A program made the position numbers and the translations under genes. Under the pieces are notes generated by a model. That model made no database searches and was not told the DNA's origin. It was given only the letters and a program-made list of their open reading frames with translations. A stretch of 64,000 bases of DNA from Eledone cirrhosa (Eukaryota): positions 88,040,001-88,104,000 of the forward strand of contig OZ024740.1 in the NCBI GenBank assembly GCA_964016885.1. The letters are read 5' to 3'. Of this stretch, positions 1 to 64,000 are shown piece after piece. The number at the start of each line of letters is the position of its first letter. Position 1 is the stretch's first letter.

Positions 1-110
1 TATTAGCAATTGGAAAGACCAATGGAAACATTGTTTCCTCGGTCCGATTTGACGAAAGTCGATCGACTGTCGATATGTATAAATATTATGTATGTATGTA
101 TAAAATGTAT

Positions 111-178
111 GTCGATAAAATAAAGTACCAGTAATGCACTGGTAATTGCTGGCCTTGTGCCAAAAGTAGAAATAATTA
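111..178 (+). mobile_element. tRNA-derived SINE, 3' fragment
   Basis: GTCGATAAAATAAAGTACCAGTAATGCACTGG...GGCCTTGTGCCAAAAGTAGAAA matches the 3' part of fuller copies at 12371 and 36783. Confidence 0.8.
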
Positions 179-602
179 TGTATGTATATATGTGTATATA
201 TGTATATAAAAGGTAAACAAAATAACTACACAATCAGTACAGTATATGGAAGGAATATATTAGTTTAACGCTTGGAATAGCAGGAAGAGGGTCTTTACGT
301 TTCGGACGCTCGTCCTCCATCAGAAGATATATATATATGCATTTATATGTATATGTATGCGTGTGTGAGAGTGCATGCGCATATGTATGCGTGTGTGTTT
401 GTCTGTCTGTGTGTGTATAGAGATAATAATCCCTGCGGCCATTAGGTACATTCATAGACATGCAGGCACGTGCCTAATTCTTCAGGTACGCATGATGTGC
501 GAATCCTTGGCCACTTTCGGCTTAGATGGTGATTCTTTTTATTGCTGGTCTTAATTCAGTGATGTTTAATGTATCTAACATACAAACCCATAAAAGAAGC
601 TT

Positions 603-662
<60 letters not shown>

Positions 663-788
663 TAAGAGAGAAAGATAGAGAGAGGAGTGAGAGAGAGGAG
701 GAGAGAGAGAATGATAGAAAGAGAAGCATGAGAGATAAACCGAGCGAGAGAAAGAGATCAAATCAATGTTGAATTTCAGATTTATGAG

Positions 789-822
<34 letters not shown>

Positions 823-1090
823 ATCCTGTCTGCCGGGACCACGAGGCAGTCAGACCCTTAAGTTTCATTTATGGTGATGGCATGTGGAATAAATTTACTT
901 GGAAAATTTTATAACGTAAAATACTGATTGATATTGGTAAATATATATTGTTCACTAAAGCCTTTTGATACCAGACCATCTGAAAATAACATTGGGCATT
1001 TAATAATGTCTCGGTTGCCTGATCCTCAACTTTTACCAAACTCCTCGGCTAACCAGTAAACCGTAATATGTGATATCTATCTATCTATCC

Positions 1091-1910
1091 ACTCTAGGCG
1101 CAGAGGAGGACGAACTGGCCAGTCTGTTCGGTAAGACCTTCCGCCCGGGACCAATGGACAACTTCCAAAAGTCCCTGGCCTGGCAGTGCAAACGAGGAGC
1201 TCTACCAGTTCGAGACAAGCTCTACAGACACGGGCGCCCGAGTAGGGACCCTTCGAAAAAGATCTGTCTGAGATGCGTGCGCGACGAGGAAACCGTCGCA
1301 CACGCATTTGTACACTGCCCGCGATTTACCGACCTGTGGGGATATGTAGAACGACTATTGTCGCGGGTGGGACCGATCCTGTTGACCACCGAGTCCATTG
1401 TCATGATCAAACCGCTACCCTCCTTCAACAACGAAGGAGAGGCGGTTTTCCTATGTGTTATGGCTATGGTGAAAGAGGTTATATGGTGGACGCGGTTAAT
1501 AGGACTGAGGTCAGACACCTTTCTCTCCGGCGAGCAACCGATTCGTTTTTTCAAATATCATTTTCGAAGAAGAATCAGGATGGAGAGAGGTGCTGTACCC
1601 CATCAAATTTTATAAAAGGTGGGTGAATGTGGCAAAGATGGCCCGAGTGGTTGGGCCTTCTCTCTATATAAGCCTGTAGGTTGAGGAAAAAGAGGAAGAG
1701 AGGAAGGGAGTACTCACTCTTGGTGCACCTGGAGATGAGGGTTGTACATTTTTTCGGGGTGTGTACAACCCCTGTGTAACACATCCCCGCTATTGGGGAT
1801 TTCAATTGTTATTTGTTATTGTATTAATAGTTTTATTTTCATATACCTGTATGTAAACTCCCCATTTGTATTTGTCCCCTTCTTTTGTGCCCTTGTGGCT
1901 AATAAAGAAA
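1091..1910 (+). mobile_element. Tx1/L1-clade LINE, 5'-truncated copy (ORF2 C-terminal zinc-finger region + 3' UTR)
   Basis: ORF 1070-1615 aligns by eye to the C-terminus of ORF 29708-33127 (PGPMDNFQKSLAWQC, CxxC..ETVxHA..C, WWTRL). Ends CCCTTGTGGCTAATAAAGAAA. Flanked by (TATC)n on both sides. Confidence 0.92.
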
Positions 1911-1924
1911 TTTATCTCTATGTC

Positions 1925-1994
1925 CATCTATCTGTCTGTATGTCTTTTTCCCCGTCTATCTATCTTTCAATCTATCTATCTATCGGCCCGTCTG

Positions 1995-2066
<72 letters not shown>

Positions 2067-2068
2067 CC
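1925..2068. repeat. (TATC)n microsatellite
   Basis: Direct reading; a short TATC run also lies at 1074-1089. Confidence 0.95.
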
Positions 2069-2354
2069 TAATATATTTAGGCTGATCCAGTAGCCTATTA
2101 TTCAGGATCAACTTAAAGAAACTATTACATTCTACTATAGTATTGAATATATTTTTCCGTTCGTTAAAACCGATCTATACTTATATGTATTTATAAACAC
2201 ACGTACACACGCACGTATACATGCGCGCACCCACATACAAACACACACACAGACACGCACTCATGTACTCACACACACACATATATATATATATATGTAG
2301 AGGGGTATGTGGGTATTTAGGTGCATTGATGTTAATGTGGTAGTGTATTTATTT

Positions 2355-2428
<74 letters not shown>

Positions 2429-2640
2429 GTATATATATACATGCACACACAGACAACACAGACACACGCAGACAACACACACACACACATATATGCATAT
2501 ATGTCCTAGATATGTCTCTAAAAACGACAACCCTTTACTTGAATGGGCCACGGTGTCCAAAACATAACTGTTATGTAACACTTACGACCTCATCAGATAG
2601 CTAATACCTGAACAAAAAGTGTCATGAACATGAACGGCAA

Positions 2641-2823
2641 TAATTGTTTCCACATTTGGCACAAGGCCAGCAATTATCCCAGTGCATTACTGGTACTTTA
2701 TATTATCGACCCCGTAAGGATGAAAGGCAAAGTCAACCTCGGCGGGATTTGAGACCGGAAAGGGACATAACTCTTTGCTGGAAAGCATGGTGTCTCACAC
2801 TACCGATACTGCCAACCCACCGT
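2641..2823 (-). mobile_element. tRNA-derived SINE
   Basis: Reverse complement of the family consensus (CCTTTCATCCTTACGGGTCGATA core, GGCCTTGTGCC tail). Confidence 0.85.
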
Positions 2824-3111
2824 GAATAGCAATAATGATAAAATATAACTTATGCTGTTTCCATTCATTGATATACCACAGGAGGTGTATTGATGAAATT
2901 CTTCCTTCAAGTCCCTGCTGTCCTATGAATTAGGGCAAACAACCTCACAGAATCATCCTAAAGGATGTAAACTACACCTCGTCAATGATTGAAGATAGTT
3001 CCCACGTTACATCCTCCTAGATCTGACCTTGGCTCCACAGGGATCTTCAGGGAGACGCCACACAATCCAGGGGTATTTTTCTCAACTATCATTTATAATG
3101 ATCGATTATTA

Positions 3112-3207
3112 TGACTTTGCCTTTCATCCTTACGGGGTCGATAAAATAAAGTACCAGTAATGCACTGGGTAATTGCTGGCCTTGTGCCTAAAGTAGAAAC
3201 AATTATT
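3112..3207 (+). mobile_element. tRNA-derived SINE, 5'-truncated
   Basis: GACTTTGCCTTTCATCCTTACGGGGTCGATAAAA...GTAGAAACAATTATT. Confidence 0.85.
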
Positions 3208-3336
3208 TTAGTCATTTCTGCTTTGCCACACATACATTTCATACACACACACACTCTCTCTCTCTACCCTATTTCACCCCATCTCCCCGCCTCTCTTCTC
3301 TCCAACACACATTCATACATACATACACACACAAAC

Positions 3337-3370
<34 letters not shown>

Positions 3371-3372
3371 GC

Positions 3373-3430
<58 letters not shown>

Positions 3431-3433
<3 letters not shown>

Positions 3434-3577
3434 AAGTTTGGTAAGGAACCAGGTGGACCATATCGCACCAGAGTACTCGATACTAAGGGTAGTACAGTGG
3501 GTAATAGGAAAAGAGTCAGGACCCCGACGGCTGAGCTCCGGCCGTTTCGACAGCCGTCGACGTCCTGACGCTTTTCT

Positions 3578-3579
<2 letters not shown>
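3431..3579 (-). mobile_element. Short (TA)n-embedded element, family X, with hammerhead 3' half and fold-back end
   Basis: Homologous to 4521-4660 and 55708-55920. Minus strand reads GAAA-CGGC..GAGCTC..GCCG-TC-GGGGTC. 3506-3578 is an imperfect inverted repeat. Confidence 0.75.
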
Positions 3580-3615
<36 letters not shown>

Positions 3616-4127
3616 TAACATATATATGAAATTATAAAATATAGCCTGATAGGCTGAGAGAGAATTGTTATTAACGTGTTTGTACGAGTACAGAAGAACA
3701 TAAACAAGCAAAGCTACAAACAAACAATCACATATTATTGCATTAAATTTGTTTATCATGTGGCAATAATGAAATAAATAAATCTCTTAGTGGAAAACTT
3801 TTCAGTATTCTACTACGGATTATTATTTGTGAACATTTTCCATAAACGCATATATTGTATTTTTTTCCTCTATTTTCGTTGTTGTTATTGTTGTTATTTG
3901 TTCGTTGTGGACGTCATAGGAAAGTGTTAACGAAGTTAACCAGCCATTGCTGAGCTTGCGAATGATCATAAAATTGTCATTTAAACGTGAAAACTATTGA
4001 CTTCCTGTCATCTTTACCGGTGACAGACGAGCTAGCAATTGTTTTACTTTGAACTGGGTGGGAAGAAGGGATCGACATATCGAGATAGAGATTAGAGAGT
4101 GGATAGAGTAATAGAGAAAACAATAAA

Positions 4128-4180
<53 letters not shown>

Positions 4181-4483
4181 ATAGAGAGCGAGAGAGGGAG
4201 AGCGAGTGAGATAGAGAGTGAGAGAGAGGAGATGTGTAAAAAAAAAGAAGTTAGTTTGATAGAAACAAAGACGGAGTCTCAAGATGGCATAACAAGAGGG
4301 ATAGTGTGAGTAAAATTTTAAAATGGGAGGAGGAAACGAAAGAGAATAACTATAGCGATCAGATGCACAGAGAAAGGGATATATATATATATATATATAT
4401 AAAATACAATATGTTGAAAAGGTAACACACCAGAGAGAGATATACAGTGCGTATCACGAGGGCCTATGCCTCCGTTAATTTAT

Positions 4484-4520
<37 letters not shown>

Positions 4521-4523
<3 letters not shown>

Positions 4524-4657
4524 CGAAGGAAGTGTGGTAAGGAACCAGATGGACCATAACGTACCAGAGTACTCAATACTTAGGGTAGTAGAGTGGGTAA
4601 TAGGAAAATGTTCAATCCCGACGGCAGAGCTCAAGCCGTTTCGACGGCTATTTCTGT

Positions 4658-4660
<3 letters not shown>
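4521..4660 (-). mobile_element. Short (TA)n-embedded element, family X
   Basis: Reverse complement closely matches 55780-55920; (TA)n on both sides. Confidence 0.8.
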
Positions 4661-4713
<53 letters not shown>

Positions 4714-5189
4714 TCAATGATATACCACGGGGATAACACGGGCGGGGAAGACGGAGAGGAAAAGAGATTAAGAGACAGAGAGAGCCAGAGAGAGGATGAT
4801 ACATATACACACACACACACACACAGAAAGAGAGAGGGGAGAGAGAGAAAGAAAGGAGTTAGGTGTATAATGCAGAGTAGAAAAGTGAGATAAGGCATCA
4901 GGGTGTGTGTTAGTGGTAATAATAAAAGTAATGTTGTTCGTTGCTGTGGCGAAAGGCGAGGAGGCGGGGGGGGGGGGGGGTCGATAGTAATATCGCTTGA
5001 TTGGTTTCTCAGAATTTACAATTTGAGGAAACAAACAAATATTTAAAACACCAAAATGTGTCAATGGGAATTTTTAATGATGGAAACTAAAAAAAAAAAA
5101 TCCCACATAACAAAAACGAACAAAACAACAAAAACATAATACATTTAACAAAAACATATAACATACAACATAATATAATATTTAAACCG

Positions 5190-5770
5190 ATTGGCGACAC
5201 TGACGTTGAGAGATAAAACTCGATGATGATTGTGGTGATTATGGTGATGATAACGATGATGATGATGATAAGGATGAATGTGTTGGAGGTGATGAAGATG
5301 ATGGTGGTGGTGCTAATGATGATTACGACACTGATAACATAATTACACACGATTAAGATGATGGTGATGAAAATGGTGCTGGTGATGTTAATAGTGATAA
5401 TAATGACGATGATAATAAAACAAGATGATAATGGTATGATAATGATAATGACGGAAATGACAGAGCACGCAACGATAGTAATGACGGCGGTTATTGTTGT
5501 TGTTGTTGTTGTTATTATTACTATTATTATTACTATTATTATTGTTATTATTGTTATTTTTGTTATTATTATTTTTAATATTATTCTTATTATTACACTG
5601 ATAATGGCATACAGCGATGATGGCAATGGTGATGAAGGTGGTGGAGGTGATGGTGGTGAAGATGATGATAGTGATAAAGATAATGATGATGATGATGATT
5701 GTGTTGATAATGACGTAAAAGATAAAAATAATCAGTGTTGTTGGTGATGCTGCTGCTGCTGATGATGATG
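5190..5770. repeat. Degenerate trinucleotide low-complexity region (GAT/GGT/GTT/ATT)
   Basis: Direct reading; accounts for the poly-I/V/D ORFs. Confidence 0.9.
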
Positions 5771-6565
5771 GTTACAAGTGTAGCCACTGGGAAGGAAGAT
5801 AAAACAAAAGAAAAAGCATTAGACAAACAAAGTTCAACAATCCCAACCACAGCATCAACAAGAGGCACGCTAAGAAAACCAACAAAAAACAGAATAAAAA
5901 ACAACACCATCACGTAGAAGAATATCGACTACAAACACTGGAACAAAAGAATACAAAAACTACAAACAAAAAAATACATACGAAACCCTCAACTACGCAT
6001 TCTTCCTAAAAGAAAAAAAGTTAAAAAAGTTAATGGAATTCGTACAAATGAACAAAAATATATTTATTTTAGACAAGGACTTGTATGAGGCAATTGTCTT
6101 CAGAATACCGCAAGGAAGAGTGTCACTGCGGACAACATTTGAGAGGTATCCGTCCAGCAGAGTCATCTAGAATAAGGAGAAAACATCACTGCACAAAATA
6201 TTTTTAAAATATCGTTAATTCGAAGTCATAGTTGTGTGGTTCAATCACCGGATAGAGTGGCACTATTCAGCTGATAAAGTAATTCTCAGCAGCAGAAGCA
6301 GCAGCATGAGAATGGTATGCATGTACAGGGATAGGCATCCATTCTAGGAGCACTTGCAATTGTTTAACGCTTCATAGAACCGTGAAAGAGACATCTAATT
6401 TTAGATGGGCTGAAGGAAAAATACTGACGAGGGAAAGGGGGGATTTAAATTAAGAATTATTTTGCCTTTTTAAGCATTCTATGACATTTGTATATGTGCA
6501 GAATTGAATAAACTAAAAAGAAAAAAGGCCGAGTGGGAAATATCACTCAGAACCAAACAAAACTA

Positions 6566-8426
6566 CCGTGTTTCCCCCATTATAAGCCACCCTCGAAAAT
6601 AAGCCGTAGCACTATATTTCAGGATGGATTTAATATAAGCCATGCCCCGAAAATAAGCCGTAGCAAAAATGAACGCCAAAAGAGAGAAATGGCCAGCTAT
6701 GGAAATTGGCGCAATCAGCCATTATAGAACAGGATTGTATCTTAATGTAAAACTAACTGATAAGCGGGTGTATAAGAAGTTTGTGGAATGTGCAGAAGTG
6801 AAAAAATTGATAATGAAATTAACGAAAAGAAAGGGGGAAGTGCGTGCAATCAATATTGGTTATGCAAATGCGGGTACAAACAGGAAGTAATGGCTTATCA
6901 GTAACTTCAGGGGAGAAGATCATTTTCAGCCCCAGACAAGATGAAAAGAAGGAAGAGTTATACAGTCGAGTACAAGAAAGGAATTGTGGAGGAATCACTG
7001 GGCAAGAATCATACTATATTCTGCTAAGAAAAGAATCTGGATCTCCGAATGGTTCAAAGATGGAGAATGGACTACGATAAACTCAGTGAGGACATGGACG
7101 AGGGAAATGCAAAGAAACGTAAGCGTAGATCTGGTGGAAAACCGATATTTCTTGAGCTGGAAGACGCCACCTGTGAATGGATTGCTGAAAGAAGAGGCAG
7201 AGCTTTGGTTGTTCACAGGGCTGATATTCAAACATTTGCCCTTACAAATGCACTTGAGAAGATCGACAACACTGTTCAAACTGGACGATATTGAGATTAT
7301 TAAACGTGCACTCGCATTTAAGTCTTTTGTTGATGGAATAGACTTTTCTAAATACTGTCTCTCCAACATGATTGCTATGGATGAAACAGCAGTATTCATG
7401 GGTCAAAGCTCTCAATCTACAATTGATCAAAGGGGTGCGTCGTCAATTTACATTCCATCCACTGGTTACAAAAGTGTACAAGTTACGTGTATCTTGGCAA
7501 TTCATCTCGACGGAAGCAAAGCCCCCACCTCTTATCATCATTAAAGGCAAGAAAGATGAAATTGAACGAGTTTCAGGTATCTGTGTTCTGGAAACTGAAA
7601 AGGCGTGGTGCACACAGGGAGTTTTAAGGAAGTGGGTCGATTTCATGCTGGCATTGATTTTGCGTGGAACCCAAAGAAGTCTCATAGTCTTGGATTCAGC
7701 CAGCACGCACCGCGCCAAAGATATGAAGAACTTTCTTGCAGAAAGAAGAATCGATCAAATCATGATTCCCGCAGGAATGACCGCCTATCTCCAGACTCTT
7801 GACATCGCACTGAATAAACCATTCAAGGACCATCTCTGCATGGAAATAAATGACTACATCGAAAACAGAATGGCGAGAAATGAGAGGGGAAATTTCGTGA
7901 AGCCCAGCCTTCAAGAGATGGTGACTTGGGTGGGAAATTCATGGAACAAAATCACAGAAAGCGGTGTTAAGAATACACTACGAGCAGGCTATCTGGATAA
8001 GAACTCTCCATTCAATTCGACCTCTATCGATCGACATGAAAGACTAGGGACGAAAATTCTGCAGGCAATTGAGTCACAAGAAAATTCCACAGGAATCATT
8101 GAATCCACTGATTTGGAAAACAATGACATTCCAGAGTAGGATGACATGATTATTTTTGAATAAATTAGTGGATTATTTCGCTCATGAATTTTTGAATTAA
8201 AAGTGTGTTAATTTTTAATAAATTTGATGATCTTTCAAGTAAACGTTGCGCGTAAATGCCGATTGTCTTTTCGTAATTTCCAATGATTTAGCGAATTTGT
8301 AATTTTCAGTTTCGTAGTGTCGTTTTTTTTTCGGTATATGAACCCCCTCCCACCAAAATAAGCCGTAGTGGTACATTTCGGAGTAAAAATTAATATAAGC
8401 CATGGCTTATAATCGGGGAAACACGG
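6566..8426 (+). mobile_element. pogo/Tigger-like DNA transposon (Tc1/mariner superfamily)
   Basis: TIRs CCGTGTTTCCCC..ATTATAAGCC / GGCTTATAATCGGGGAAACACGG, TA on both flanks (6564-65, 8427-28), subterminal AAAATAAGCC repeats. Confidence 0.93.
6941..8139 (+). pseudogene. pogo-family DDD transposase, frameshifted
   Basis: MKRRKSYTVEYK N-terminal HTH-like start, IAMDETAV, LIVLDSASTH and IPAGMTAYLQTLDIALNKPFK motifs, split over several frames. Confidence 0.9.
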
Positions 8427-8479
8427 TATATAACTATTCAAGATCGACGTGTCATCACAAGAGCTCCGAAGAAGAGTAG

Positions 8480-11400
8480 CTGAAGAAGGGTAAGTGACTT
8501 GCCGCCTTTTCTTTTTGCTTCTTCTGCTCTTTTAATGCATTACTCAAATGAGGTGGCATAAATACACATGACCTGGCCTCAACGTATATCGGTGTCACCT
8601 GCTAAACGACCTAAGGTTACATCGTCTGGATGTAGTAGACATTAGCGAAACCATGGTCTCCCAGGCTCCCTCGTTCGCCCCTAAACGACTATACTATGAA
8701 TGCATTTTCCGTTTGGACAGGATCGGGTAGTGTAGTTTTGCTGTTTCGGAAAGGTATGGGTGTAGAAATAAGATTAATTTTACCAGATCTGGATGGAAGA
8801 TCGGTGAATTTAGACGTGAGAAACAGAAAAGGCGACGGATGTGTCTTTTGACAAGTGGAAATGAACGCCTCGAAAAGAGTAGGGCAACCAAACTTCTATA
8901 GATGCATAGAGACGTTCCCTAGAACATTCCGCTCATTAGTACTTGCAGGTGGTTGAAACAGCTTTATGGTGGTGTGGGGGTGGGGGATTGGGGTGGCTGG
9001 TGACTGATACGTACGAAAGTCTCATCAACTTTCAACAAGTTATACCTCTAATTACTTAACGTTTCAATGTAAATTTGGATAAATCACAGCAAGTGATTCA
9101 GGTCGTATTTCAATAAAGTTTTGATTAGGTTAGCATCGGAAAAATAATATAAGTTGCGCACAACATTTGATGCTTGGCTACGCAGATTTCAAATTTATGA
9201 CTGTACAGACAAACAGACAGAGACCCGGTTACTTGATCAGCAAACTAGTTAAGCTGGAACTGACGGGGTTCATAATAAATAAAAGACTATTGGTTTCCCT
9301 AAAGTGAAGAATAAAATTTGCTTTAGTTAGTTTTAGCAATGGCAAAACCAGAGAGAACTGTTGTGTAAAGAAAAGATTTGATAAATTACTCAGAATGCGT
9401 GTAGAGAGGAGACATTGTAACGATATGTTAACAGTAAAAATGACACTCGATCATTTCGTCACGAAACACAACGATGCTTGGTTCGCGCTTGGGTATGTAC
9501 GCTGAGTTATAATCAGGAGATTTGAAATCTGTCCGATCGGCTCAGACATTTGAAGTGCAAGGTGGCAACTAGCCCAAGATTAGATTTCTGGCATACTGCA
9601 GCGGGTGAGTATTATCCAACCCTAGCCTAATGGGTGTTGTTTTTTAGCAGGACTTTACTGAACTTTTCACAAGGAGCGACGAATTGGAGACAATGGATGG
9701 ATTTTGATGCATACTGCACTGATCTGCTGATACTTTTGATTAGAGAGGCAGGGTGGTGCGATAAACCAGACGAAGTAGCGGACGACGTAATGAGCCACTA
9801 TGCGAGGGAAGAAAATCACTCTGTCGGGATGATTTGCTATACCAGCGATATTTTCAAATGCCAGAATTGTTCGCTATTGTCTTTGTCGTCGTCTACTGCA
9901 ACCGAAAGCAGACTGGAAGCATTCCTTGTCGTTTGAGTCCAGAAGAGGTGAACTTGATGAGAATGGATCTAAACGAGGGAGACACAATTGAACATTTCAG
10001 GACCTCAACTTTACTTAACACAGTTAAAAACTTTGTCAAATGAGCTAGCCAAGAGGTTGGTGTTTGTCATTTGTAGCGTCGAGAGATCCTTGACATATCC
10101 CACAACCACCCACCTCATGCAATACAACGAGATTATATCCGACTTCGATAGGATATCATAAAATTTAGACCAGTTCAAAGCATGTAACAGGGTTGACATT
10201 CTCTACCTGGAAACTGTCTGAAGAATAGTCGGTTTCGGTCCCGCTTTTTGCGGCTGGATTGCCACGATAAACAGCGACATCTGTTTTGTGGTCAAATTAA
10301 ACAGCCTCTCATCGAAACCGTTCATCATCGTACGCTTTGCTTGTCAGGTATGACATCTTTTTTCTCTCTTCTTTGTCTTGACTCTAGAACCTTTACAGAG
10401 GAAGATGGAATCTGTAAAAGGCATTCCACTCAGACGTGGACCACAAGTGGACTGTGAAAACCTACACCAAGGACATCACCATCATGGTGTCAGACACGTC
10501 GGATTAAAAACTGATAGGTGCTATACTGGATAAATACTTGGTGATAGATCTCTGCATAAATCGCGACAATTCGGTAGGTTGAAGCTTGGCACGTGTAAGG
10601 GTAAGTACAAATTGCCCTGCGGCAATTTCTGTCATTGCATAGAGTCTAAAGTCTAAAGTCTGTCTTAAGCCCGAAGGCTCATTTGGCCGGTGCTTATCCC
10701 GGTTTCATGGCGTGAAGCGACTGAGAGTACAAGACACCCCCTGGACAGGACGCCAGTCCATCGCAAGGTTAAACCCCCAGCTATTGCTGGTACTCATTTT
10801 CAGCTGAGTATACTGGAGCAACGGTGAAATGAAATGTTTTGCTCAAGAACACAACACGCAACCCAGGAATCGAGCCCACGACATTATGAACGTAAGTCCA
10901 ACACCCTTACCACTAGGTCACGTGGCTCCACTTATTGCACAGAGGCTCCGGTTAAATTACTCAGGGTCCGGTTTGGACAGAATTTTCAGGTGGGAAGAAC
11001 TGGGAATGGCCAGTTTCACTCAGAAATGAACTAAGAGAAAGCTATCTCTGAACGGTCGGATGAAGTGGAAAATGTCTACTTCACCTCTGTAGTGTGCATC
11101 CTGACGGTCGTATCTTGTAACAACACACATCCGACCAATTTGAAACGTATACTTTCCCGTTTCATGTTGACACTGCGCAGGTATACTATCTGTTGCCAAC
11201 ACTCATTCTGTGTAGGTCGCGAAATCCCAAGCAGACATGTGCGGCTTTTCAGCATTGCTCGCTCAAATGTTTCTGAGCAGTGGTGGGCTGATTACGAGAT
11301 GGAATTTAGTCTCTACCACGATGGCCTAACGCGGGTCTCAGTCACATAGAAGGTGAGTTACGAAAAGGCAATAACATCCACTTTAATACGGGAGGCAATG

Positions 11401-11650
11401 TGTATCTGCACGAAGCGTAAATCGCCTGGTTTGGTTGCTCTACCCTACGAGCTTTACGCTTACATGTCAGACTTGTTCGTTGACCTCTTAACTGACGTCT
11501 ACTGCAGCTGACAGCAGAACGGGAAAATTTCTACTTCTGTGAGCTGACGAGTGGTGGCTCTGCTGAGAAAAGACCCGAGTAAGGCGAATTATATTCATAA
11601 TTTTAGGCTCATAACTCTTCGTAATACAGTGTTTAAAATCTTATTAAAGT
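8480..11650 (+). mobile_element. Old degenerate Tx1-like LINE ORF2 relic(s)
   Basis: Patches match ORF2 of the 29708 element: CACCTGCTAAACGACCT (HLLNDL, ~8596), LAKRL region ~10040, TQKW/KLSL region ~11020, and a second GKSPG..DVYC..QQNG..NFR block at 11415-11640. Confidence 0.75.
10644..10929 (-). mobile_element. tRNA-derived SINE of a second family (CORE/V-like body, short tandem GACTTTA tail)
   Basis: Minus strand has A-box GTGACCTAGTGG and B-box-like GGCTCGATTCC, then GCGATGGACTGGCGTCCTGTCCAGGGG (recalled as V-SINE-like), ending (GACTTTA)2. Confidence 0.75.
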
Positions 11651-12370
11651 GTCCACTCTGTTGCAAACATTAGGGTCAATTTCCATTTTGAAGATGCCTT
11701 CTTCTCCCTCCATTCAATAAGTTTCACAAGCCCAATAAGGTTAACAAGTATTTCTCTAGCCCCTCTACATATCCTAGATGTATTATTTGGAACCCTCGGT
11801 TATTAAATGCTAGCATAGAGAACACAGCATGTATTTTATTTGAATATAATTCAGACACAGTGTTTTCTACAGTGTGAAGCGATCGGTGAATTCGATATTA
11901 TGTTTATACTAATATAACATATATTGTAATTCGAGTGATCACAGCAGTAAGATAATATTCGGATTTAATCGGAAGGAAAACCTAAAAAAAAAGAAAACGC
12001 ACAAAACACCCTAATCAAATCAAACACAATGACTACATGCTTCTGTTACCGAACAATACACTCATAAAACGAAGTTATTTATTCACAGCATATATTAATA
12101 TATAAATACATAAGTAGGAGCCAGACTATATAGCTTCATAATATATTCCATCACAAAATTTGAAGGTGCAGATTATACACTAGGAAAATCAGACGAATGA
12201 CCTAGCAAATTCTTATTTTTCACAGCTTCAAATAAATGATTTAATTCTAGATGCTTGTTCTCTCTTCCCACCCTCTCTGTCTAACACCCCATTACAAATA
12301 TATATATATATATATATATATAGGATAAGGAAAAGCGAAGTAGTTTCAGATGTTCAAGTCCTTTAATAAT

Positions 12371-12554
12371 TGTTTCTACTTTAGGCACAAGGCCAGCAAT
12401 TACCCAGTGCATTACTGGTACTTATTTTATCGACCCCGTAAGGATGAAAGGCAAAGTCAACCTCGGCGGGATTTGAACTCAGATCGTAAAGGGACGTAAC
12501 TATGCTGGAAAGCATGGCGTCCGACCCTCTACCGATACTGCCAATCCACCACCG
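12371..12554 (-). mobile_element. Full-length tRNA-derived SINE with 16-bp TSD
   Basis: TSD CAAGTCCTTTAATAAT at 12355-12370 and 12555-12570; B-box GAGTTCAAATCCC on the minus strand. Confidence 0.93.
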
Positions 12555-12573
12555 CAAGTCCTTTAATAATAAT

Positions 12574-12647
12574 GCTGTGATATATATTTCAATGACGACA
12601 CTGGCCACACTGTTCTGTGTGCGAGTGTCGTGTCATCATCAGACAGC
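12574..12647 (-). ncRNA. Type-I hammerhead ribozyme motif
   Basis: GCTGT-CTGATGA-[TGAC..GACACT..CACAC..GTGTG..AGTGTC-GTCA]TT-GAAA-TATATA-TC-ACAGC; stem I GCTGT/ACAGC; palindromic stem III. Confidence 0.8.
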
Positions 12648-13071
12648 TTGTTACATAATAAGGTTATGTTTCCGAGGCAATCCAAATTGAATCGACATGG
12701 GAACGGATGAAGTTCGTGCTTTTGGGTTTTTCATCCGTTCCCTTGAGTACCAATTCACCCCCACCGGTCTGCGCAAGCGCATGTCCGAAGGAAGTTGACC
12801 ATTAGCCACCGCAGATTTCAACGAAATTTGCTTAGTCAGTTCACCCTCTCAGCCAAACAATGGCCCACCTATGCCCTCCAAAGTTTACTGCTACCCATCA
12901 CGACTGTGGCAGTCAGCCGAAAGCCAGAGGGGATGGGAGGGTGTTAGTTTTTATAGGTCATAATACTACCTCTCACTAAGCGTTGACAGTACGACTGACC
13001 ATCAACTCACAAGGGAAAATAAACTTAATTCTAGGTATCATGGTTTTACATTGGAAGTTATTATGTAACAA

Positions 13072-13145
13072 GCTGTCTGATAATGACACGACACTCGCAC
13101 ACAGAACAGTGTGGCCAGTGTCGTCATTCAAATATATATCACAGC
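13072..13145 (+). ncRNA. Hammerhead copy with mutated core
   Basis: Same sequence as 12574-12647 but CTGATAA (G8A) and CAAA (G12C). Confidence 0.7.
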
Positions 13146-13270
13146 ATTATTATTAAAGGACTTGAAGATCTGAAACTACTTCGCTTTTCCTTATTCGATA
13201 TTTACTCCGTCACTCCTATGTGGAAAAAGTACGTTGAGTACTTGAATTGAATTGCATCAATGTTTACCCT

Positions 13271-13319
<49 letters not shown>

Positions 13320-13348
13320 TTTATATATATATACACATACACATGTAC

Positions 13349-13381
<33 letters not shown>

Positions 13382-13433
13382 GTACACACACACACATATA
13401 TATATATATATGTGTACATGTGTATGTGTATAT

Positions 13434-13519
<86 letters not shown>

Positions 13520-14128
13520 GTATAAGCTTATTTATATGGATTAGTAATTACGATCGTCAGGTCTTGAGTTCGATTTCTGGCGGCGCGTTATGTCGTAGAA
13601 CATGAAATTTTATTTTATTTTGCTCAAGTCCACCCACCTACCACAATTAGCAACCTGTAATTATAATTTGAAGGACAATTTTTTAACAGTAATTTCTTCC
13701 TATCGTCTACTTCCAATGAAGGATTTTTGTTATCGTTGTAGTTGCTTTTGTTGTCGAACTGGAGATAAACACAAATCGAGCACAGCAAAGACGAAAACCT
13801 TTGCAGCCGTGATCCTCCTGTAATTTTGTAAATATTTCGATTCATTCCCAGACGTGTCAGTCGCCTTTCTGTAAGACGATAGAGTACGATTTGGAGGAAT
13901 TTGATTGCTATTTCTAGCAGATTATGTGACAGTGTAAATTTCCACCTCCTTGATAGTAAGAGAAACTGTTCATCTCCTCTCACACACACAAGCTGAAGTA
14001 TAAATAGACATACATATATAGCATCAAGCGAAAAAAAAATATATATCCAACACAAACCAAAATGAACGATTGAAAAGCTACTCAGCAAAACCGTACAAAA
14101 ACCGTACAAAAACTATTTAAGTAATTTC

Positions 14129-15630
14129 TTTTTTTTTTTAAAATAAATAAGATTTACGTCTGTAATATATTAAACGTATATTTTCATACTTACTGTATCC
14201 AGTCATAAGTCTTAGGACAATGGGATTGATGAGTTAATATCTGTATACAACATCTACAACGGTACGCGATGGAGCTGACCCACAGCCCCGGCGGACAGAA
14301 TGGAGAAGGCGTTTCCCCGGAGGACGGCAAGGGAGACGCGCTGGAAAATCCACTCCAACTCGCCGGGCTCACACCTGCGGCTGGCCAGCTCAGCGCCTAT
14401 GGTAGTGAGGAAGGAGGTAGCCCTGGGGCCGAGGACACCAGAAGTCTCCACTGCCAGGGGTACGACCTCAAACCTGTCGGAGAGCGACCGGTATTTGAGG
14501 AGTTTGGCCCCCTCAGCCCAACGTGCAGCAGAACCTGGGTCAGTGGCAGACTGCACCAGGTTGCGGCTGCAGAAAGGGTCGGTGCAAGTGGCATCCCAGA
14601 CGAGGGGTTTGCCACCGCTAAACGGGAAGATGGTCATGCCATCTGACTTTTTGCCGTCCCCTCGATCCAGCGTCACTGGCTCGAGCTGGGAAGGGAAGCC
14701 TGCAGCGTCCAAGCCATGCTTAATGACCTCGTTGAGGGCAGCATGGCGTGGAATGTGGCCGGCACTGTGGCGACAGGAAAGCGGGTGGAGGCCGAAAGAG
14801 TCCACGGTGGAACCACAGCGACATTGGTGTGGCTGGCAGATCCGGAGGCCGAGTATCAGGGAAACGCCGATGTGCAGGGTATGGTTGTCTGGCTGCGTTC
14901 TAGTGGAGAAGGAGGACAGAGCATGGAGCCAGGCACCACTGTGGGGTTTGGAGGCCGCATTAAAACAAGCAACGTGGTGTTGGTCGAGCTGGCGCGTGAG
15001 CCTGTCTGAGGCCAGGCTACACTGGATGGCATCCCACGTGCGTTGAGGTGACTTGACGTCAACAAGGGGAGAAGGAGGAGGGACGTCTACTGGGATAAGT
15101 CCCAGCCGGTCCCACGTCTCACAGGCGGCTTCGCGTTCTCTGAACACAGAGGGTTCTGTTGTGTTTTGAAGAACCCTGCTGACAAGGACGCGGCACGAGG
15201 TTACCGACGAAAGATACGCCGGCAAAGCTAGTGAGATCGGGTACCGGAGGCAAAGGCCGCCATACCTGACAGGTAAAGTGGCCTGTTCCCACCCTATGTC
15301 GTCAAGCTTGACGTTGCTCCCCGACTGCTGCTCGGATACAAGTATCGAGGTCAGCGAGGAGAGATGTCTGGGTGTAGCACGGAGTGCTGCGGAGTGTATA
15401 GAGGAGCTTCGGTATGGCGAAGCAGTTCCTCAGCAGAAAGAAAGCTGGGTGGCTGTCAATCAAGCCCAGTCGGCTCATGAGAGTCTAGAGTGTTGAAGCC
15501 TGGATCTGATGGTGGAGCAGATGGCCAGCGGGTGGATCGGTGAGCCGACGATGAGGACATCCTCTTTGGGGGTCACCTGAACCTGGCGGAGAATGGACCG
15601 CACGTCCAAGACGGAGGCTGCAAAGCTCAA
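14129..15630 (-). mobile_element. CRE-clade RLE non-LTR retrotransposon, 5'-truncated
   Basis: GC-rich island; ORF with HSGAWL, CRCG..HPLSC, RHAALN, DGMT..P..LVWDATC, PLAVETSG and QRVSLAVLRGNA; poly(A) tail seen as a T-run at 14129-14139. Confidence 0.88.
14254..15225 (-). pseudogene. CRE element C-terminal zinc knuckle + restriction-like endonuclease
   Basis: 323-aa ORF with CCHC, RH and D..D motifs typical of CRE. Confidence 0.85.
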
Positions 15631-15771
15631 CCTACCTATATCTTTAAAGCAATCTGTAATTTATTTTTGGTGTGAATTAATTTCTCTTTGGTTATTGTAA
15701 ACGTTGTTTGTGTATAAGGAGAATAAGTGAATCTTCAAATCTCTATTTTATTTTCCCTATACACCCACACA

Positions 15772-15859
<88 letters not shown>

Positions 15860-15955
15860 CACACATGTACACATGCACACAGATACACACACATATGCAT
15901 ACACACGCACACACATGCAGATACACACAGACACACACACATATGCATATATGTA

Positions 15956-16017
<62 letters not shown>

Positions 16018-16022
16018 GTGTG

Positions 16023-17490
16023 ATTGTGTGCGTCGATTTCGAGTGCGCATCGTAAAATCTTATAAATGCTACCAATATCAAAGGGATTGAGAATCTCAAC
16101 GTTTTTCACGACCTGGTGTTTGTCTGCTAAGATGTAATCAATTCTGTTGTTCCTACCGTAGGTCGGGCTATGCCAAGTCCATCTTTTTCTTGTATTTTCT
16201 TTACAAAGAAATGTGATCATGGTTTTGAACCCATGCGCTGTTGAAAAGTTGACCAAGTCATCTCCTCTGTCATTTCTGTAGCCGAGACTAAAGTTTCCCA
16301 TACATTCCTCGTCTGACGCAGCGGTTAAGTTTTGATGTTCCCACTTAGTCTCCTGTGGGCCAAGAAGGCAACTCCACCCTATTTCCTGCCATTTCCTATG
16401 ATATAGAGGGTGTGTTTATTGTTGAGTTCGAGGATTTTTTGTCCGGGTCTGGGCATCTCGTTGATTCTAAGAACGTCCCAGTTGTTATTTTCCATTTCGT
16501 GACTTAGGTTGGTGAGATGGCTTTCTTTCGAATGTGTACGAACATTGAATGTAGCCAGGTTGATTGTAGCCAGGTAATTTTGTCATTATCTTTTCTTTTT
16601 GATATTATGCAAACTAAAAATCAACACAAAACGTGAGAAGAAAAAACTCTTCCACTCCAAACCTAATCCGCTCCGAGTGTCGAATCACCCTATCCAGGAG
16701 TTCCGACGAGAACTACAAAACCGATATGCAATTCTAGAAGAATAAAGAAATCAGAATAAAAACGACATCACCATTACAAATTTGAACGACCTTATCAAAA
16801 CAGGCACAGCTGCAACCAAAAAGTGGAAAACCTAAAACAAAAAAGCCAATAAATTTTCAGAAGAATCAAAAAATCCCATGGAAAAACAGATACATCTCAA
16901 AACGACAACTGCCAGGGAAAAGATTGAAAAGCAGAATTTAACAAAACCATAAAAAACGATGAGAAGAACTTCCCAACCACAGAATAACAATCATCCAAAC
17001 ACTCGAGAAGAAAGGGATAAGCTTCAAAATTGTAAAGATGTAATTAAGCAACGGAAAACTCCAATTTACAGGAGTCGTAGAAGATGACGGTTACCTAACA
17101 GTAGATCGAGATCGAATCATCCAAAGGATATGCGAGTTCTATGAAAAACTGTATTCGTCGGACCGAGTTGAACAAGAGCCTGGGGACCGGGAGATTGAAA
17201 TTCAGTAACAGTTCGAAAGCTTTCCAAACATGGAAGCCTGGGAAGGTAAGCTTACAGTGAAACAATCAAATAAAGGTAAAGCGCTCGGACCCGTCAACAT
17301 CACCATCGATCTCATTGAGGCAGCCGGCGAAAGCTCATATGAGAAACTTACCAGCCTTGAAAATGAATGTTTCAGGTGAAGCAGCATTCTTGACGAATGG
17401 AATGAAGTAGTTATCATACTTCTATACGACAAAGGAGACCCAAAGAATATCTCCAATTACCACTCCATAAATCTACTAAAAAACTTGAGT
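16023..17490. mobile_element. Degenerate RTE-clade LINE with inverted 5' (APE) segment
   Basis: 16023-16580 minus strand encodes APE (ATFNVRT, RNDRGDDLVNF, RWTWHSP, NRIDYIL). 16590-17490 plus strand continues into linker and RT start (KGKALGP, DKGDPKNISNY). Confidence 0.8.
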
Positions 17491-17614
17491 CTCCTCACAT
17501 TTGGGGAATTTATTATGTTTGTTATTTCTAGATGTTTATTTTCTTAATCTGTTTTAAATTCGAATTTTATTTCTCGCTCTTGCACAGTTGATACATAAAT
17601 GTAAGTATCCATAC

Positions 17615-17679
<65 letters not shown>

Positions 17680-18095
17680 CACACACATATATATATATAT
17701 AAGAGGGTGTTAAAGTTTGCTTGAAGCATTGTGAAATGTGTAAAATATGTAGTTTAGAAAGCCACAACAATGCAGATGGGAAATCTCGAGGTAAGAAGTG
17801 AGTGAGAAATAGGAGAAAAGTGAAAATGAAAATGAAAACAAAACAAAGGTAGAAGGGTTACCGTAGAGGAGATTTAATCCCAATATTTCGGGCTCACGCC
17901 CATCAACGGGGGAAAAGTTCCAAAAGGGGGGGGGGAACAGGCTAAGCCGGAGAAAGTTCTATTGTCGTTAAAACTTAGGAATGCCGTTATGGGGAAAATT
18001 CAAACGAGGAATGCGGATGGCGTTCGTGGTATATTCACTCAGGTGGGGGATTTTAAAGAAGCAGGGCCATACGGAGGGAGGGACTTGACATACAT

Positions 18096-18494
18096 TTGGC
18101 CCACACAGGACCTTCGCTCCGAAGATGCCTCTCCAACAAACCCGACGAGTCAGATGGGACGTGTTCCCTCAGCAACTGCCCGATACGGGGGGCAGATTGC
18201 CTACGCACCTATGTCGTATATAAGATTCAATGCGATAAATGTAACAAGTTTTACATAGGTAGCACCATCCGACCCCTACATGTTCGTATCAAGGAACATG
18301 TCAACACCAACGCATCTTCCTTCCGTAAACACATCCTTAAATGCGGAAACCCACAGGGCAGACCCTTGGTCACAGTCCTAGCGACTGAACGCAGCATCGG
18401 ATCCTTAAGGATAAAGGAAGCACTTGTTATTAAGAACCTCAGACCCCCACTTAACAACCGGGCTGAGAGAAATGAGCTGACATGGCTAATTTAA
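18096..18494 (+). pseudogene. Penelope GIY-YIG endonuclease domain
   Basis: VVYKIQCDKC..FYIGST.R.L..R..EH, then H..KC, EALVIK and LN motifs. Confidence 0.9.
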
Positions 18495-18931
18495 CCATAG
18501 TGACTAGTAACAGCCCCTACGGCCTACTATCCTTCACACACACGCACTTATATGTATACCCATACACATACACACACACATCTATATTTATACACGCACA
18601 CATGTTTATACAACCTACCACCTTTCACACTCTTTGTTTTCCAGCTTCTACGGCCCACTATCTTTCACACACACACACTCACATACATACACACATACAC
18701 ATATACACACACAGTTACACACACACATATATTTACACACACATATTTTACGGCTTTCACACGCTAGCGCACCCTATTGATTTAACCCAATTGGTTAGTA
18801 GCTTTTGCCACAGCCTATAACGCGCACGCGCATTCTTTCCCTCGTTTGAATTTTCCCCATAACGGCATTCCTAAGTTTTAACGACAATACAACTTTCTCC
18901 GGCTTAGCCTGTTCCCCCCTTTTGGAACTTT

Positions 18932-18967
18932 TCCCCCGTTGATGGGCGTGAGCCCGAAATATTGGGA
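18932..18967 (+). ncRNA. Degenerate minimal hammerhead in pLTR (mirrored at ~17878-17913 on minus)
   Basis: TCCC-CCGTTGA-T-GGGC(GTGA)GCCC-GAAA-TA-TT-GGGA; the core differs from CUGANGA at two positions. Confidence 0.55.
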
Positions 18968-19096
18968 TTAAATCTCCTCTACGGTAACCCTTCTACCTTT
19001 ATTTTGTTGTCATTTTCATTTTCACTTTTCTCCTATTTCTCACTCACTTCTTACCTCGAGATTTCCCATCTGCATTGTTGTGGCTTTCTAAACTAC

Positions 19097-19154
<58 letters not shown>

Positions 19155-19711
19155 TAGAAGTTATATTTAATTTGTTGGAAGTCCGACAAACATAAATGTT
19201 TATAACTGATTTAGAGCACTCAACAAGTTACTGGAGTAAATATTCAATGATATTAAATAAATGGAAACTATATTTATAAAACCATATTTATTTTATCATA
19301 TATATTTCAAGGGCAACCAAGACAACATTGGTACGCTTTCATCAGATAAAATACAAAGTTTATTTTATAAATAGAGACATACCCATGAAAATCATACCTT
19401 ATCGGTTGGAAATTCACTGGATAGTGGAAATATATTAGGGATTATTCAAACTTATGTGTGAATATGCAAATGGATATGTAAATTATTGAAAAACAACCGT
19501 TTATTTAAATGACACAGGAGAAAGAGAGAGAGAAAAAAAAATTATAAGAGAGATAGAGAGAAGAAATTAACAAGAGGATGAATAGAGCTCATGTAACGTT
19601 AATTTGGGGGAATATATTTTAAGTATATATCTACTAATGGTACGTGTATTTACGATTAATTAGTTGTTAAAATTATTTTCTAATACGATATTTACTGTTA
19701 TAAGTAGAACT

Positions 19712-19801
19712 GCAGAAATGCCCATTTGTACCGTGCTGTACCGTCCTGTGCTGTCCTTAATGTTATACTTTATGTCAACCCTTGTGGTTAATAAAGAAAC
19801 C
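19712..19801 (+). mobile_element. Tx1-like 3'-terminal fragment followed by (ATT)n
   Basis: Matches 33302-33390 (GCAGAAATGCCCATTTGTACCG...CCCTTGTGGTTAATAAAGAAA). Confidence 0.85.
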
Positions 19802-19824
19802 ATTATTATTATTATTATTATTAT

Positions 19825-20764
19825 TGTTCTTTGAGTCTCAGTCATTGATGTTATTTAACTGGAAAGTTTGTTGAAATGAATATCAAGCCGCTACCTGCAG
19901 CCTCAGATATTCAGGACGTATCGGAGGGTTCTTGCTGTTCCCAGCACGCATGTCTTTTGAAGTGTTCCAAAAAGCGGGACTGGACTAATCTTCTTTAACC
20001 ATCGTTGGAAACTCTTTGAGATAGTACCTAGTGCGCCTATGACAATCGGGACGACCTTGACTTCATGGCAGTTCCAAATCCTTTTTACCTCCCAATTTAA
20101 GTCCTGGTATCGGTTAATTTTCTCCCTCTCCTTCTCTTGCACTCTCGTGTCAAATGGGCAGGCTACATCTACAATCAGGCACGTTCTTTTTTCCTTGTCC
20201 AAAACCACCAGGTCAGGCCTATTGTGTTCTAATTTCTTGTCCGTCTGTATCCTAAAATCCCACAGCACCTTCACCTGGTCGCTTTCTATCACCGACTCTG
20301 ATTTATGCTCATACCACTTCTCAGAATGTGGTAAATTGTTTACTTTGCATAGGTGCCAGTGGATCACCCTGCCCATCACATCATGTCTCCAGCCTTTATA
20401 GTGAGTCTGGGTTAGGTGTTTACACTCGGATACAATGTGAGCCACAGTGTCCTCTCTCTCTCCACGGATCCTACACAGTGGGCTAGCCTCCTCCTTGTAA
20501 ATATAGTGTTTCACCCACTTCGTTCTGAGGGCCTGCTCTTGTGCAGCCATTAGAATTCCTTCTATAGCCTTTTTAAGGTCTCCTCTTTTTAACCAGTTCC
20601 ATGTCTGTGGATCTCTAAATTCAGTTTTCTTAAAGAAGGTACTATGAAGGGATTTTCATGAAGGCTGCTCTTCCTCCTTGTTGTTATTTCCTCTTTGGAA
20701 ATCCCCTAGTCAATTGTCTTCTCCTTCAGTACAATTTTGAGCAGTGACTCCCTACTGTCAGTCA
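19825..20764 (-). mobile_element. R4/Dong-like RLE retrotransposon family A, truncated
   Basis: ORF 19903-20550: AAQEQAL, CR..HIVSEC, RHD, WDFRIQTD..NRPD, DVACPFD, EK..Y.DL; the 3' end abuts the TAA repeat. Confidence 0.92.
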
Positions 20765-20978
20765 TAGGCGCACTAGGTACTATCTCAAAAAGTTTCCAGC
20801 GATGGTTAAAGAAAATTTGTCGCGCCACGCTTTTTGGAACGCTTCAAAAGGCATGCTTGCTGGGAACAGCAAGAACCCTCCGATACGTGCTGAATATCTG
20901 AAGCTGCAGGTAGTGGCTTGATATTCATTTCAACAAACTTTCCAGTTAACTAACATCAATGACTGAGACTCAAAGAAC
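20761..20978 (+). mobile_element. Family A 3' fragment
   Basis: IGALGTIS..LNI* plus the same 3' UTR, ending in (AAT)n. Confidence 0.88.
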
Positions 20979-20998
20979 AATAATAATAATAATAATAA

Positions 20999-21804
20999 AT
21001 ATGAAAACGGAATTCAGAGATCCACAGACATGGAACTGGTTGAAAAGAGGAGACCTTAAAAAGGCTACAGAAGGAATGCTAATGGCTGCATAAGAGCAGG
21101 CCCTCAAAACGAAGTGGCTGAAACACCATATTTACAAGGAGGAGGCTAGCTCACTGTGCAAGATCTGTGGAGAGAGAGAGAGGAGACTGTGGCTCACATT
21201 GTATCCGAGTGTAAACACCTAGCCCAGACTCACTATAAAAGCTGGAGACATGATGTGATGGGCAGGGTGATCCACTGGCACCTATGCAAAGTAAACAATT
21301 TACCACATTCTGAGAAGTGGTATGAACATAAACCAGAGTCGGTGACGGAAAACGATCAGGTGAAGGTGCTGTGGGATTTTAGGATACAGACGGACAAGAA
21401 ACTGGAACAAAATAGACCTGACCTGGTGGATCTGGACAAGGAAAAACGATCGTGCCTGATTGTAGATGTAGCCTGCCCATTCGACACGAGAGTGCAAGAG
21501 AAGGAAAGGGAGAAAATTAACCGATACCAGGACTTAAATTGGGAGGTAAAAAGGATTTGGAACTGCCATGAAGTCAAAGTGGTCCCGATTGCCATAGGCG
21601 CACTAGGTACTATCTCAAGGAGTTTCCAGGGATGGTTAAAGAAGATTAGTCTTGCTCCGCTTTTTGGAACACTTCAAAAGGCATGCTTGCTGGGAACAGC
21701 AAGAACCCTCCGATACGTCCTGAATATCTGAGGCTGCAGGTAGCAGCTTGATATTCATTTCAACAAACTTTCCAGTTAAATAACTTCAATGACTGAGACT
21801 CAAA

Positions 21805-21806
<2 letters not shown>
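20999..21806 (+). mobile_element. Family A RLE element, 5'-truncated
   Basis: ORF 21156-21731 RLE domain; (AAT)n on both sides. Confidence 0.92.
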
Positions 21807-21836
<30 letters not shown>

Positions 21837-21837
<1 letters not shown>

Positions 21838-22052
21838 GTCTTGGTATCGGTTAATTTAATAATAATAATAAGTCCTGGTATCGGTTAATTTTCTCCCTCT
21901 CCTTCTCTTGCACTCTCGTGTCGAATGGGCAGGCTATATCTACAATCAGGCACGATCGTTTTTCCTTGTCCAGATCCACCAGGTCAGGTCTATTGTGTTC
22001 CAGTTTCTTGTCCATCTGTATCCTAAAATCCCACAGCACCTTCACCTGATCG
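21837..22052 (-). mobile_element. Inverted internal fragment of family A, with a 20-bp stutter
   Basis: 21871-22052 encodes [14 protein letters not shown] on minus; its first ~20 bp are duplicated at 21838-21857 with (AAT)n between. Confidence 0.85.
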
Positions 22053-23950
22053 AAAGAAGTCACGTGGTACAAAGGACCAGTTACTTATTGATAAGATGGT
22101 AATGGGGAATTGCAGGAGGAGACACACTGATCTTGCCATGGGATGGATAGACTACAGAAAGGCATTTGACATGGTGCCTCATTCTTGGATCACCAAAAGC
22201 CTCGAGATCTTCAAGGTGGCAGATAACATCAGACAGTTGTTGGGCAAGAGTATGAGGTCCTGGGAAACAGAGTTGACATCAACTGGAGAATCCTTGGGAA
22301 GCGTGAAGATCAAGAGAGGTATCTTCCAGGGAGATAGCCTGTCCCCTCTGTTGTTTGTCCTTGCCCTGATGCCCCTGACCAGTGTACTGCGAAAAGTGAG
22401 AGCAGGATACGGGTTGGGAAAGGGAGGGCTTACCATCAATCACCTCCTCTTCATGGACGATCTTAAACTCTTCGGGAAGAGTGAGAAGGAGTTGGATGTG
22501 CTTGTTGACACTGTCCGTATTTTCAGCAGTGATATATGTATGCAGTTTGGTATTAGTAAGTGTGGAGTCATTGTGATGAGGAGGGGTAGGTTGAGCAGAA
22601 GTAACGGAATCCAGATACCAACAGGTGAGATGATAAAGGAAATTGACTCTGAGGAAGGATACAAGTATTTGGGCGTTCTGGAGGCTGATGGCATAAAGAA
22701 CAAAAAAATGAAGGAATTGTTAAGAAATGACTACATTCGGAGAGTAAGGAGCGTATTGAAGTTACATCTGAACAGCAGAAATGCCATAAGCGCAGTAAAT
22801 TCCCGAGCTATGTCTATTATTAGGTACAGTGCGGGAATTCTGAGATGGAATGTTGCTGAACAAAAAGAAATGGATAGGAAGACTAGGAAGCTATTGACTA
22901 TCTACAACATGTTCCACAAGAGGAATGATGTCGATAGACTCTACCTAAGGAGATCTGAGGGTGGAAGAGGTCTTATCAGCATAGAGGACTGTGTTCAGAT
23001 GGAGTAAAAACAACCTACACAAATACGTGACTGATAGTAAGGAGCCAATGCTCAGAACTGTACTGAAGGAGGGGACAATAAACCAGGGGATGTCCAAGGA
23101 GGAAATAACATCAAGGAGAAAGAGCAGCCTTCAGGAAACCTCCCTTCATAGTACCTTCTTTGAGAAAACTGAATTTAGAGATCCACAGACATGGAACTGG
23201 TTGAGAAGAGGAGACCTTAAAAAGGCTACAGAAGGAATGTTAATGGCTGCGCAGGAGCAGGCCCTCAAAACGAAGTGGTTGAAACACCATATTCACAAGG
23301 AGGAGGCTAGCCCACTGTGCAGGATCTGTGGAGAGAGAGAGGAGACTGTGGCTCACATTGTATCCGAGTGTAAACACCTAGCCCAGACCCACTATAAGGG
23401 CTGGAGACATGATGTGATGGGTGATCCACTGGCACCTGTGCAAAGTAAACAATTTACCACATTCTGAGAAATGGTATGAGCATAAGCCAGAGGCGGTGAT
23501 GGAGAACGATCAGGTGAAGGTGCTGTGGGATTTTAGGATACAGACGGACAAGAAACTGGAACACAATATACCTGACCTGGTGGTTGTGGACAAAGAAAAA
23601 AGATCGTGTCTGATTGTGGATGTGGCCTGCCCATTCGACACGAGAGTGCAAGAGAAGGAGAGGGAGAAAATTAACCGATACCAGGACTTAAAGTGGGAGG
23701 TAAAAAGGATTTGGAACTGCCATGAAGTCAAAGTGATCCCGATTGTCATAGGCGCACTGGGGACTATCTCCAAAAGTTTCCAGGGATGGTTAAAGAAAAT
23801 CGGCCCCTTCACGCTTTTTGGAACGCTTCATAAGGCATGCTTGCTGGGAATAGCAAGAACCCTCCGATACGTCCTGAGGCTGCAGGTAGTGGCTTGATAT
23901 TCATTCCAACGGACTTTCCAGTTAACTAACATCAATGACTGAGATTCAAG

Positions 23951-23951
<1 letters not shown>
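22053..23951 (+). mobile_element. Family A RLE element with RT, 5'-truncated and frameshifted
   Basis: [47 protein letters not shown], then CCHC and RLE; ends in (AAT)n. Confidence 0.95.
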
Positions 23952-23987
<36 letters not shown>

Positions 23988-23988
<1 letters not shown>

Positions 23989-25244
23989 TTCTTAACCATG
24001 CACAGAATGCATCACCCTAAGGCAGATATAGATAGAATATATCTCCCTAGGAAAGAAGGAGGACGTGGGTTAGTCCAGTTAGACATTGCGTTGAAAACTG
24101 AAACAATTGGATTATCTACATATCTAAGGGAATCACATGATTGGATGATCACACACGTTTTGAAACACGAAAGCATCAAAAGATCATCTTCCATTACAAA
24201 AGATGCACAAAGACACAGTAATGGACTACAAATTTCAGAAGTCCCATTTACTGCTGAAATGGAAAACACAGTAAAAGCAAAGCGGGTAAAATTAACTGCA
24301 AAGAAAGAACTGCTACAGAAACTGGCTAAGAAATGGCAAGAAAAGCCTCTGTATGGAAAATACCCAGAACGAGCTAACAATCCTGATGTTGACAAAACTT
24401 TAACCCATCAGTGGTTGGCATCCTCTGGACTGAAATCGGAGACTGAAGGACTGATTATATCAGCACAAGATCAGTGTCTGCCAACAAAAAATTACCAAGC
24501 CAACATAATAAAAAAATGGATGCAGCCCATTATGCCGTGTATGCAAAAAACAACCAGAGACCATTGACCATATAATTTCAATGTGCAGTCCTATAGCTCC
24601 AACCGAATACCTAAACAGGCATGACAGAGCTGCACAATACATACATTGGATAATGTGTAAGCATTTTGACCTGTCCCATCAAAAGAATTGGTGGGAGCAC
24701 CAACCACCTCCCATACTTGAAAAAGATCACATCTCAATCTTGTGGAACTTTAGCATCCAAACAGACCGAAAAATAGATGCAAATAGACCTGATATAATAT
24801 TGAAGGACTTTAAAAAGAGGGTATGCCTGCTAATTGATATGTCCGTTCCAATAGACAAGAATGTATCTATAAAAACATTTGAAAAATTGAGCAAGTATAA
24901 GGACCTGGAGATAGAAATTGGAAAAATGTGGAAATTGAGAGCTAAAATAATACCAGTGGTTGTGGGCGCTCTGGGAATGATACCTAAGGGGTCTAATGAT
25001 TACTTATCGCAAATCCCAGGAAACCCGCGTATAGGAGAAATACAAAAGATAGTACTAATGGGAACTGCCCATATACTAAGGAAGATTCTGTCAATATAAG
25101 TACATCACAAGTCTAAACACTAAAGATGCATGTGTGAGTATGTATGTTCTTTCTTGAACATGGCGGACCTTGTTGTCTCCTGAGGTCACTGGTTGTGACT
25201 TGCTGATAACTCGTATGAACATAAAGCAAGATAAATGCAACTGT
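23988..25244 (+). mobile_element. R4/Dong-like RLE retrotransposon family B, 5'-truncated
   Basis: HPKADIDRIYLPRKEGGRGL, SAQDQ, RHD, IQTD..NRPD, IDMSVP, EKLSKYKDL; distinct 3' UTR; (AAT)n flanks. Confidence 0.93.
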
Positions 25245-25250
25245 AATAAT

Positions 25251-25310
<60 letters not shown>

Positions 25311-25312
<2 letters not shown>

Positions 25313-25413
25313 TTTCTTTATTAACCACAAGGGTTTACATAAAGTAGACATTAAGGATAGTGCAGGACAATACAGTACGGTACAAATGGGCATTTCTGCG
25401 TGTAAAAAACAAA
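25311..25413 (-). mobile_element. Tx1-like 3'-terminal fragment
   Basis: Reverse complement of 33285-33390; shares the 25245-25310 repeat tail-to-tail with family B. Confidence 0.88.
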
Positions 25414-25455
25414 ATAATAATAATAATAATAATAATAATAATTATTATTATTATA

Positions 25456-25955
25456 AGAGATTGTGTGGTGGACAAGGTTGAAAGGGTTAAAGACAGACAC
25501 TTTCCTCTTCGGCGAATCCATAATTAACTTTTTCAAGTTTCACTTGAAGAGGAAAATCAGGGTGGAGAGGCAAGTGCTGCCTTCTAGCAAGTTTGTTGAA
25601 AGGTGGGTGAACGTAGCGAGAATGATCCGAGTGAACGGGACCGCCTGTAGTTTGAGAAATGGAAAAAATGAGAGAAGGCGCTTGCCCTGGTGGTCAGGGT
25701 GGCCGTGGTCTTTTCTGTGGTTTTCGCCACGAGTAACCCTCGGAGGTTTCCCCCCTACTGGGGAATTTTTAATTGTTTCAATTTTCATTTTTATTGTTTA
25801 TATATATATATGTTTCTATGAATTTTTCTTTTTTTTTCTTATATAAATAATAAAAATCTTTACACGCACAAAACCCACATTTTACCGTCCTTTACCGTCT
25901 TGTGTCGTCTGTAATGTTTCTCTTGATGTCAGTCTCTGTGGCCTATAAAGAAATC
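25456..25955 (+). mobile_element. Tx1-like 5'-truncated copy
   Basis: WWTRLKGLKT..FFKFHLKRKIRVE..ERWV plus 3' UTR, followed by (ATT)n. Confidence 0.9.
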
Positions 25956-25957
25956 AC

Positions 25958-26006
<49 letters not shown>

Positions 26007-26008
<2 letters not shown>

Positions 26009-27360
26009 AGTTGCATTTATCTTGCTTTATGTTCATACGAGTTATCACCAAGTCATAACCAGTGACCTCAAGAGACAACAAGGTCCGCCATGTTCAAGAA
26101 AGAACATACATACTCACACATGCATCTTTAGTGTTTAGACTTGTGATGTACTTATATTGACAGAATCTTCCTTAGTATATGGGCAGTTCCCATTAGTACT
26201 ATTTTTCGTATTTCTCCTATACGCGGGTTTCCTGGGATTTGCGATAAGTAATCATTAGACCCCTTAGGTATCATTCCCAGAGCGCCTACAACCACTGGTA
26301 TTGTTTTAGTTCTCAATTTCCACATTTTTCCAATTTCTATCTCCAGGTCCTTATACTTGCTCAATTTTTCAAATGTTTTTATAGATACATTCTTGTCTAT
26401 TGGAACAGACATATCAATTAGCAGGCATACCCTCTTTTTGAAGTCCTTCAATATTATATCAGGTCTATTTGCATCTATTTTTCGGTCTGTTTGGATGCTA
26501 AAGTTCCACAAGATTGAGATGTGATCTTTTTCAAGTATGGGAGGTGGTTGATATTCCCACCAATTCTTTTGATGGGGCAGGTCAAAATGCTTACGCATTA
26601 TCCAATGTATGTATTGTGCAGCTCTGTCATGCCTGTTTAGGTATTCGGTTGGAGCTATAGGACTGCACATTGAAATTATATGGTCAATGGTCTTTTGTTG
26701 TTTTTTGCATACACGGCATAATGGGCTGCATCCATTTTTTATTATGTTGGCTTGGTAATTTTTTGTTGGCAGACACTGATCTTGTGCTGATATAATCAGT
26801 CCTTCAGTCTCCGATTTCAGTCCAGAGGATGCCAACCACTGATGGGTTAAAGTTTTGTCAACATCAGGATTGTTAGCTCGCTCTGGGTATTTTCCATACA
26901 GAGGCTTTTCTTGCCATTTCTTAACCAGTTTCTGTAGCAGTTCTTTCTTTGCAGTTACTTTTAGCTGCTTTGCTTTTTCTGTGTTTTCCATTTCAGCAGT
27001 AAATGGGACTTCTGAAATTTGTAGTCCATTACTGTATCTTTGTGCATCTTTTGTAATGGAATATGATCTTTTGATGCTTTCGTGTTTCAAAACGAGTTTG
27101 ATCATCCAATCATGTGATTCCCTTAGATATGTAGATAATCCAATTGTTGCAGTTTTCAACGCAATGTCTAACTGGATTAACCCACGTCCTCCTTCTTTCC
27201 TAGGGAGATATATTCTATCTATATCTGCCTTAGGGTGATGCATTCTGTGCATGGTTAAGAGTTTTCGAATTTTTGTATCGAGCCTACGGATCTCTGTGCT
27301 TGACCAGTTGATGACATTGTAACTGTAGATTACTACTGGTATGGTAAGCGTGTTTATGGC
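26007..27360 (-). mobile_element. Family B RLE element, 5'-truncated
   Basis: Open 366-aa ORF 26152-27252 with CCHC + RLE; near-identical inverted copy of 23988-25244. Confidence 0.94.
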
Positions 27361-27603
27361 ATTTATTATTATTATTATTATTATTGAATGCTATGGTTGA
27401 CGGAGGCTCGGCTCTGTAAGGTATTGTAAATTTTGAACACTATAACAATTGTAAATTGTTTAAAACTTTAACGAACTTGTAGACAAAAACACCCTCCTCC
27501 TCGTGAGAGGGGTCTTTCTGCCCGTTATTTGGCCCTTCGGGGTTAAATAACTGCTTATTGGGGTTTTGTACCCAATATTTATTTTAAACAAAAAAAAAAC
27601 AAC

Positions 27604-29672
27604 ATGGCTACGAAAAAGAAATTTCATAGGTCACACCCACTCATTCTGTCTTCTTCTTCCTCAATCATCACTACAGCAGAGAGAAGATTGTCTCTCTCCC
27701 TCCCTTCTTTAAATGTGTCTCTCTCCCTCCCTTCTCTTTCGCAAGCGACGAAAGAAAAGAAAAGTCTCGTGCAAAGCGTGCAAGGTTTCTCCACGACGAC
27801 GACAGCGACGAAACAGGTGTGCGGGAAATACGAAAACCCAGTTCATTCGTCTGACGTCAGGAATAATAGCAGTAGCAGCCGTAATAACAACAGCAACGGT
27901 GACATTGAAAACAACAGTAGCAGCCGCAACAGCATCACCAGCAGCATAAACAACAACAGCATTAGCAGCAGCAACACCAACAACAACCACAGCAACAGCG
28001 GTGGAGGCAGTAGTCGTAGTACCTGCAGCAACAACAAAAGTAACAGCAGCTCTGACGACAACAACAACAACAGCAGCAAAGAAAAACCAATCTCATTTGC
28101 AGGTATTGCGAAAAACTTGGAAACAATCCTCATAACAAATGAGGAATTAGAGGAAGCGAAGAAGATGGTGACAAAGAATGGACACCGAGCAATCTGCAAG
28201 GCAGCGGAAAAATTTTCGAAACCCAACAGCACTGTACGGTCACGTACCGTACAGTAAGTACAAAATCCCGTAGGGTGGAAAGAGCCACAGAGGCTCAAAT
28301 ACAAAAAGCCTTGGGGTCTGTGTGGCAGCGGAAAACGCACATCACCCGAGGCAAAAAATATGCCACCGTAGACGTACTATTTGCCACACCCCAGGAGGCA
28401 AAGGCCCAATCCGTAGTGTCCCTAAGCAGCGAGGAAATGGTGTTGGTGCCCTCCTACTGCGGGCAAAAAATTGTGAGGGTCAAACTGACCCCCCCCCCCG
28501 AATGGCCCCTTCTTGGCTGGCCGCGTCTGTCCTCGTCGGAATCGAGGACAAAACAACTGTACTGCAAGTACAGAAAAAAGTAAGAGAAGATTGGGTCGGC
28601 ACCTCCATTGAGATGCTAATCCAAACCAACCAGGAGTGCATCGAAGCTATCCCGGATGTGATAGACTTCGATAACGGCACTCAACTGCCCATAAGTGTTG
28701 AAGGAAAACGCCCGAAATGCTTTCGCTGTGGATCGAAGACTCACACTGAGAAAGGAGAAAACCCCCCTCCTTCCGAAACCGGCTTCACGGCTACCAGCAA
28801 CAGGACAAGCGCCAACCAGGAACGATAGGTCCGTGGCACCCATACCCACGCCACGGAAATCAAAAACAGCAGCAGCAGTGGAAATATTAACAACAACAAC
28901 AGCAATACCAAATGCAGCTGCAACAAAGACTCCAGTGCAAACATCACCAACAACAACAAGTGAAAGAGTGGAGCTGGTACCCCTCCCCGACCTCACAGAA
29001 TCAGACATGGAGTGTGTGGTGGGAGAGGGATGGCAAAAGGTCGTAAGAAGGCACAAACGCAGAAGCAGCGCATCGTCGCCTTTGAAAAGGGAGGAAAGAA
29101 ATGAGAAAAGGGTAAAGTCTACTGCAAAGAGATCCACAGCAGCAACACCACCAACACCATCACCACCCACACTAGCACCACCATCACCACCGGCGACAAC
29201 CCCACCGCCAACAACACCTTCAACACCACCACCACAAGCACCAACATCGCAAACACAACAACAAAACACACACACCCAGCAACAACGACAAGAAAATAGC
29301 AGAACCACACCCCACCCCCAGAAAAACAAATGCACGGCAATAAATACACACAACAAGAAACTAATGACTAACATAATTGAACACACAGACATTTCACAAC
29401 ACGACTACATAATACCAGCACCAATCAAAACGCCAACTAACATAAGACTGCTAAAAATAGCACAGAAACAATACACAAACATTAAAACGAAATTCCCCAA
29501 CGCAGTTGGTGATTTCAGGGACCTAGGAGGAACCATCAATCGAAGAGTATATTCAGACATTCTCTTAGAAGAGCCGACGACCAGCCGAAGGGACGATTCA
29601 ACGGTCCCTTCACCAGACGATCAAGTGAAAAGGGATGTAAAAACCATCCCTTCTCTACCAAAAGTACGGTAA
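27604..29672 (+). pseudogene. Tx1 ORF1 (gag-like) with a stop and frameshifts
   Basis: ORF pieces 27604-28257, 28275-28583, 28322-28828 and 28695-29672; SFAG motif, EGKRPKCFRCGSKTH zinc knuckle, GWQKV motif, S/N- and P/T-rich tracts. Confidence 0.8.
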
Positions 29673-29707
29673 GTGGTCTTTCCCATCTTTTCCACTCTAT
29701 TTTAAAC

Positions 29708-32700
29708 ATGACCTCACTCAGAATAGGCAGCATAAATGCGCGTGGCTTGGGGTCGTCATGGAAGCAGGGTCACCTGCTCAACGACCTCAGGTCACTAAAC
29801 ATAGATGTAGTGGCCATCAGCGAGACCAGAATCTCCGAAGCACGGGCCTTCGCACCGATCTTCGGCGGCTACGATGTGTACGCATCTCCCAGCCGTCCTG
29901 GATCGGGTGGAGGAGTTGCTGTGCTTTTTCGGAGAGGTTTGGATCTCGCCATACGGGCCATCTTCCTGGACCCAGAGGGTAAGCTGGTGGTGCTGGACGT
30001 GACCAGCGGAGACGGGCAAGCTTTCAGGCTAGTGGCCGTCTATGCCCCGACAGGAGCAGGGCGGCCTGATTTCTTCCGGCGTCTGGAGACCTTTCTTGGA
30101 ACGTCCCGCTCTTTAGTGTTAGTGGGCGACTGGAACGGGATCTTCGATGCACGCTGGGACTGTGTGGGATTAGCGGATAGGGGTGGAGGGTGCAAGAGCC
30201 TCACCAACCTGCTCAGGCGTTTTGAACTGTCTGACAGGTACCGATTGGATTTCCCGAATGTGCCAATGTGGACTTGGACAAACCGCATAGGGTCATCCAG
30301 ATCATATCTAGATAGAGTATTTTGTAGGGAAATAGATAGGTCTAGCATAGGCTGTCCACAATTCAAGATAGTCAGCTACACGGACCACAAATTCGTGACC
30401 TGTGTGCTTGACTTAGATAGGCTTCATAGACGAGGACCCGGCTACTGGAAGCTAAACGCATCCTTACCAGCGCGCAAGGCCTACAGAGACCGGATTAGCG
30501 AACTAGTTAAGCGGGCGTTGACGGGGGCCATCGTCAACAACAAGTGGTGGTTTGCTCTGAAAAGAGCGATTAGAATAGAATCGATTAGGTTTAGTAAGGC
30601 TTTAGCAATAGAGAAAAATAGAGCAGAGGGAGAACTAGTTAGAAAATTAGACGAGGCGCTTAGCAAAGGCATTGCGACCGACGTGCTTGCGGCGAAATTG
30701 GCCCTTGACCAATTCTTCAATGCAAAGCACGAAGGCTGCGTTGTCAGAGCTAGGGTGCGTGCTCTCAGACACGAGGGGACGAAAGCCGTTCAATGGGCCC
30801 GAGTGGCGGAGGCGCGTCGTGGCAACAAAGCCACGATCCGGTCTTTGGTGGACCACGACGGGCGCATGCTACTCGATCCCGGGCAAATGTGTGAAGCTTT
30901 TCAGCGACACTTCGCTCAGCTGTTCGGGGGCAGCGGGGGGCCGGGTAGAGGGATGGACTTTAGTGTCTACCTCGACGGACTGCCGCGGCTCTCGGCCACT
31001 GAGGCGAAGTGTTGCGAAAAGCCGATAACAGCCGCTGAAGTAAGGGAGGCAATGACTGGCTGCACAAGGGGTAAATCGCCTGGTTTGGATGGTCTGCCCT
31101 ATGAACTTTACGTACAGATGCCAGACTTGTTCGGAGGCCTCTTGGCGGACGTCTACTGCAACTGGCAACAGAACGGGAGAATTCCCAGTTCTGTGAGCCG
31201 AGGAGCGGTGGCACTGCTGAGAAAGGATCCGAACAAGGGGGATAACATAGACAATTTCCGGCCCATAACTCTGCTAAACACAGAGTTTAAGATTTTGGCC
31301 AAGGTGCTAGCAAAGAGGTTGGCGCTTGTCGTTGGTGGTCTGGTGGGAGAGGCGCAGACATGCGCCATTCCCGACAGATCCATCCACGACAACCTCCACC
31401 TCATGCGATACATCGTAGAGAGGGTAGCTAGGGAACCTGGCACGGGTGGGTCCTTGATCAATTTAGATCAGTCGAAAGCTTTCAATAGGGTCGACCATCG
31501 TTACCTAGCGGCAGTCCTGAGGGCGGCTGGCTTTGGGCCCGTCTTCAGAGGCTGGATCGCTGCCATGCACAGCGACATCTGCTCTGTGGTGAGAGTGAAC
31601 GGTCACCTGTCGGAACCGTTCAACATCATGCGCTCGGTCCGCCAAGGATGTCCCCTCTCGTCCCTCTTGTACGTATTGACGCTCGAGCCATTACTGCACA
31701 AACTGGAGACGTTGAGGGGAGTCCCGCGCGAACTAGGATGCGGAAGATCCGTGTCAGCATATGCGGACGATGTCACCGTAGTGGTGTCGAACGCCAAACA
31801 CATCGAGGCGATCGGCACTACACTAAGAGAATACGAAGCGGTGACAGGAGCAATGATCAACCAGGAAAAGTCAGTGGGCCTGCAGCTCGGCACCTGGAGA
31901 GGCAGGTCCATGCCGTCCAACAGCGTCGTCGGGCGCTGGACGGACGGACCGGTTAAACTGCTAGGGGTCTGGTTCGGTCCGGACCTCCAGACGGACAAAA
32001 ACTGGGACGAGGTGACGAGCAGGGTGGCTTCTCTCACCCAGAAATGGGCGGAGAGGAAGCTATCCCTGAAAGGTCGAGCGGAGGTGGCTAACGCGTACAT
32101 CGCGTCTGTCATCTGCTACCGCCTAACCGTCGTACCTTGTCCTAAGCCTCGCCTGACTGCGCTGGAGCGTTTGCTCTTTCGCTTTTTGTGGAAGGGACGT
32201 GCTCCGATGGTCAGGCGGTCCATCTGTTGTCAACACCCGCTACGTGGAGGGCTGGGCATGCCGTGGCTGATGATGCGCAGGCACGCGCTCAGGCTACGAC
32301 ACCTCCACCTCTTCCTCGACGGTGATCAGGTGTGGTCGCCGTTTGCTAGACGCGTTTTTCCCCAGCTCGTTTCCTTGACGGAGCTGCAGTCCTGGGTCAA
32401 GCGAAGACCGAGAGGGAGCGCCTGGAGACTGGAATGTCTTCAGGCGCTCACAGCCCTCGACCAATCGGGCAATGTGATCGGTGGAAACTCCACTTCGGCG
32501 TTCTATAGAGGATTAGTTGAGGGGAAGAGCGACGACGTACTTGGGGAAACTCTAGGCGTCGATGAAAATCAACTAGCCAATCTCTTCGGAAGAACTTTCG
32601 GGCCAGGGCCTATGGACAACTTCCAGAAATCTCTGGCCTGGCAGTGCTACCGAGGAGCCTTGCCAGTTCGGGATAAACTCTACAGGCATGGAGGTGCCGT

Positions 32701-33127
32701 CAGCCGGGCATGTCCGAGATGCGCGCAGGGCGACGAAACCGTCCTGCACGCACTCGTCCAGTGTCCGAAAATTGCTGACTTGTGGGTTTATGTCGAACAC
32801 CTGCTGTCGCGTTTAGGACGGATCCAGCTATCATCTGAGTCTATCGTGAGGATTGCCCCGCCCTCCTCCTTTAGCCGGGAAGGGCAGGCAGTTTTTATCT
32901 GTCTGGTGGCCATGGCGAAAGAGATAGTATGGTGGACACGTTTGAAAGGGCTGAAGACGAGCACTTACCTCTTCGGTGATGCTCTGATTGACTTTTTCAA
33001 ATTTCATTTGAAAAGGAAAATCAGAGTAGAGAAGGAAGTGCTCTCTTCCCAGCATTTTGTTGAAAGATGGGTGAGAGAAGCAAGAATGGCCCGAGTGAAT
33101 GGGCCGACTCTGAGTATATATCTGTAA
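29708..33127 (+). CDS. Tx1 ORF2: AP endonuclease + reverse transcriptase + C-terminal zinc finger
   Basis: Uninterrupted 1139 aa: SINARGL, ISET, VYAP, GDWN, YLDR, TDH; GKSPGLDG, NFRPITLLN, LDQSKAF, VRQGCPLS, AYADD; CPRC..ETVLHAL..C. Confidence 0.96.
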   Translation: MTSLRIGSINARGLGSSWKQGHLLNDLRSLNIDVVAISETRISEARAFAPIFGGYDVYASPSRPGSGGGVAVLFRRGLDLAIRAIFLDPEGKLVVLDVTSGDGQAFRLVAVYAPTGAGRPDFFRRLETFLGTSRSLVLVGDWNGIFDARWDCVGLADRGGGCKSLTNLLRRFELSDRYRLDFPNVPMWTWTNRIGSSRSYLDRVFCREIDRSSIGCPQFKIVSYTDHKFVTCVLDLDRLHRRGPGYWKLNASLPARKAYRDRISELVKRALTGAIVNNKWWFALKRAIRIESIRFSKALAIEKNRAEGELVRKLDEALSKGIATDVLAAKLALDQFFNAKHEGCVVRARVRALRHEGTKAVQWARVAEARRGNKATIRSLVDHDGRMLLDPGQMCEAFQRHFAQLFGGSGGPGRGMDFSVYLDGLPRLSATEAKCCEKPITAAEVREAMTGCTRGKSPGLDGLPYELYVQMPDLFGGLLADVYCNWQQNGRIPSSVSRGAVALLRKDPNKGDNIDNFRPITLLNTEFKILAKVLAKRLALVVGGLVGEAQTCAIPDRSIHDNLHLMRYIVERVAREPGTGGSLINLDQSKAFNRVDHRYLAAVLRAAGFGPVFRGWIAAMHSDICSVVRVNGHLSEPFNIMRSVRQGCPLSSLLYVLTLEPLLHKLETLRGVPRELGCGRSVSAYADDVTVVVSNAKHIEAIGTTLREYEAVTGAMINQEKSVGLQLGTWRGRSMPSNSVVGRWTDGPVKLLGVWFGPDLQTDKNWDEVTSRVASLTQKWAERKLSLKGRAEVANAYIASVICYRLTVVPCPKPRLTALERLLFRFLWKGRAPMVRRSICCQHPLRGGLGMPWLMMRRHALRLRHLHLFLDGDQVWSPFARRVFPQLVSLTELQSWVKRRPRGSAWRLECLQALTALDQSGNVIGGNSTSAFYRGLVEGKSDDVLGETLGVDENQLANLFGRTFGPGPMDNFQKSLAWQCYRGALPVRDKLYRHGGAVSRACPRCAQGDETVLHALVQCPKIADLWVYVEHLLSRLGRIQLSSESIVRIAPPSSFSREGQAVFICLVAMAKEIVWWTRLKGLKTSTYLFGDALIDFFKFHLKRKIRVEKEVLSSQHFVERWVREARMARVNGPTLSIYL

Positions 33128-33388
33128 ACTAAAGGTGGAAAACTGGGAGAGGGCACTTGCCATGGTGGTCAGGGTCATTGTGGCTTTTTACTGGGCTTTC
33201 TCCACAAATGTCCCTCCGAAGTCTCCCCCCTATTGGGGAATTTTTCATTGTTATTTTCATTGTTATTTTTGTTACATCCTCTGTTTTTGTTTTTTTTACA
33301 CGCAGAAATGCCCATTTGTACCGTCCTGCTTTGTCCTGCACTGTCCTTAATGTCTACTTTATGTAAACCCTTGTGGTTAATAAAGAAA

Positions 33389-33436
<48 letters not shown>

Positions 33437-33438
<2 letters not shown>

Positions 33439-36400
33439 AGTCTGTTCGGACGTCTTTTTTGCTCGCTCCCAGTAAGTCGCTTTATTTACCTGTTATAATT
33501 ATTTGTTGTTAAATGTTTCTTGTTGTGTAAGGGATATAAGCCCTTGGACTTTGACCTGTGAAGGGGAAAGCATAATATTTGGGCCTCTTGGCCCAAATAT
33601 CTGAACAATAATTGAACATTTTACTTTTGAAAAAAAAAAAAAAAAAAAAAACATGGCTGAGCCACGGTCCCAGCAATATGTCTGCTGTCGTGTGACAACG
33701 GCGAAAAAGTTGAGAGGAGGGTTAGTGAAATTCATACAACAAACACCACCACAAACAACGTGAACAAAGACAACAACACTGAAAAAAAAATTACCACACC
33801 AACTCCAACAATAACAGCGTCAACCAAAACAGGCAACAGAAAAAAATGAAAACCCCTTAGCTTCACCCTCCGAAAGCGAAGGCAAACAAAGAGGGGGTAA
33901 AAGGCTGCAAGGAGACTTTCAGCAACACCACCACCATCACCATCAGCACCACAAGCACCACCACCAACAACAACCACACCATCACCAGCATCACCAAAAA
34001 CACCAACATCGCAAACACAACAAAACACACACACCCAACAGCAACAACAAGAAAACGGCAACAAAATCACCCGCCACCCCACCAAAAAAAGTACACAGCC
34101 ATAAACATGGCAAATAAAGAACTCTTACAACATATAAGGCAGCACACAGACATCACAGACAGAAAAAAACTACCACACCCCACCAACACCAAGAACTCTC
34201 CCGACAAACATAAACATCATTGAAATCAAAACAGAACATTACAAACTTTTAAAACAAAAATTCCCCAACGCTGTTGGAGACTTCAGAGGGTCGGTTACCA
34301 AGAGGATATACACCGACATCCTCTTGGAAACACCCATGACCACCCTTCACCACACAATCAAGGTAAGTGATCCTTTCTCACTTACCTAGTTTCTCATTCA
34401 ACATGGCCGTACTTAGAATAGGCAGTATAAATGTACGTGTCCTGGGGTCATCTTGGAAGCAGGGTCACCTGCTCAACGACCTCAGGTCACTAAACATACA
34501 TGTGGTGGCCATCAGCGAGACCAACATTTTCGAAGCACGAACCTTCGCACCGATCTTCGGCGGTTACGATGTATACGCATCTCCCAGCCGTCCAGGATCG
34601 GGGGAGGGGTTGCCGTGCTTTTTCGGAGAGGCTTGGACCCAGAAGGTAAATAGGTGGTACTGGACGTGACCGGCAGCGAAGGCAATGCTTTCAGGCTAGT
34701 AGCCGTCTACGCCCCGACAGGGGCAGCACGGCCAGATTTCTTCAGACGTCTAGAGACCTTTCTTGGAACGTCCCGCTCTTTAGTGTTAGTGGGTGACTGG
34801 AACGGTATCTTAGATGCACGCTGAGATTACGTGGGGCTAGTAGACAGGGCGGGAGGGTGTAAAAGCCTCACCAACCTGCTCAGACGTTTTGAATTGCCTG
34901 ACAGGTATAGACTGGATTATCCGAATATGCCAATGTAGACATGGGCAAACCGCATCGGGTCATCCAGATCGTATTTAGATAGGGTATTCTGTAGGGAAAC
35001 AGATAAGGCTAGTGTAGGTTGTCCACAATTTAAAGTAGTCGACTACACGGACCAAAAATGTGTGATCTGTGAAGTTGACTTAGATAGACTCCATAGGCAA
35101 GGGCCCGGCTACTGGAAGCTGAACGCGTCGTTCCCGGCGCGCAAAGCTTACAGAGACAGGATTAGCGAATTAGTTAATCGTGCGTTGACGGGTGCGATCG
35201 TCAACAACAGGTGGTGGTTTACCCTGAAAAGGGCTATTAAAGTAGAATCGATACTCCAAAAAAGTAGTGATAGATTAGAGGGAGAGTTAGTTAGAAAGCT
35301 AGAAGAGGCGTTTAGGACAGGCATCGCAACCGACGTGCTTGCGGCGAGATTGGTACTCGACCAATTCTTCAACGCAAAGCATGAATGCTGTGTTGTCAGA
35401 GCTAGAGCGCGTGCTCTAAGACACGAGGGGACGAAAGCTGTTCAATGGGCCCGGGTGGTGGAGGCGCGAGGTGGGAACAAGTCCACAATTCGCTCTTTGC
35501 CTGATCAAAACGGGCGCATGTTGCTCGAACCCGAGCAGATGTGTGCGGCTTTTGAACAGTACTTTGCTCAATTGTTCGGGAGCGGCGTCGGGCCGAATCG
35601 GAGTATAGACTTCGGTGCATACCTCGACGGACTGTCGCGGCTCTCGACGACCGCAGGGCAGTGCTGCGAAAAGCCGATAACAGCAGGTGCACGAGGGGTA
35701 AATCTCCATGTTTGGATGGTTTGCCCTACGAGCTTTATGCATACATGCCAGACTTGTTCGGCGACCTCTTGGCAGATTTCTACTGCAACTGGCAGCAGAA
35801 CGGGAGCATTCCCAGTTTTGTGAGACGGGGAGCGTTATAGACAACTTCAGGCCCATAATTCTGCTAAACACAGAGATTAAGATTTTGGCCAAGGTGTTAG
35901 CAAAGAGATTGGCGCTTGTCGTCGGTAATCTGGTGGGAGAGGCGCATACATGCGCCATTCCGGACAGATCCATTCACGACAACCTCCATCTCATGCGATA
36001 CATCAGAGAGAGGGTGGTTGAGGAACCTGGCACGGGTGGGGCCCTGATCAACTTAGATCAATCTAAAGCATTTGATAAGGTTGACTATCGGTACCTGGCT
36101 GCGGTCCTCGAGGCGGCCGGCTTTGGGCCCATTGTTAGGGGCTGGATCGCTGCCATGCACAGCAACATCTGCTCGATTGTGAGAGTAAATGGTCACCTGT
36201 CGCAGCCTTTCAGCATCATGTGCTCGGTCCGCAAGGGTTTCCCCCTCTCGTCCCTCTTGCCGTCCCTCTTGCCGTTACTGCACAAATTGGGGACGATGAG
36301 TGGGGTCCCATCCGAACTGGGATGGGGAGATCCGTGTCAGCTTTCGCCGATGACGTCACCGTGGTAGTGTCGAGCACCAAATACGTCCAGATTCTCGGAA

Positions 36401-36683
36401 CCGCTCTCAAGGAATACGAAGCGGTGACCGAAGCAAAGATAAACCAGGAAAAGATAAACAAGGTGGGCTTGCAACTCGGCACCTGGAGAGGCAAGTCCAT
36501 ACCGTCCGACAGCGTCGTGGGGCGCTGGACAGATGGACCGGTTAAATTGCTCGGTGTCTCGTTCGGTCCGGACCTGCAGATGGAGAAAAACTGGAGCGAG
36601 GTGACAAGCAGGGTGGCCTCTCTCACCCAGAAATGGGCCGAGAGGAGGCTGTCTCTGAAAGGTCGGGCAGAGGTGGCGAATGC

Positions 36684-36685
<2 letters not shown>
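33437..36685 (+). mobile_element. Second Tx1-like LINE, degenerate, ORF1 internally deleted, 3'-truncated
   Basis: ORF2 pieces homologous to the 29708 copy from ATG ~34403 to GRAEVANAY, then running directly into (ATT/ATC)n 36686-36775. Confidence 0.92.
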
Positions 36686-36775
<90 letters not shown>

Positions 36776-36780
36776 GTGTT

Positions 36781-36972
36781 ATGGCGAAGGATTGGCAGTA
36801 TCGGTAGAGGGTCGGACGCCATGCTTTGACGCATAGAGTTACGGCTCTTACCATTCTGAGTTCAAATCCCGCCAAGTTTAACTTTGCCTTTCAGCCTTAC
36901 GAGGTCGATAAAATAAAGTACCAGTAATGCACTGGGATAATTGCTGGCCTTGTGCTAAAAATAGAAACAATT
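36781..36972 (+). mobile_element. Full-length tRNA-derived SINE
   Basis: TGGCAGTATCGG A-box-like, GAGTTCAAATCCC B-box, family core and tail. Confidence 0.9.
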
Positions 36973-36979
36973 TTTATAG

Positions 36980-38204
36980 TGTTATATCAAGCATATTGTC
37001 ACCAAGTACCTGGTACGTCGTAGCTGAGTCATCTCAGTTCAATACTTTGAGAGCGGACCTAGGAAGATGAAAAACGTGCCCCGCATGCACGATCCAACAG
37101 AGTTAGAAAGACACAAGCAGCATTTCATCCAGCGAATGCAGTTTCTGGATACATCCAAAGATAGTGGATCAGGCTTTGCCAAGGAACAAATGTGAAATTT
37201 AAAACCATCACAGAGAAAGATGTAAATGGCATTTCGCTCCTATACAGGAGCAAAGCAAAGAATAACATAGAAAGGACTAAGAGAAAGATAGGGAAAGTAA
37301 ACTAATGATATCACAACCAAAAATAAGTGTTATGTTCGTCGATTCTAGAGGAGATCTAATGTATTGTGTTAGGAGATACTTAAATAAATTGAATTTAAGA
37401 ATTAAAATGTCAGAAAAGCCAGTAGCTCCTATAATATCCACAATCATTAGGACCCTTATAAGAAAACCAACTCCATTGATAGAAATTGTATAGTGTGTAA
37501 GTTACGCCCGTAGGTAAATTGCAAAACTAGGAACGCTGTCTATGACATAATGTGTACAGAGAGCCTATGCAGAAACACAACCACATTTATAGCTGAGGCA
37601 GCCCGTAGTATAGGAGAGAAGATGAAGGGACACTGGTGAGAACTCAGAGAGAAGGTCTTCGCAGTGCTATACCAACATACCAAACTGGAACATTGGGGGT
37701 CAATAGATAACAATAAAGTAAAGATCCTATCCACACATAGAACCGATACAACACTCAGACAAATTAAGGAGGCCACGCAAATAACAGGAATTAGACCGAG
37801 CCATGACAGACAACACGATTAGAATAGTAACACCAAACGACAGAGGTGAAATTAGGACACATGAGACAAAAAAAAAAAATCATAGGAAAACACAAAGATA
37901 GAAATATACAAACACAACCAATCAAATAAGACACACAGTCATGTAAAATATGAGGACGCACTCACTGGTGCAGTAGTGAACCCATGCACTAACAAAGAAA
38001 CGTACCGCAAAAAAAGACAAGATAGAGTAAACAAAATAAGATAAAAAAGGGAAGGCAGAAAGGAAAGCAAATAGTTATTGAGGAGGTTGCAGAATGTGTT
38101 ACGAAAGAACTTTTAGGAACTAACGAATAGCTAATAATAACACTGAAGTTAAAAATCCATAAGTGCGTGAGTTTTCAAAGGGCGTTATTTTTATTGGTAA
38201 ATAT

Positions 38205-38210
<6 letters not shown>
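36980..38210 (+). mobile_element. Degenerate Penelope-like element with pLTR
   Basis: 37050-37150 matches ADL..RM..ELERH.QHFI.RMQF of ORF 48325; the GIY-YIG region follows; pLTR has a TTGAGGA..GAAAGAACTTT hammerhead relic at 38074-38116. Confidence 0.8.
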
Positions 38211-38235
<25 letters not shown>

Positions 38236-38243
38236 TAAATATA

Positions 38244-38309
<66 letters not shown>

Positions 38310-38640
38310 ACATATATATGTGTATATGCATGTACGTATATAGTTATATATATATCAAATATATAAGAACCGTAGAGCAAATATATGTTTTATATATATA
38401 TATATATGCATTCGTATGCGTGCGGGTACAGGCGTTGCGTGGGTTCTGTATGTGCGTGCTTTTTTTTTTTGTGTGTTCTTGTGTGTGTACGTGCGTGCAT
38501 TTGTATACCTATGGCGAGTGTTTTCGCGTATGCTTGTGTATGTACGTATACGGATGCGTGTGTATGTATTTACCTAATTTCATTTACCTGTGTATTTTAT
38601 TTACTTTATTCTTAACGCTGAAGCCGAGAATCATTCGGTT

Positions 38641-39050
38641 TCCTAGTTAGAATTTTAGTCTACGGCTTCAGTTATACCATTTACGTGGTTTTGTCTTTGC
38701 ATGCAATTGTTCTCCCCGCTCCACATATGACGTATAATCTTCGTTTTTCCGTTCATTGCCAGAGAACGTCTCTATGAATCGCCTAATAGAATATTAGTCT
38801 ACGACTTCTTTTATACTATAAACGTGGTTTTGTCTTTGCGTGTAATTGTTTTTCACCGCTCCAAATAATTGTTTCTACCTTTGGCACAAGGCCAGCAATT
38901 ACACAATGCATTACTAGTACTTTATTCTATCGACCCCGGAAGGATGAAAGGCAAAGTTAACCTCCAAAGTCACCGCTCCAAATAATGACGTATTATATTC
39001 GTTTTTTCACGTTCTTTGCCAGGGAACGTTTCCACGAACCAAAGTATCGT
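38641..39050. repeat. Two ~140-bp tandem units, the second split by a SINE
   Basis: TTAGTCTACG..ACGTGGTTTTGTCTTTGC..CCGCTCCA..TGACGTAT..TTGCCAG.GAACGT occurs twice. Confidence 0.8.
38870..38970 (-). mobile_element. 5'-truncated SINE with 16-bp TSD
   Basis: TSD CACCGCTCCAAATAAT at 38854-38869 and 38971-38986. Confidence 0.9.
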
Positions 39051-39119
39051 CTTCCTGTTTTCCTCCGGTTGCAACGTGTTTTGAAATATTCACTTCTGCG
39101 TTCACAGATTGACTTTGTT

Positions 39120-39170
39120 AGTTTCAGAAGATCCCGTTAAGGGTGAAAGCAGCGATTCTTTGCTTAAACT
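39120..39170 (+). ncRNA. Type-I hammerhead motif with U4A substitution
   Basis: AGTTT-CAGAAGA-T-CCC(GTTAA)GGG-T-GAAA-GCAG..TTGC-TT-AAACT; distal stem-I extension CAGATT/AATCTG. Confidence 0.7.
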
Positions 39171-39181
39171 TTAATCTGTTA

Positions 39182-39226
<45 letters not shown>

Positions 39227-39257
39227 ATACACAAATATATACATACTTACATATACG

Positions 39258-39317
<60 letters not shown>

Positions 39318-39388
39318 TATATGTTTTATATATATATATATATATAAATATATACATAAACACATAAACTTACACACACACATACACA

Positions 39389-39426
<38 letters not shown>

Positions 39427-39893
39427 TAGATACACATATACATCTTAACTATACCTAATATACTCATTGTGCAGAGTTAGTACAAAATAGCAAATACAAC
39501 AACAACAGCAACAACAACAACAACTACAGCAACAACAACAACTATAACACCAAAACTAATATTCAGACATACTTCCTGGAGAATTATAATAAGAATGGTA
39601 CAATAACCAGAAACTTAGTTCCATTCAACTGTTCGTAAAGAATTGTTATAACAACATAAAGCTGCTTCTCTTCATGAAACAGAATTGGTGAATTTTTAGT
39701 TTTATACCAGTAGCTATAAGCTACTCGATTCGATTTGATAAAGTGTAGAATTTTTAAGCGGTTTCATTATTTCTTTATATCTTTATCCAATTCTTTATTT
39801 ATTATTTCTATTCCTTTAACTTTTGAAATATAAATGTGATTCTATTTATAAAGACATTATTAAATGCATTATTAAATTCCAGAAAATAATAAT

Positions 39894-39964
<71 letters not shown>

Positions 39965-40131
39965 TATATGTATATATATATATGTACATATATATGCATA
40001 TATATATATATATGCGTATATGTATAAATACATATATATGCATATATATGCATATATATTTATTTATATATATATATGTGTGTATATATATATACATATG
40101 TATACACATATATGTGTATATATACACAGAT

Positions 40132-40166
<35 letters not shown>

Positions 40167-40676
40167 CATATATATACATATATGTATACATATATATACA
40201 TATATATGTTATATACATATATATATATATATACATATGGTGGTTGCCAACTCGTTTTCGAGTACGGCCACTACTCCATATCCGTGTAGGAGAACCCCTA
40301 CCGATGCGCTGAACGAGTGTGACATTTTAGTCCAGCCAGCGACATGAAAACTCTGGTACAAACACTACACTTGTGACAATTATTGACACATAGTGTTGGG
40401 CCCATGGTACCATGTGACGACAAGTGCAGAGAGATCTCCAGATATAAAGCAATGCCTGTGCCGTGAAGCTTTTATAGTGAGCAAAGGCACTGCACAAAGC
40501 CAGTCCCACTCTCTTAACCAATATATACATATATATGTATATATACACACACATATATATGTAATTGTATATGTATGTATGTATATATATTTTATATACA
40601 TAGATATATACTGTTTATACTTCTGCTCTTGAACGTACACACATACATACACTTACATACCCCCCCCCCCCACCTA

Positions 40677-40784
<108 letters not shown>

Positions 40785-41867
40785 AATACATTCATAAGCA
40801 GAAGTATAAACAAAAATAAACAAAATTAAGAAGAAAAGCAAGTATAAACAATAAACAATAACAATTTTAAATCACCCTCATATAAATAAAATAATATGAG
40901 AACGCTAACAACAATAGCAACAACGATAACACCATCATGCTACCACCATCACTACCAGTATCACCTTCATAATTACCACCGCCACCACCTAGTAACAATA
41001 ATTGTAGCTAAAATAACCCCAATGAATGCAGAGAATTTAGAACGAAAGAAGAAATAAAAGCAAAACAAACAAATAAATATATAATATAATAAGATAATAA
41101 TAAAATATTAAGAAACAGGAAAAAAAACGCCGTCAATATATGTGAATAACTGATAAATGTAGTCGCTTTGCTTTCCTCAAATCAATATCTGAGAAAAGGT
41201 GCTTCAGGCAGTTTCTAGCTACCGAAATCTCCGTTGCAGATAAAAGTATTCATGGATTTTCATAATTACAAAATTTCATTTTCGTTAGAGATTCTTTTCA
41301 CTTTCCTTTTACCTTTACTACTTTTTTTTTTGCCTTTTACGTTCATTTATTACACATACACAACCACATATGTAGATATATAAGCAAACTTACAAATATT
41401 CATATATACATATATGCAGACATACATATATATATACACAAATAGTCGCATACATACACACAGATATATTCATATATTCATATATATGTGGATGTATATA
41501 ATGTATCTCTGCGTAAAAAAGTGTATGTATGTATATAAAAGCACACATATATAAATAAGCGTGCAGTACACCCGCTTGTTTCTCTCCACTCTTCAGCTAA
41601 GTATTAGTTGTTAAAAACATTTATATGTATAAAAGTGTATCGGTTCTCTATATGTAAATATATGTATGTGTTTATATATACATATATCCGCTTTTATACA
41701 CGTACACACACATAAACACACACACACACACACATACATACACATATATATATATATATATGAAATGCAGTCGTCCAAACGTAAATGACTATCACGATAA
41801 GCAATCACTACAAATAACAGCATAGGGAATCGGGTAAAATGCACTCGGAAAAAGGTAAAATGGGAAT

Positions 41868-42140
41868 AGAGGTGCATGTCCTAAACGGAACCACGCACCT
41901 GTCGGATGTTAAGCGAGTGCCTTAACATTTCCTCCAAAATTTGACACCTGTGCGAACATTTGGTTGACATAAGAAACATCGAGAAAATGTGGAAATTGAA
42001 ATATAGTAAACTCAACATAAACGGTTATGATAAGCGTTGAGAAAAATGATCTTGGAGATGGAAAAGAGGGGATGTTGGCACCTGCAAGGAATCGAACCAC
42101 ACATCTCTCGGATGTCAGGCAAGATTCTTAAGTCAACCTG
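41868..42140 (-). repeat. Two degenerate tRNA-like units ~200 bp apart
   Basis: Minus strand: GTTAAGGCACTCGCTTAACATCCGACAGGTGCGTGGTTCCG and CTTAAGAATCTTGCCTGACATCCGAGAGATGTGTGGTTCGATTCC. Confidence 0.55.
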
Positions 42141-42302
42141 TTGTTCACACTTTCAGGTAGAGGCTTATATTATAAAATACGCCGATCTGCGGCCAACGAC
42201 CATTTAGCTTAATAGTTAACGAACTCGCCCCTGTCCAATTTTTCCCGTCCCCATGGGTACTTCTCTCACTTTTCTCAAATGACTGATCCCCAATATAATA
42301 AT

Positions 42303-42505
42303 GGTTTCTTATACTATAGGCACAAGGCCAACAATTTTGGGGGAGGGAAAGTCGATTTAATCGACTCCAGTGCGTTACTGGTACTTTATTTTATCGACCC
42401 CGTAAGGATGAATGGCAAAGTTAACATCGGCGGAATTTGAACTCAGATCATAAAGGGCCGGAACTCTATGCTGTAAAGGATGGCGTCCGACCCTCTACCG
42501 ATTTC
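42303..42505 (-). mobile_element. tRNA-derived SINE, longer variant
   Basis: Family core plus an extra GTCGATTTAATCGAC hairpin segment between core and tail. Confidence 0.85.
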
Positions 42506-42591
42506 GGATCAGTAAATTTCCAATTTCATATCTCAACATTTCTTCAGTCAACGAGTGTTCAAACACATACACACATACACATACATACATT

Positions 42592-42642
<51 letters not shown>

Positions 42643-42706
42643 GTTTATATATATATATATAAAACATACACACATACATACACACACATATATGTTTATA
42701 TATATA

Positions 42707-42984
42707 GGAAGAAGAAGTTGAAAATGCAATTGAAGTCTTTAAGAAGGTGTATTTACAATTGCTTATAACTTTACCGGTTTTACAAGTTTCATGAATTTTC
42801 AAAGAGATGGCGACATGGGGGCTATTGCCGACTTGTAACGTGCAGTTATAAGTCGTCATAGCAACATATCTCACCATCTCTCTTAACCTTTGAAACTCAT
42901 GAAACTTGTAAAAGAGGTAAAGTTATAAGCAATTGTAAATAAATCTTCTTAAAGAAACCAATTGCATTTTCAACTTCTTTTTCC
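42707..42984. repeat. Fold-back palindromic element beside TA-rich repeats
   Basis: Arms 42707-42810 / 42874-42984; each arm has GAAA-CTTG-TA-AAA. Confidence 0.85.
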
Positions 42985-43057
42985 GATACTTTTACCCGTG
43001 CGAGATATATTAATAAAAAACTTTCTTCCCAATATATATACATATATACATATATAC

Positions 43058-43143
<86 letters not shown>

Positions 43144-43154
43144 GTATATATATT

Positions 43155-46100
43155 ACTGTTCTTCTAGCCCTCAATTTTCCCACCGTTATGGATGGATGAG
43201 CTGAGAATAAATTTGAGCAACTCTGAATCAATCGATGAATATGAATCTGCGAGCTACCAAGCACCCACGTGAAGCGCCAACCCAGAGACCCTTCCCCACG
43301 AGTGTCGACAAATGCCCAAAACTCCGAGTTGGTACCATCAATGGCTCAATGAAAGGAAGAACAGGAGAAATCGTAGAAATGCTAGAGCAAAAGGAAATTG
43401 ATGTATGCTGTGTGCAAGAGACTAGATGGAGAGGAGAGTCTGCCAGAGTCCTCGTAGGAAAAAGTCGGTGCTACAAATTTTTCTGGGTGGGAAATGACGA
43501 TGGGATGGGTGCTGTAGGTATACTACTAGCTGACAAGTGGTAGTAATCTCAGTGTACAGGGTAAATGCAAGAATCATTAAACTCAGCTAGTCCTGAATAA
43601 AACAATTACCACAATAATATCAGCTTACGCACCCCAATCGGGGCTGCCAGACGAACTTAAGGATAGGTTTTACGAGTCCCTAATACACACTACTGCTCTA
43701 ACAGACGACAATGACTTCCTAATCATCGCAGGAGATTTTAACGGACACGTAGGTAAACACTGCGACGGCTTCAATAGAGTACATGGAGGCCATGGGGTTA
43801 GCACAAGGAATGAGGAAGGATTCAGACTTCTAGAGTTCTGCGACGCCAATGACATGTCGATATGTAACACAAACTTTAAAAAACCCGACAACCACCTATA
43901 GATCAGGGGAGCACTCTAGTCAGTTAGATTTTATCCTCATCAGAGGACGTGACAGATGGACGGTCGTAAACACAAAAGCCTTCCCTAGTGAGGAATGTAC
44001 ATCCCAACATAGCTTAGTTGTCAGCGACCTCACGGTCAGAACTAGACGAACCCGGAAACAGCGGCCAACCAGGAGAAGAAAGATCTGGAAGCTGAAAGTC
44101 CCCTCAACCAGTAACAGATTTAAAGATATTTTACTCAACGCCTACGACAGTAAAGAACAGATAGAGACATTTAATGTAGAAGAGAACTGGGAGTTCCTAA
44201 AAAATAATTTACTAGAGGCGACGGATGAGGTCTGTGGCTGGAGTAAGACCTCAAGCAGGAGGAGAGTGACTTGGTGGTGGAACAATAAGGTAGATGAAGC
44301 AGTTAAGGCCAAGAGACAGGCATGGAAAGAATGGAAGAACGGGGGGAGCAGGGTACATTACATAGAGACCAAGAGGGAAGCTAGGCGACAAGTATACTTA
44401 GCTAGGAGGGAAGCAGAGGATAGAAAATTCAAGCATGTTTTGCAACGTGAAGACCAGAAACAGGAGGTATTCAAGATTGCGAGGCAGTGTGTCAGAGATA
44501 GTTGTGATGTCATTGGAGAGAAGTGTATCCGGAATGATAAAGGTGAGCTTGCCCTCACAAGTGCTGAGAAGAAAGATGCATGGAAGAGTCATTATGATAG
44601 ATTACTAAATGAGGAGAATGCATGGGAAGAAGAGACCCTACCCCAAGTAGACCCTATAGAGGGACCAGCAGTATAAGTCAGCAGCAGCGTAGTAAGTAAG
44701 GCAATCAAAGATATGAAGATGGGGAAGGCAACCGGTCCATCGGGTATAGCTGCTGAGATGCTAAAGGCATCTGGGTCTGTAGGTCACACTATAACCACAC
44801 GTATTGTTAACCAGGTAATACTAGAAGGTGCCATACCAAAAGATTGGTGCAGTAGCATCATTGTCAACTGCTACAAAGTTAAAGGCGATGCACTAGATAG
44901 AGGAAACTATAGAGGTATAAAGTTGATGGACCAGGTCATGAAAGTAACAGAAAGAGTTATAGCACAGTTGATTAGGGACCGGGTGAAAATAGACGAGATG
45001 CAATTTGGGTTTGTACCTGGAAGAGGCACCACTGATGCCCTCTTCCTTGTGAGGCAATTACAGGAAAAGTACCTAGCTAAAAGTAAGCCACTCTACTTGG
45101 CATTTGTCGACCTTGAGAAAGCCTTTGACAGAGTTCCACGTGCTGTAATCTGGTGGGCTCTTAGAAAACTAGGAGTAGATGAATGGTTTGTGAAAGCGGT
45201 ACAAGCCATGTATAGGGGAGCAGTCAGCAAAGTTAGGATTAGCAATGAGTATAGCGAGGAATTTAGCGTACAGGTTGGGGTCCACCAGGGCTCTGTTCTT
45301 AGCCCTTTCCTGTTCATCATAGTCCTGCAGGCAATAACGGAGGAGTTTAAGACCGGATACCCATGGGAACTCCTGTATGCTGATGACCTCGCACTCATAG
45401 CTGAATCTATGGTAGAACTAGAGAAGAAATTCCAAACTTGGAAGCAGGGACTAGAAAGAAGGGTCTCAAAGTCAACATGACAAAGACTAAGGTCCTTGTA
45501 AGTAGACGAGAAAACAGAACCCAGATCCCCTCAGGGAAATGGCCTTGCTCAGTATGTAGGAAAGGTGTAGGTAGGAACTCCATTCTCTGCCCCAAATGCA
45601 AACAATGGGTACACAAGAGATGTAGCGGGATCTCAGGAAGCTTAATTAAGAATGTAGGTTTCACATGCAGCAGCTGTGCTGAGACAGCAAGCAGCAAACA
45701 GCCACAGGAAACAAGTACCACCAAACTCTGGGAGGGCTCTGTAGAAACAGTAGACAGCTTATGCTACCTAGGTGACCGAATTAGCAGCGGAGGTGGGTGT
45801 TCAGAAAGTACAATAACTAGGGTAAGAAGGGGATGGAAGAAGTTTAGGGAACTACTACCACTGCTAGCTGCAAAAGGCTTCTCCCTCAGAATGAAAGGCA
45901 GACTGTATGATACGTGTATCCGAACAGCAATGTTGCATGGTAGTGAGACCTGGGCGCTGAAGGTGGAAGACTTACGTAGATTAGAGAGAAACGAAGCCTG
46001 CATGCTCCGATGGATGTGTAACAGTAATATACGTGAACGACAAAGCATAAATGAATTGAAAGAGTGACTGAGCATAAGAGGAATCAAATGCTGTGTGCAG

Positions 46101-46634
46101 CAGAGGCGGTTTCGCTGGTATGGACATGTGATGCGTATGAAGGATGACAGCTGCATAAAAAGGTGCAGAGCACTAGAAGTTGATGGAAACCGCGGAGTGG
46201 GGAGACCCAAGATGACCTGGGATGAGGTGATAAAAGCCGACCTTACCCAATTACACCTCCCAAAGGCAATGACACACGACCGTGACTTCTGGCGTCACGC
46301 AGTAATACAGAGTACCCGACCTCCCATGGGTACAAGCTGAAGCATATAGACAATATGCCCCCCTCCGCAAGGTGGTCGTGGAGGTGCCACGGCAAAAAAG
46401 CACCCAGCCCACACTGTAAAGTGGTCGTGTAGGCGCCACGAAAAAGCACCCAGCACTCACTGTAAATGAGGTTGGTGTTAGGAAGGGCATCCAGCTGTAG
46501 AAATCAAGCCAAACCAGTTCCTGTATGAGCAAGGCATGGTCAGCCGATCAGACACTGCCCACAACAGGACAACCCGTCTAACCCATGCTAGCGTGGAAGA
46601 ACGGACGTAAAACGGTGATGATGATGATGATGAT
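43155..46634 (+). mobile_element. Near full-length RTE-clade LINE with multiple stops and frameshifts
   Basis: APE (CCVQETRW, AYAPQ, AGDFNGHVG, QLDFIL), RT (NYRGIKL, FVDLEKAFD, GVHQGSVLSP, LLYADD), LHGSETW, RWYGHVMR, RGVGRP; (GAT)n tail. Confidence 0.95.
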
Positions 46635-46641
46635 ATATATG

Positions 46642-46692
<51 letters not shown>

Positions 46693-46693
46693 G

Positions 46694-47678
46694 TTGAATA
46701 TATATCTATTGATGTTATACAAGCTCCTACATAAATTGGTATAATTTCACCCAAATTGTAGGAATCCTATAATGAAACGAGACGTCCGTCTGGGAAGAGA
46801 TATATTAGATATGTCTCATATGAAATAATACAGCCAATTTTCCACGCAATACTTTAAGTTAGCACCCCAAATGCACAATTAGGAATATAATCACTTATTT
46901 CCTAATGTTTGTTGAGTGAGTTGGAATTTGGCCGGAGTATCGCTAAAAAGCCTTCTCCGATATTGTATTTATTTATTTACTCTTGGGGCAGCAGATTCGA
47001 AAAAATTCCCGGTATAAGGTTAGCATTTCTTTGTTTATTTTTTATATATGAATATTGATTGTTCCTTATATCTCATTCTGTTATTTTGCCCGAGAAAATA
47101 TCTGTGTGTGTCATCAAATGTTGTACACACATAGATATTTTTTCAATTTCCAATTGAGTTCTTAGCACGTGGCCTGTATTCCTTTCAGAATTCATTGTCA
47201 TGCGCATGTATTGTTTTTTTGGCGGTAAATTACTTCCTCATTTTTTGAATCGGTTTGAGCACTTCTTTAGAACTGCTGGACTGGCAACCTGACAGATACC
47301 TCAGGCACAGAGGATGATGATTATCGCTAAATACTGATGTTGGTTAGATTATCAATATTAGTATTATTGGGGCACCCACTGATGAATTATAGGAGCCCAC
47401 TTGAATATATATCTATTGATGGTATACGAGCTCCTACATAAATTGGTATAATTTCACCCAAATTGTAGGAATCCTATAATGAAACGAGACGTCCGTCTGG
47501 GAAGAGATATATTAGATATGTCTCATATGAAATAATACAGCCAATTTTCCACGCAATACTTTTAGTTAGCACCCCGAACGCATAATTGGGAATATAATCA
47601 CTTATTTCCAAATGTTTGTTGAGTGAGTTGGAATTTGGCCGGAGTATCGCTAAAAAGCTTTCTCCGATATTGTATTTA
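46694..47678 (+). mobile_element. Partial-tandem non-coding element (707-bp period), retrozyme/pLTR-like
   Basis: 46694-46972 is repeated at 47401-47678; (TA)n on both flanks; contains a hammerhead. Confidence 0.85.
47375..47501 (+). ncRNA. Type-I hammerhead ribozyme, canonical core, long branched stem II
   Basis: CCCA-CTGATGA-ATTATAGGA...TCCTATAAT-GAAA-CG(AGACGTC)CG-TC-TGGG. Confidence 0.88.
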
Positions 47679-47697
47679 TATACATATATATATATAT

Positions 47698-48312
47698 AAC
47701 AATTTTGAATAGCGCCAGTTCGTAATTTGAATTCGGGAATTTTATATTCTTCGAATGAAAAGATTCTTCTGACGAGAGTTTTTCTTTGCAACGGAGGCAG
47801 TATGGACTCCGTTTATTTTTGAGACTCGAAACCGATTCGGTAAAGGTAACTATAGTAAGTAAAGTTAATTTTTTAAAATTTATTTTGAAACTTTTTCTTA
47901 TTTGCTAAACCTTGATTATATATGTTCTGGCTCGTTAATTTATTAACCTGCCATTGAACCACATTGACATATGGTTGGACAATACATGTGTTCCTTAGCA
48001 CCTTGTGCGTGTAGGAACATATACTCTATTATTATTCTCCTCTTGGTTGAGAACAAAAAAAATTTGGTCGTTCTGACTGCTGCTAGTTATAGCGGTAGCC
48101 GACTGACCTCCCTGCCTCCGCCTCTATCTTTACACTCGGCCCTTGAAAACATTGATTCCACTTCATTTTCTCTCATCTCGGGAACAATTTTGAATAGCGC
48201 CAGTTCGTAATTTGAATTCGGGAATTTTATATTCTTCGAATGAAAAGATCCTTCTGACGAGAGTTTTTCTTTACAACGGAGGCCGTATGGACTAAGTTTA
48301 TTTTTGAGACTC
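47698..48312 (+). mobile_element. Partial-tandem non-coding element (485-bp period), retrozyme/pLTR-like
   Basis: 47698-47827 is repeated at 48183-48312; contains a hammerhead. Confidence 0.85.
47765..47846 (+). ncRNA. Type-I hammerhead ribozyme, canonical core
   Basis: TCTT-CTGACGA-GAGTTTT..AACGGAG..CTCCGTT..GAGACTC-GAAA-CCGATTCGG-TA-AAGG. Confidence 0.88.
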
Positions 48313-48324
48313 TAATTTACCCTT

Positions 48325-49524
48325 ATGTCCTACCTATTCATGGTATGGTGGGACAATAGACTTAAACTTAAACTTAAAGAACAATTAGAAGACAGCAACC
48401 TCTTAACCCTGATAATGTACTCCCGCTACGTTGATGATATAAACATCGTAGTAAAAACACCCCCACTAGAGAACAGTCAGGAATTAGAGAAAAACACCAT
48501 GGCAAGCACCCAGAAAATAGCTAACTCAATCCACCAGAGTATTAGAGTTACTATAGACTACCCAAACACACACCCCAACCATCGATTACTTGTACTAGAC
48601 ACAGAGCTCTGGTTAGAAACCATCTATAACAAAAAACAAATCTTCCATTCCCTTTATGCCAAACCCATGACTTCCAAATATCTGATCCACCGAAACTCAG
48701 CTGTTTCGGACCACACCAAAATAAACATACTGATTGCGGATTTGGTACGGGTGATGAGAAAAGTGTCCCGCATGTGCAACCCCAAAGAACTAGAGAGACA
48801 CATACAACACTTCATCCACCGTATGCAGTTCTCTGGTTACAATCAGAGAGATAAAATCAGAGTATATAGAGGAGCCAGAACCAAATGGGAAAAAATGGTA
48901 AATAATGATACAAATGGGACCTGCCCCTTGTATAGGAGCAAATTTTGGAATAGAATAGAAAGAACTAGGAATAAGGTTAATAGAATCAATATAACCCCTA
49001 GAGGTGAATTAGCTTACAAATTTAGAAGGGACCTAGATAAACATAAACTCAATATTAAGATAGTAGAAAGACCAGATATCTCAATAAAAACACTTATTAG
49101 CAATACATACCCTTTTCAAAGACCTCCCTGTATAGATAAGAAATGTATAATCTGTAAACTAAGCCCCCATATTAACTGTAAAACTAGAAATGTAGTATAT
49201 AGCATAATATGTACTGAAGGACAATGTAGAGATAAGAATATAGTGAACATAGGTGAGACAGCTCGTAGTATAGGAAAACGGATAAATGAACACTGGCGAG
49301 AGCTTGAAGATAGAAAAGAATCATCTGTACTCCACCAATATGCTAAAATAGAACATAAGGGTAAATTAGAGAACATAGAAATAAAAATAGAATCTACACA
49401 CAGAAAAGACGTAATGTTTAGACAAATCACAGAGGCAATAAACATAAATGGAATAGCAACATCACAACTTACAATTAAGGACAAAATGAAAACACAAACA
49501 CACATAGAACAAACAACCATGTAA
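48325..49524 (+). pseudogene. Penelope RT (partial) + GIY-YIG endonuclease
   Basis: YSRYVDDI, VLD, YAKP, H..S, SGY, C..CIIC..C..NVVYSIIC..C..NIGETARSIGKRINEH, ITEA. Confidence 0.92.
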
Positions 49525-49654
49525 ATAAACAAATATAAACACACACAGATACCTGGATGTAACATATGCGCAAACTAAGCACACAACACACACAAAAACA
49601 AGATGGCGTAGGACAGAACAAAGGAGAGGCACAAAAACAAAGAAAAGAATCCCA

Positions 49655-49697
49655 GTCACTGAAGAGGTCACAAAATGTGTGATGAAAGAACTTTGAC
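49655..49697 (+). ncRNA. Minimal type-I hammerhead in Penelope pLTR
   Basis: GTCA-CTGAAGA-G-GTCACA(AAATG)TGTGAT-GAAA-GAAC-TT-TGAC. Confidence 0.8.
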
Positions 49698-50007
49698 AAT
49701 ATATGAACAACCGTCCGGTTGTGGAACCAACCAACCAACCGGAAATTTATAAATTCTTAAATTCTTAAATTTATAAATTTAATTTATAATAAATTGGAGT
49801 GAAAGCAACTGGTGTGTGTGTTTCTTATTGGCAACATGACCCTCTCAAAGCATAACAATATATATATATATACATATATACATATATATATATATAAAAT
49901 ACACAAGCGAAAACGGGTGAGTTGCATTACGTCGAGTGCTCTCACTAATATTACATCGAGGTTAACCATACGGAATGACCAGTTCTATCGAGTGGTGAAC
50001 CAACAAA

Positions 50008-50083
<76 letters not shown>

Positions 50084-50084
50084 A

Positions 50085-50843
<759 letters not shown>

Positions 50844-50853
50844 TGTATGTATG

Positions 50854-50906
<53 letters not shown>

Positions 50907-50912
50907 TGTATG

Positions 50913-50951
<39 letters not shown>

Positions 50952-50958
<7 letters not shown>

Positions 50959-51098
50959 GAAACACACAGATACATGCGGACACACACATATATACATGAA
51001 TGCATCCGCACCCAACTGTGAGTTAAGGGTGCCAACTTCACCGATGTTGCTCAATGAATTCATTGTGTCCGCATGTATCTGTGTGTTTCTAAATATAT
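50952..51098. repeat. Short inverted repeat at the 5' end of a hammerhead-bearing element
   Basis: ATATTTAGAAACACACAGATACATGCGGACACA / TGTGTCCGCATGTATCTGTGTGTTTCTAAATAT. Confidence 0.85.
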
Positions 51099-51359
51099 TA
51101 ATAACTCCCTCTGGTCGAGCAATCTTTGAGGTGTGGGGACAACTGGAAAGCTTCCATTACTCATACTTCTCGCCTTCTTCACTACCTCTTCTACGGCCTC
51201 GATATGAATACCCCCTCCGCCTCCGTGGTATTTTATTCGTGGTTATAAGAGGCTTAGCTCTGTTTCTCGACCGTTATATCGCGTGACTCTCCCCCTCCGC
51301 CTTTTGGGATTCTTTCTCACGTCGTGTAGACGCGTTCTTGAGACTAGTAAAATGAGGTA

Positions 51360-51447
51360 TCCTCTTGATAAGTCGGCAGACCTCGCAAGGACTCTATATC
51401 TTTGATATATTGTTTTTGTTTATGCCACGAAACTACGTAGTCGAGGA
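51360..51447 (+). ncRNA. Type-I hammerhead, U3:A8 core variant
   Basis: TCCTC-TTGATAA-GT(C)GGCA...TGCCAC-GAAA-CTACGTAG-TC-GAGGA. Confidence 0.8.
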
Positions 51448-51544
51448 ATTTAGGAACAGTTTAGGTATGATACATTTTATTACTAATTATATCTAAATGT
51501 TTCTTCTCTCTTCATAATGTATATATATATATATATATATAATA

Positions 51545-51649
<105 letters not shown>

Positions 51650-51655
51650 TGTATG

Positions 51656-51707
<52 letters not shown>

Positions 51708-51822
51708 TAATAAAAGGAATTCCAACTTTGTCTGATTTACTCGTTTTATTTACAATCCTTTAAAATTTATAATGATATTAGAATGAAATAGTATGATAGA
51801 ATATTAAATGTTAAGTGTTAAT

Positions 51823-51861
51823 TGAACAAGTACTTTCATGCTTTCGCAATCTTCAGGTTCA
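51823..51861 (-). ncRNA. Minimal 39-nt type-I hammerhead
   Basis: TGAAC-CTGAAGA-T-TGC(GAAA)GCA-T-GAAA-GTAC-TT-GTTCA. Confidence 0.85.
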
Positions 51862-51929
51862 TAATGTGTGGTGGCAGTCAAGTTTGCAATTTTCAACACT
51901 GACCTAAGAGAAGTATAAATAAATAAATA

Positions 51930-52442
51930 AACAGAGAATTAAATAAATAAATAAATACATACACAAGCACAATAACAACAAACACATATAAACACACACT
52001 AGTAAACATAGAATACATTAACCAATACACAGTCACCCAATCACGAACACACATCAAACAAAACACTATACACACACGCAAACGCATGCGCAAAGAAGAC
52101 AAAATAAAATAAACAAACAAACAAATAAATAAATAAATATATAAGCAGACTAAATAAAGATGGCGTAGAAATACAATGCAACGGGAGGAATCTATAGCAC
52201 CACTGACGATGTTGCAGATGTGCAACGAAAGAACTTTGATAAAATATATATATGTGTTTGTGTCTATATTGTATCTGTATTATTTTTGACCGTTGGTCAG
52301 TCAATGGCAACATTGAGGACCGAAAATATTAGATTACCGATATAAAAGACACAGAAGCGAAAACCAACCAAACAGTGAGTGTGTTCTGATATTAATTCTG
52401 GCAATATTACACAAATATGACCCTCCACAAGTATAACAATAT
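51930..52442 (+). mobile_element. Solo Penelope pLTR related to 49525-49860
   Basis: Shares AAGATGGCGTAG, the hammerhead block and the ATGACCCT...ATAACAATA end. Confidence 0.75.
52199..52240 (+). ncRNA. Minimal type-I hammerhead in solo pLTR
   Basis: ACCA-CTGACGA-T-GTTGCA(GATG)TGCAAC-GAAA-GAAC-TT-TGAT; stem I has one mismatch. Confidence 0.78.
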
Positions 52443-53165
52443 TTGTTTCGACACACGATTTCATATAAAAAACCTCGCAAAACTAATTCATCGTCGTTAT
52501 ATTTATATATATATATATAAAAATAAATAAATATATATATATAAATATATATATTTATATATATATATATATATAAAAATAAATAAATATATATATATAT
52601 AAATATATATATTTATATATATATATATATATATTAAAATAAATAAATATATATATATATATATATATATAAATATATATATTTATATATATATATATAT
52701 ATAAAATAAATATATATATATATATACATATACATACACACACATATATACATATATACATTACATATATAAGGGAAGAAGAAGTTTATACTTTTTCAAC
52801 TCCATTTTACGTCCTATTATGCTGTATTTCAGGAGCGATATATACTTGTTTTAGTATCGAGGACAGCTGATTGTCAGAGTTGTATTTTATCACCACGATC
52901 AACTAACTATGGTGTAATCAAGCTTACTCTATGTCAGTTGTATCTAAGGTTTGGTATTACGTAGACAAGTATCCGGCAGGGTATTGGTATATTAGTAAAT
53001 ACGAAGATACGCTTCTACATGTTCTTACTCCTACTTCCTATTTTAGAGGCATTAGAATAATTACCTAAATCTAAAACGTCATCATCAGAGGGAAATTAGT
53101 AAGGTATGTGATATACAGATTGCGGAACATGAAGTGTTGATTGTCCATATATATATTTATACACG

Positions 53166-53197
<32 letters not shown>

Positions 53198-53267
53198 TGT
53201 ATGTATGTATGTATGTATGTATGTATGTATGTATGTATGTATGTATGTATGCATGTATGCATGTATG

Positions 53268-53740
53268 TCAGGTCGCTCTCGAGTGCTACTGGTAACATGT
53301 AACCCAGTACAACCTATCTCATGATCAGGTCATCGGCGACTAAACCGGCAACCCCACCAAGCCTGCTTGGTGAGGAGGGTGATATTTGAACAAGCTGCGG
53401 GATGAAATACAAGACCCAGCAAAGAGCGGAGGAACTCAGCAGAGTCAACGGCCACCCAAATAGTGTTTTTTTAAAATTTACCTGGGATTGAAAGGCCCCC
53501 AGTTGCTATCACCACACCTTTCTAGGAGATGGGAACTCTGGAAAAAAACCTTCGGCTTCGGAAGCATCCGATGATGTTGACCAGTTCTCTTTTTCGGGTA
53601 GTGTTTTCGATGCTCAGAGAGTGGGATTGCCTTTTCAGGATATGTTACAGGTTTGTGTGGCTGGCCGTAGCCTAAAAGTGCACCAAACTCTATAATCTGA
53701 CAAGCGATTGTAGTACTCTTAGCAGAGTTTACAGCCATCA
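53268..53740. mobile_element. GC-richer structured repeat fragment, possibly a LINE 5' region
   Basis: GC island between (ATGT)n runs; hairpins TACTGG/CCAGTA, CACCAAGC/GCTTGGTG and GGTCGCT/GGCGACT. Confidence 0.4.
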
Positions 53741-53789
53741 TGTATGTATCTATCTTAAAATCATGGGTTCTACAATGACGCCAGTTATA

Positions 53790-54002
53790 CGGCGGTCGAC
53801 TGTAAATTCATAGGCTGAAAGGTTCACAGACTGACCAAGATACTCTTATGGGATGACCAAATGAGGTTTATTTTTCAATATAGTCCCTGGGATGTAAGAA
53901 TGTAGTTATTAACAAGAAGAGCTGAAATTAATGAATGCAATATTTCATAGCTCTAATCTAACTCCTTTATAGCCAGACTATGCACTTTACATCCGACCCT
54001 TG
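53790..54002. mobile_element. mariner-derived MITE, degenerate
   Basis: Imperfect TIRs TACGGCGGTCGACTGTAAATTCATAGGCTG / CAGACTATGCACTTTACATCCGACCCTTGTA with TA ends. Confidence 0.65.
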
Positions 54003-55586
54003 TATGTGATTGATAAAATAACGTAAGATGATAAAAACAAAATCAATTATGAATGGCTTGTTGCATGTTTAGGATTCATTGTTTAGCAGTTATTCATAAT
54101 CATTATCCAGTTTGCAATCCACAGTCAGGGGTTATTTTGTTGTTGTTAAGGTTAAAGTAGTAAAAATGGGTGCCGGATATTAAATCTGTATATCCACACA
54201 TTCAATTTTTCTCAGCAGGTGAGAATAGTTTGTGTGTCTTAATGATGTGTGACTTCATAATACGGAGGATTATAACAATTGTATGTGTAGTGAGGACCGG
54301 GGTTTCACAATAAAAATTCTAATCCCCTTCCTTAGTTTTATGAATACTTGTGCAGTAACTGTTCTTGGAAGTGGTAGCTTTGAACTGAGATCTCAGTGTC
54401 ATTCTCAACATATCACAAGAGCAACGATTTTACAATATGTTATAATTCAACTGACCATGTGGTCAGCCTTTAGGAATGAGAACTGATCAGATTCGAGACT
54501 AATTTTAAAATCAATCTCCTGTTACTGTTCAACAGTAAGAATTTGATATTCACACACGCCCCCCCCCCCCACACACACACACAACACACACACAGAGCAA
54601 CGGGGATTATTTAGTTGGACTCTTGAAATGTCAATGCAAATATAATCAATTATTTACAACAGCAACAATAAAACAAGGACAGCCATGACAAGAACAATGA
54701 TGACTAAGATGATGAAGATAAAGATAATTGATAGTGTTGTTGTTGTTGTTGTTGTTGTTGTTTAGCCCCTGGTCAGTAGAGATCAAGCAGATCTACGATC
54801 AAAGGCTATTTCACTAATGACCATCTTTTTTCCCCCAAGAGACTGTGTTTCGGAACATATTATGATAGTGGTGATGACGATGATGCTGATGGCTATGGTA
54901 GCAGTGATGATGATAATCATAATAGGATAATGATGTTGATGGTGATGATGACGATAAGGATGATGAAATTCCTATGATATTTCCGTAAGCATAGAATATT
55001 TCGATTTATCGGAGAAAGTTAAATGCAAGCCATGCATCTCCACTGAGGGATAAGAATTTCAATGAAATCAACAAAGATTATAGTTATTGCTGCTGTTGTT
55101 GCTTAGCACAATGTCAGCCCTTAGAGGACCTCAGATCAAAGGCGTTTCAGACGTGACAATATATATATATTTTTTTAGATGACTACGATTAGATCAATGA
55201 CTCCAATGAGTCCTTCCCATTTTTAAGACGATAATGCATGATTTGATAAGTGCTGCGTCTTTTATTTCCACGGAGGAGATTATAAATGTCCTATATTTTG
55301 ATTATAGATGTCCTATATTTTGATTTCATTTTAGGTCTGAAAGGCATTGGGCATTTTAATGGGAACTGGGAATACCCCCGCTCCCGGGTATTACCGGGTC
55401 AGCTAGTATATATATATATATATTTAGAATTAATAAAGATATGTAAATAATCCTTTAATAAAAATATCAAACTTGAAAACAATTGTGTTTTTAATATAAC
55501 ATGATTAAAAAAAAAAGTTCCCTTTCGATACACACACACACACTCAAACACACTCAAACACACACACACACACACTCAAACACACT

Positions 55587-55645
<59 letters not shown>

Positions 55646-55671
55646 ATACGCGCACACACACATACACACAC

Positions 55672-55707
<36 letters not shown>

Positions 55708-55710
<3 letters not shown>

Positions 55711-55920
55711 AAAAAAGTATGACCCCGACGGCAGAGCTCAAGCCGTTTCGACGGCTATTTCTGGACTAAATTTAGTATTTAGTCCAGAAATAGCCGTCAA
55801 AACGGCTTGAGCTCTGCCGTCGGGGTCATACTTTTTTCCTATTTCTCACTCTACTACCCTAAGTATTGAGTACTCTGGTGCGTTATGGTCGATCTGGTTT
55901 CTTACCACAATTCCTTCGTT
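55708..55920 (+). mobile_element. Family X element with a near-perfect 5' fold-back hairpin
   Basis: 55708-55832 is a palindrome with ~60-bp arms and a 5-nt loop; the remainder matches 3431 and 4521; (TA)n flanks. Confidence 0.88.
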
Positions 55921-56156
55921 ATATATATATATATATATAAAGTCTGTTGGTGCATTGACCGGGGACACCATAAATCAGGGTTGTGCTGCTTGCTGAGGAA
56001 GGAGCAGAGTGGGTATAAAGGAAGGTTTAAACACTACTCTAACCCTAACCGTTTCGGCACAATTCATTCCACATACAAGCCGAAAATGCTAGGCGTTACG
56101 TTTGGGTTTATACCTTCCTTTACACACACACACGTACACACACACGTACACACACA

Positions 56157-56262
<106 letters not shown>

Positions 56263-56357
56263 ACACTTTCGTTCTCATGGGGTGCGAGACATAGGACATC
56301 AATGAATTTTTACCAAACCCGCTGTTCCCATCTTTCTCATGGTCTCTCACTCTCTCA

Positions 56358-56487
<130 letters not shown>

Positions 56488-57552
56488 CTCTCTTTTGTTA
56501 AACCGGTTACATTACGAACAAACTATCGCGTCAATAGATATCTCAAAACAATCTAAATCTTGAGAATCTCATAATATTATCTATTGGTTTTACATTAATC
56601 ATCTGCCCTGCTCTCTCTTTGGCTACATTATCTTGCCACATGATTCCTAATATTTTACGTAGAGTTTTGTGTTCAAAACCTAGTAATTTAACGTAGTGTG
56701 CTATTTAATGTAGTGTGCCACGACCGATGTCGATAAAGTGGTATTGATCTTGCCAAGAATATATAAAATTTTGCCTAAGTGCATTTTGAAACATAGTTGG
56801 ACTTCTGTATTGATTTTAACATGCCCATTTCTTGTTCCATATTTTTAATTATATTTCTAAACTTCAAAATAAGTGAGCAATTACTAGTAACAATAGTCCC
56901 CAAGTTCCTGAAGTGATTAGTGGTTTTTATTATTTTTCATTCTATGCTGCAATTGGATGGATTAACGTAATTTATATTCATCATTTCTGTCTTTGAATAG
57001 TCAGTAACAGGATAGAAACTTCAATTATGATTACAAGACTGTCTAATTGCATCTGGTGAACAGGAAAAATTCTCATAGTAGTTCGGAAGTCAAGTAATGT
57101 AATTAAAATACTTAATGGGGTATTAATCTGTCACCTATTGTCACGAAGGTGTACTACAGATTAATGTTAAGCAGAATTGAATGCAGTAATGAGAAGGTTC
57201 TGAGGGACAGAGAAAGCATGTTTCAGAAAGGTGAGGTTATAATGAACACATCATTACAATAAACATATAATACAAAAGGCAAACGAAACGAGAATGTTAT
57301 TAACCCTATCTATATAGATTTTCAAAAGGACTTATTAATACACAACGGAAAACATCGTCAAAAAGATAGGACATACCTTGAATATGGGATGGAATCTGGA
57401 ATTTTCAGCGCTTTCGAAAACGAGTGTTCCATTTATACAGCCATTAAATTAGCGTGCAAGTGGCTGAGCATACTACGGACACATCTATGCGTAACGTTAT
57501 TCTCAGGGCGATTCAATGAGATACTGTGTGATAAGGGAAGCCTTTTGAATTA

Positions 57553-58216
57553 CATGTACAGTCCTTCAAACTGGCTTTCAAACTGTTTCAATCCACACAA
57601 TTGTTGTTTTTTGTTTGTTTTGTGAATTTTGTTGTTGTTGTTATTGTTGTTTTCTCAATTAGTCAACTGTGAAGGTCATAAGGTTTATTCAAATAGTGAA
57701 CGTATATAAGCAAATAGAGTTACATTTAATATTCAAGTGTCTTTTGTGGTTATGAAAACGGAAAGGGAAGGGAAAGGCCTGTACTTATAAATGTCGACCT
57801 TAGGATATGGTAAATGACATTTGATCATGTTCTTGATTGAGCAGCAACATTCTTAAATATTCGGCCATGCTACTCATACACACTAAACTATACTGATAAA
57901 ATTTCAATTACGTATAAAGGAATCATGTGTGAGGTGATGGCCAATAGAGGTCTTATAGAGAATTCTGAAGTCAAGGCTCGTATTTTTCTGTTGGTGATTG
58001 ATTATGTGACGGAAAAAATTTACCGGTAAACCATGGACGGATAATAAGATGGTAGGAAATCTAGATTATGGTGACCACATGGCTATGATTACAAGAGAAA
58101 CAAAAGATTTAAATAGTTTATTAAGAAAAGGAAGTACGGTTATTGTGGTTATCAACTGTTCAGTGGCAGAAATGATGAATATAACCTATTTCAATCCACT
58201 CAATTACATGAGTAAT

Positions 58217-58281
<65 letters not shown>

Positions 58282-58409
58282 ATGCGTGCGTGCGTGTGTG
58301 TTTGTGTGTGTGTGTGTTTGTTGTATGTATGCATGTACAGTCCATCAAACTGGCTTTCAAACTGTTTCAATCCACACAATTGTTGATTTTTGTTTGTTTT
58401 GTGAATTTT
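57553..58409. repeat. ~78-bp near-identical direct repeats
   Basis: CATGTACAGTCC.TCAAACTGGCTTTCAAACTGTTTCAATCCACACAATTGTTG...GTGAATTTT at 57553-57630 and 58332-58409. Confidence 0.85.
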
Positions 58410-58959
58410 ATATATATATAGTATAAAAAAGTTTCATGCACTTAACATGTATGTGCGACCAATGGATTCGGGATCCAGTTATGACCACCACTGTATACTG
58501 CAGGAGGCTCTTCCAAACTGACCCCTTATCGGGCACGAGGAAAAATATACGAAAAGGGAAGTCGCTTCAACCGACTATTTTTGTTCCAAACAGAGGAGAG
58601 GTTCATATTGGAAACAGCGGTGGTAATAAGTTGCGTGCTAATTATCTAATAACTACGATTCCCTTGACTGAGACTGCTAGGAAGGATATGGTAGAATTGG
58701 AAGTCAAGAGAAGTAACTTTTGTGGCTGCTAATTTGTCAGCTATATTGTAAACAGTTAAAATAATTTAGATAAAAAAAAATATATTTAAAATATTTATGC
58801 CTCGTCTGATATTTCCTCAATACTTAAACTCTGAAATGTAAAAGGTTGATTTTATGCGTGATCGTTAGGTTACAATTTAATATTGTAATACTAAGCCCTC
58901 TTTCAACAAGCCATTATTTAGTGTGGTTGTCGTGTGCTCGTTGAAAGGTTATAGAGGGA

Positions 58960-59780
58960 AATAGTGTTATGGAGGATTTAGTAGGTCTGGTGAGAGGGCA
59001 TCTTGCGGTGTGGGTTTCCATTTGGATAAAAGTTGGTCCTTTTGATGCAAGCAATGCCTAAAGACTTCTGCTTTTGAGATTAGGTAATTTCCCTGCAAAA
59101 TCCTACAATTCTCCCTGAGACAGAGCGGCCACCTTTTCCAGTTTTGTTTGGCGGGGCCTTTTCCAGTACTTTCCATGTAATGTCATGTACGTCTTTGTCG
59201 TTAAGCTGCCAAACATCTTTTGTTAGCGCTGTAGTGGTTTTCATCTCGGCATCCTTAAATGAGGAGAGGTGCAAGTAAAACTTTTGCTTTAATCGATCCT
59301 GGACCATACCTACATATTTTGCACAGGTGTTTATGTATTTGATCTCTGCCTCGACTAATGGACATCCTTATAGTTTTGATGTAATGGACAGTCGTATTTC
59401 TTCCTGCAAGAGCATCCCGTATTCTCATCTGGCTTGTTTTTTGCAGTCATTTTGGATCTCATGGATGGCGCATACGAATAGGAAACTCTCACTGAACGTC
59501 GATTGAAGGTCTTACTGTATCTGTGTTGTGGGGTAAAGTGCTTATCGATGAGGTTAAGAATTTCTTACATTAGTCCTTATATTTGGTGAGAAAGAAGGCG
59601 CGAACAAGATCATAGTTATTCGATATTTATTTCTAAGTGGGTGTCTATTAAACATATACTTGTACTGTTCCTTAAATCCACTATCACAGAGGACTTTGTT
59701 ATATTACGGCATGCATTTTCAAATATCTCTCTACTGGAAGATAAGTTCGAGATGTTGGGCATTAGATTAGAACCGTAGTG
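58960..59780 (-). mobile_element. Degenerate Penelope-like element (linker + GIY-YIG)
   Basis: Minus strand: NLIDKHF..YSKTFNR.SVRVS, CSCRK..CP, KYVGM....KQKFYLHLSSF, TALTKDVWQL, ITWKVL, LCLRE. Confidence 0.75.
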
Positions 59781-60389
59781 GATGGTAGGTTCCTCTGTAA
59801 ATACATCCAGCTATAATTTTTACTCAATAATTGTTATATTAATCTGTATATTTCATTTGGACTATTGTTTTACAGCTTAAATTATATATTCCACTCAGCT
59901 ATCCGCACATTGTTCTGACAAGTACTTCATTAACAACCTGTGTTTCTGTGCTCCTGAATATCCCATCATAGGCTGAGTAGAACACTGAACAGATAATGTT
60001 AATATATATATATATACATATATAAATATATATATATATGTATATCTGTGTGTGTGTGTTTGTGTGTAGGATAAACTTATATCTGTATAAATACAGAGTG
60101 TGTAACTAAAACTGCACCAACGTGGATGGATATATACACATACCTAAAATATAGGCATGCCAACATGCCAGAAAATACCAAACTTTCTGTTGCAAGCTTG
60201 TGAAAACAACTAAAGGGTTCGAAGAACAAAGTTGTGGATTTAACAATCAACATATTTACACACATATACCCCAACATTATTTAGCATATAAAGCGATGAT
60301 GCAAGAATATAGCATTCTATAGTACTTTCAGAAAAGGTAAGATGCCAAAGGTTTGTTGTAAGATCTCACCGTTTTTCATATTTTTATTG

Positions 60390-60900
60390 AGTTTGGCGTT
60401 TTCAAACATTAGGACATTTTTACAAGTCAAAATAATCGCATCATTTGTGATTCCCGGCTGCTATATTTTAGAAAGGTACATTATTCCATCCCAGTTGATT
60501 TCTACTAGCTTCAGTGCAAAGAATTCCGTCAGTCACTGATTTAACTCGTCTTAATTTGCGAAGGTCTTTGACTGCATTGCATTGATCATTGAGAGAAAAA
60601 GGTGATAGTTTGTAGGCGAGAGCTCGGGCAAATATGGCGGGTGGTGCAGGACCATCTAATGTAGCTCCAGCAGCTTCTCATGGATCATCCTCGATGTATG
60701 CAGGCCAGCATTATCACGAAGGAGTCGAAAAGGACCGTAGTGTGGAAGAAGTCTATACTGGTGTTCGGTGGGGAGTAGCTCGAAGCCTTTACAGCTTGCG
60801 AAGCCGAAGGAAGCCTTTGCTTGCAGTTCTGGTGCACTCGCGTTATCAAACGATGACTGCTGATGCATGACAATAATGTATTGACACGAGCAATGATGCA
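60390..60900 (-). pseudogene. mariner transposase relic, C-terminal half
   Basis: LRDNAGLHT (HDNARPH-like), KLLEL..VLHHPPYLPELSPTNYHLF (YSPDLAP-like), DELNQ.LTEFFA. Confidence 0.8.
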
Positions 60901-60959
60901 TCATTTCATGTACACGTTGTTAGAATGACGACAATGTACAGACAACTGGCTGGTTGGAT

Positions 60960-61610
60960 TCTGAGAAGCTTCAGGACAGGAGACCAGAAATCATGTTGGT
61001 AATCTGAAGAACATTTATCCTCATCCGACTGGACTATTGCTCTCAGCTGTGGTCGCCTCACAGTGTCAAACTAACAGAACTCGAAGCAATCCATCGAAGC
61101 TACACCAGGAGGATTGCCTCAGTTAAGGAGATGAACTACTGAAGAGGCTGAAAGAGCTAAAGCTCTACTCCCTGGAACGTGGAACCAAGACGGGAGAGTT
61201 GCGCAGTCATATACATATGATAGAGCCTGGAAAGACTAGCACCAAACTTTGGCAATAAGAGCAGGACAAACTCTCGAACAAGACGCCTCCGCATAATGGC
61301 AAAATTCTCATCTTTTAATCTAGAAGAAGGACCAGATACCACAACAACCAGGGATTCAAAAGCCCTCGGCTTTTCAATAAGCCGGAGAAACAAACCTGTG
61401 AGATCTACATAGTGTGGATGTAGATGATTTCAAGAAGCATCTTAACATTCCACAAACCAAGATTTCAGATGAATCTACAACACGAGATGAAGTACACACA
61501 AGAGCAGGGGCGATAAACTCTCTCTTATACCAATGGCAAACCTAGGAATGTACAGTAATTATAGTGACAATGGTGGTATCTCAGGATGGGCCAAACAAGT
61601 CGGCTGGCAC
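60960..61610 (+). mobile_element. CR1-clade LINE 3' relic
   Basis: LDYCSQLWSP..LEAIHR.YTRRI..MNY..RLKELKLYSLER motifs. Confidence 0.8.
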
Positions 61611-61647
61611 GGATAAAAGAATAGGAGAGTATATTGATATATACATT

Positions 61648-61790
<143 letters not shown>

Positions 61791-62042
61791 TTGAAAGGTG
61801 ATCCAACCTTTCAAACCAATCCCAGCTCGGCTTTGTTGCAATTTCTGAGAGTGGCTTTCACCACAACATACTTCTCTTTCTCCCCCTCCTCCCTTCTCCC
61901 TATCCTCCCCCAACTACTACCAGCCAAAACCCAAAAATCAAAACTGGTACTTCTCTTAGCCAACTAACAGAGAAAGAAGGACAAACACGGACAGAGATAT
62001 GAACTCCCATTTCAAAATATGTATATACAAATTAATAATTAT

Positions 62043-62611
62043 CTAGTTGATAAGAAAATTAGTATGTTGTGATTCAATATGGAGCTTTGTAGTTATGTAA
62101 GAGGTATTTCGAGACGCGTGGACAACGTGTGAAGATTTTCATTTCTCGTGTTTAGGCAATCACTATTGCATAATCTCTTTACAATATTTATTCGTTCATC
62201 AATACATAGTCCACACGACGGATTTCCCCTTGTGTATGGCTTGGACTTAGTGATGGCTTTCCATTGAATGGAGTAGTCTATAACTTGAGTCCCTGAGGGA
62301 CCATACGTGGCTCGCGAGTTTCGTGGATGAACGTCTGTCCGGGTACCTAAAGGTACATAACTACAAAGCTCCGGATTGAATCACAACATCCTAATTTTCT
62401 TATCAACTAGTAACTTTCGGACTTTCGCAGTTATCTCCCTTACACCTCTTACACGCTTTTTAGTATTGCCTGTGTGAGGTGAAGGTTTCTGCGCATGCGC
62501 GTTCGTACGGTTGTCCTTCCTGTTCCGTATAACCATGTCCATTGCGAGCTGAGGATCCGCTAAGGTGAAACAATTGTTCTCGGTATGGTGAACTAACTGT
62601 TGTGTAAACAC

Positions 62612-62615
<4 letters not shown>
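62043..62615 (+). mobile_element. Non-coding pLTR-like element with an inverted segment and a 3' hammerhead
   Basis: 62043-62099 is the reverse complement of 62354-62410; ends in (TA)n. Confidence 0.7.
62532..62589 (+). ncRNA. Type-I hammerhead, canonical core
   Basis: ACCAT..CGAG-CTGAGGA-T-CC(GCTAA)GG-T-GAAA-CAATTG-TT-CTCG..ATGGT. Confidence 0.85.
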
Positions 62616-62646
<31 letters not shown>

Positions 62647-62992
62647 CAATGTGCGTATGTGTGTATGTATTTATATATATATATATCATGTTAACTGTAA
62701 TATTACCAGCACGTATTACTGATAAAGATATTGGCAATGCGTCGCAAAAGTTTTATGAATCTGTGAAACACCAAGTGAATACAATTTATTGAATAGAATA
62801 TAATTCTTACGCAGCCAACGCCACTGTCCTAATTTTCTGATATATATTAAAATATTGAAAGTATAAACACAGATATTTTTCTTCAGGCATAAAAAATGTT
62901 CTATGTGTGTATGGAACTGTGTCTTGTACGTGCATGTAAGTAGTAATTCAAGTATTTATGTAAATATATACATGTATAACTAAATATATATA

Positions 62993-63075
<83 letters not shown>

Positions 63076-63832
63076 CTGTATATATATGTATATATATATT
63101 ACACTCACATACATACACACACACGCCAATATATATATATATATTAATTCTGGTAACATTCATTTCGAAATAATATTATATTTAATGTTTCTAAAAGTAA
63201 AAATAATAAAAAAAATAATAAAAAATCACACCGATATTAATATTATTTTGTATCTATGATTATTTGTAATTTTATGTGTTGCAAATCATTGAATTGAAAC
63301 CACCAAGGAAAACAGGCTTCTTGAAAATATATAAATTTTCTCACCCACTTCAATATTTTTTGGAAAGATTTGACTTTTATTTTTGTTATTATAGTTTTTG
63401 ATTTTTTTCACGTTCTTTTTTCTCGTTATTTCTTTTTTGTTTAGTAATCTATGGCTATACACTTGCATAACATATGTTATTTTCGCAAATAATATGATTG
63501 TCTTCTGGGATATTATAAGAATTATCTTTAATTTTCTTGGCTTGCCCCTCAAATACTGAAGATAGGACGCCATCTTTTAAATTTTATTTTTTATATATGT
63601 ATCTATTTTGATTTTGAAACATTTTAATGTCATAAATATCAGCCGTTATTTATTTCATTAAACATTTCAATATTGGTTTATTTTAATTAAACTTTTAAAA
63701 AATGTCCCGAATATTGATGGTATATCCATGTATTTCTCGAGAAAATGGAAATTTTCGACTGAAAATGAAAACTGCATGGTGGACTCCGCTGATTGGGAAA
63801 AATGGCTATAAATATACATTTAGTCTTATTAA

Positions 63833-64000
63833 TTGTATTTTTGGCACAAGGCCAGCAATTACTCCAGTGCTTTATTTTATCGACTCCGTAAGGATGAAAG
63901 GCACAGCTAACCTCGGCAGGATTTGAACTCAGAAAGTAAAGAGCCATATCTCTATGCTGCAAAGCATGGTATCTGACGCTCTACCGTTACTGGCAATCCA
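63833..64000 (-). mobile_element. tRNA-derived SINE running off the window end
   Basis: Reverse complement of the family consensus. Confidence 0.88.

Follow-up and report, generated by a model that had tools for sequence, protein, structure and literature searches.

A TAA microsatellite of Eledone cirrhosa that probably received two unrelated groups of retrotransposons in fixed, opposite directions

On the most probable reading of its sequence, a TAA microsatellite in the Eledone cirrhosa genome has repeatedly taken up retrotransposons of two unrelated groups, each in a fixed direction opposite to that of the other, with the nicked strand setting the direction and with one flipped block that would have originated at the 5' junction of an inserted copy (A1). 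The array lies at an internal chromosome site, within a stretch of 64,000 nt (the window) that was analyzed as a whole (assembly GCA_964016885.1, contig OZ024740.1, positions 88,040,001 to 88,104,000, forward strand) and in which other transposons are abundant as well. Positions 19712 to 36977 hold 12 pieces, 11 LINEs and one SINE, with spacers consisting mostly of TAA repeat (Table 1), and the window has 12 runs of at least four AAT or ATT units, all of them within these limits. An earlier, sequence-only reading had counted about 12 TAA-spaced insertions; this number stands, but the inverted 184-bp family-A piece at 21869 to 22052 had escaped it.

Table 1. Features of the array, in window coordinates
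Feature	Position	Strand	Remarks
Tx1-like (family a) 3' stub, 90 bp	19712-19801	+	5' flank not ATT, non-repeat
(ATT)8 spacer, tail-to-tail	19802-19825	.	
A1, Dong-like family A, 5'-truncated, RLE region	19826-20764	-	2.9% rare variants, among oldest pieces
Flipped-polarity block (AAT on +), all intact elements flipped too	20761-25442	.	4.7 kb
A2, final 218 bp of family A, head-to-head with A1	20761-20978	+	4-nt overlap; 2.3% rare variants
(AAT)6 spacer	20979-20998	.	
A3, family A, 5'-truncated	20999-21805	+	2.5% rare variants
(AAT)10, 19-nt first copy of inverted piece, (TAA)5	21806-21868	.	
184-bp inverted family-A piece, 5' junction of A4	21869-22052	-	
A4, frameshifted family-A piece of 1.9 kb covering RT to RLE	22051-23951	+	0.7% rare variants
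(AAT)11 spacer	23952-23984	.	
B1, Dong-like family B, 5'-truncated	23985-25243	+	1.0% rare variants
(TAA)22 spacer, tail-to-tail	25244-25310	.	
Tx1-like (family a) 3' stub, orientation as flipped repeat	25311-25412	-	
(AAT)10(TAT)4, palindromic polarity switch with a Tx1-like stub on either side, head-to-head	25413-25454	.	
Tx1-like (family b) 3' piece, 503 bp	25455-25957	+	
(TAT)16 spacer, tail-to-tail	25958-26006	.	
B2, family B, 5'-truncated, frame open across CCHC and RLE motifs	26007-27362	-	0.9% rare variants
(TTA)7 spacer, head-to-head	27363-27385	.	
Tx1-like element (family a), full-length, 6005 bp	27386-33390	+	youngest piece, ORF2 0.3% rare variants
(ATT)15 spacer, head-to-tail	33391-33435	.	
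Tx1-like (family b), 5' end present, without last ~1.3 kb	33437-36686	+	frames broken
Imperfect (TAT)30	36685-36775	.	SINE 5' flank, not LINE 3' tail
SINE, tRNA-type B box at 36858	36776-36977	+	polarity as Tx1-like elements

Each of the six Dong-like pieces with a 3' end terminates in (AAT)n/(TAA)n when read on its sense strand, as had been noticed before, and the tail-to-tail (19802, 25244, and 25958) and head-to-head (27363) junctions are arranged as first described. The companion claim, that every Tx1-like copy ends in (ATT)n, was too broad: it holds for the four pieces with a natural 3' end, but the element at 33437 to 36686 (80% identity to family a) stops inside ORF2, where its relatives go on, and the repeat that had been taken for a Tx1-like 3' end at 36685 belongs to the SINE. 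Nor does "one microsatellite" describe the locus well, since polarity is not uniform; along the forward strand, spacers as far as 19825 are ATT, those between 20979 and 25442 are AAT, and from 25443 onwards they are ATT once more. The first switch is a direct, repeat-free join between two family-A pieces (20761 to 20764), the second a palindrome. Judged by rare variants, the pieces differ in age, with 2.3 to 2.9% in A1 to A3, 0.7 to 1.0% in A4, B1, and B2, and the lowest value in the ORF2 of the full-length Tx1-like element. A 34-bp tandem duplication is located at 21823 to 21891.

The Dong-like families A and B have a long 5' region in common and carry RT, CCHC, and restriction-like endonuclease (RLE) motifs; at locus L146, with an open frame of 1141 aa, a single ORF combines the RT with a C-terminal CCHC and a PD..D..EK RLE. 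R2 proteins were the best sequence and fold matches, and no named R4 or Dong protein was returned by the homologue search. Zinc fingers were not seen by eye at the N terminus of A and B, and a 107-aa N-terminal stretch had no Pfam match. The confidently modelled N-terminal part contains helices only, with a predicted four-helix domain at residues 58 to 123. A divergent Myb/SANT-like domain has been described for the R4/Dong N terminus (available text of PMC7998251); when such a domain was sought by fold search with the poor isolated model (pLDDT 55), only generic helical bundles came up. With their single ORF, RT plus C-terminal RLE, absence of an N-terminal zinc finger, and (TAA)n target, A and B resemble Dong, whose relatives (Bombyx Dong, DongAg, snail DongBg, and ostracod Dong, of the R4 clade) are reported (PMC7998251 and PMC3812793) to use (TAA)n in most insects, molluscs, and cnidarians. 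As in Dong, the 5' junctions of A and B follow TAA on the sense strand (available part of PMC3774820). Nothing essential differs. For the 5' HDV-like ribozyme known from Bombyx Dong and R4, Rfam gave no match at three A/B loci with a 5' region, although divergent ribozymes may escape Rfam. The two Tx1-like 5' ends likewise lacked an Rfam match to an HDV-like ribozyme, and comparison of the family-A 5' region with the two Tx1-like 5' regions of the window yielded no significant match (best E value, 0.013 over 20 nt).

In the full-length Tx1-like element, ORF1 is split over three frames, and ORF2 (29708 to 33127) is open over 1139 aa, with APE, RT, and zf-RVT domains (Pfam Exo_endo_phos, RVT_1, and zf-RVT) and with the APE catalytic motifs kept. 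This ORF2 matched human L1 ORF2p with an E value of 2e-51 over residues 5 to 855, versus 6e-21 for R2, and a 718-aa ORF1 frame with a C-x2-C-x4-H-x4-C knuckle was read by eye in L127. No named Tx1 reference was among the homologue search results, and the label Tx1-like is based on architecture, with two predicted ORFs and an ORF2 of apparent L1-group type, and on targeting.

Elsewhere in the genome, the repeat was found on both sides of most of the copies examined. Among the best-scoring genomic matches, which are not a random sample and from which the own locus was excluded, ATT preceded 29/29 full-length copies of Tx1-like family a (Tx1a; 28 of which end in ATTATT followed by G) and 26/29 of family b (Tx1b), compared with a background flank rate of 1.2 to 2.2% per class; a share above 20% for one flank type is the criterion for target specificity in the available part of PMC4494074. 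The 3' flanks were ATT in 26/29 (Tx1a) and 23/29 (Tx1b) copies and AAT in 28/29 (family A) and 29/29 (family B). At truncated 5' ends, with internal joins set aside (five in A, two in B, and eight in Tx1a), AAT was present in 20/26 family-A and 13/16 family-B copies and ATT in 6/8 Tx1a copies. An alternative search for truncated ends gave a weaker signal (Tx1a, 4 ATT and 2 none; Tx1b, 5 and 8; A, 7 repeat and 3 none; B, 6 and 6), with some of the "none" rows being alignments that overran into the repeat. As for relatives on metagenome contigs, none of 37 loci (22 to 51% identity) had an ATT/AAT run of at least 5 units, and these loci are too distant and fragmentary to inform targeting.

Orientation was counted at 214 loci, for pairs separated by a repeat spacer (51 spacers consisting of less than half repeat were dropped). 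Mixed Dong-like/Tx1-like neighbours were opposed in 45 of 46 cases, while Dong-Dong (48/49) and Tx1-Tx1 (15/15) neighbours shared their direction; in both deviating LINE-LINE pairs, an inverted piece lies at a 5' junction. Only four duplications were accepted as real (L013, L020, L040, and L042), most other candidates being matches between repeats or tails and left uncounted. Three of them start in the repeat and leave it: 18 bp at a Tx1 copy (L013) and 57 and 18 bp at family-A copies (L020 and L040, respectively).

With (ATT)n before 29/29 full-length Tx1-like 5' ends and 45/46 mixed pairs opposed, the repeat is a target and not only a tail. That it is merely the 3' tail of both families, with arrays piling up passively in a tolerant region, is very improbable; family A does carry its own variant tail (AATAACAAC...), and the richness of the window in other transposons would suit such a region, but the repeat lies 5' of 29/29 full-length and most truncated copies, which refutes this idea, and strict orientation and duplications that include the repeat point the same way. 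Both observations that could have overturned the sequence-only reading, a majority of non-repeat 5' flanks and random orientation, were looked for, and neither was found. Repeat precedes most of the genomic 5' ends examined, the leftmost stub of the array being an exception, and growth by repeated insertion fits both the spread of ages and the duplications that start in the repeat.

The SINE follows the Tx1-like polarity: it shared the direction of Tx1-like neighbours in 21/22 pairs, and the 3' flanks of 71 copies were ATT in 36, AAT in 3, and neither in 32. Its 3'-end similarity to the Tx1-like elements is weak, with 5 and 18 of 500 shuffles reaching the score. A role as Dong partner was considered and dropped in view of the tRNA-type B box and the ATT polarity of the flanks.

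The geometry expected of target-primed reverse transcription suggests which strand is cut first: Dong-like RLE elements would likely nick the (ATT)n strand and prime there, whereas Tx1-like APE elements, and probably the SINE, would use a nicked (AAT)n strand. We infer that the endonucleases themselves choose these strands, although a fixed junction phase may reflect repeat carried by the RNA instead of the cut site. Each insertion would leave repeat on both sides, and the array would thus keep accepting copies.

Inside the flipped block, what the elements follow is the repeat around them; neither the chromosome nor transcription sets their orientation, which makes the block an internal control. 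Read along A1, it begins and ends at the A1 5' junction, where it most likely originated. There, a free (AAT)n target 3' end would have been extended with reverse-complement sequence, either by copying element RNA from its tail (yielding the tail and the 218-bp A2) or by snapping back on its own strand, after which the flipped repeat would have received A3, A4, B1, and the Tx1-like stub in reversed orientation. Exact AAT-to-ATT palindromes numbered 523, versus 54 for the reversed control (second phase, 370 versus 41). Dong-like 5' junctions and Tx1/SINE 3' ends are the two places where one would expect a free (AAT)n 3' end, and 10 and 13 of 49 palindrome loci lie there, respectively; the other 26 are not at a junction that disobeys the rule (14 with obeying neighbours and 12 with no recognised element). 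The inverted 184-bp piece is most similar to the neighbouring A3 (97.8%, rank 1 of 56), with which it has three variants in common that are missing from 26 other copies. Taken together, the palindrome excess and this match to a neighbour point to the copying of reverse-complement sequence as a likely fate of free (AAT)n ends. The similarity of A2 to A1 is unremarkable (93.1%, rank 17 of 70), so that a single-RNA origin of this pair is not clear, and among 37 longer palindrome loci we found no second head-to-head A join closing a flipped block.

In L1 twin priming, reportedly described by Ostertag and Kazazian in 2001, the second target end is said to prime the inverted 5'-junction sequence, which is then joined over a short overlap. 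Inverted sequence at a 5' junction and a short overlap join are seen here too, but what is inverted is the tailed 3' end of an element (A2), plain repeat, or a copy of the neighbour, and not an upstream part of the same RNA. One locus (L143) looks like classical twin priming; for the 184-bp piece this was rejected, because it covers sequence that A4 itself contains and is more similar to A3.

It is conceivable but unlikely that the block stems from an inversion of the DNA at a later time or from a misassembly of an originally uniform array, either of which would leave the targeting rule intact. Re-inverting 20761 to 25442 turns all spacers into ATT, A1 and A2 are not mutual best matches, and no reads cross the junctions: contigs and RAD reads from four public runs, compared with positions 19000 to 28000, contained the families at high depth, with no listed piece crossing a junction, and leave the locus neither confirmed nor refuted. 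However, both breakpoints coincide with the A1 5' junction, short flipped islands recur at Dong-like 5' junctions (10/49), repeat inversion should have produced both palindrome types about equally, and each piece carries variants of its own, as collapsed copies would not.

The same palindromes bear on the idea that Tx1-like elements have no strand-specific endonuclease of their own for the repeat and are guided instead by an (AUU)n end of their RNA, which would pair with whichever (AAT)n 3' ends are free, second cuts by Dong-like elements being one source of these. Clustering of palindromes at both predicted sites would fit this, as would the fixed phase in which Tx1 3' ends enter ATT and one Tx1b copy that ends internally at TA next to the repeat. 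Nevertheless, we consider it improbable: the APE motifs and the long ORF2 are intact, a staggered cut would account for the 18-bp Tx1 duplication that starts at an ATT junction (one case), the flanks examined show no recognised Dong-like neighbour for many full-length copies, and the Tx1L endonuclease is sequence specific in vitro (PMC1950540). Returning to strand choice by each group's own nick, we tentatively propose, as a possibility of somewhat less than even weight, that a Tx1-type APE lineage has come, by convergence, to use the Dong target on the other strand. Both clades would then produce an identical free (AAT)n 3' end, and its frequent extension by reverse-complement sequence in the course of integration would have left hundreds of AAT/ATT palindromes in the genome and seeded flipped landing pads, the 4.7-kb block among them, in which all later insertions are reversed.

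These observations add (ATT)n to the targets of the L1/Tx1 group. Two unrelated endonucleases, paired by nature, would each read a different strand of the same three-base repeat, which offers a simple substrate for APE/RLE strand-choice tests, and since young copies with long open frames exist, such assays are feasible. The junction footprints bear on the poorly understood second-target-end step of LINE integration (available part of PMC6895275) and point to retrotransposition as a source of palindromic microsatellites. In the literature (Repbase not covered), we found no published Tx1 element with an (ATT)n target and no (ATT)n target common to an APE Tx1 and an RLE element.

Individual aspects can be seen as having precedents in Dong on TAA, in TRAS and SART opposed in one repeat, and in the APE and RLE convergence of Keno and Utopia. 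TRAS and SART are both R1-clade APE elements. They insert in opposite orientations into one simple repeat and form mixed arrays at Bombyx telomeres (available part of PMC10088271). Theirs is a case of one clade at telomeres, whereas here unrelated groups with different endonucleases use dispersed microsatellites; with its TAA target, internal site, and one RLE-type partner, the array resembles that system in how it operates but does not belong to it. Kibi, Koshi, and crocodilian Tx1 families are target-specific APE elements in microsatellites, but of the types (TC)n, (TTC)n, (TTCC)n, and (TTTC)n, according to the available part of PMC4494074, instead of (ATT)n. Finally, parallel evolution has brought an APE element of the Tx1 clade, Keno, and an RLE element, Utopia, to one target in U2 snRNA genes, with identical 3' flanks and hence the same orientation in a gene target (available part of PMC4640811), while the pair described here has opposite polarity in a microsatellite that each insertion leaves open on both sides.

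Both groups of LINEs in the array, the Dong-like families A and B (RLE) and the Tx1-like families Tx1a and Tx1b (APE), target the TAA repeat, and they do so with opposite polarity. Flanks were scored in six genome searches, each of which took the top 40 from 72 to 1982 candidates and gave 30 loci; with the window's own locus excluded, this left 29 per end class, all top-scoring matches rather than a random sample. Among these best-scoring loci, ATT preceded 29 of 29 full-length Tx1a 5' ends (as ATTATT|G in 28) and 26 of 29 Tx1b 5' ends. At 3' ends, ATT was found in 26 of 29 Tx1a copies (the exceptions being one with AAT and then ATT, one with two units only, and one cut short) and in 23 of 29 Tx1b copies, and AAT in 28 of 29 A and 29 of 29 B copies; the background for the same flank rule is 1.2 to 2.2% of window positions outside the array. 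Truncated 5' ends, counted without internal joins (five for A, two for B, eight for Tx1a), likewise abutted the repeat (A, 20/26; B, 13/16; Tx1a, 6/8), and a second method, with weaker counts, gave ATT at five Tx1b ends and none at eight, with an even split for B (6 and 6). By the first counts, copies with non-repeat 5' flanks, a majority of which would have made the repeat only a tail, are the minority.

Four copies had duplications containing non-repeat letters; three of these duplications start in the repeat, at one Tx1 locus (L013, 18 bp) and two family-A loci (L020, 57 bp; L040, 18 bp). Elsewhere, two full-length Tx1a copies lie in tandem (L098 and L099), the first flanked by an approximately 50-bp direct repeat with ATT at both its ends; this repeat represents a long target duplication or else a tandem one. 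At some family-A 5' junctions (L011, L053, L056, L111), short stretches of element sequence are directly duplicated, which suggests repeated priming.

Orientation was not random. Across 214 loci, leaving aside 51 spacers with under half repeat, 45 of 46 mixed pairs of neighbors on either side of a repeat spacer faced opposite ways, and same-clade neighbors were parallel (Dong-Dong, 48/49; Tx1-Tx1, 15/15). The sequence-only reading, largely right in describing the nest but in need of four corrections, had placed the opposed clades in a single TAA microsatellite; the opposition holds, but the polarity of the spacers reverses across 20761-25442. All 12 AAT/ATT runs of at least four units in the 64-kb window, part of a 3.0-Gb genome, lie within the array.

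Layout of the array (in order) and further features of the window and of a family-A locus
Feature	Position	Strand	Context
Tx1-like stub	19712 (array start)	+	then (ATT)8
A1		-	after (ATT)8; next A2
A2		+	between A1 and (AAT)6
A3		+	between (AAT)6 and (AAT)10
Inverted 184-bp piece			after (AAT)10, before A4
A4		+	after 184-bp piece; then (AAT)11
B1		+	between (AAT)11 and (TAA)22
Tx1-like stub		-	between (TAA)22 and (AAT)10(TAT)4
Tx1b 3' piece		+	between (AAT)10(TAT)4 and (TAT)16
B2		-	between (TAT)16 and (TTA)7
Full-length Tx1a		+	between (TTA)7 and (ATT)15
Tx1b without its 3' end		+	between (ATT)15 and (TAT)30
SINE		+	last piece, after (TAT)30
GTAAG-ending motif	27410-27421, 33460-33476; L146 near 3030-3045		by eye
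DDE_1 transposase fragment	7372-8139
Broken LINE with RT fragment	43834-45480		outside any TAA run
Inverted pair	17741-18009, 18840-19104		97-98% identity; likely ends of a non-autonomous DNA transposon
Inverted pair	12555-12661, 13058-13164		97-98% identity; likely as preceding
Older Tx1-like fragments	1091-1663, 9855-11642		64-75% identity; no adjoining TAA run of at least 4 units
Open frame, ~400 codons	14254-15429	-	no Pfam match; by eye, looks like a retroelement remnant
Open frame, ~400 codons	48316-49524	+	as preceding

In target-primed reverse transcription, the strand complementary to the 3' flank of the element serves as primer, from which we infer that A and B would prime on the (ATT)n strand and Tx1-like elements on the (AAT)n strand, the two groups cutting strand specifically. 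Every insertion has repeat left on both sides. Since rare-variant fractions, a proxy for age, range from 2.3 to 2.9% (A1 to A3) through 0.7 to 1.0% (A4, B1, B2) to 0.3% (Tx1a ORF2), the array grew stepwise.

The flipped block includes reversed elements as well as reversed spacers, among them the minus-strand Tx1-like stub. In the reading direction of A1, (AAT)4 comes first, then the flipped repeat with its later guests, A2 backwards, a 4-nucleotide overlap, and finally A1, which places the whole block at the 5' junction of A1. A1 and A2 are of similar age by rare variants, yet A2 ranks only 17th of 70 in likeness to A1. Genome-wide, AAT-to-ATT junctions are about 10 times commoner than the reverse type (L258-L272, L291-L324), the exact palindrome occurring 523 times versus 54 for its reversed control and, in another phase, 370 versus 41. 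Among the 49 such loci that come first on the same contig, about half lay at a Dong-like 5' junction (10) or a Tx1/SINE 3' end (13); in 14 the neighbors obeyed each arm, and 12 had no recognized element alongside. Among 15 reverse-type loci, visual inspection showed one, L276, with an island at the 5' junction of a Tx1 element. The inverted piece at the 5' junction of A4 starts at TAA and best matches A3 (97.8%, rank 1 of 56), with which it shares three variants absent from 26 other copies; it was therefore likely copied in cis from the sense strand or transcript of A3. Together, the position of the flip, the palindrome asymmetry, and this A3-like piece suggest that reverse-complement sequence is often added to free (AAT)n ends. 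Among the read pieces listed, none spans a junction, which leaves some room for a later inversion or a misjoin, although we regard either as unlikely; birth of the flip at the A1 junction is the probable course, and either snap-back on the terminal AT, which is self-complementary, or priming on the tail of an RNA would fit.

As to coding capacity, the array copy of Tx1a has an open ORF2 (1139 amino acids; APE, RT, and zf-RVT domains), to which human L1 ORF2p is the closest solved structure, and a frameshifted ORF1 that is open, with a CCHC knuckle, in another copy (L127). Families A and B, 41% identical in protein, both have RT, CCHC, and PD..D..EK motifs, and R2 is the closest match, in both sequence and fold, to a 1141-amino-acid family-A frame (L146); RT identity between Dong-like and Tx1-like elements is only ~23 to 26%. 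The named homologues were from Octopus sinensis (a short match) and Argonauta (58%), which would point to an octopod. No named Tx1 or Dong reference was among the matches, so that architecture and target are the basis of the clade names. Despite their protein divergence, A and B have a 5' region in common at ~86% DNA identity (L146:2995-3480, L160:2977-3500), which may reflect exchange or sharing of a 5' UTR. Tx1a, Tx1b, and A/B all contain, 30 to 50 bases in from the 5' end, a similar short motif that ends in GTAAG and could be an internal promoter element. Another type of 5' end, which begins with GGCGACC and is preceded by ATT in the same phase (L004, L025, L135, L220), probably marks a third Tx1-like family. 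The SINE has its B box on the plus strand, and among 71 copies found near LINEs, 36 had an ATT 3' flank, 3 an AAT one, and 32 neither; its 3' end resembles that of Tx1a only weakly. A partnership is plausible.

Dong-R4 and L1-Tx1 families are reported to have been recently active in Octopus vulgaris, their targets going unmentioned in the portions of that report available (PMC13282606). The TAA target of Dong was already known (PMC3812793, PMC7998251, PMC3774820), and the microsatellite targets given for the Tx1 clade in text passages of PMC4494074 are TC, TTC, TTCC, and TTTC. The accessible literature, Repbase lying outside the search, yielded neither an ATT-targeting Tx1 nor a comparable polarity flip, which does not establish their absence from print. 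Judging from the accessible parts of the respective papers, opposite orientation within one repeat is likewise seen in TRAS and SART (PMC10088271), and Keno and Utopia likewise show APE and RLE elements converging, in their case on one site (PMC4640811).
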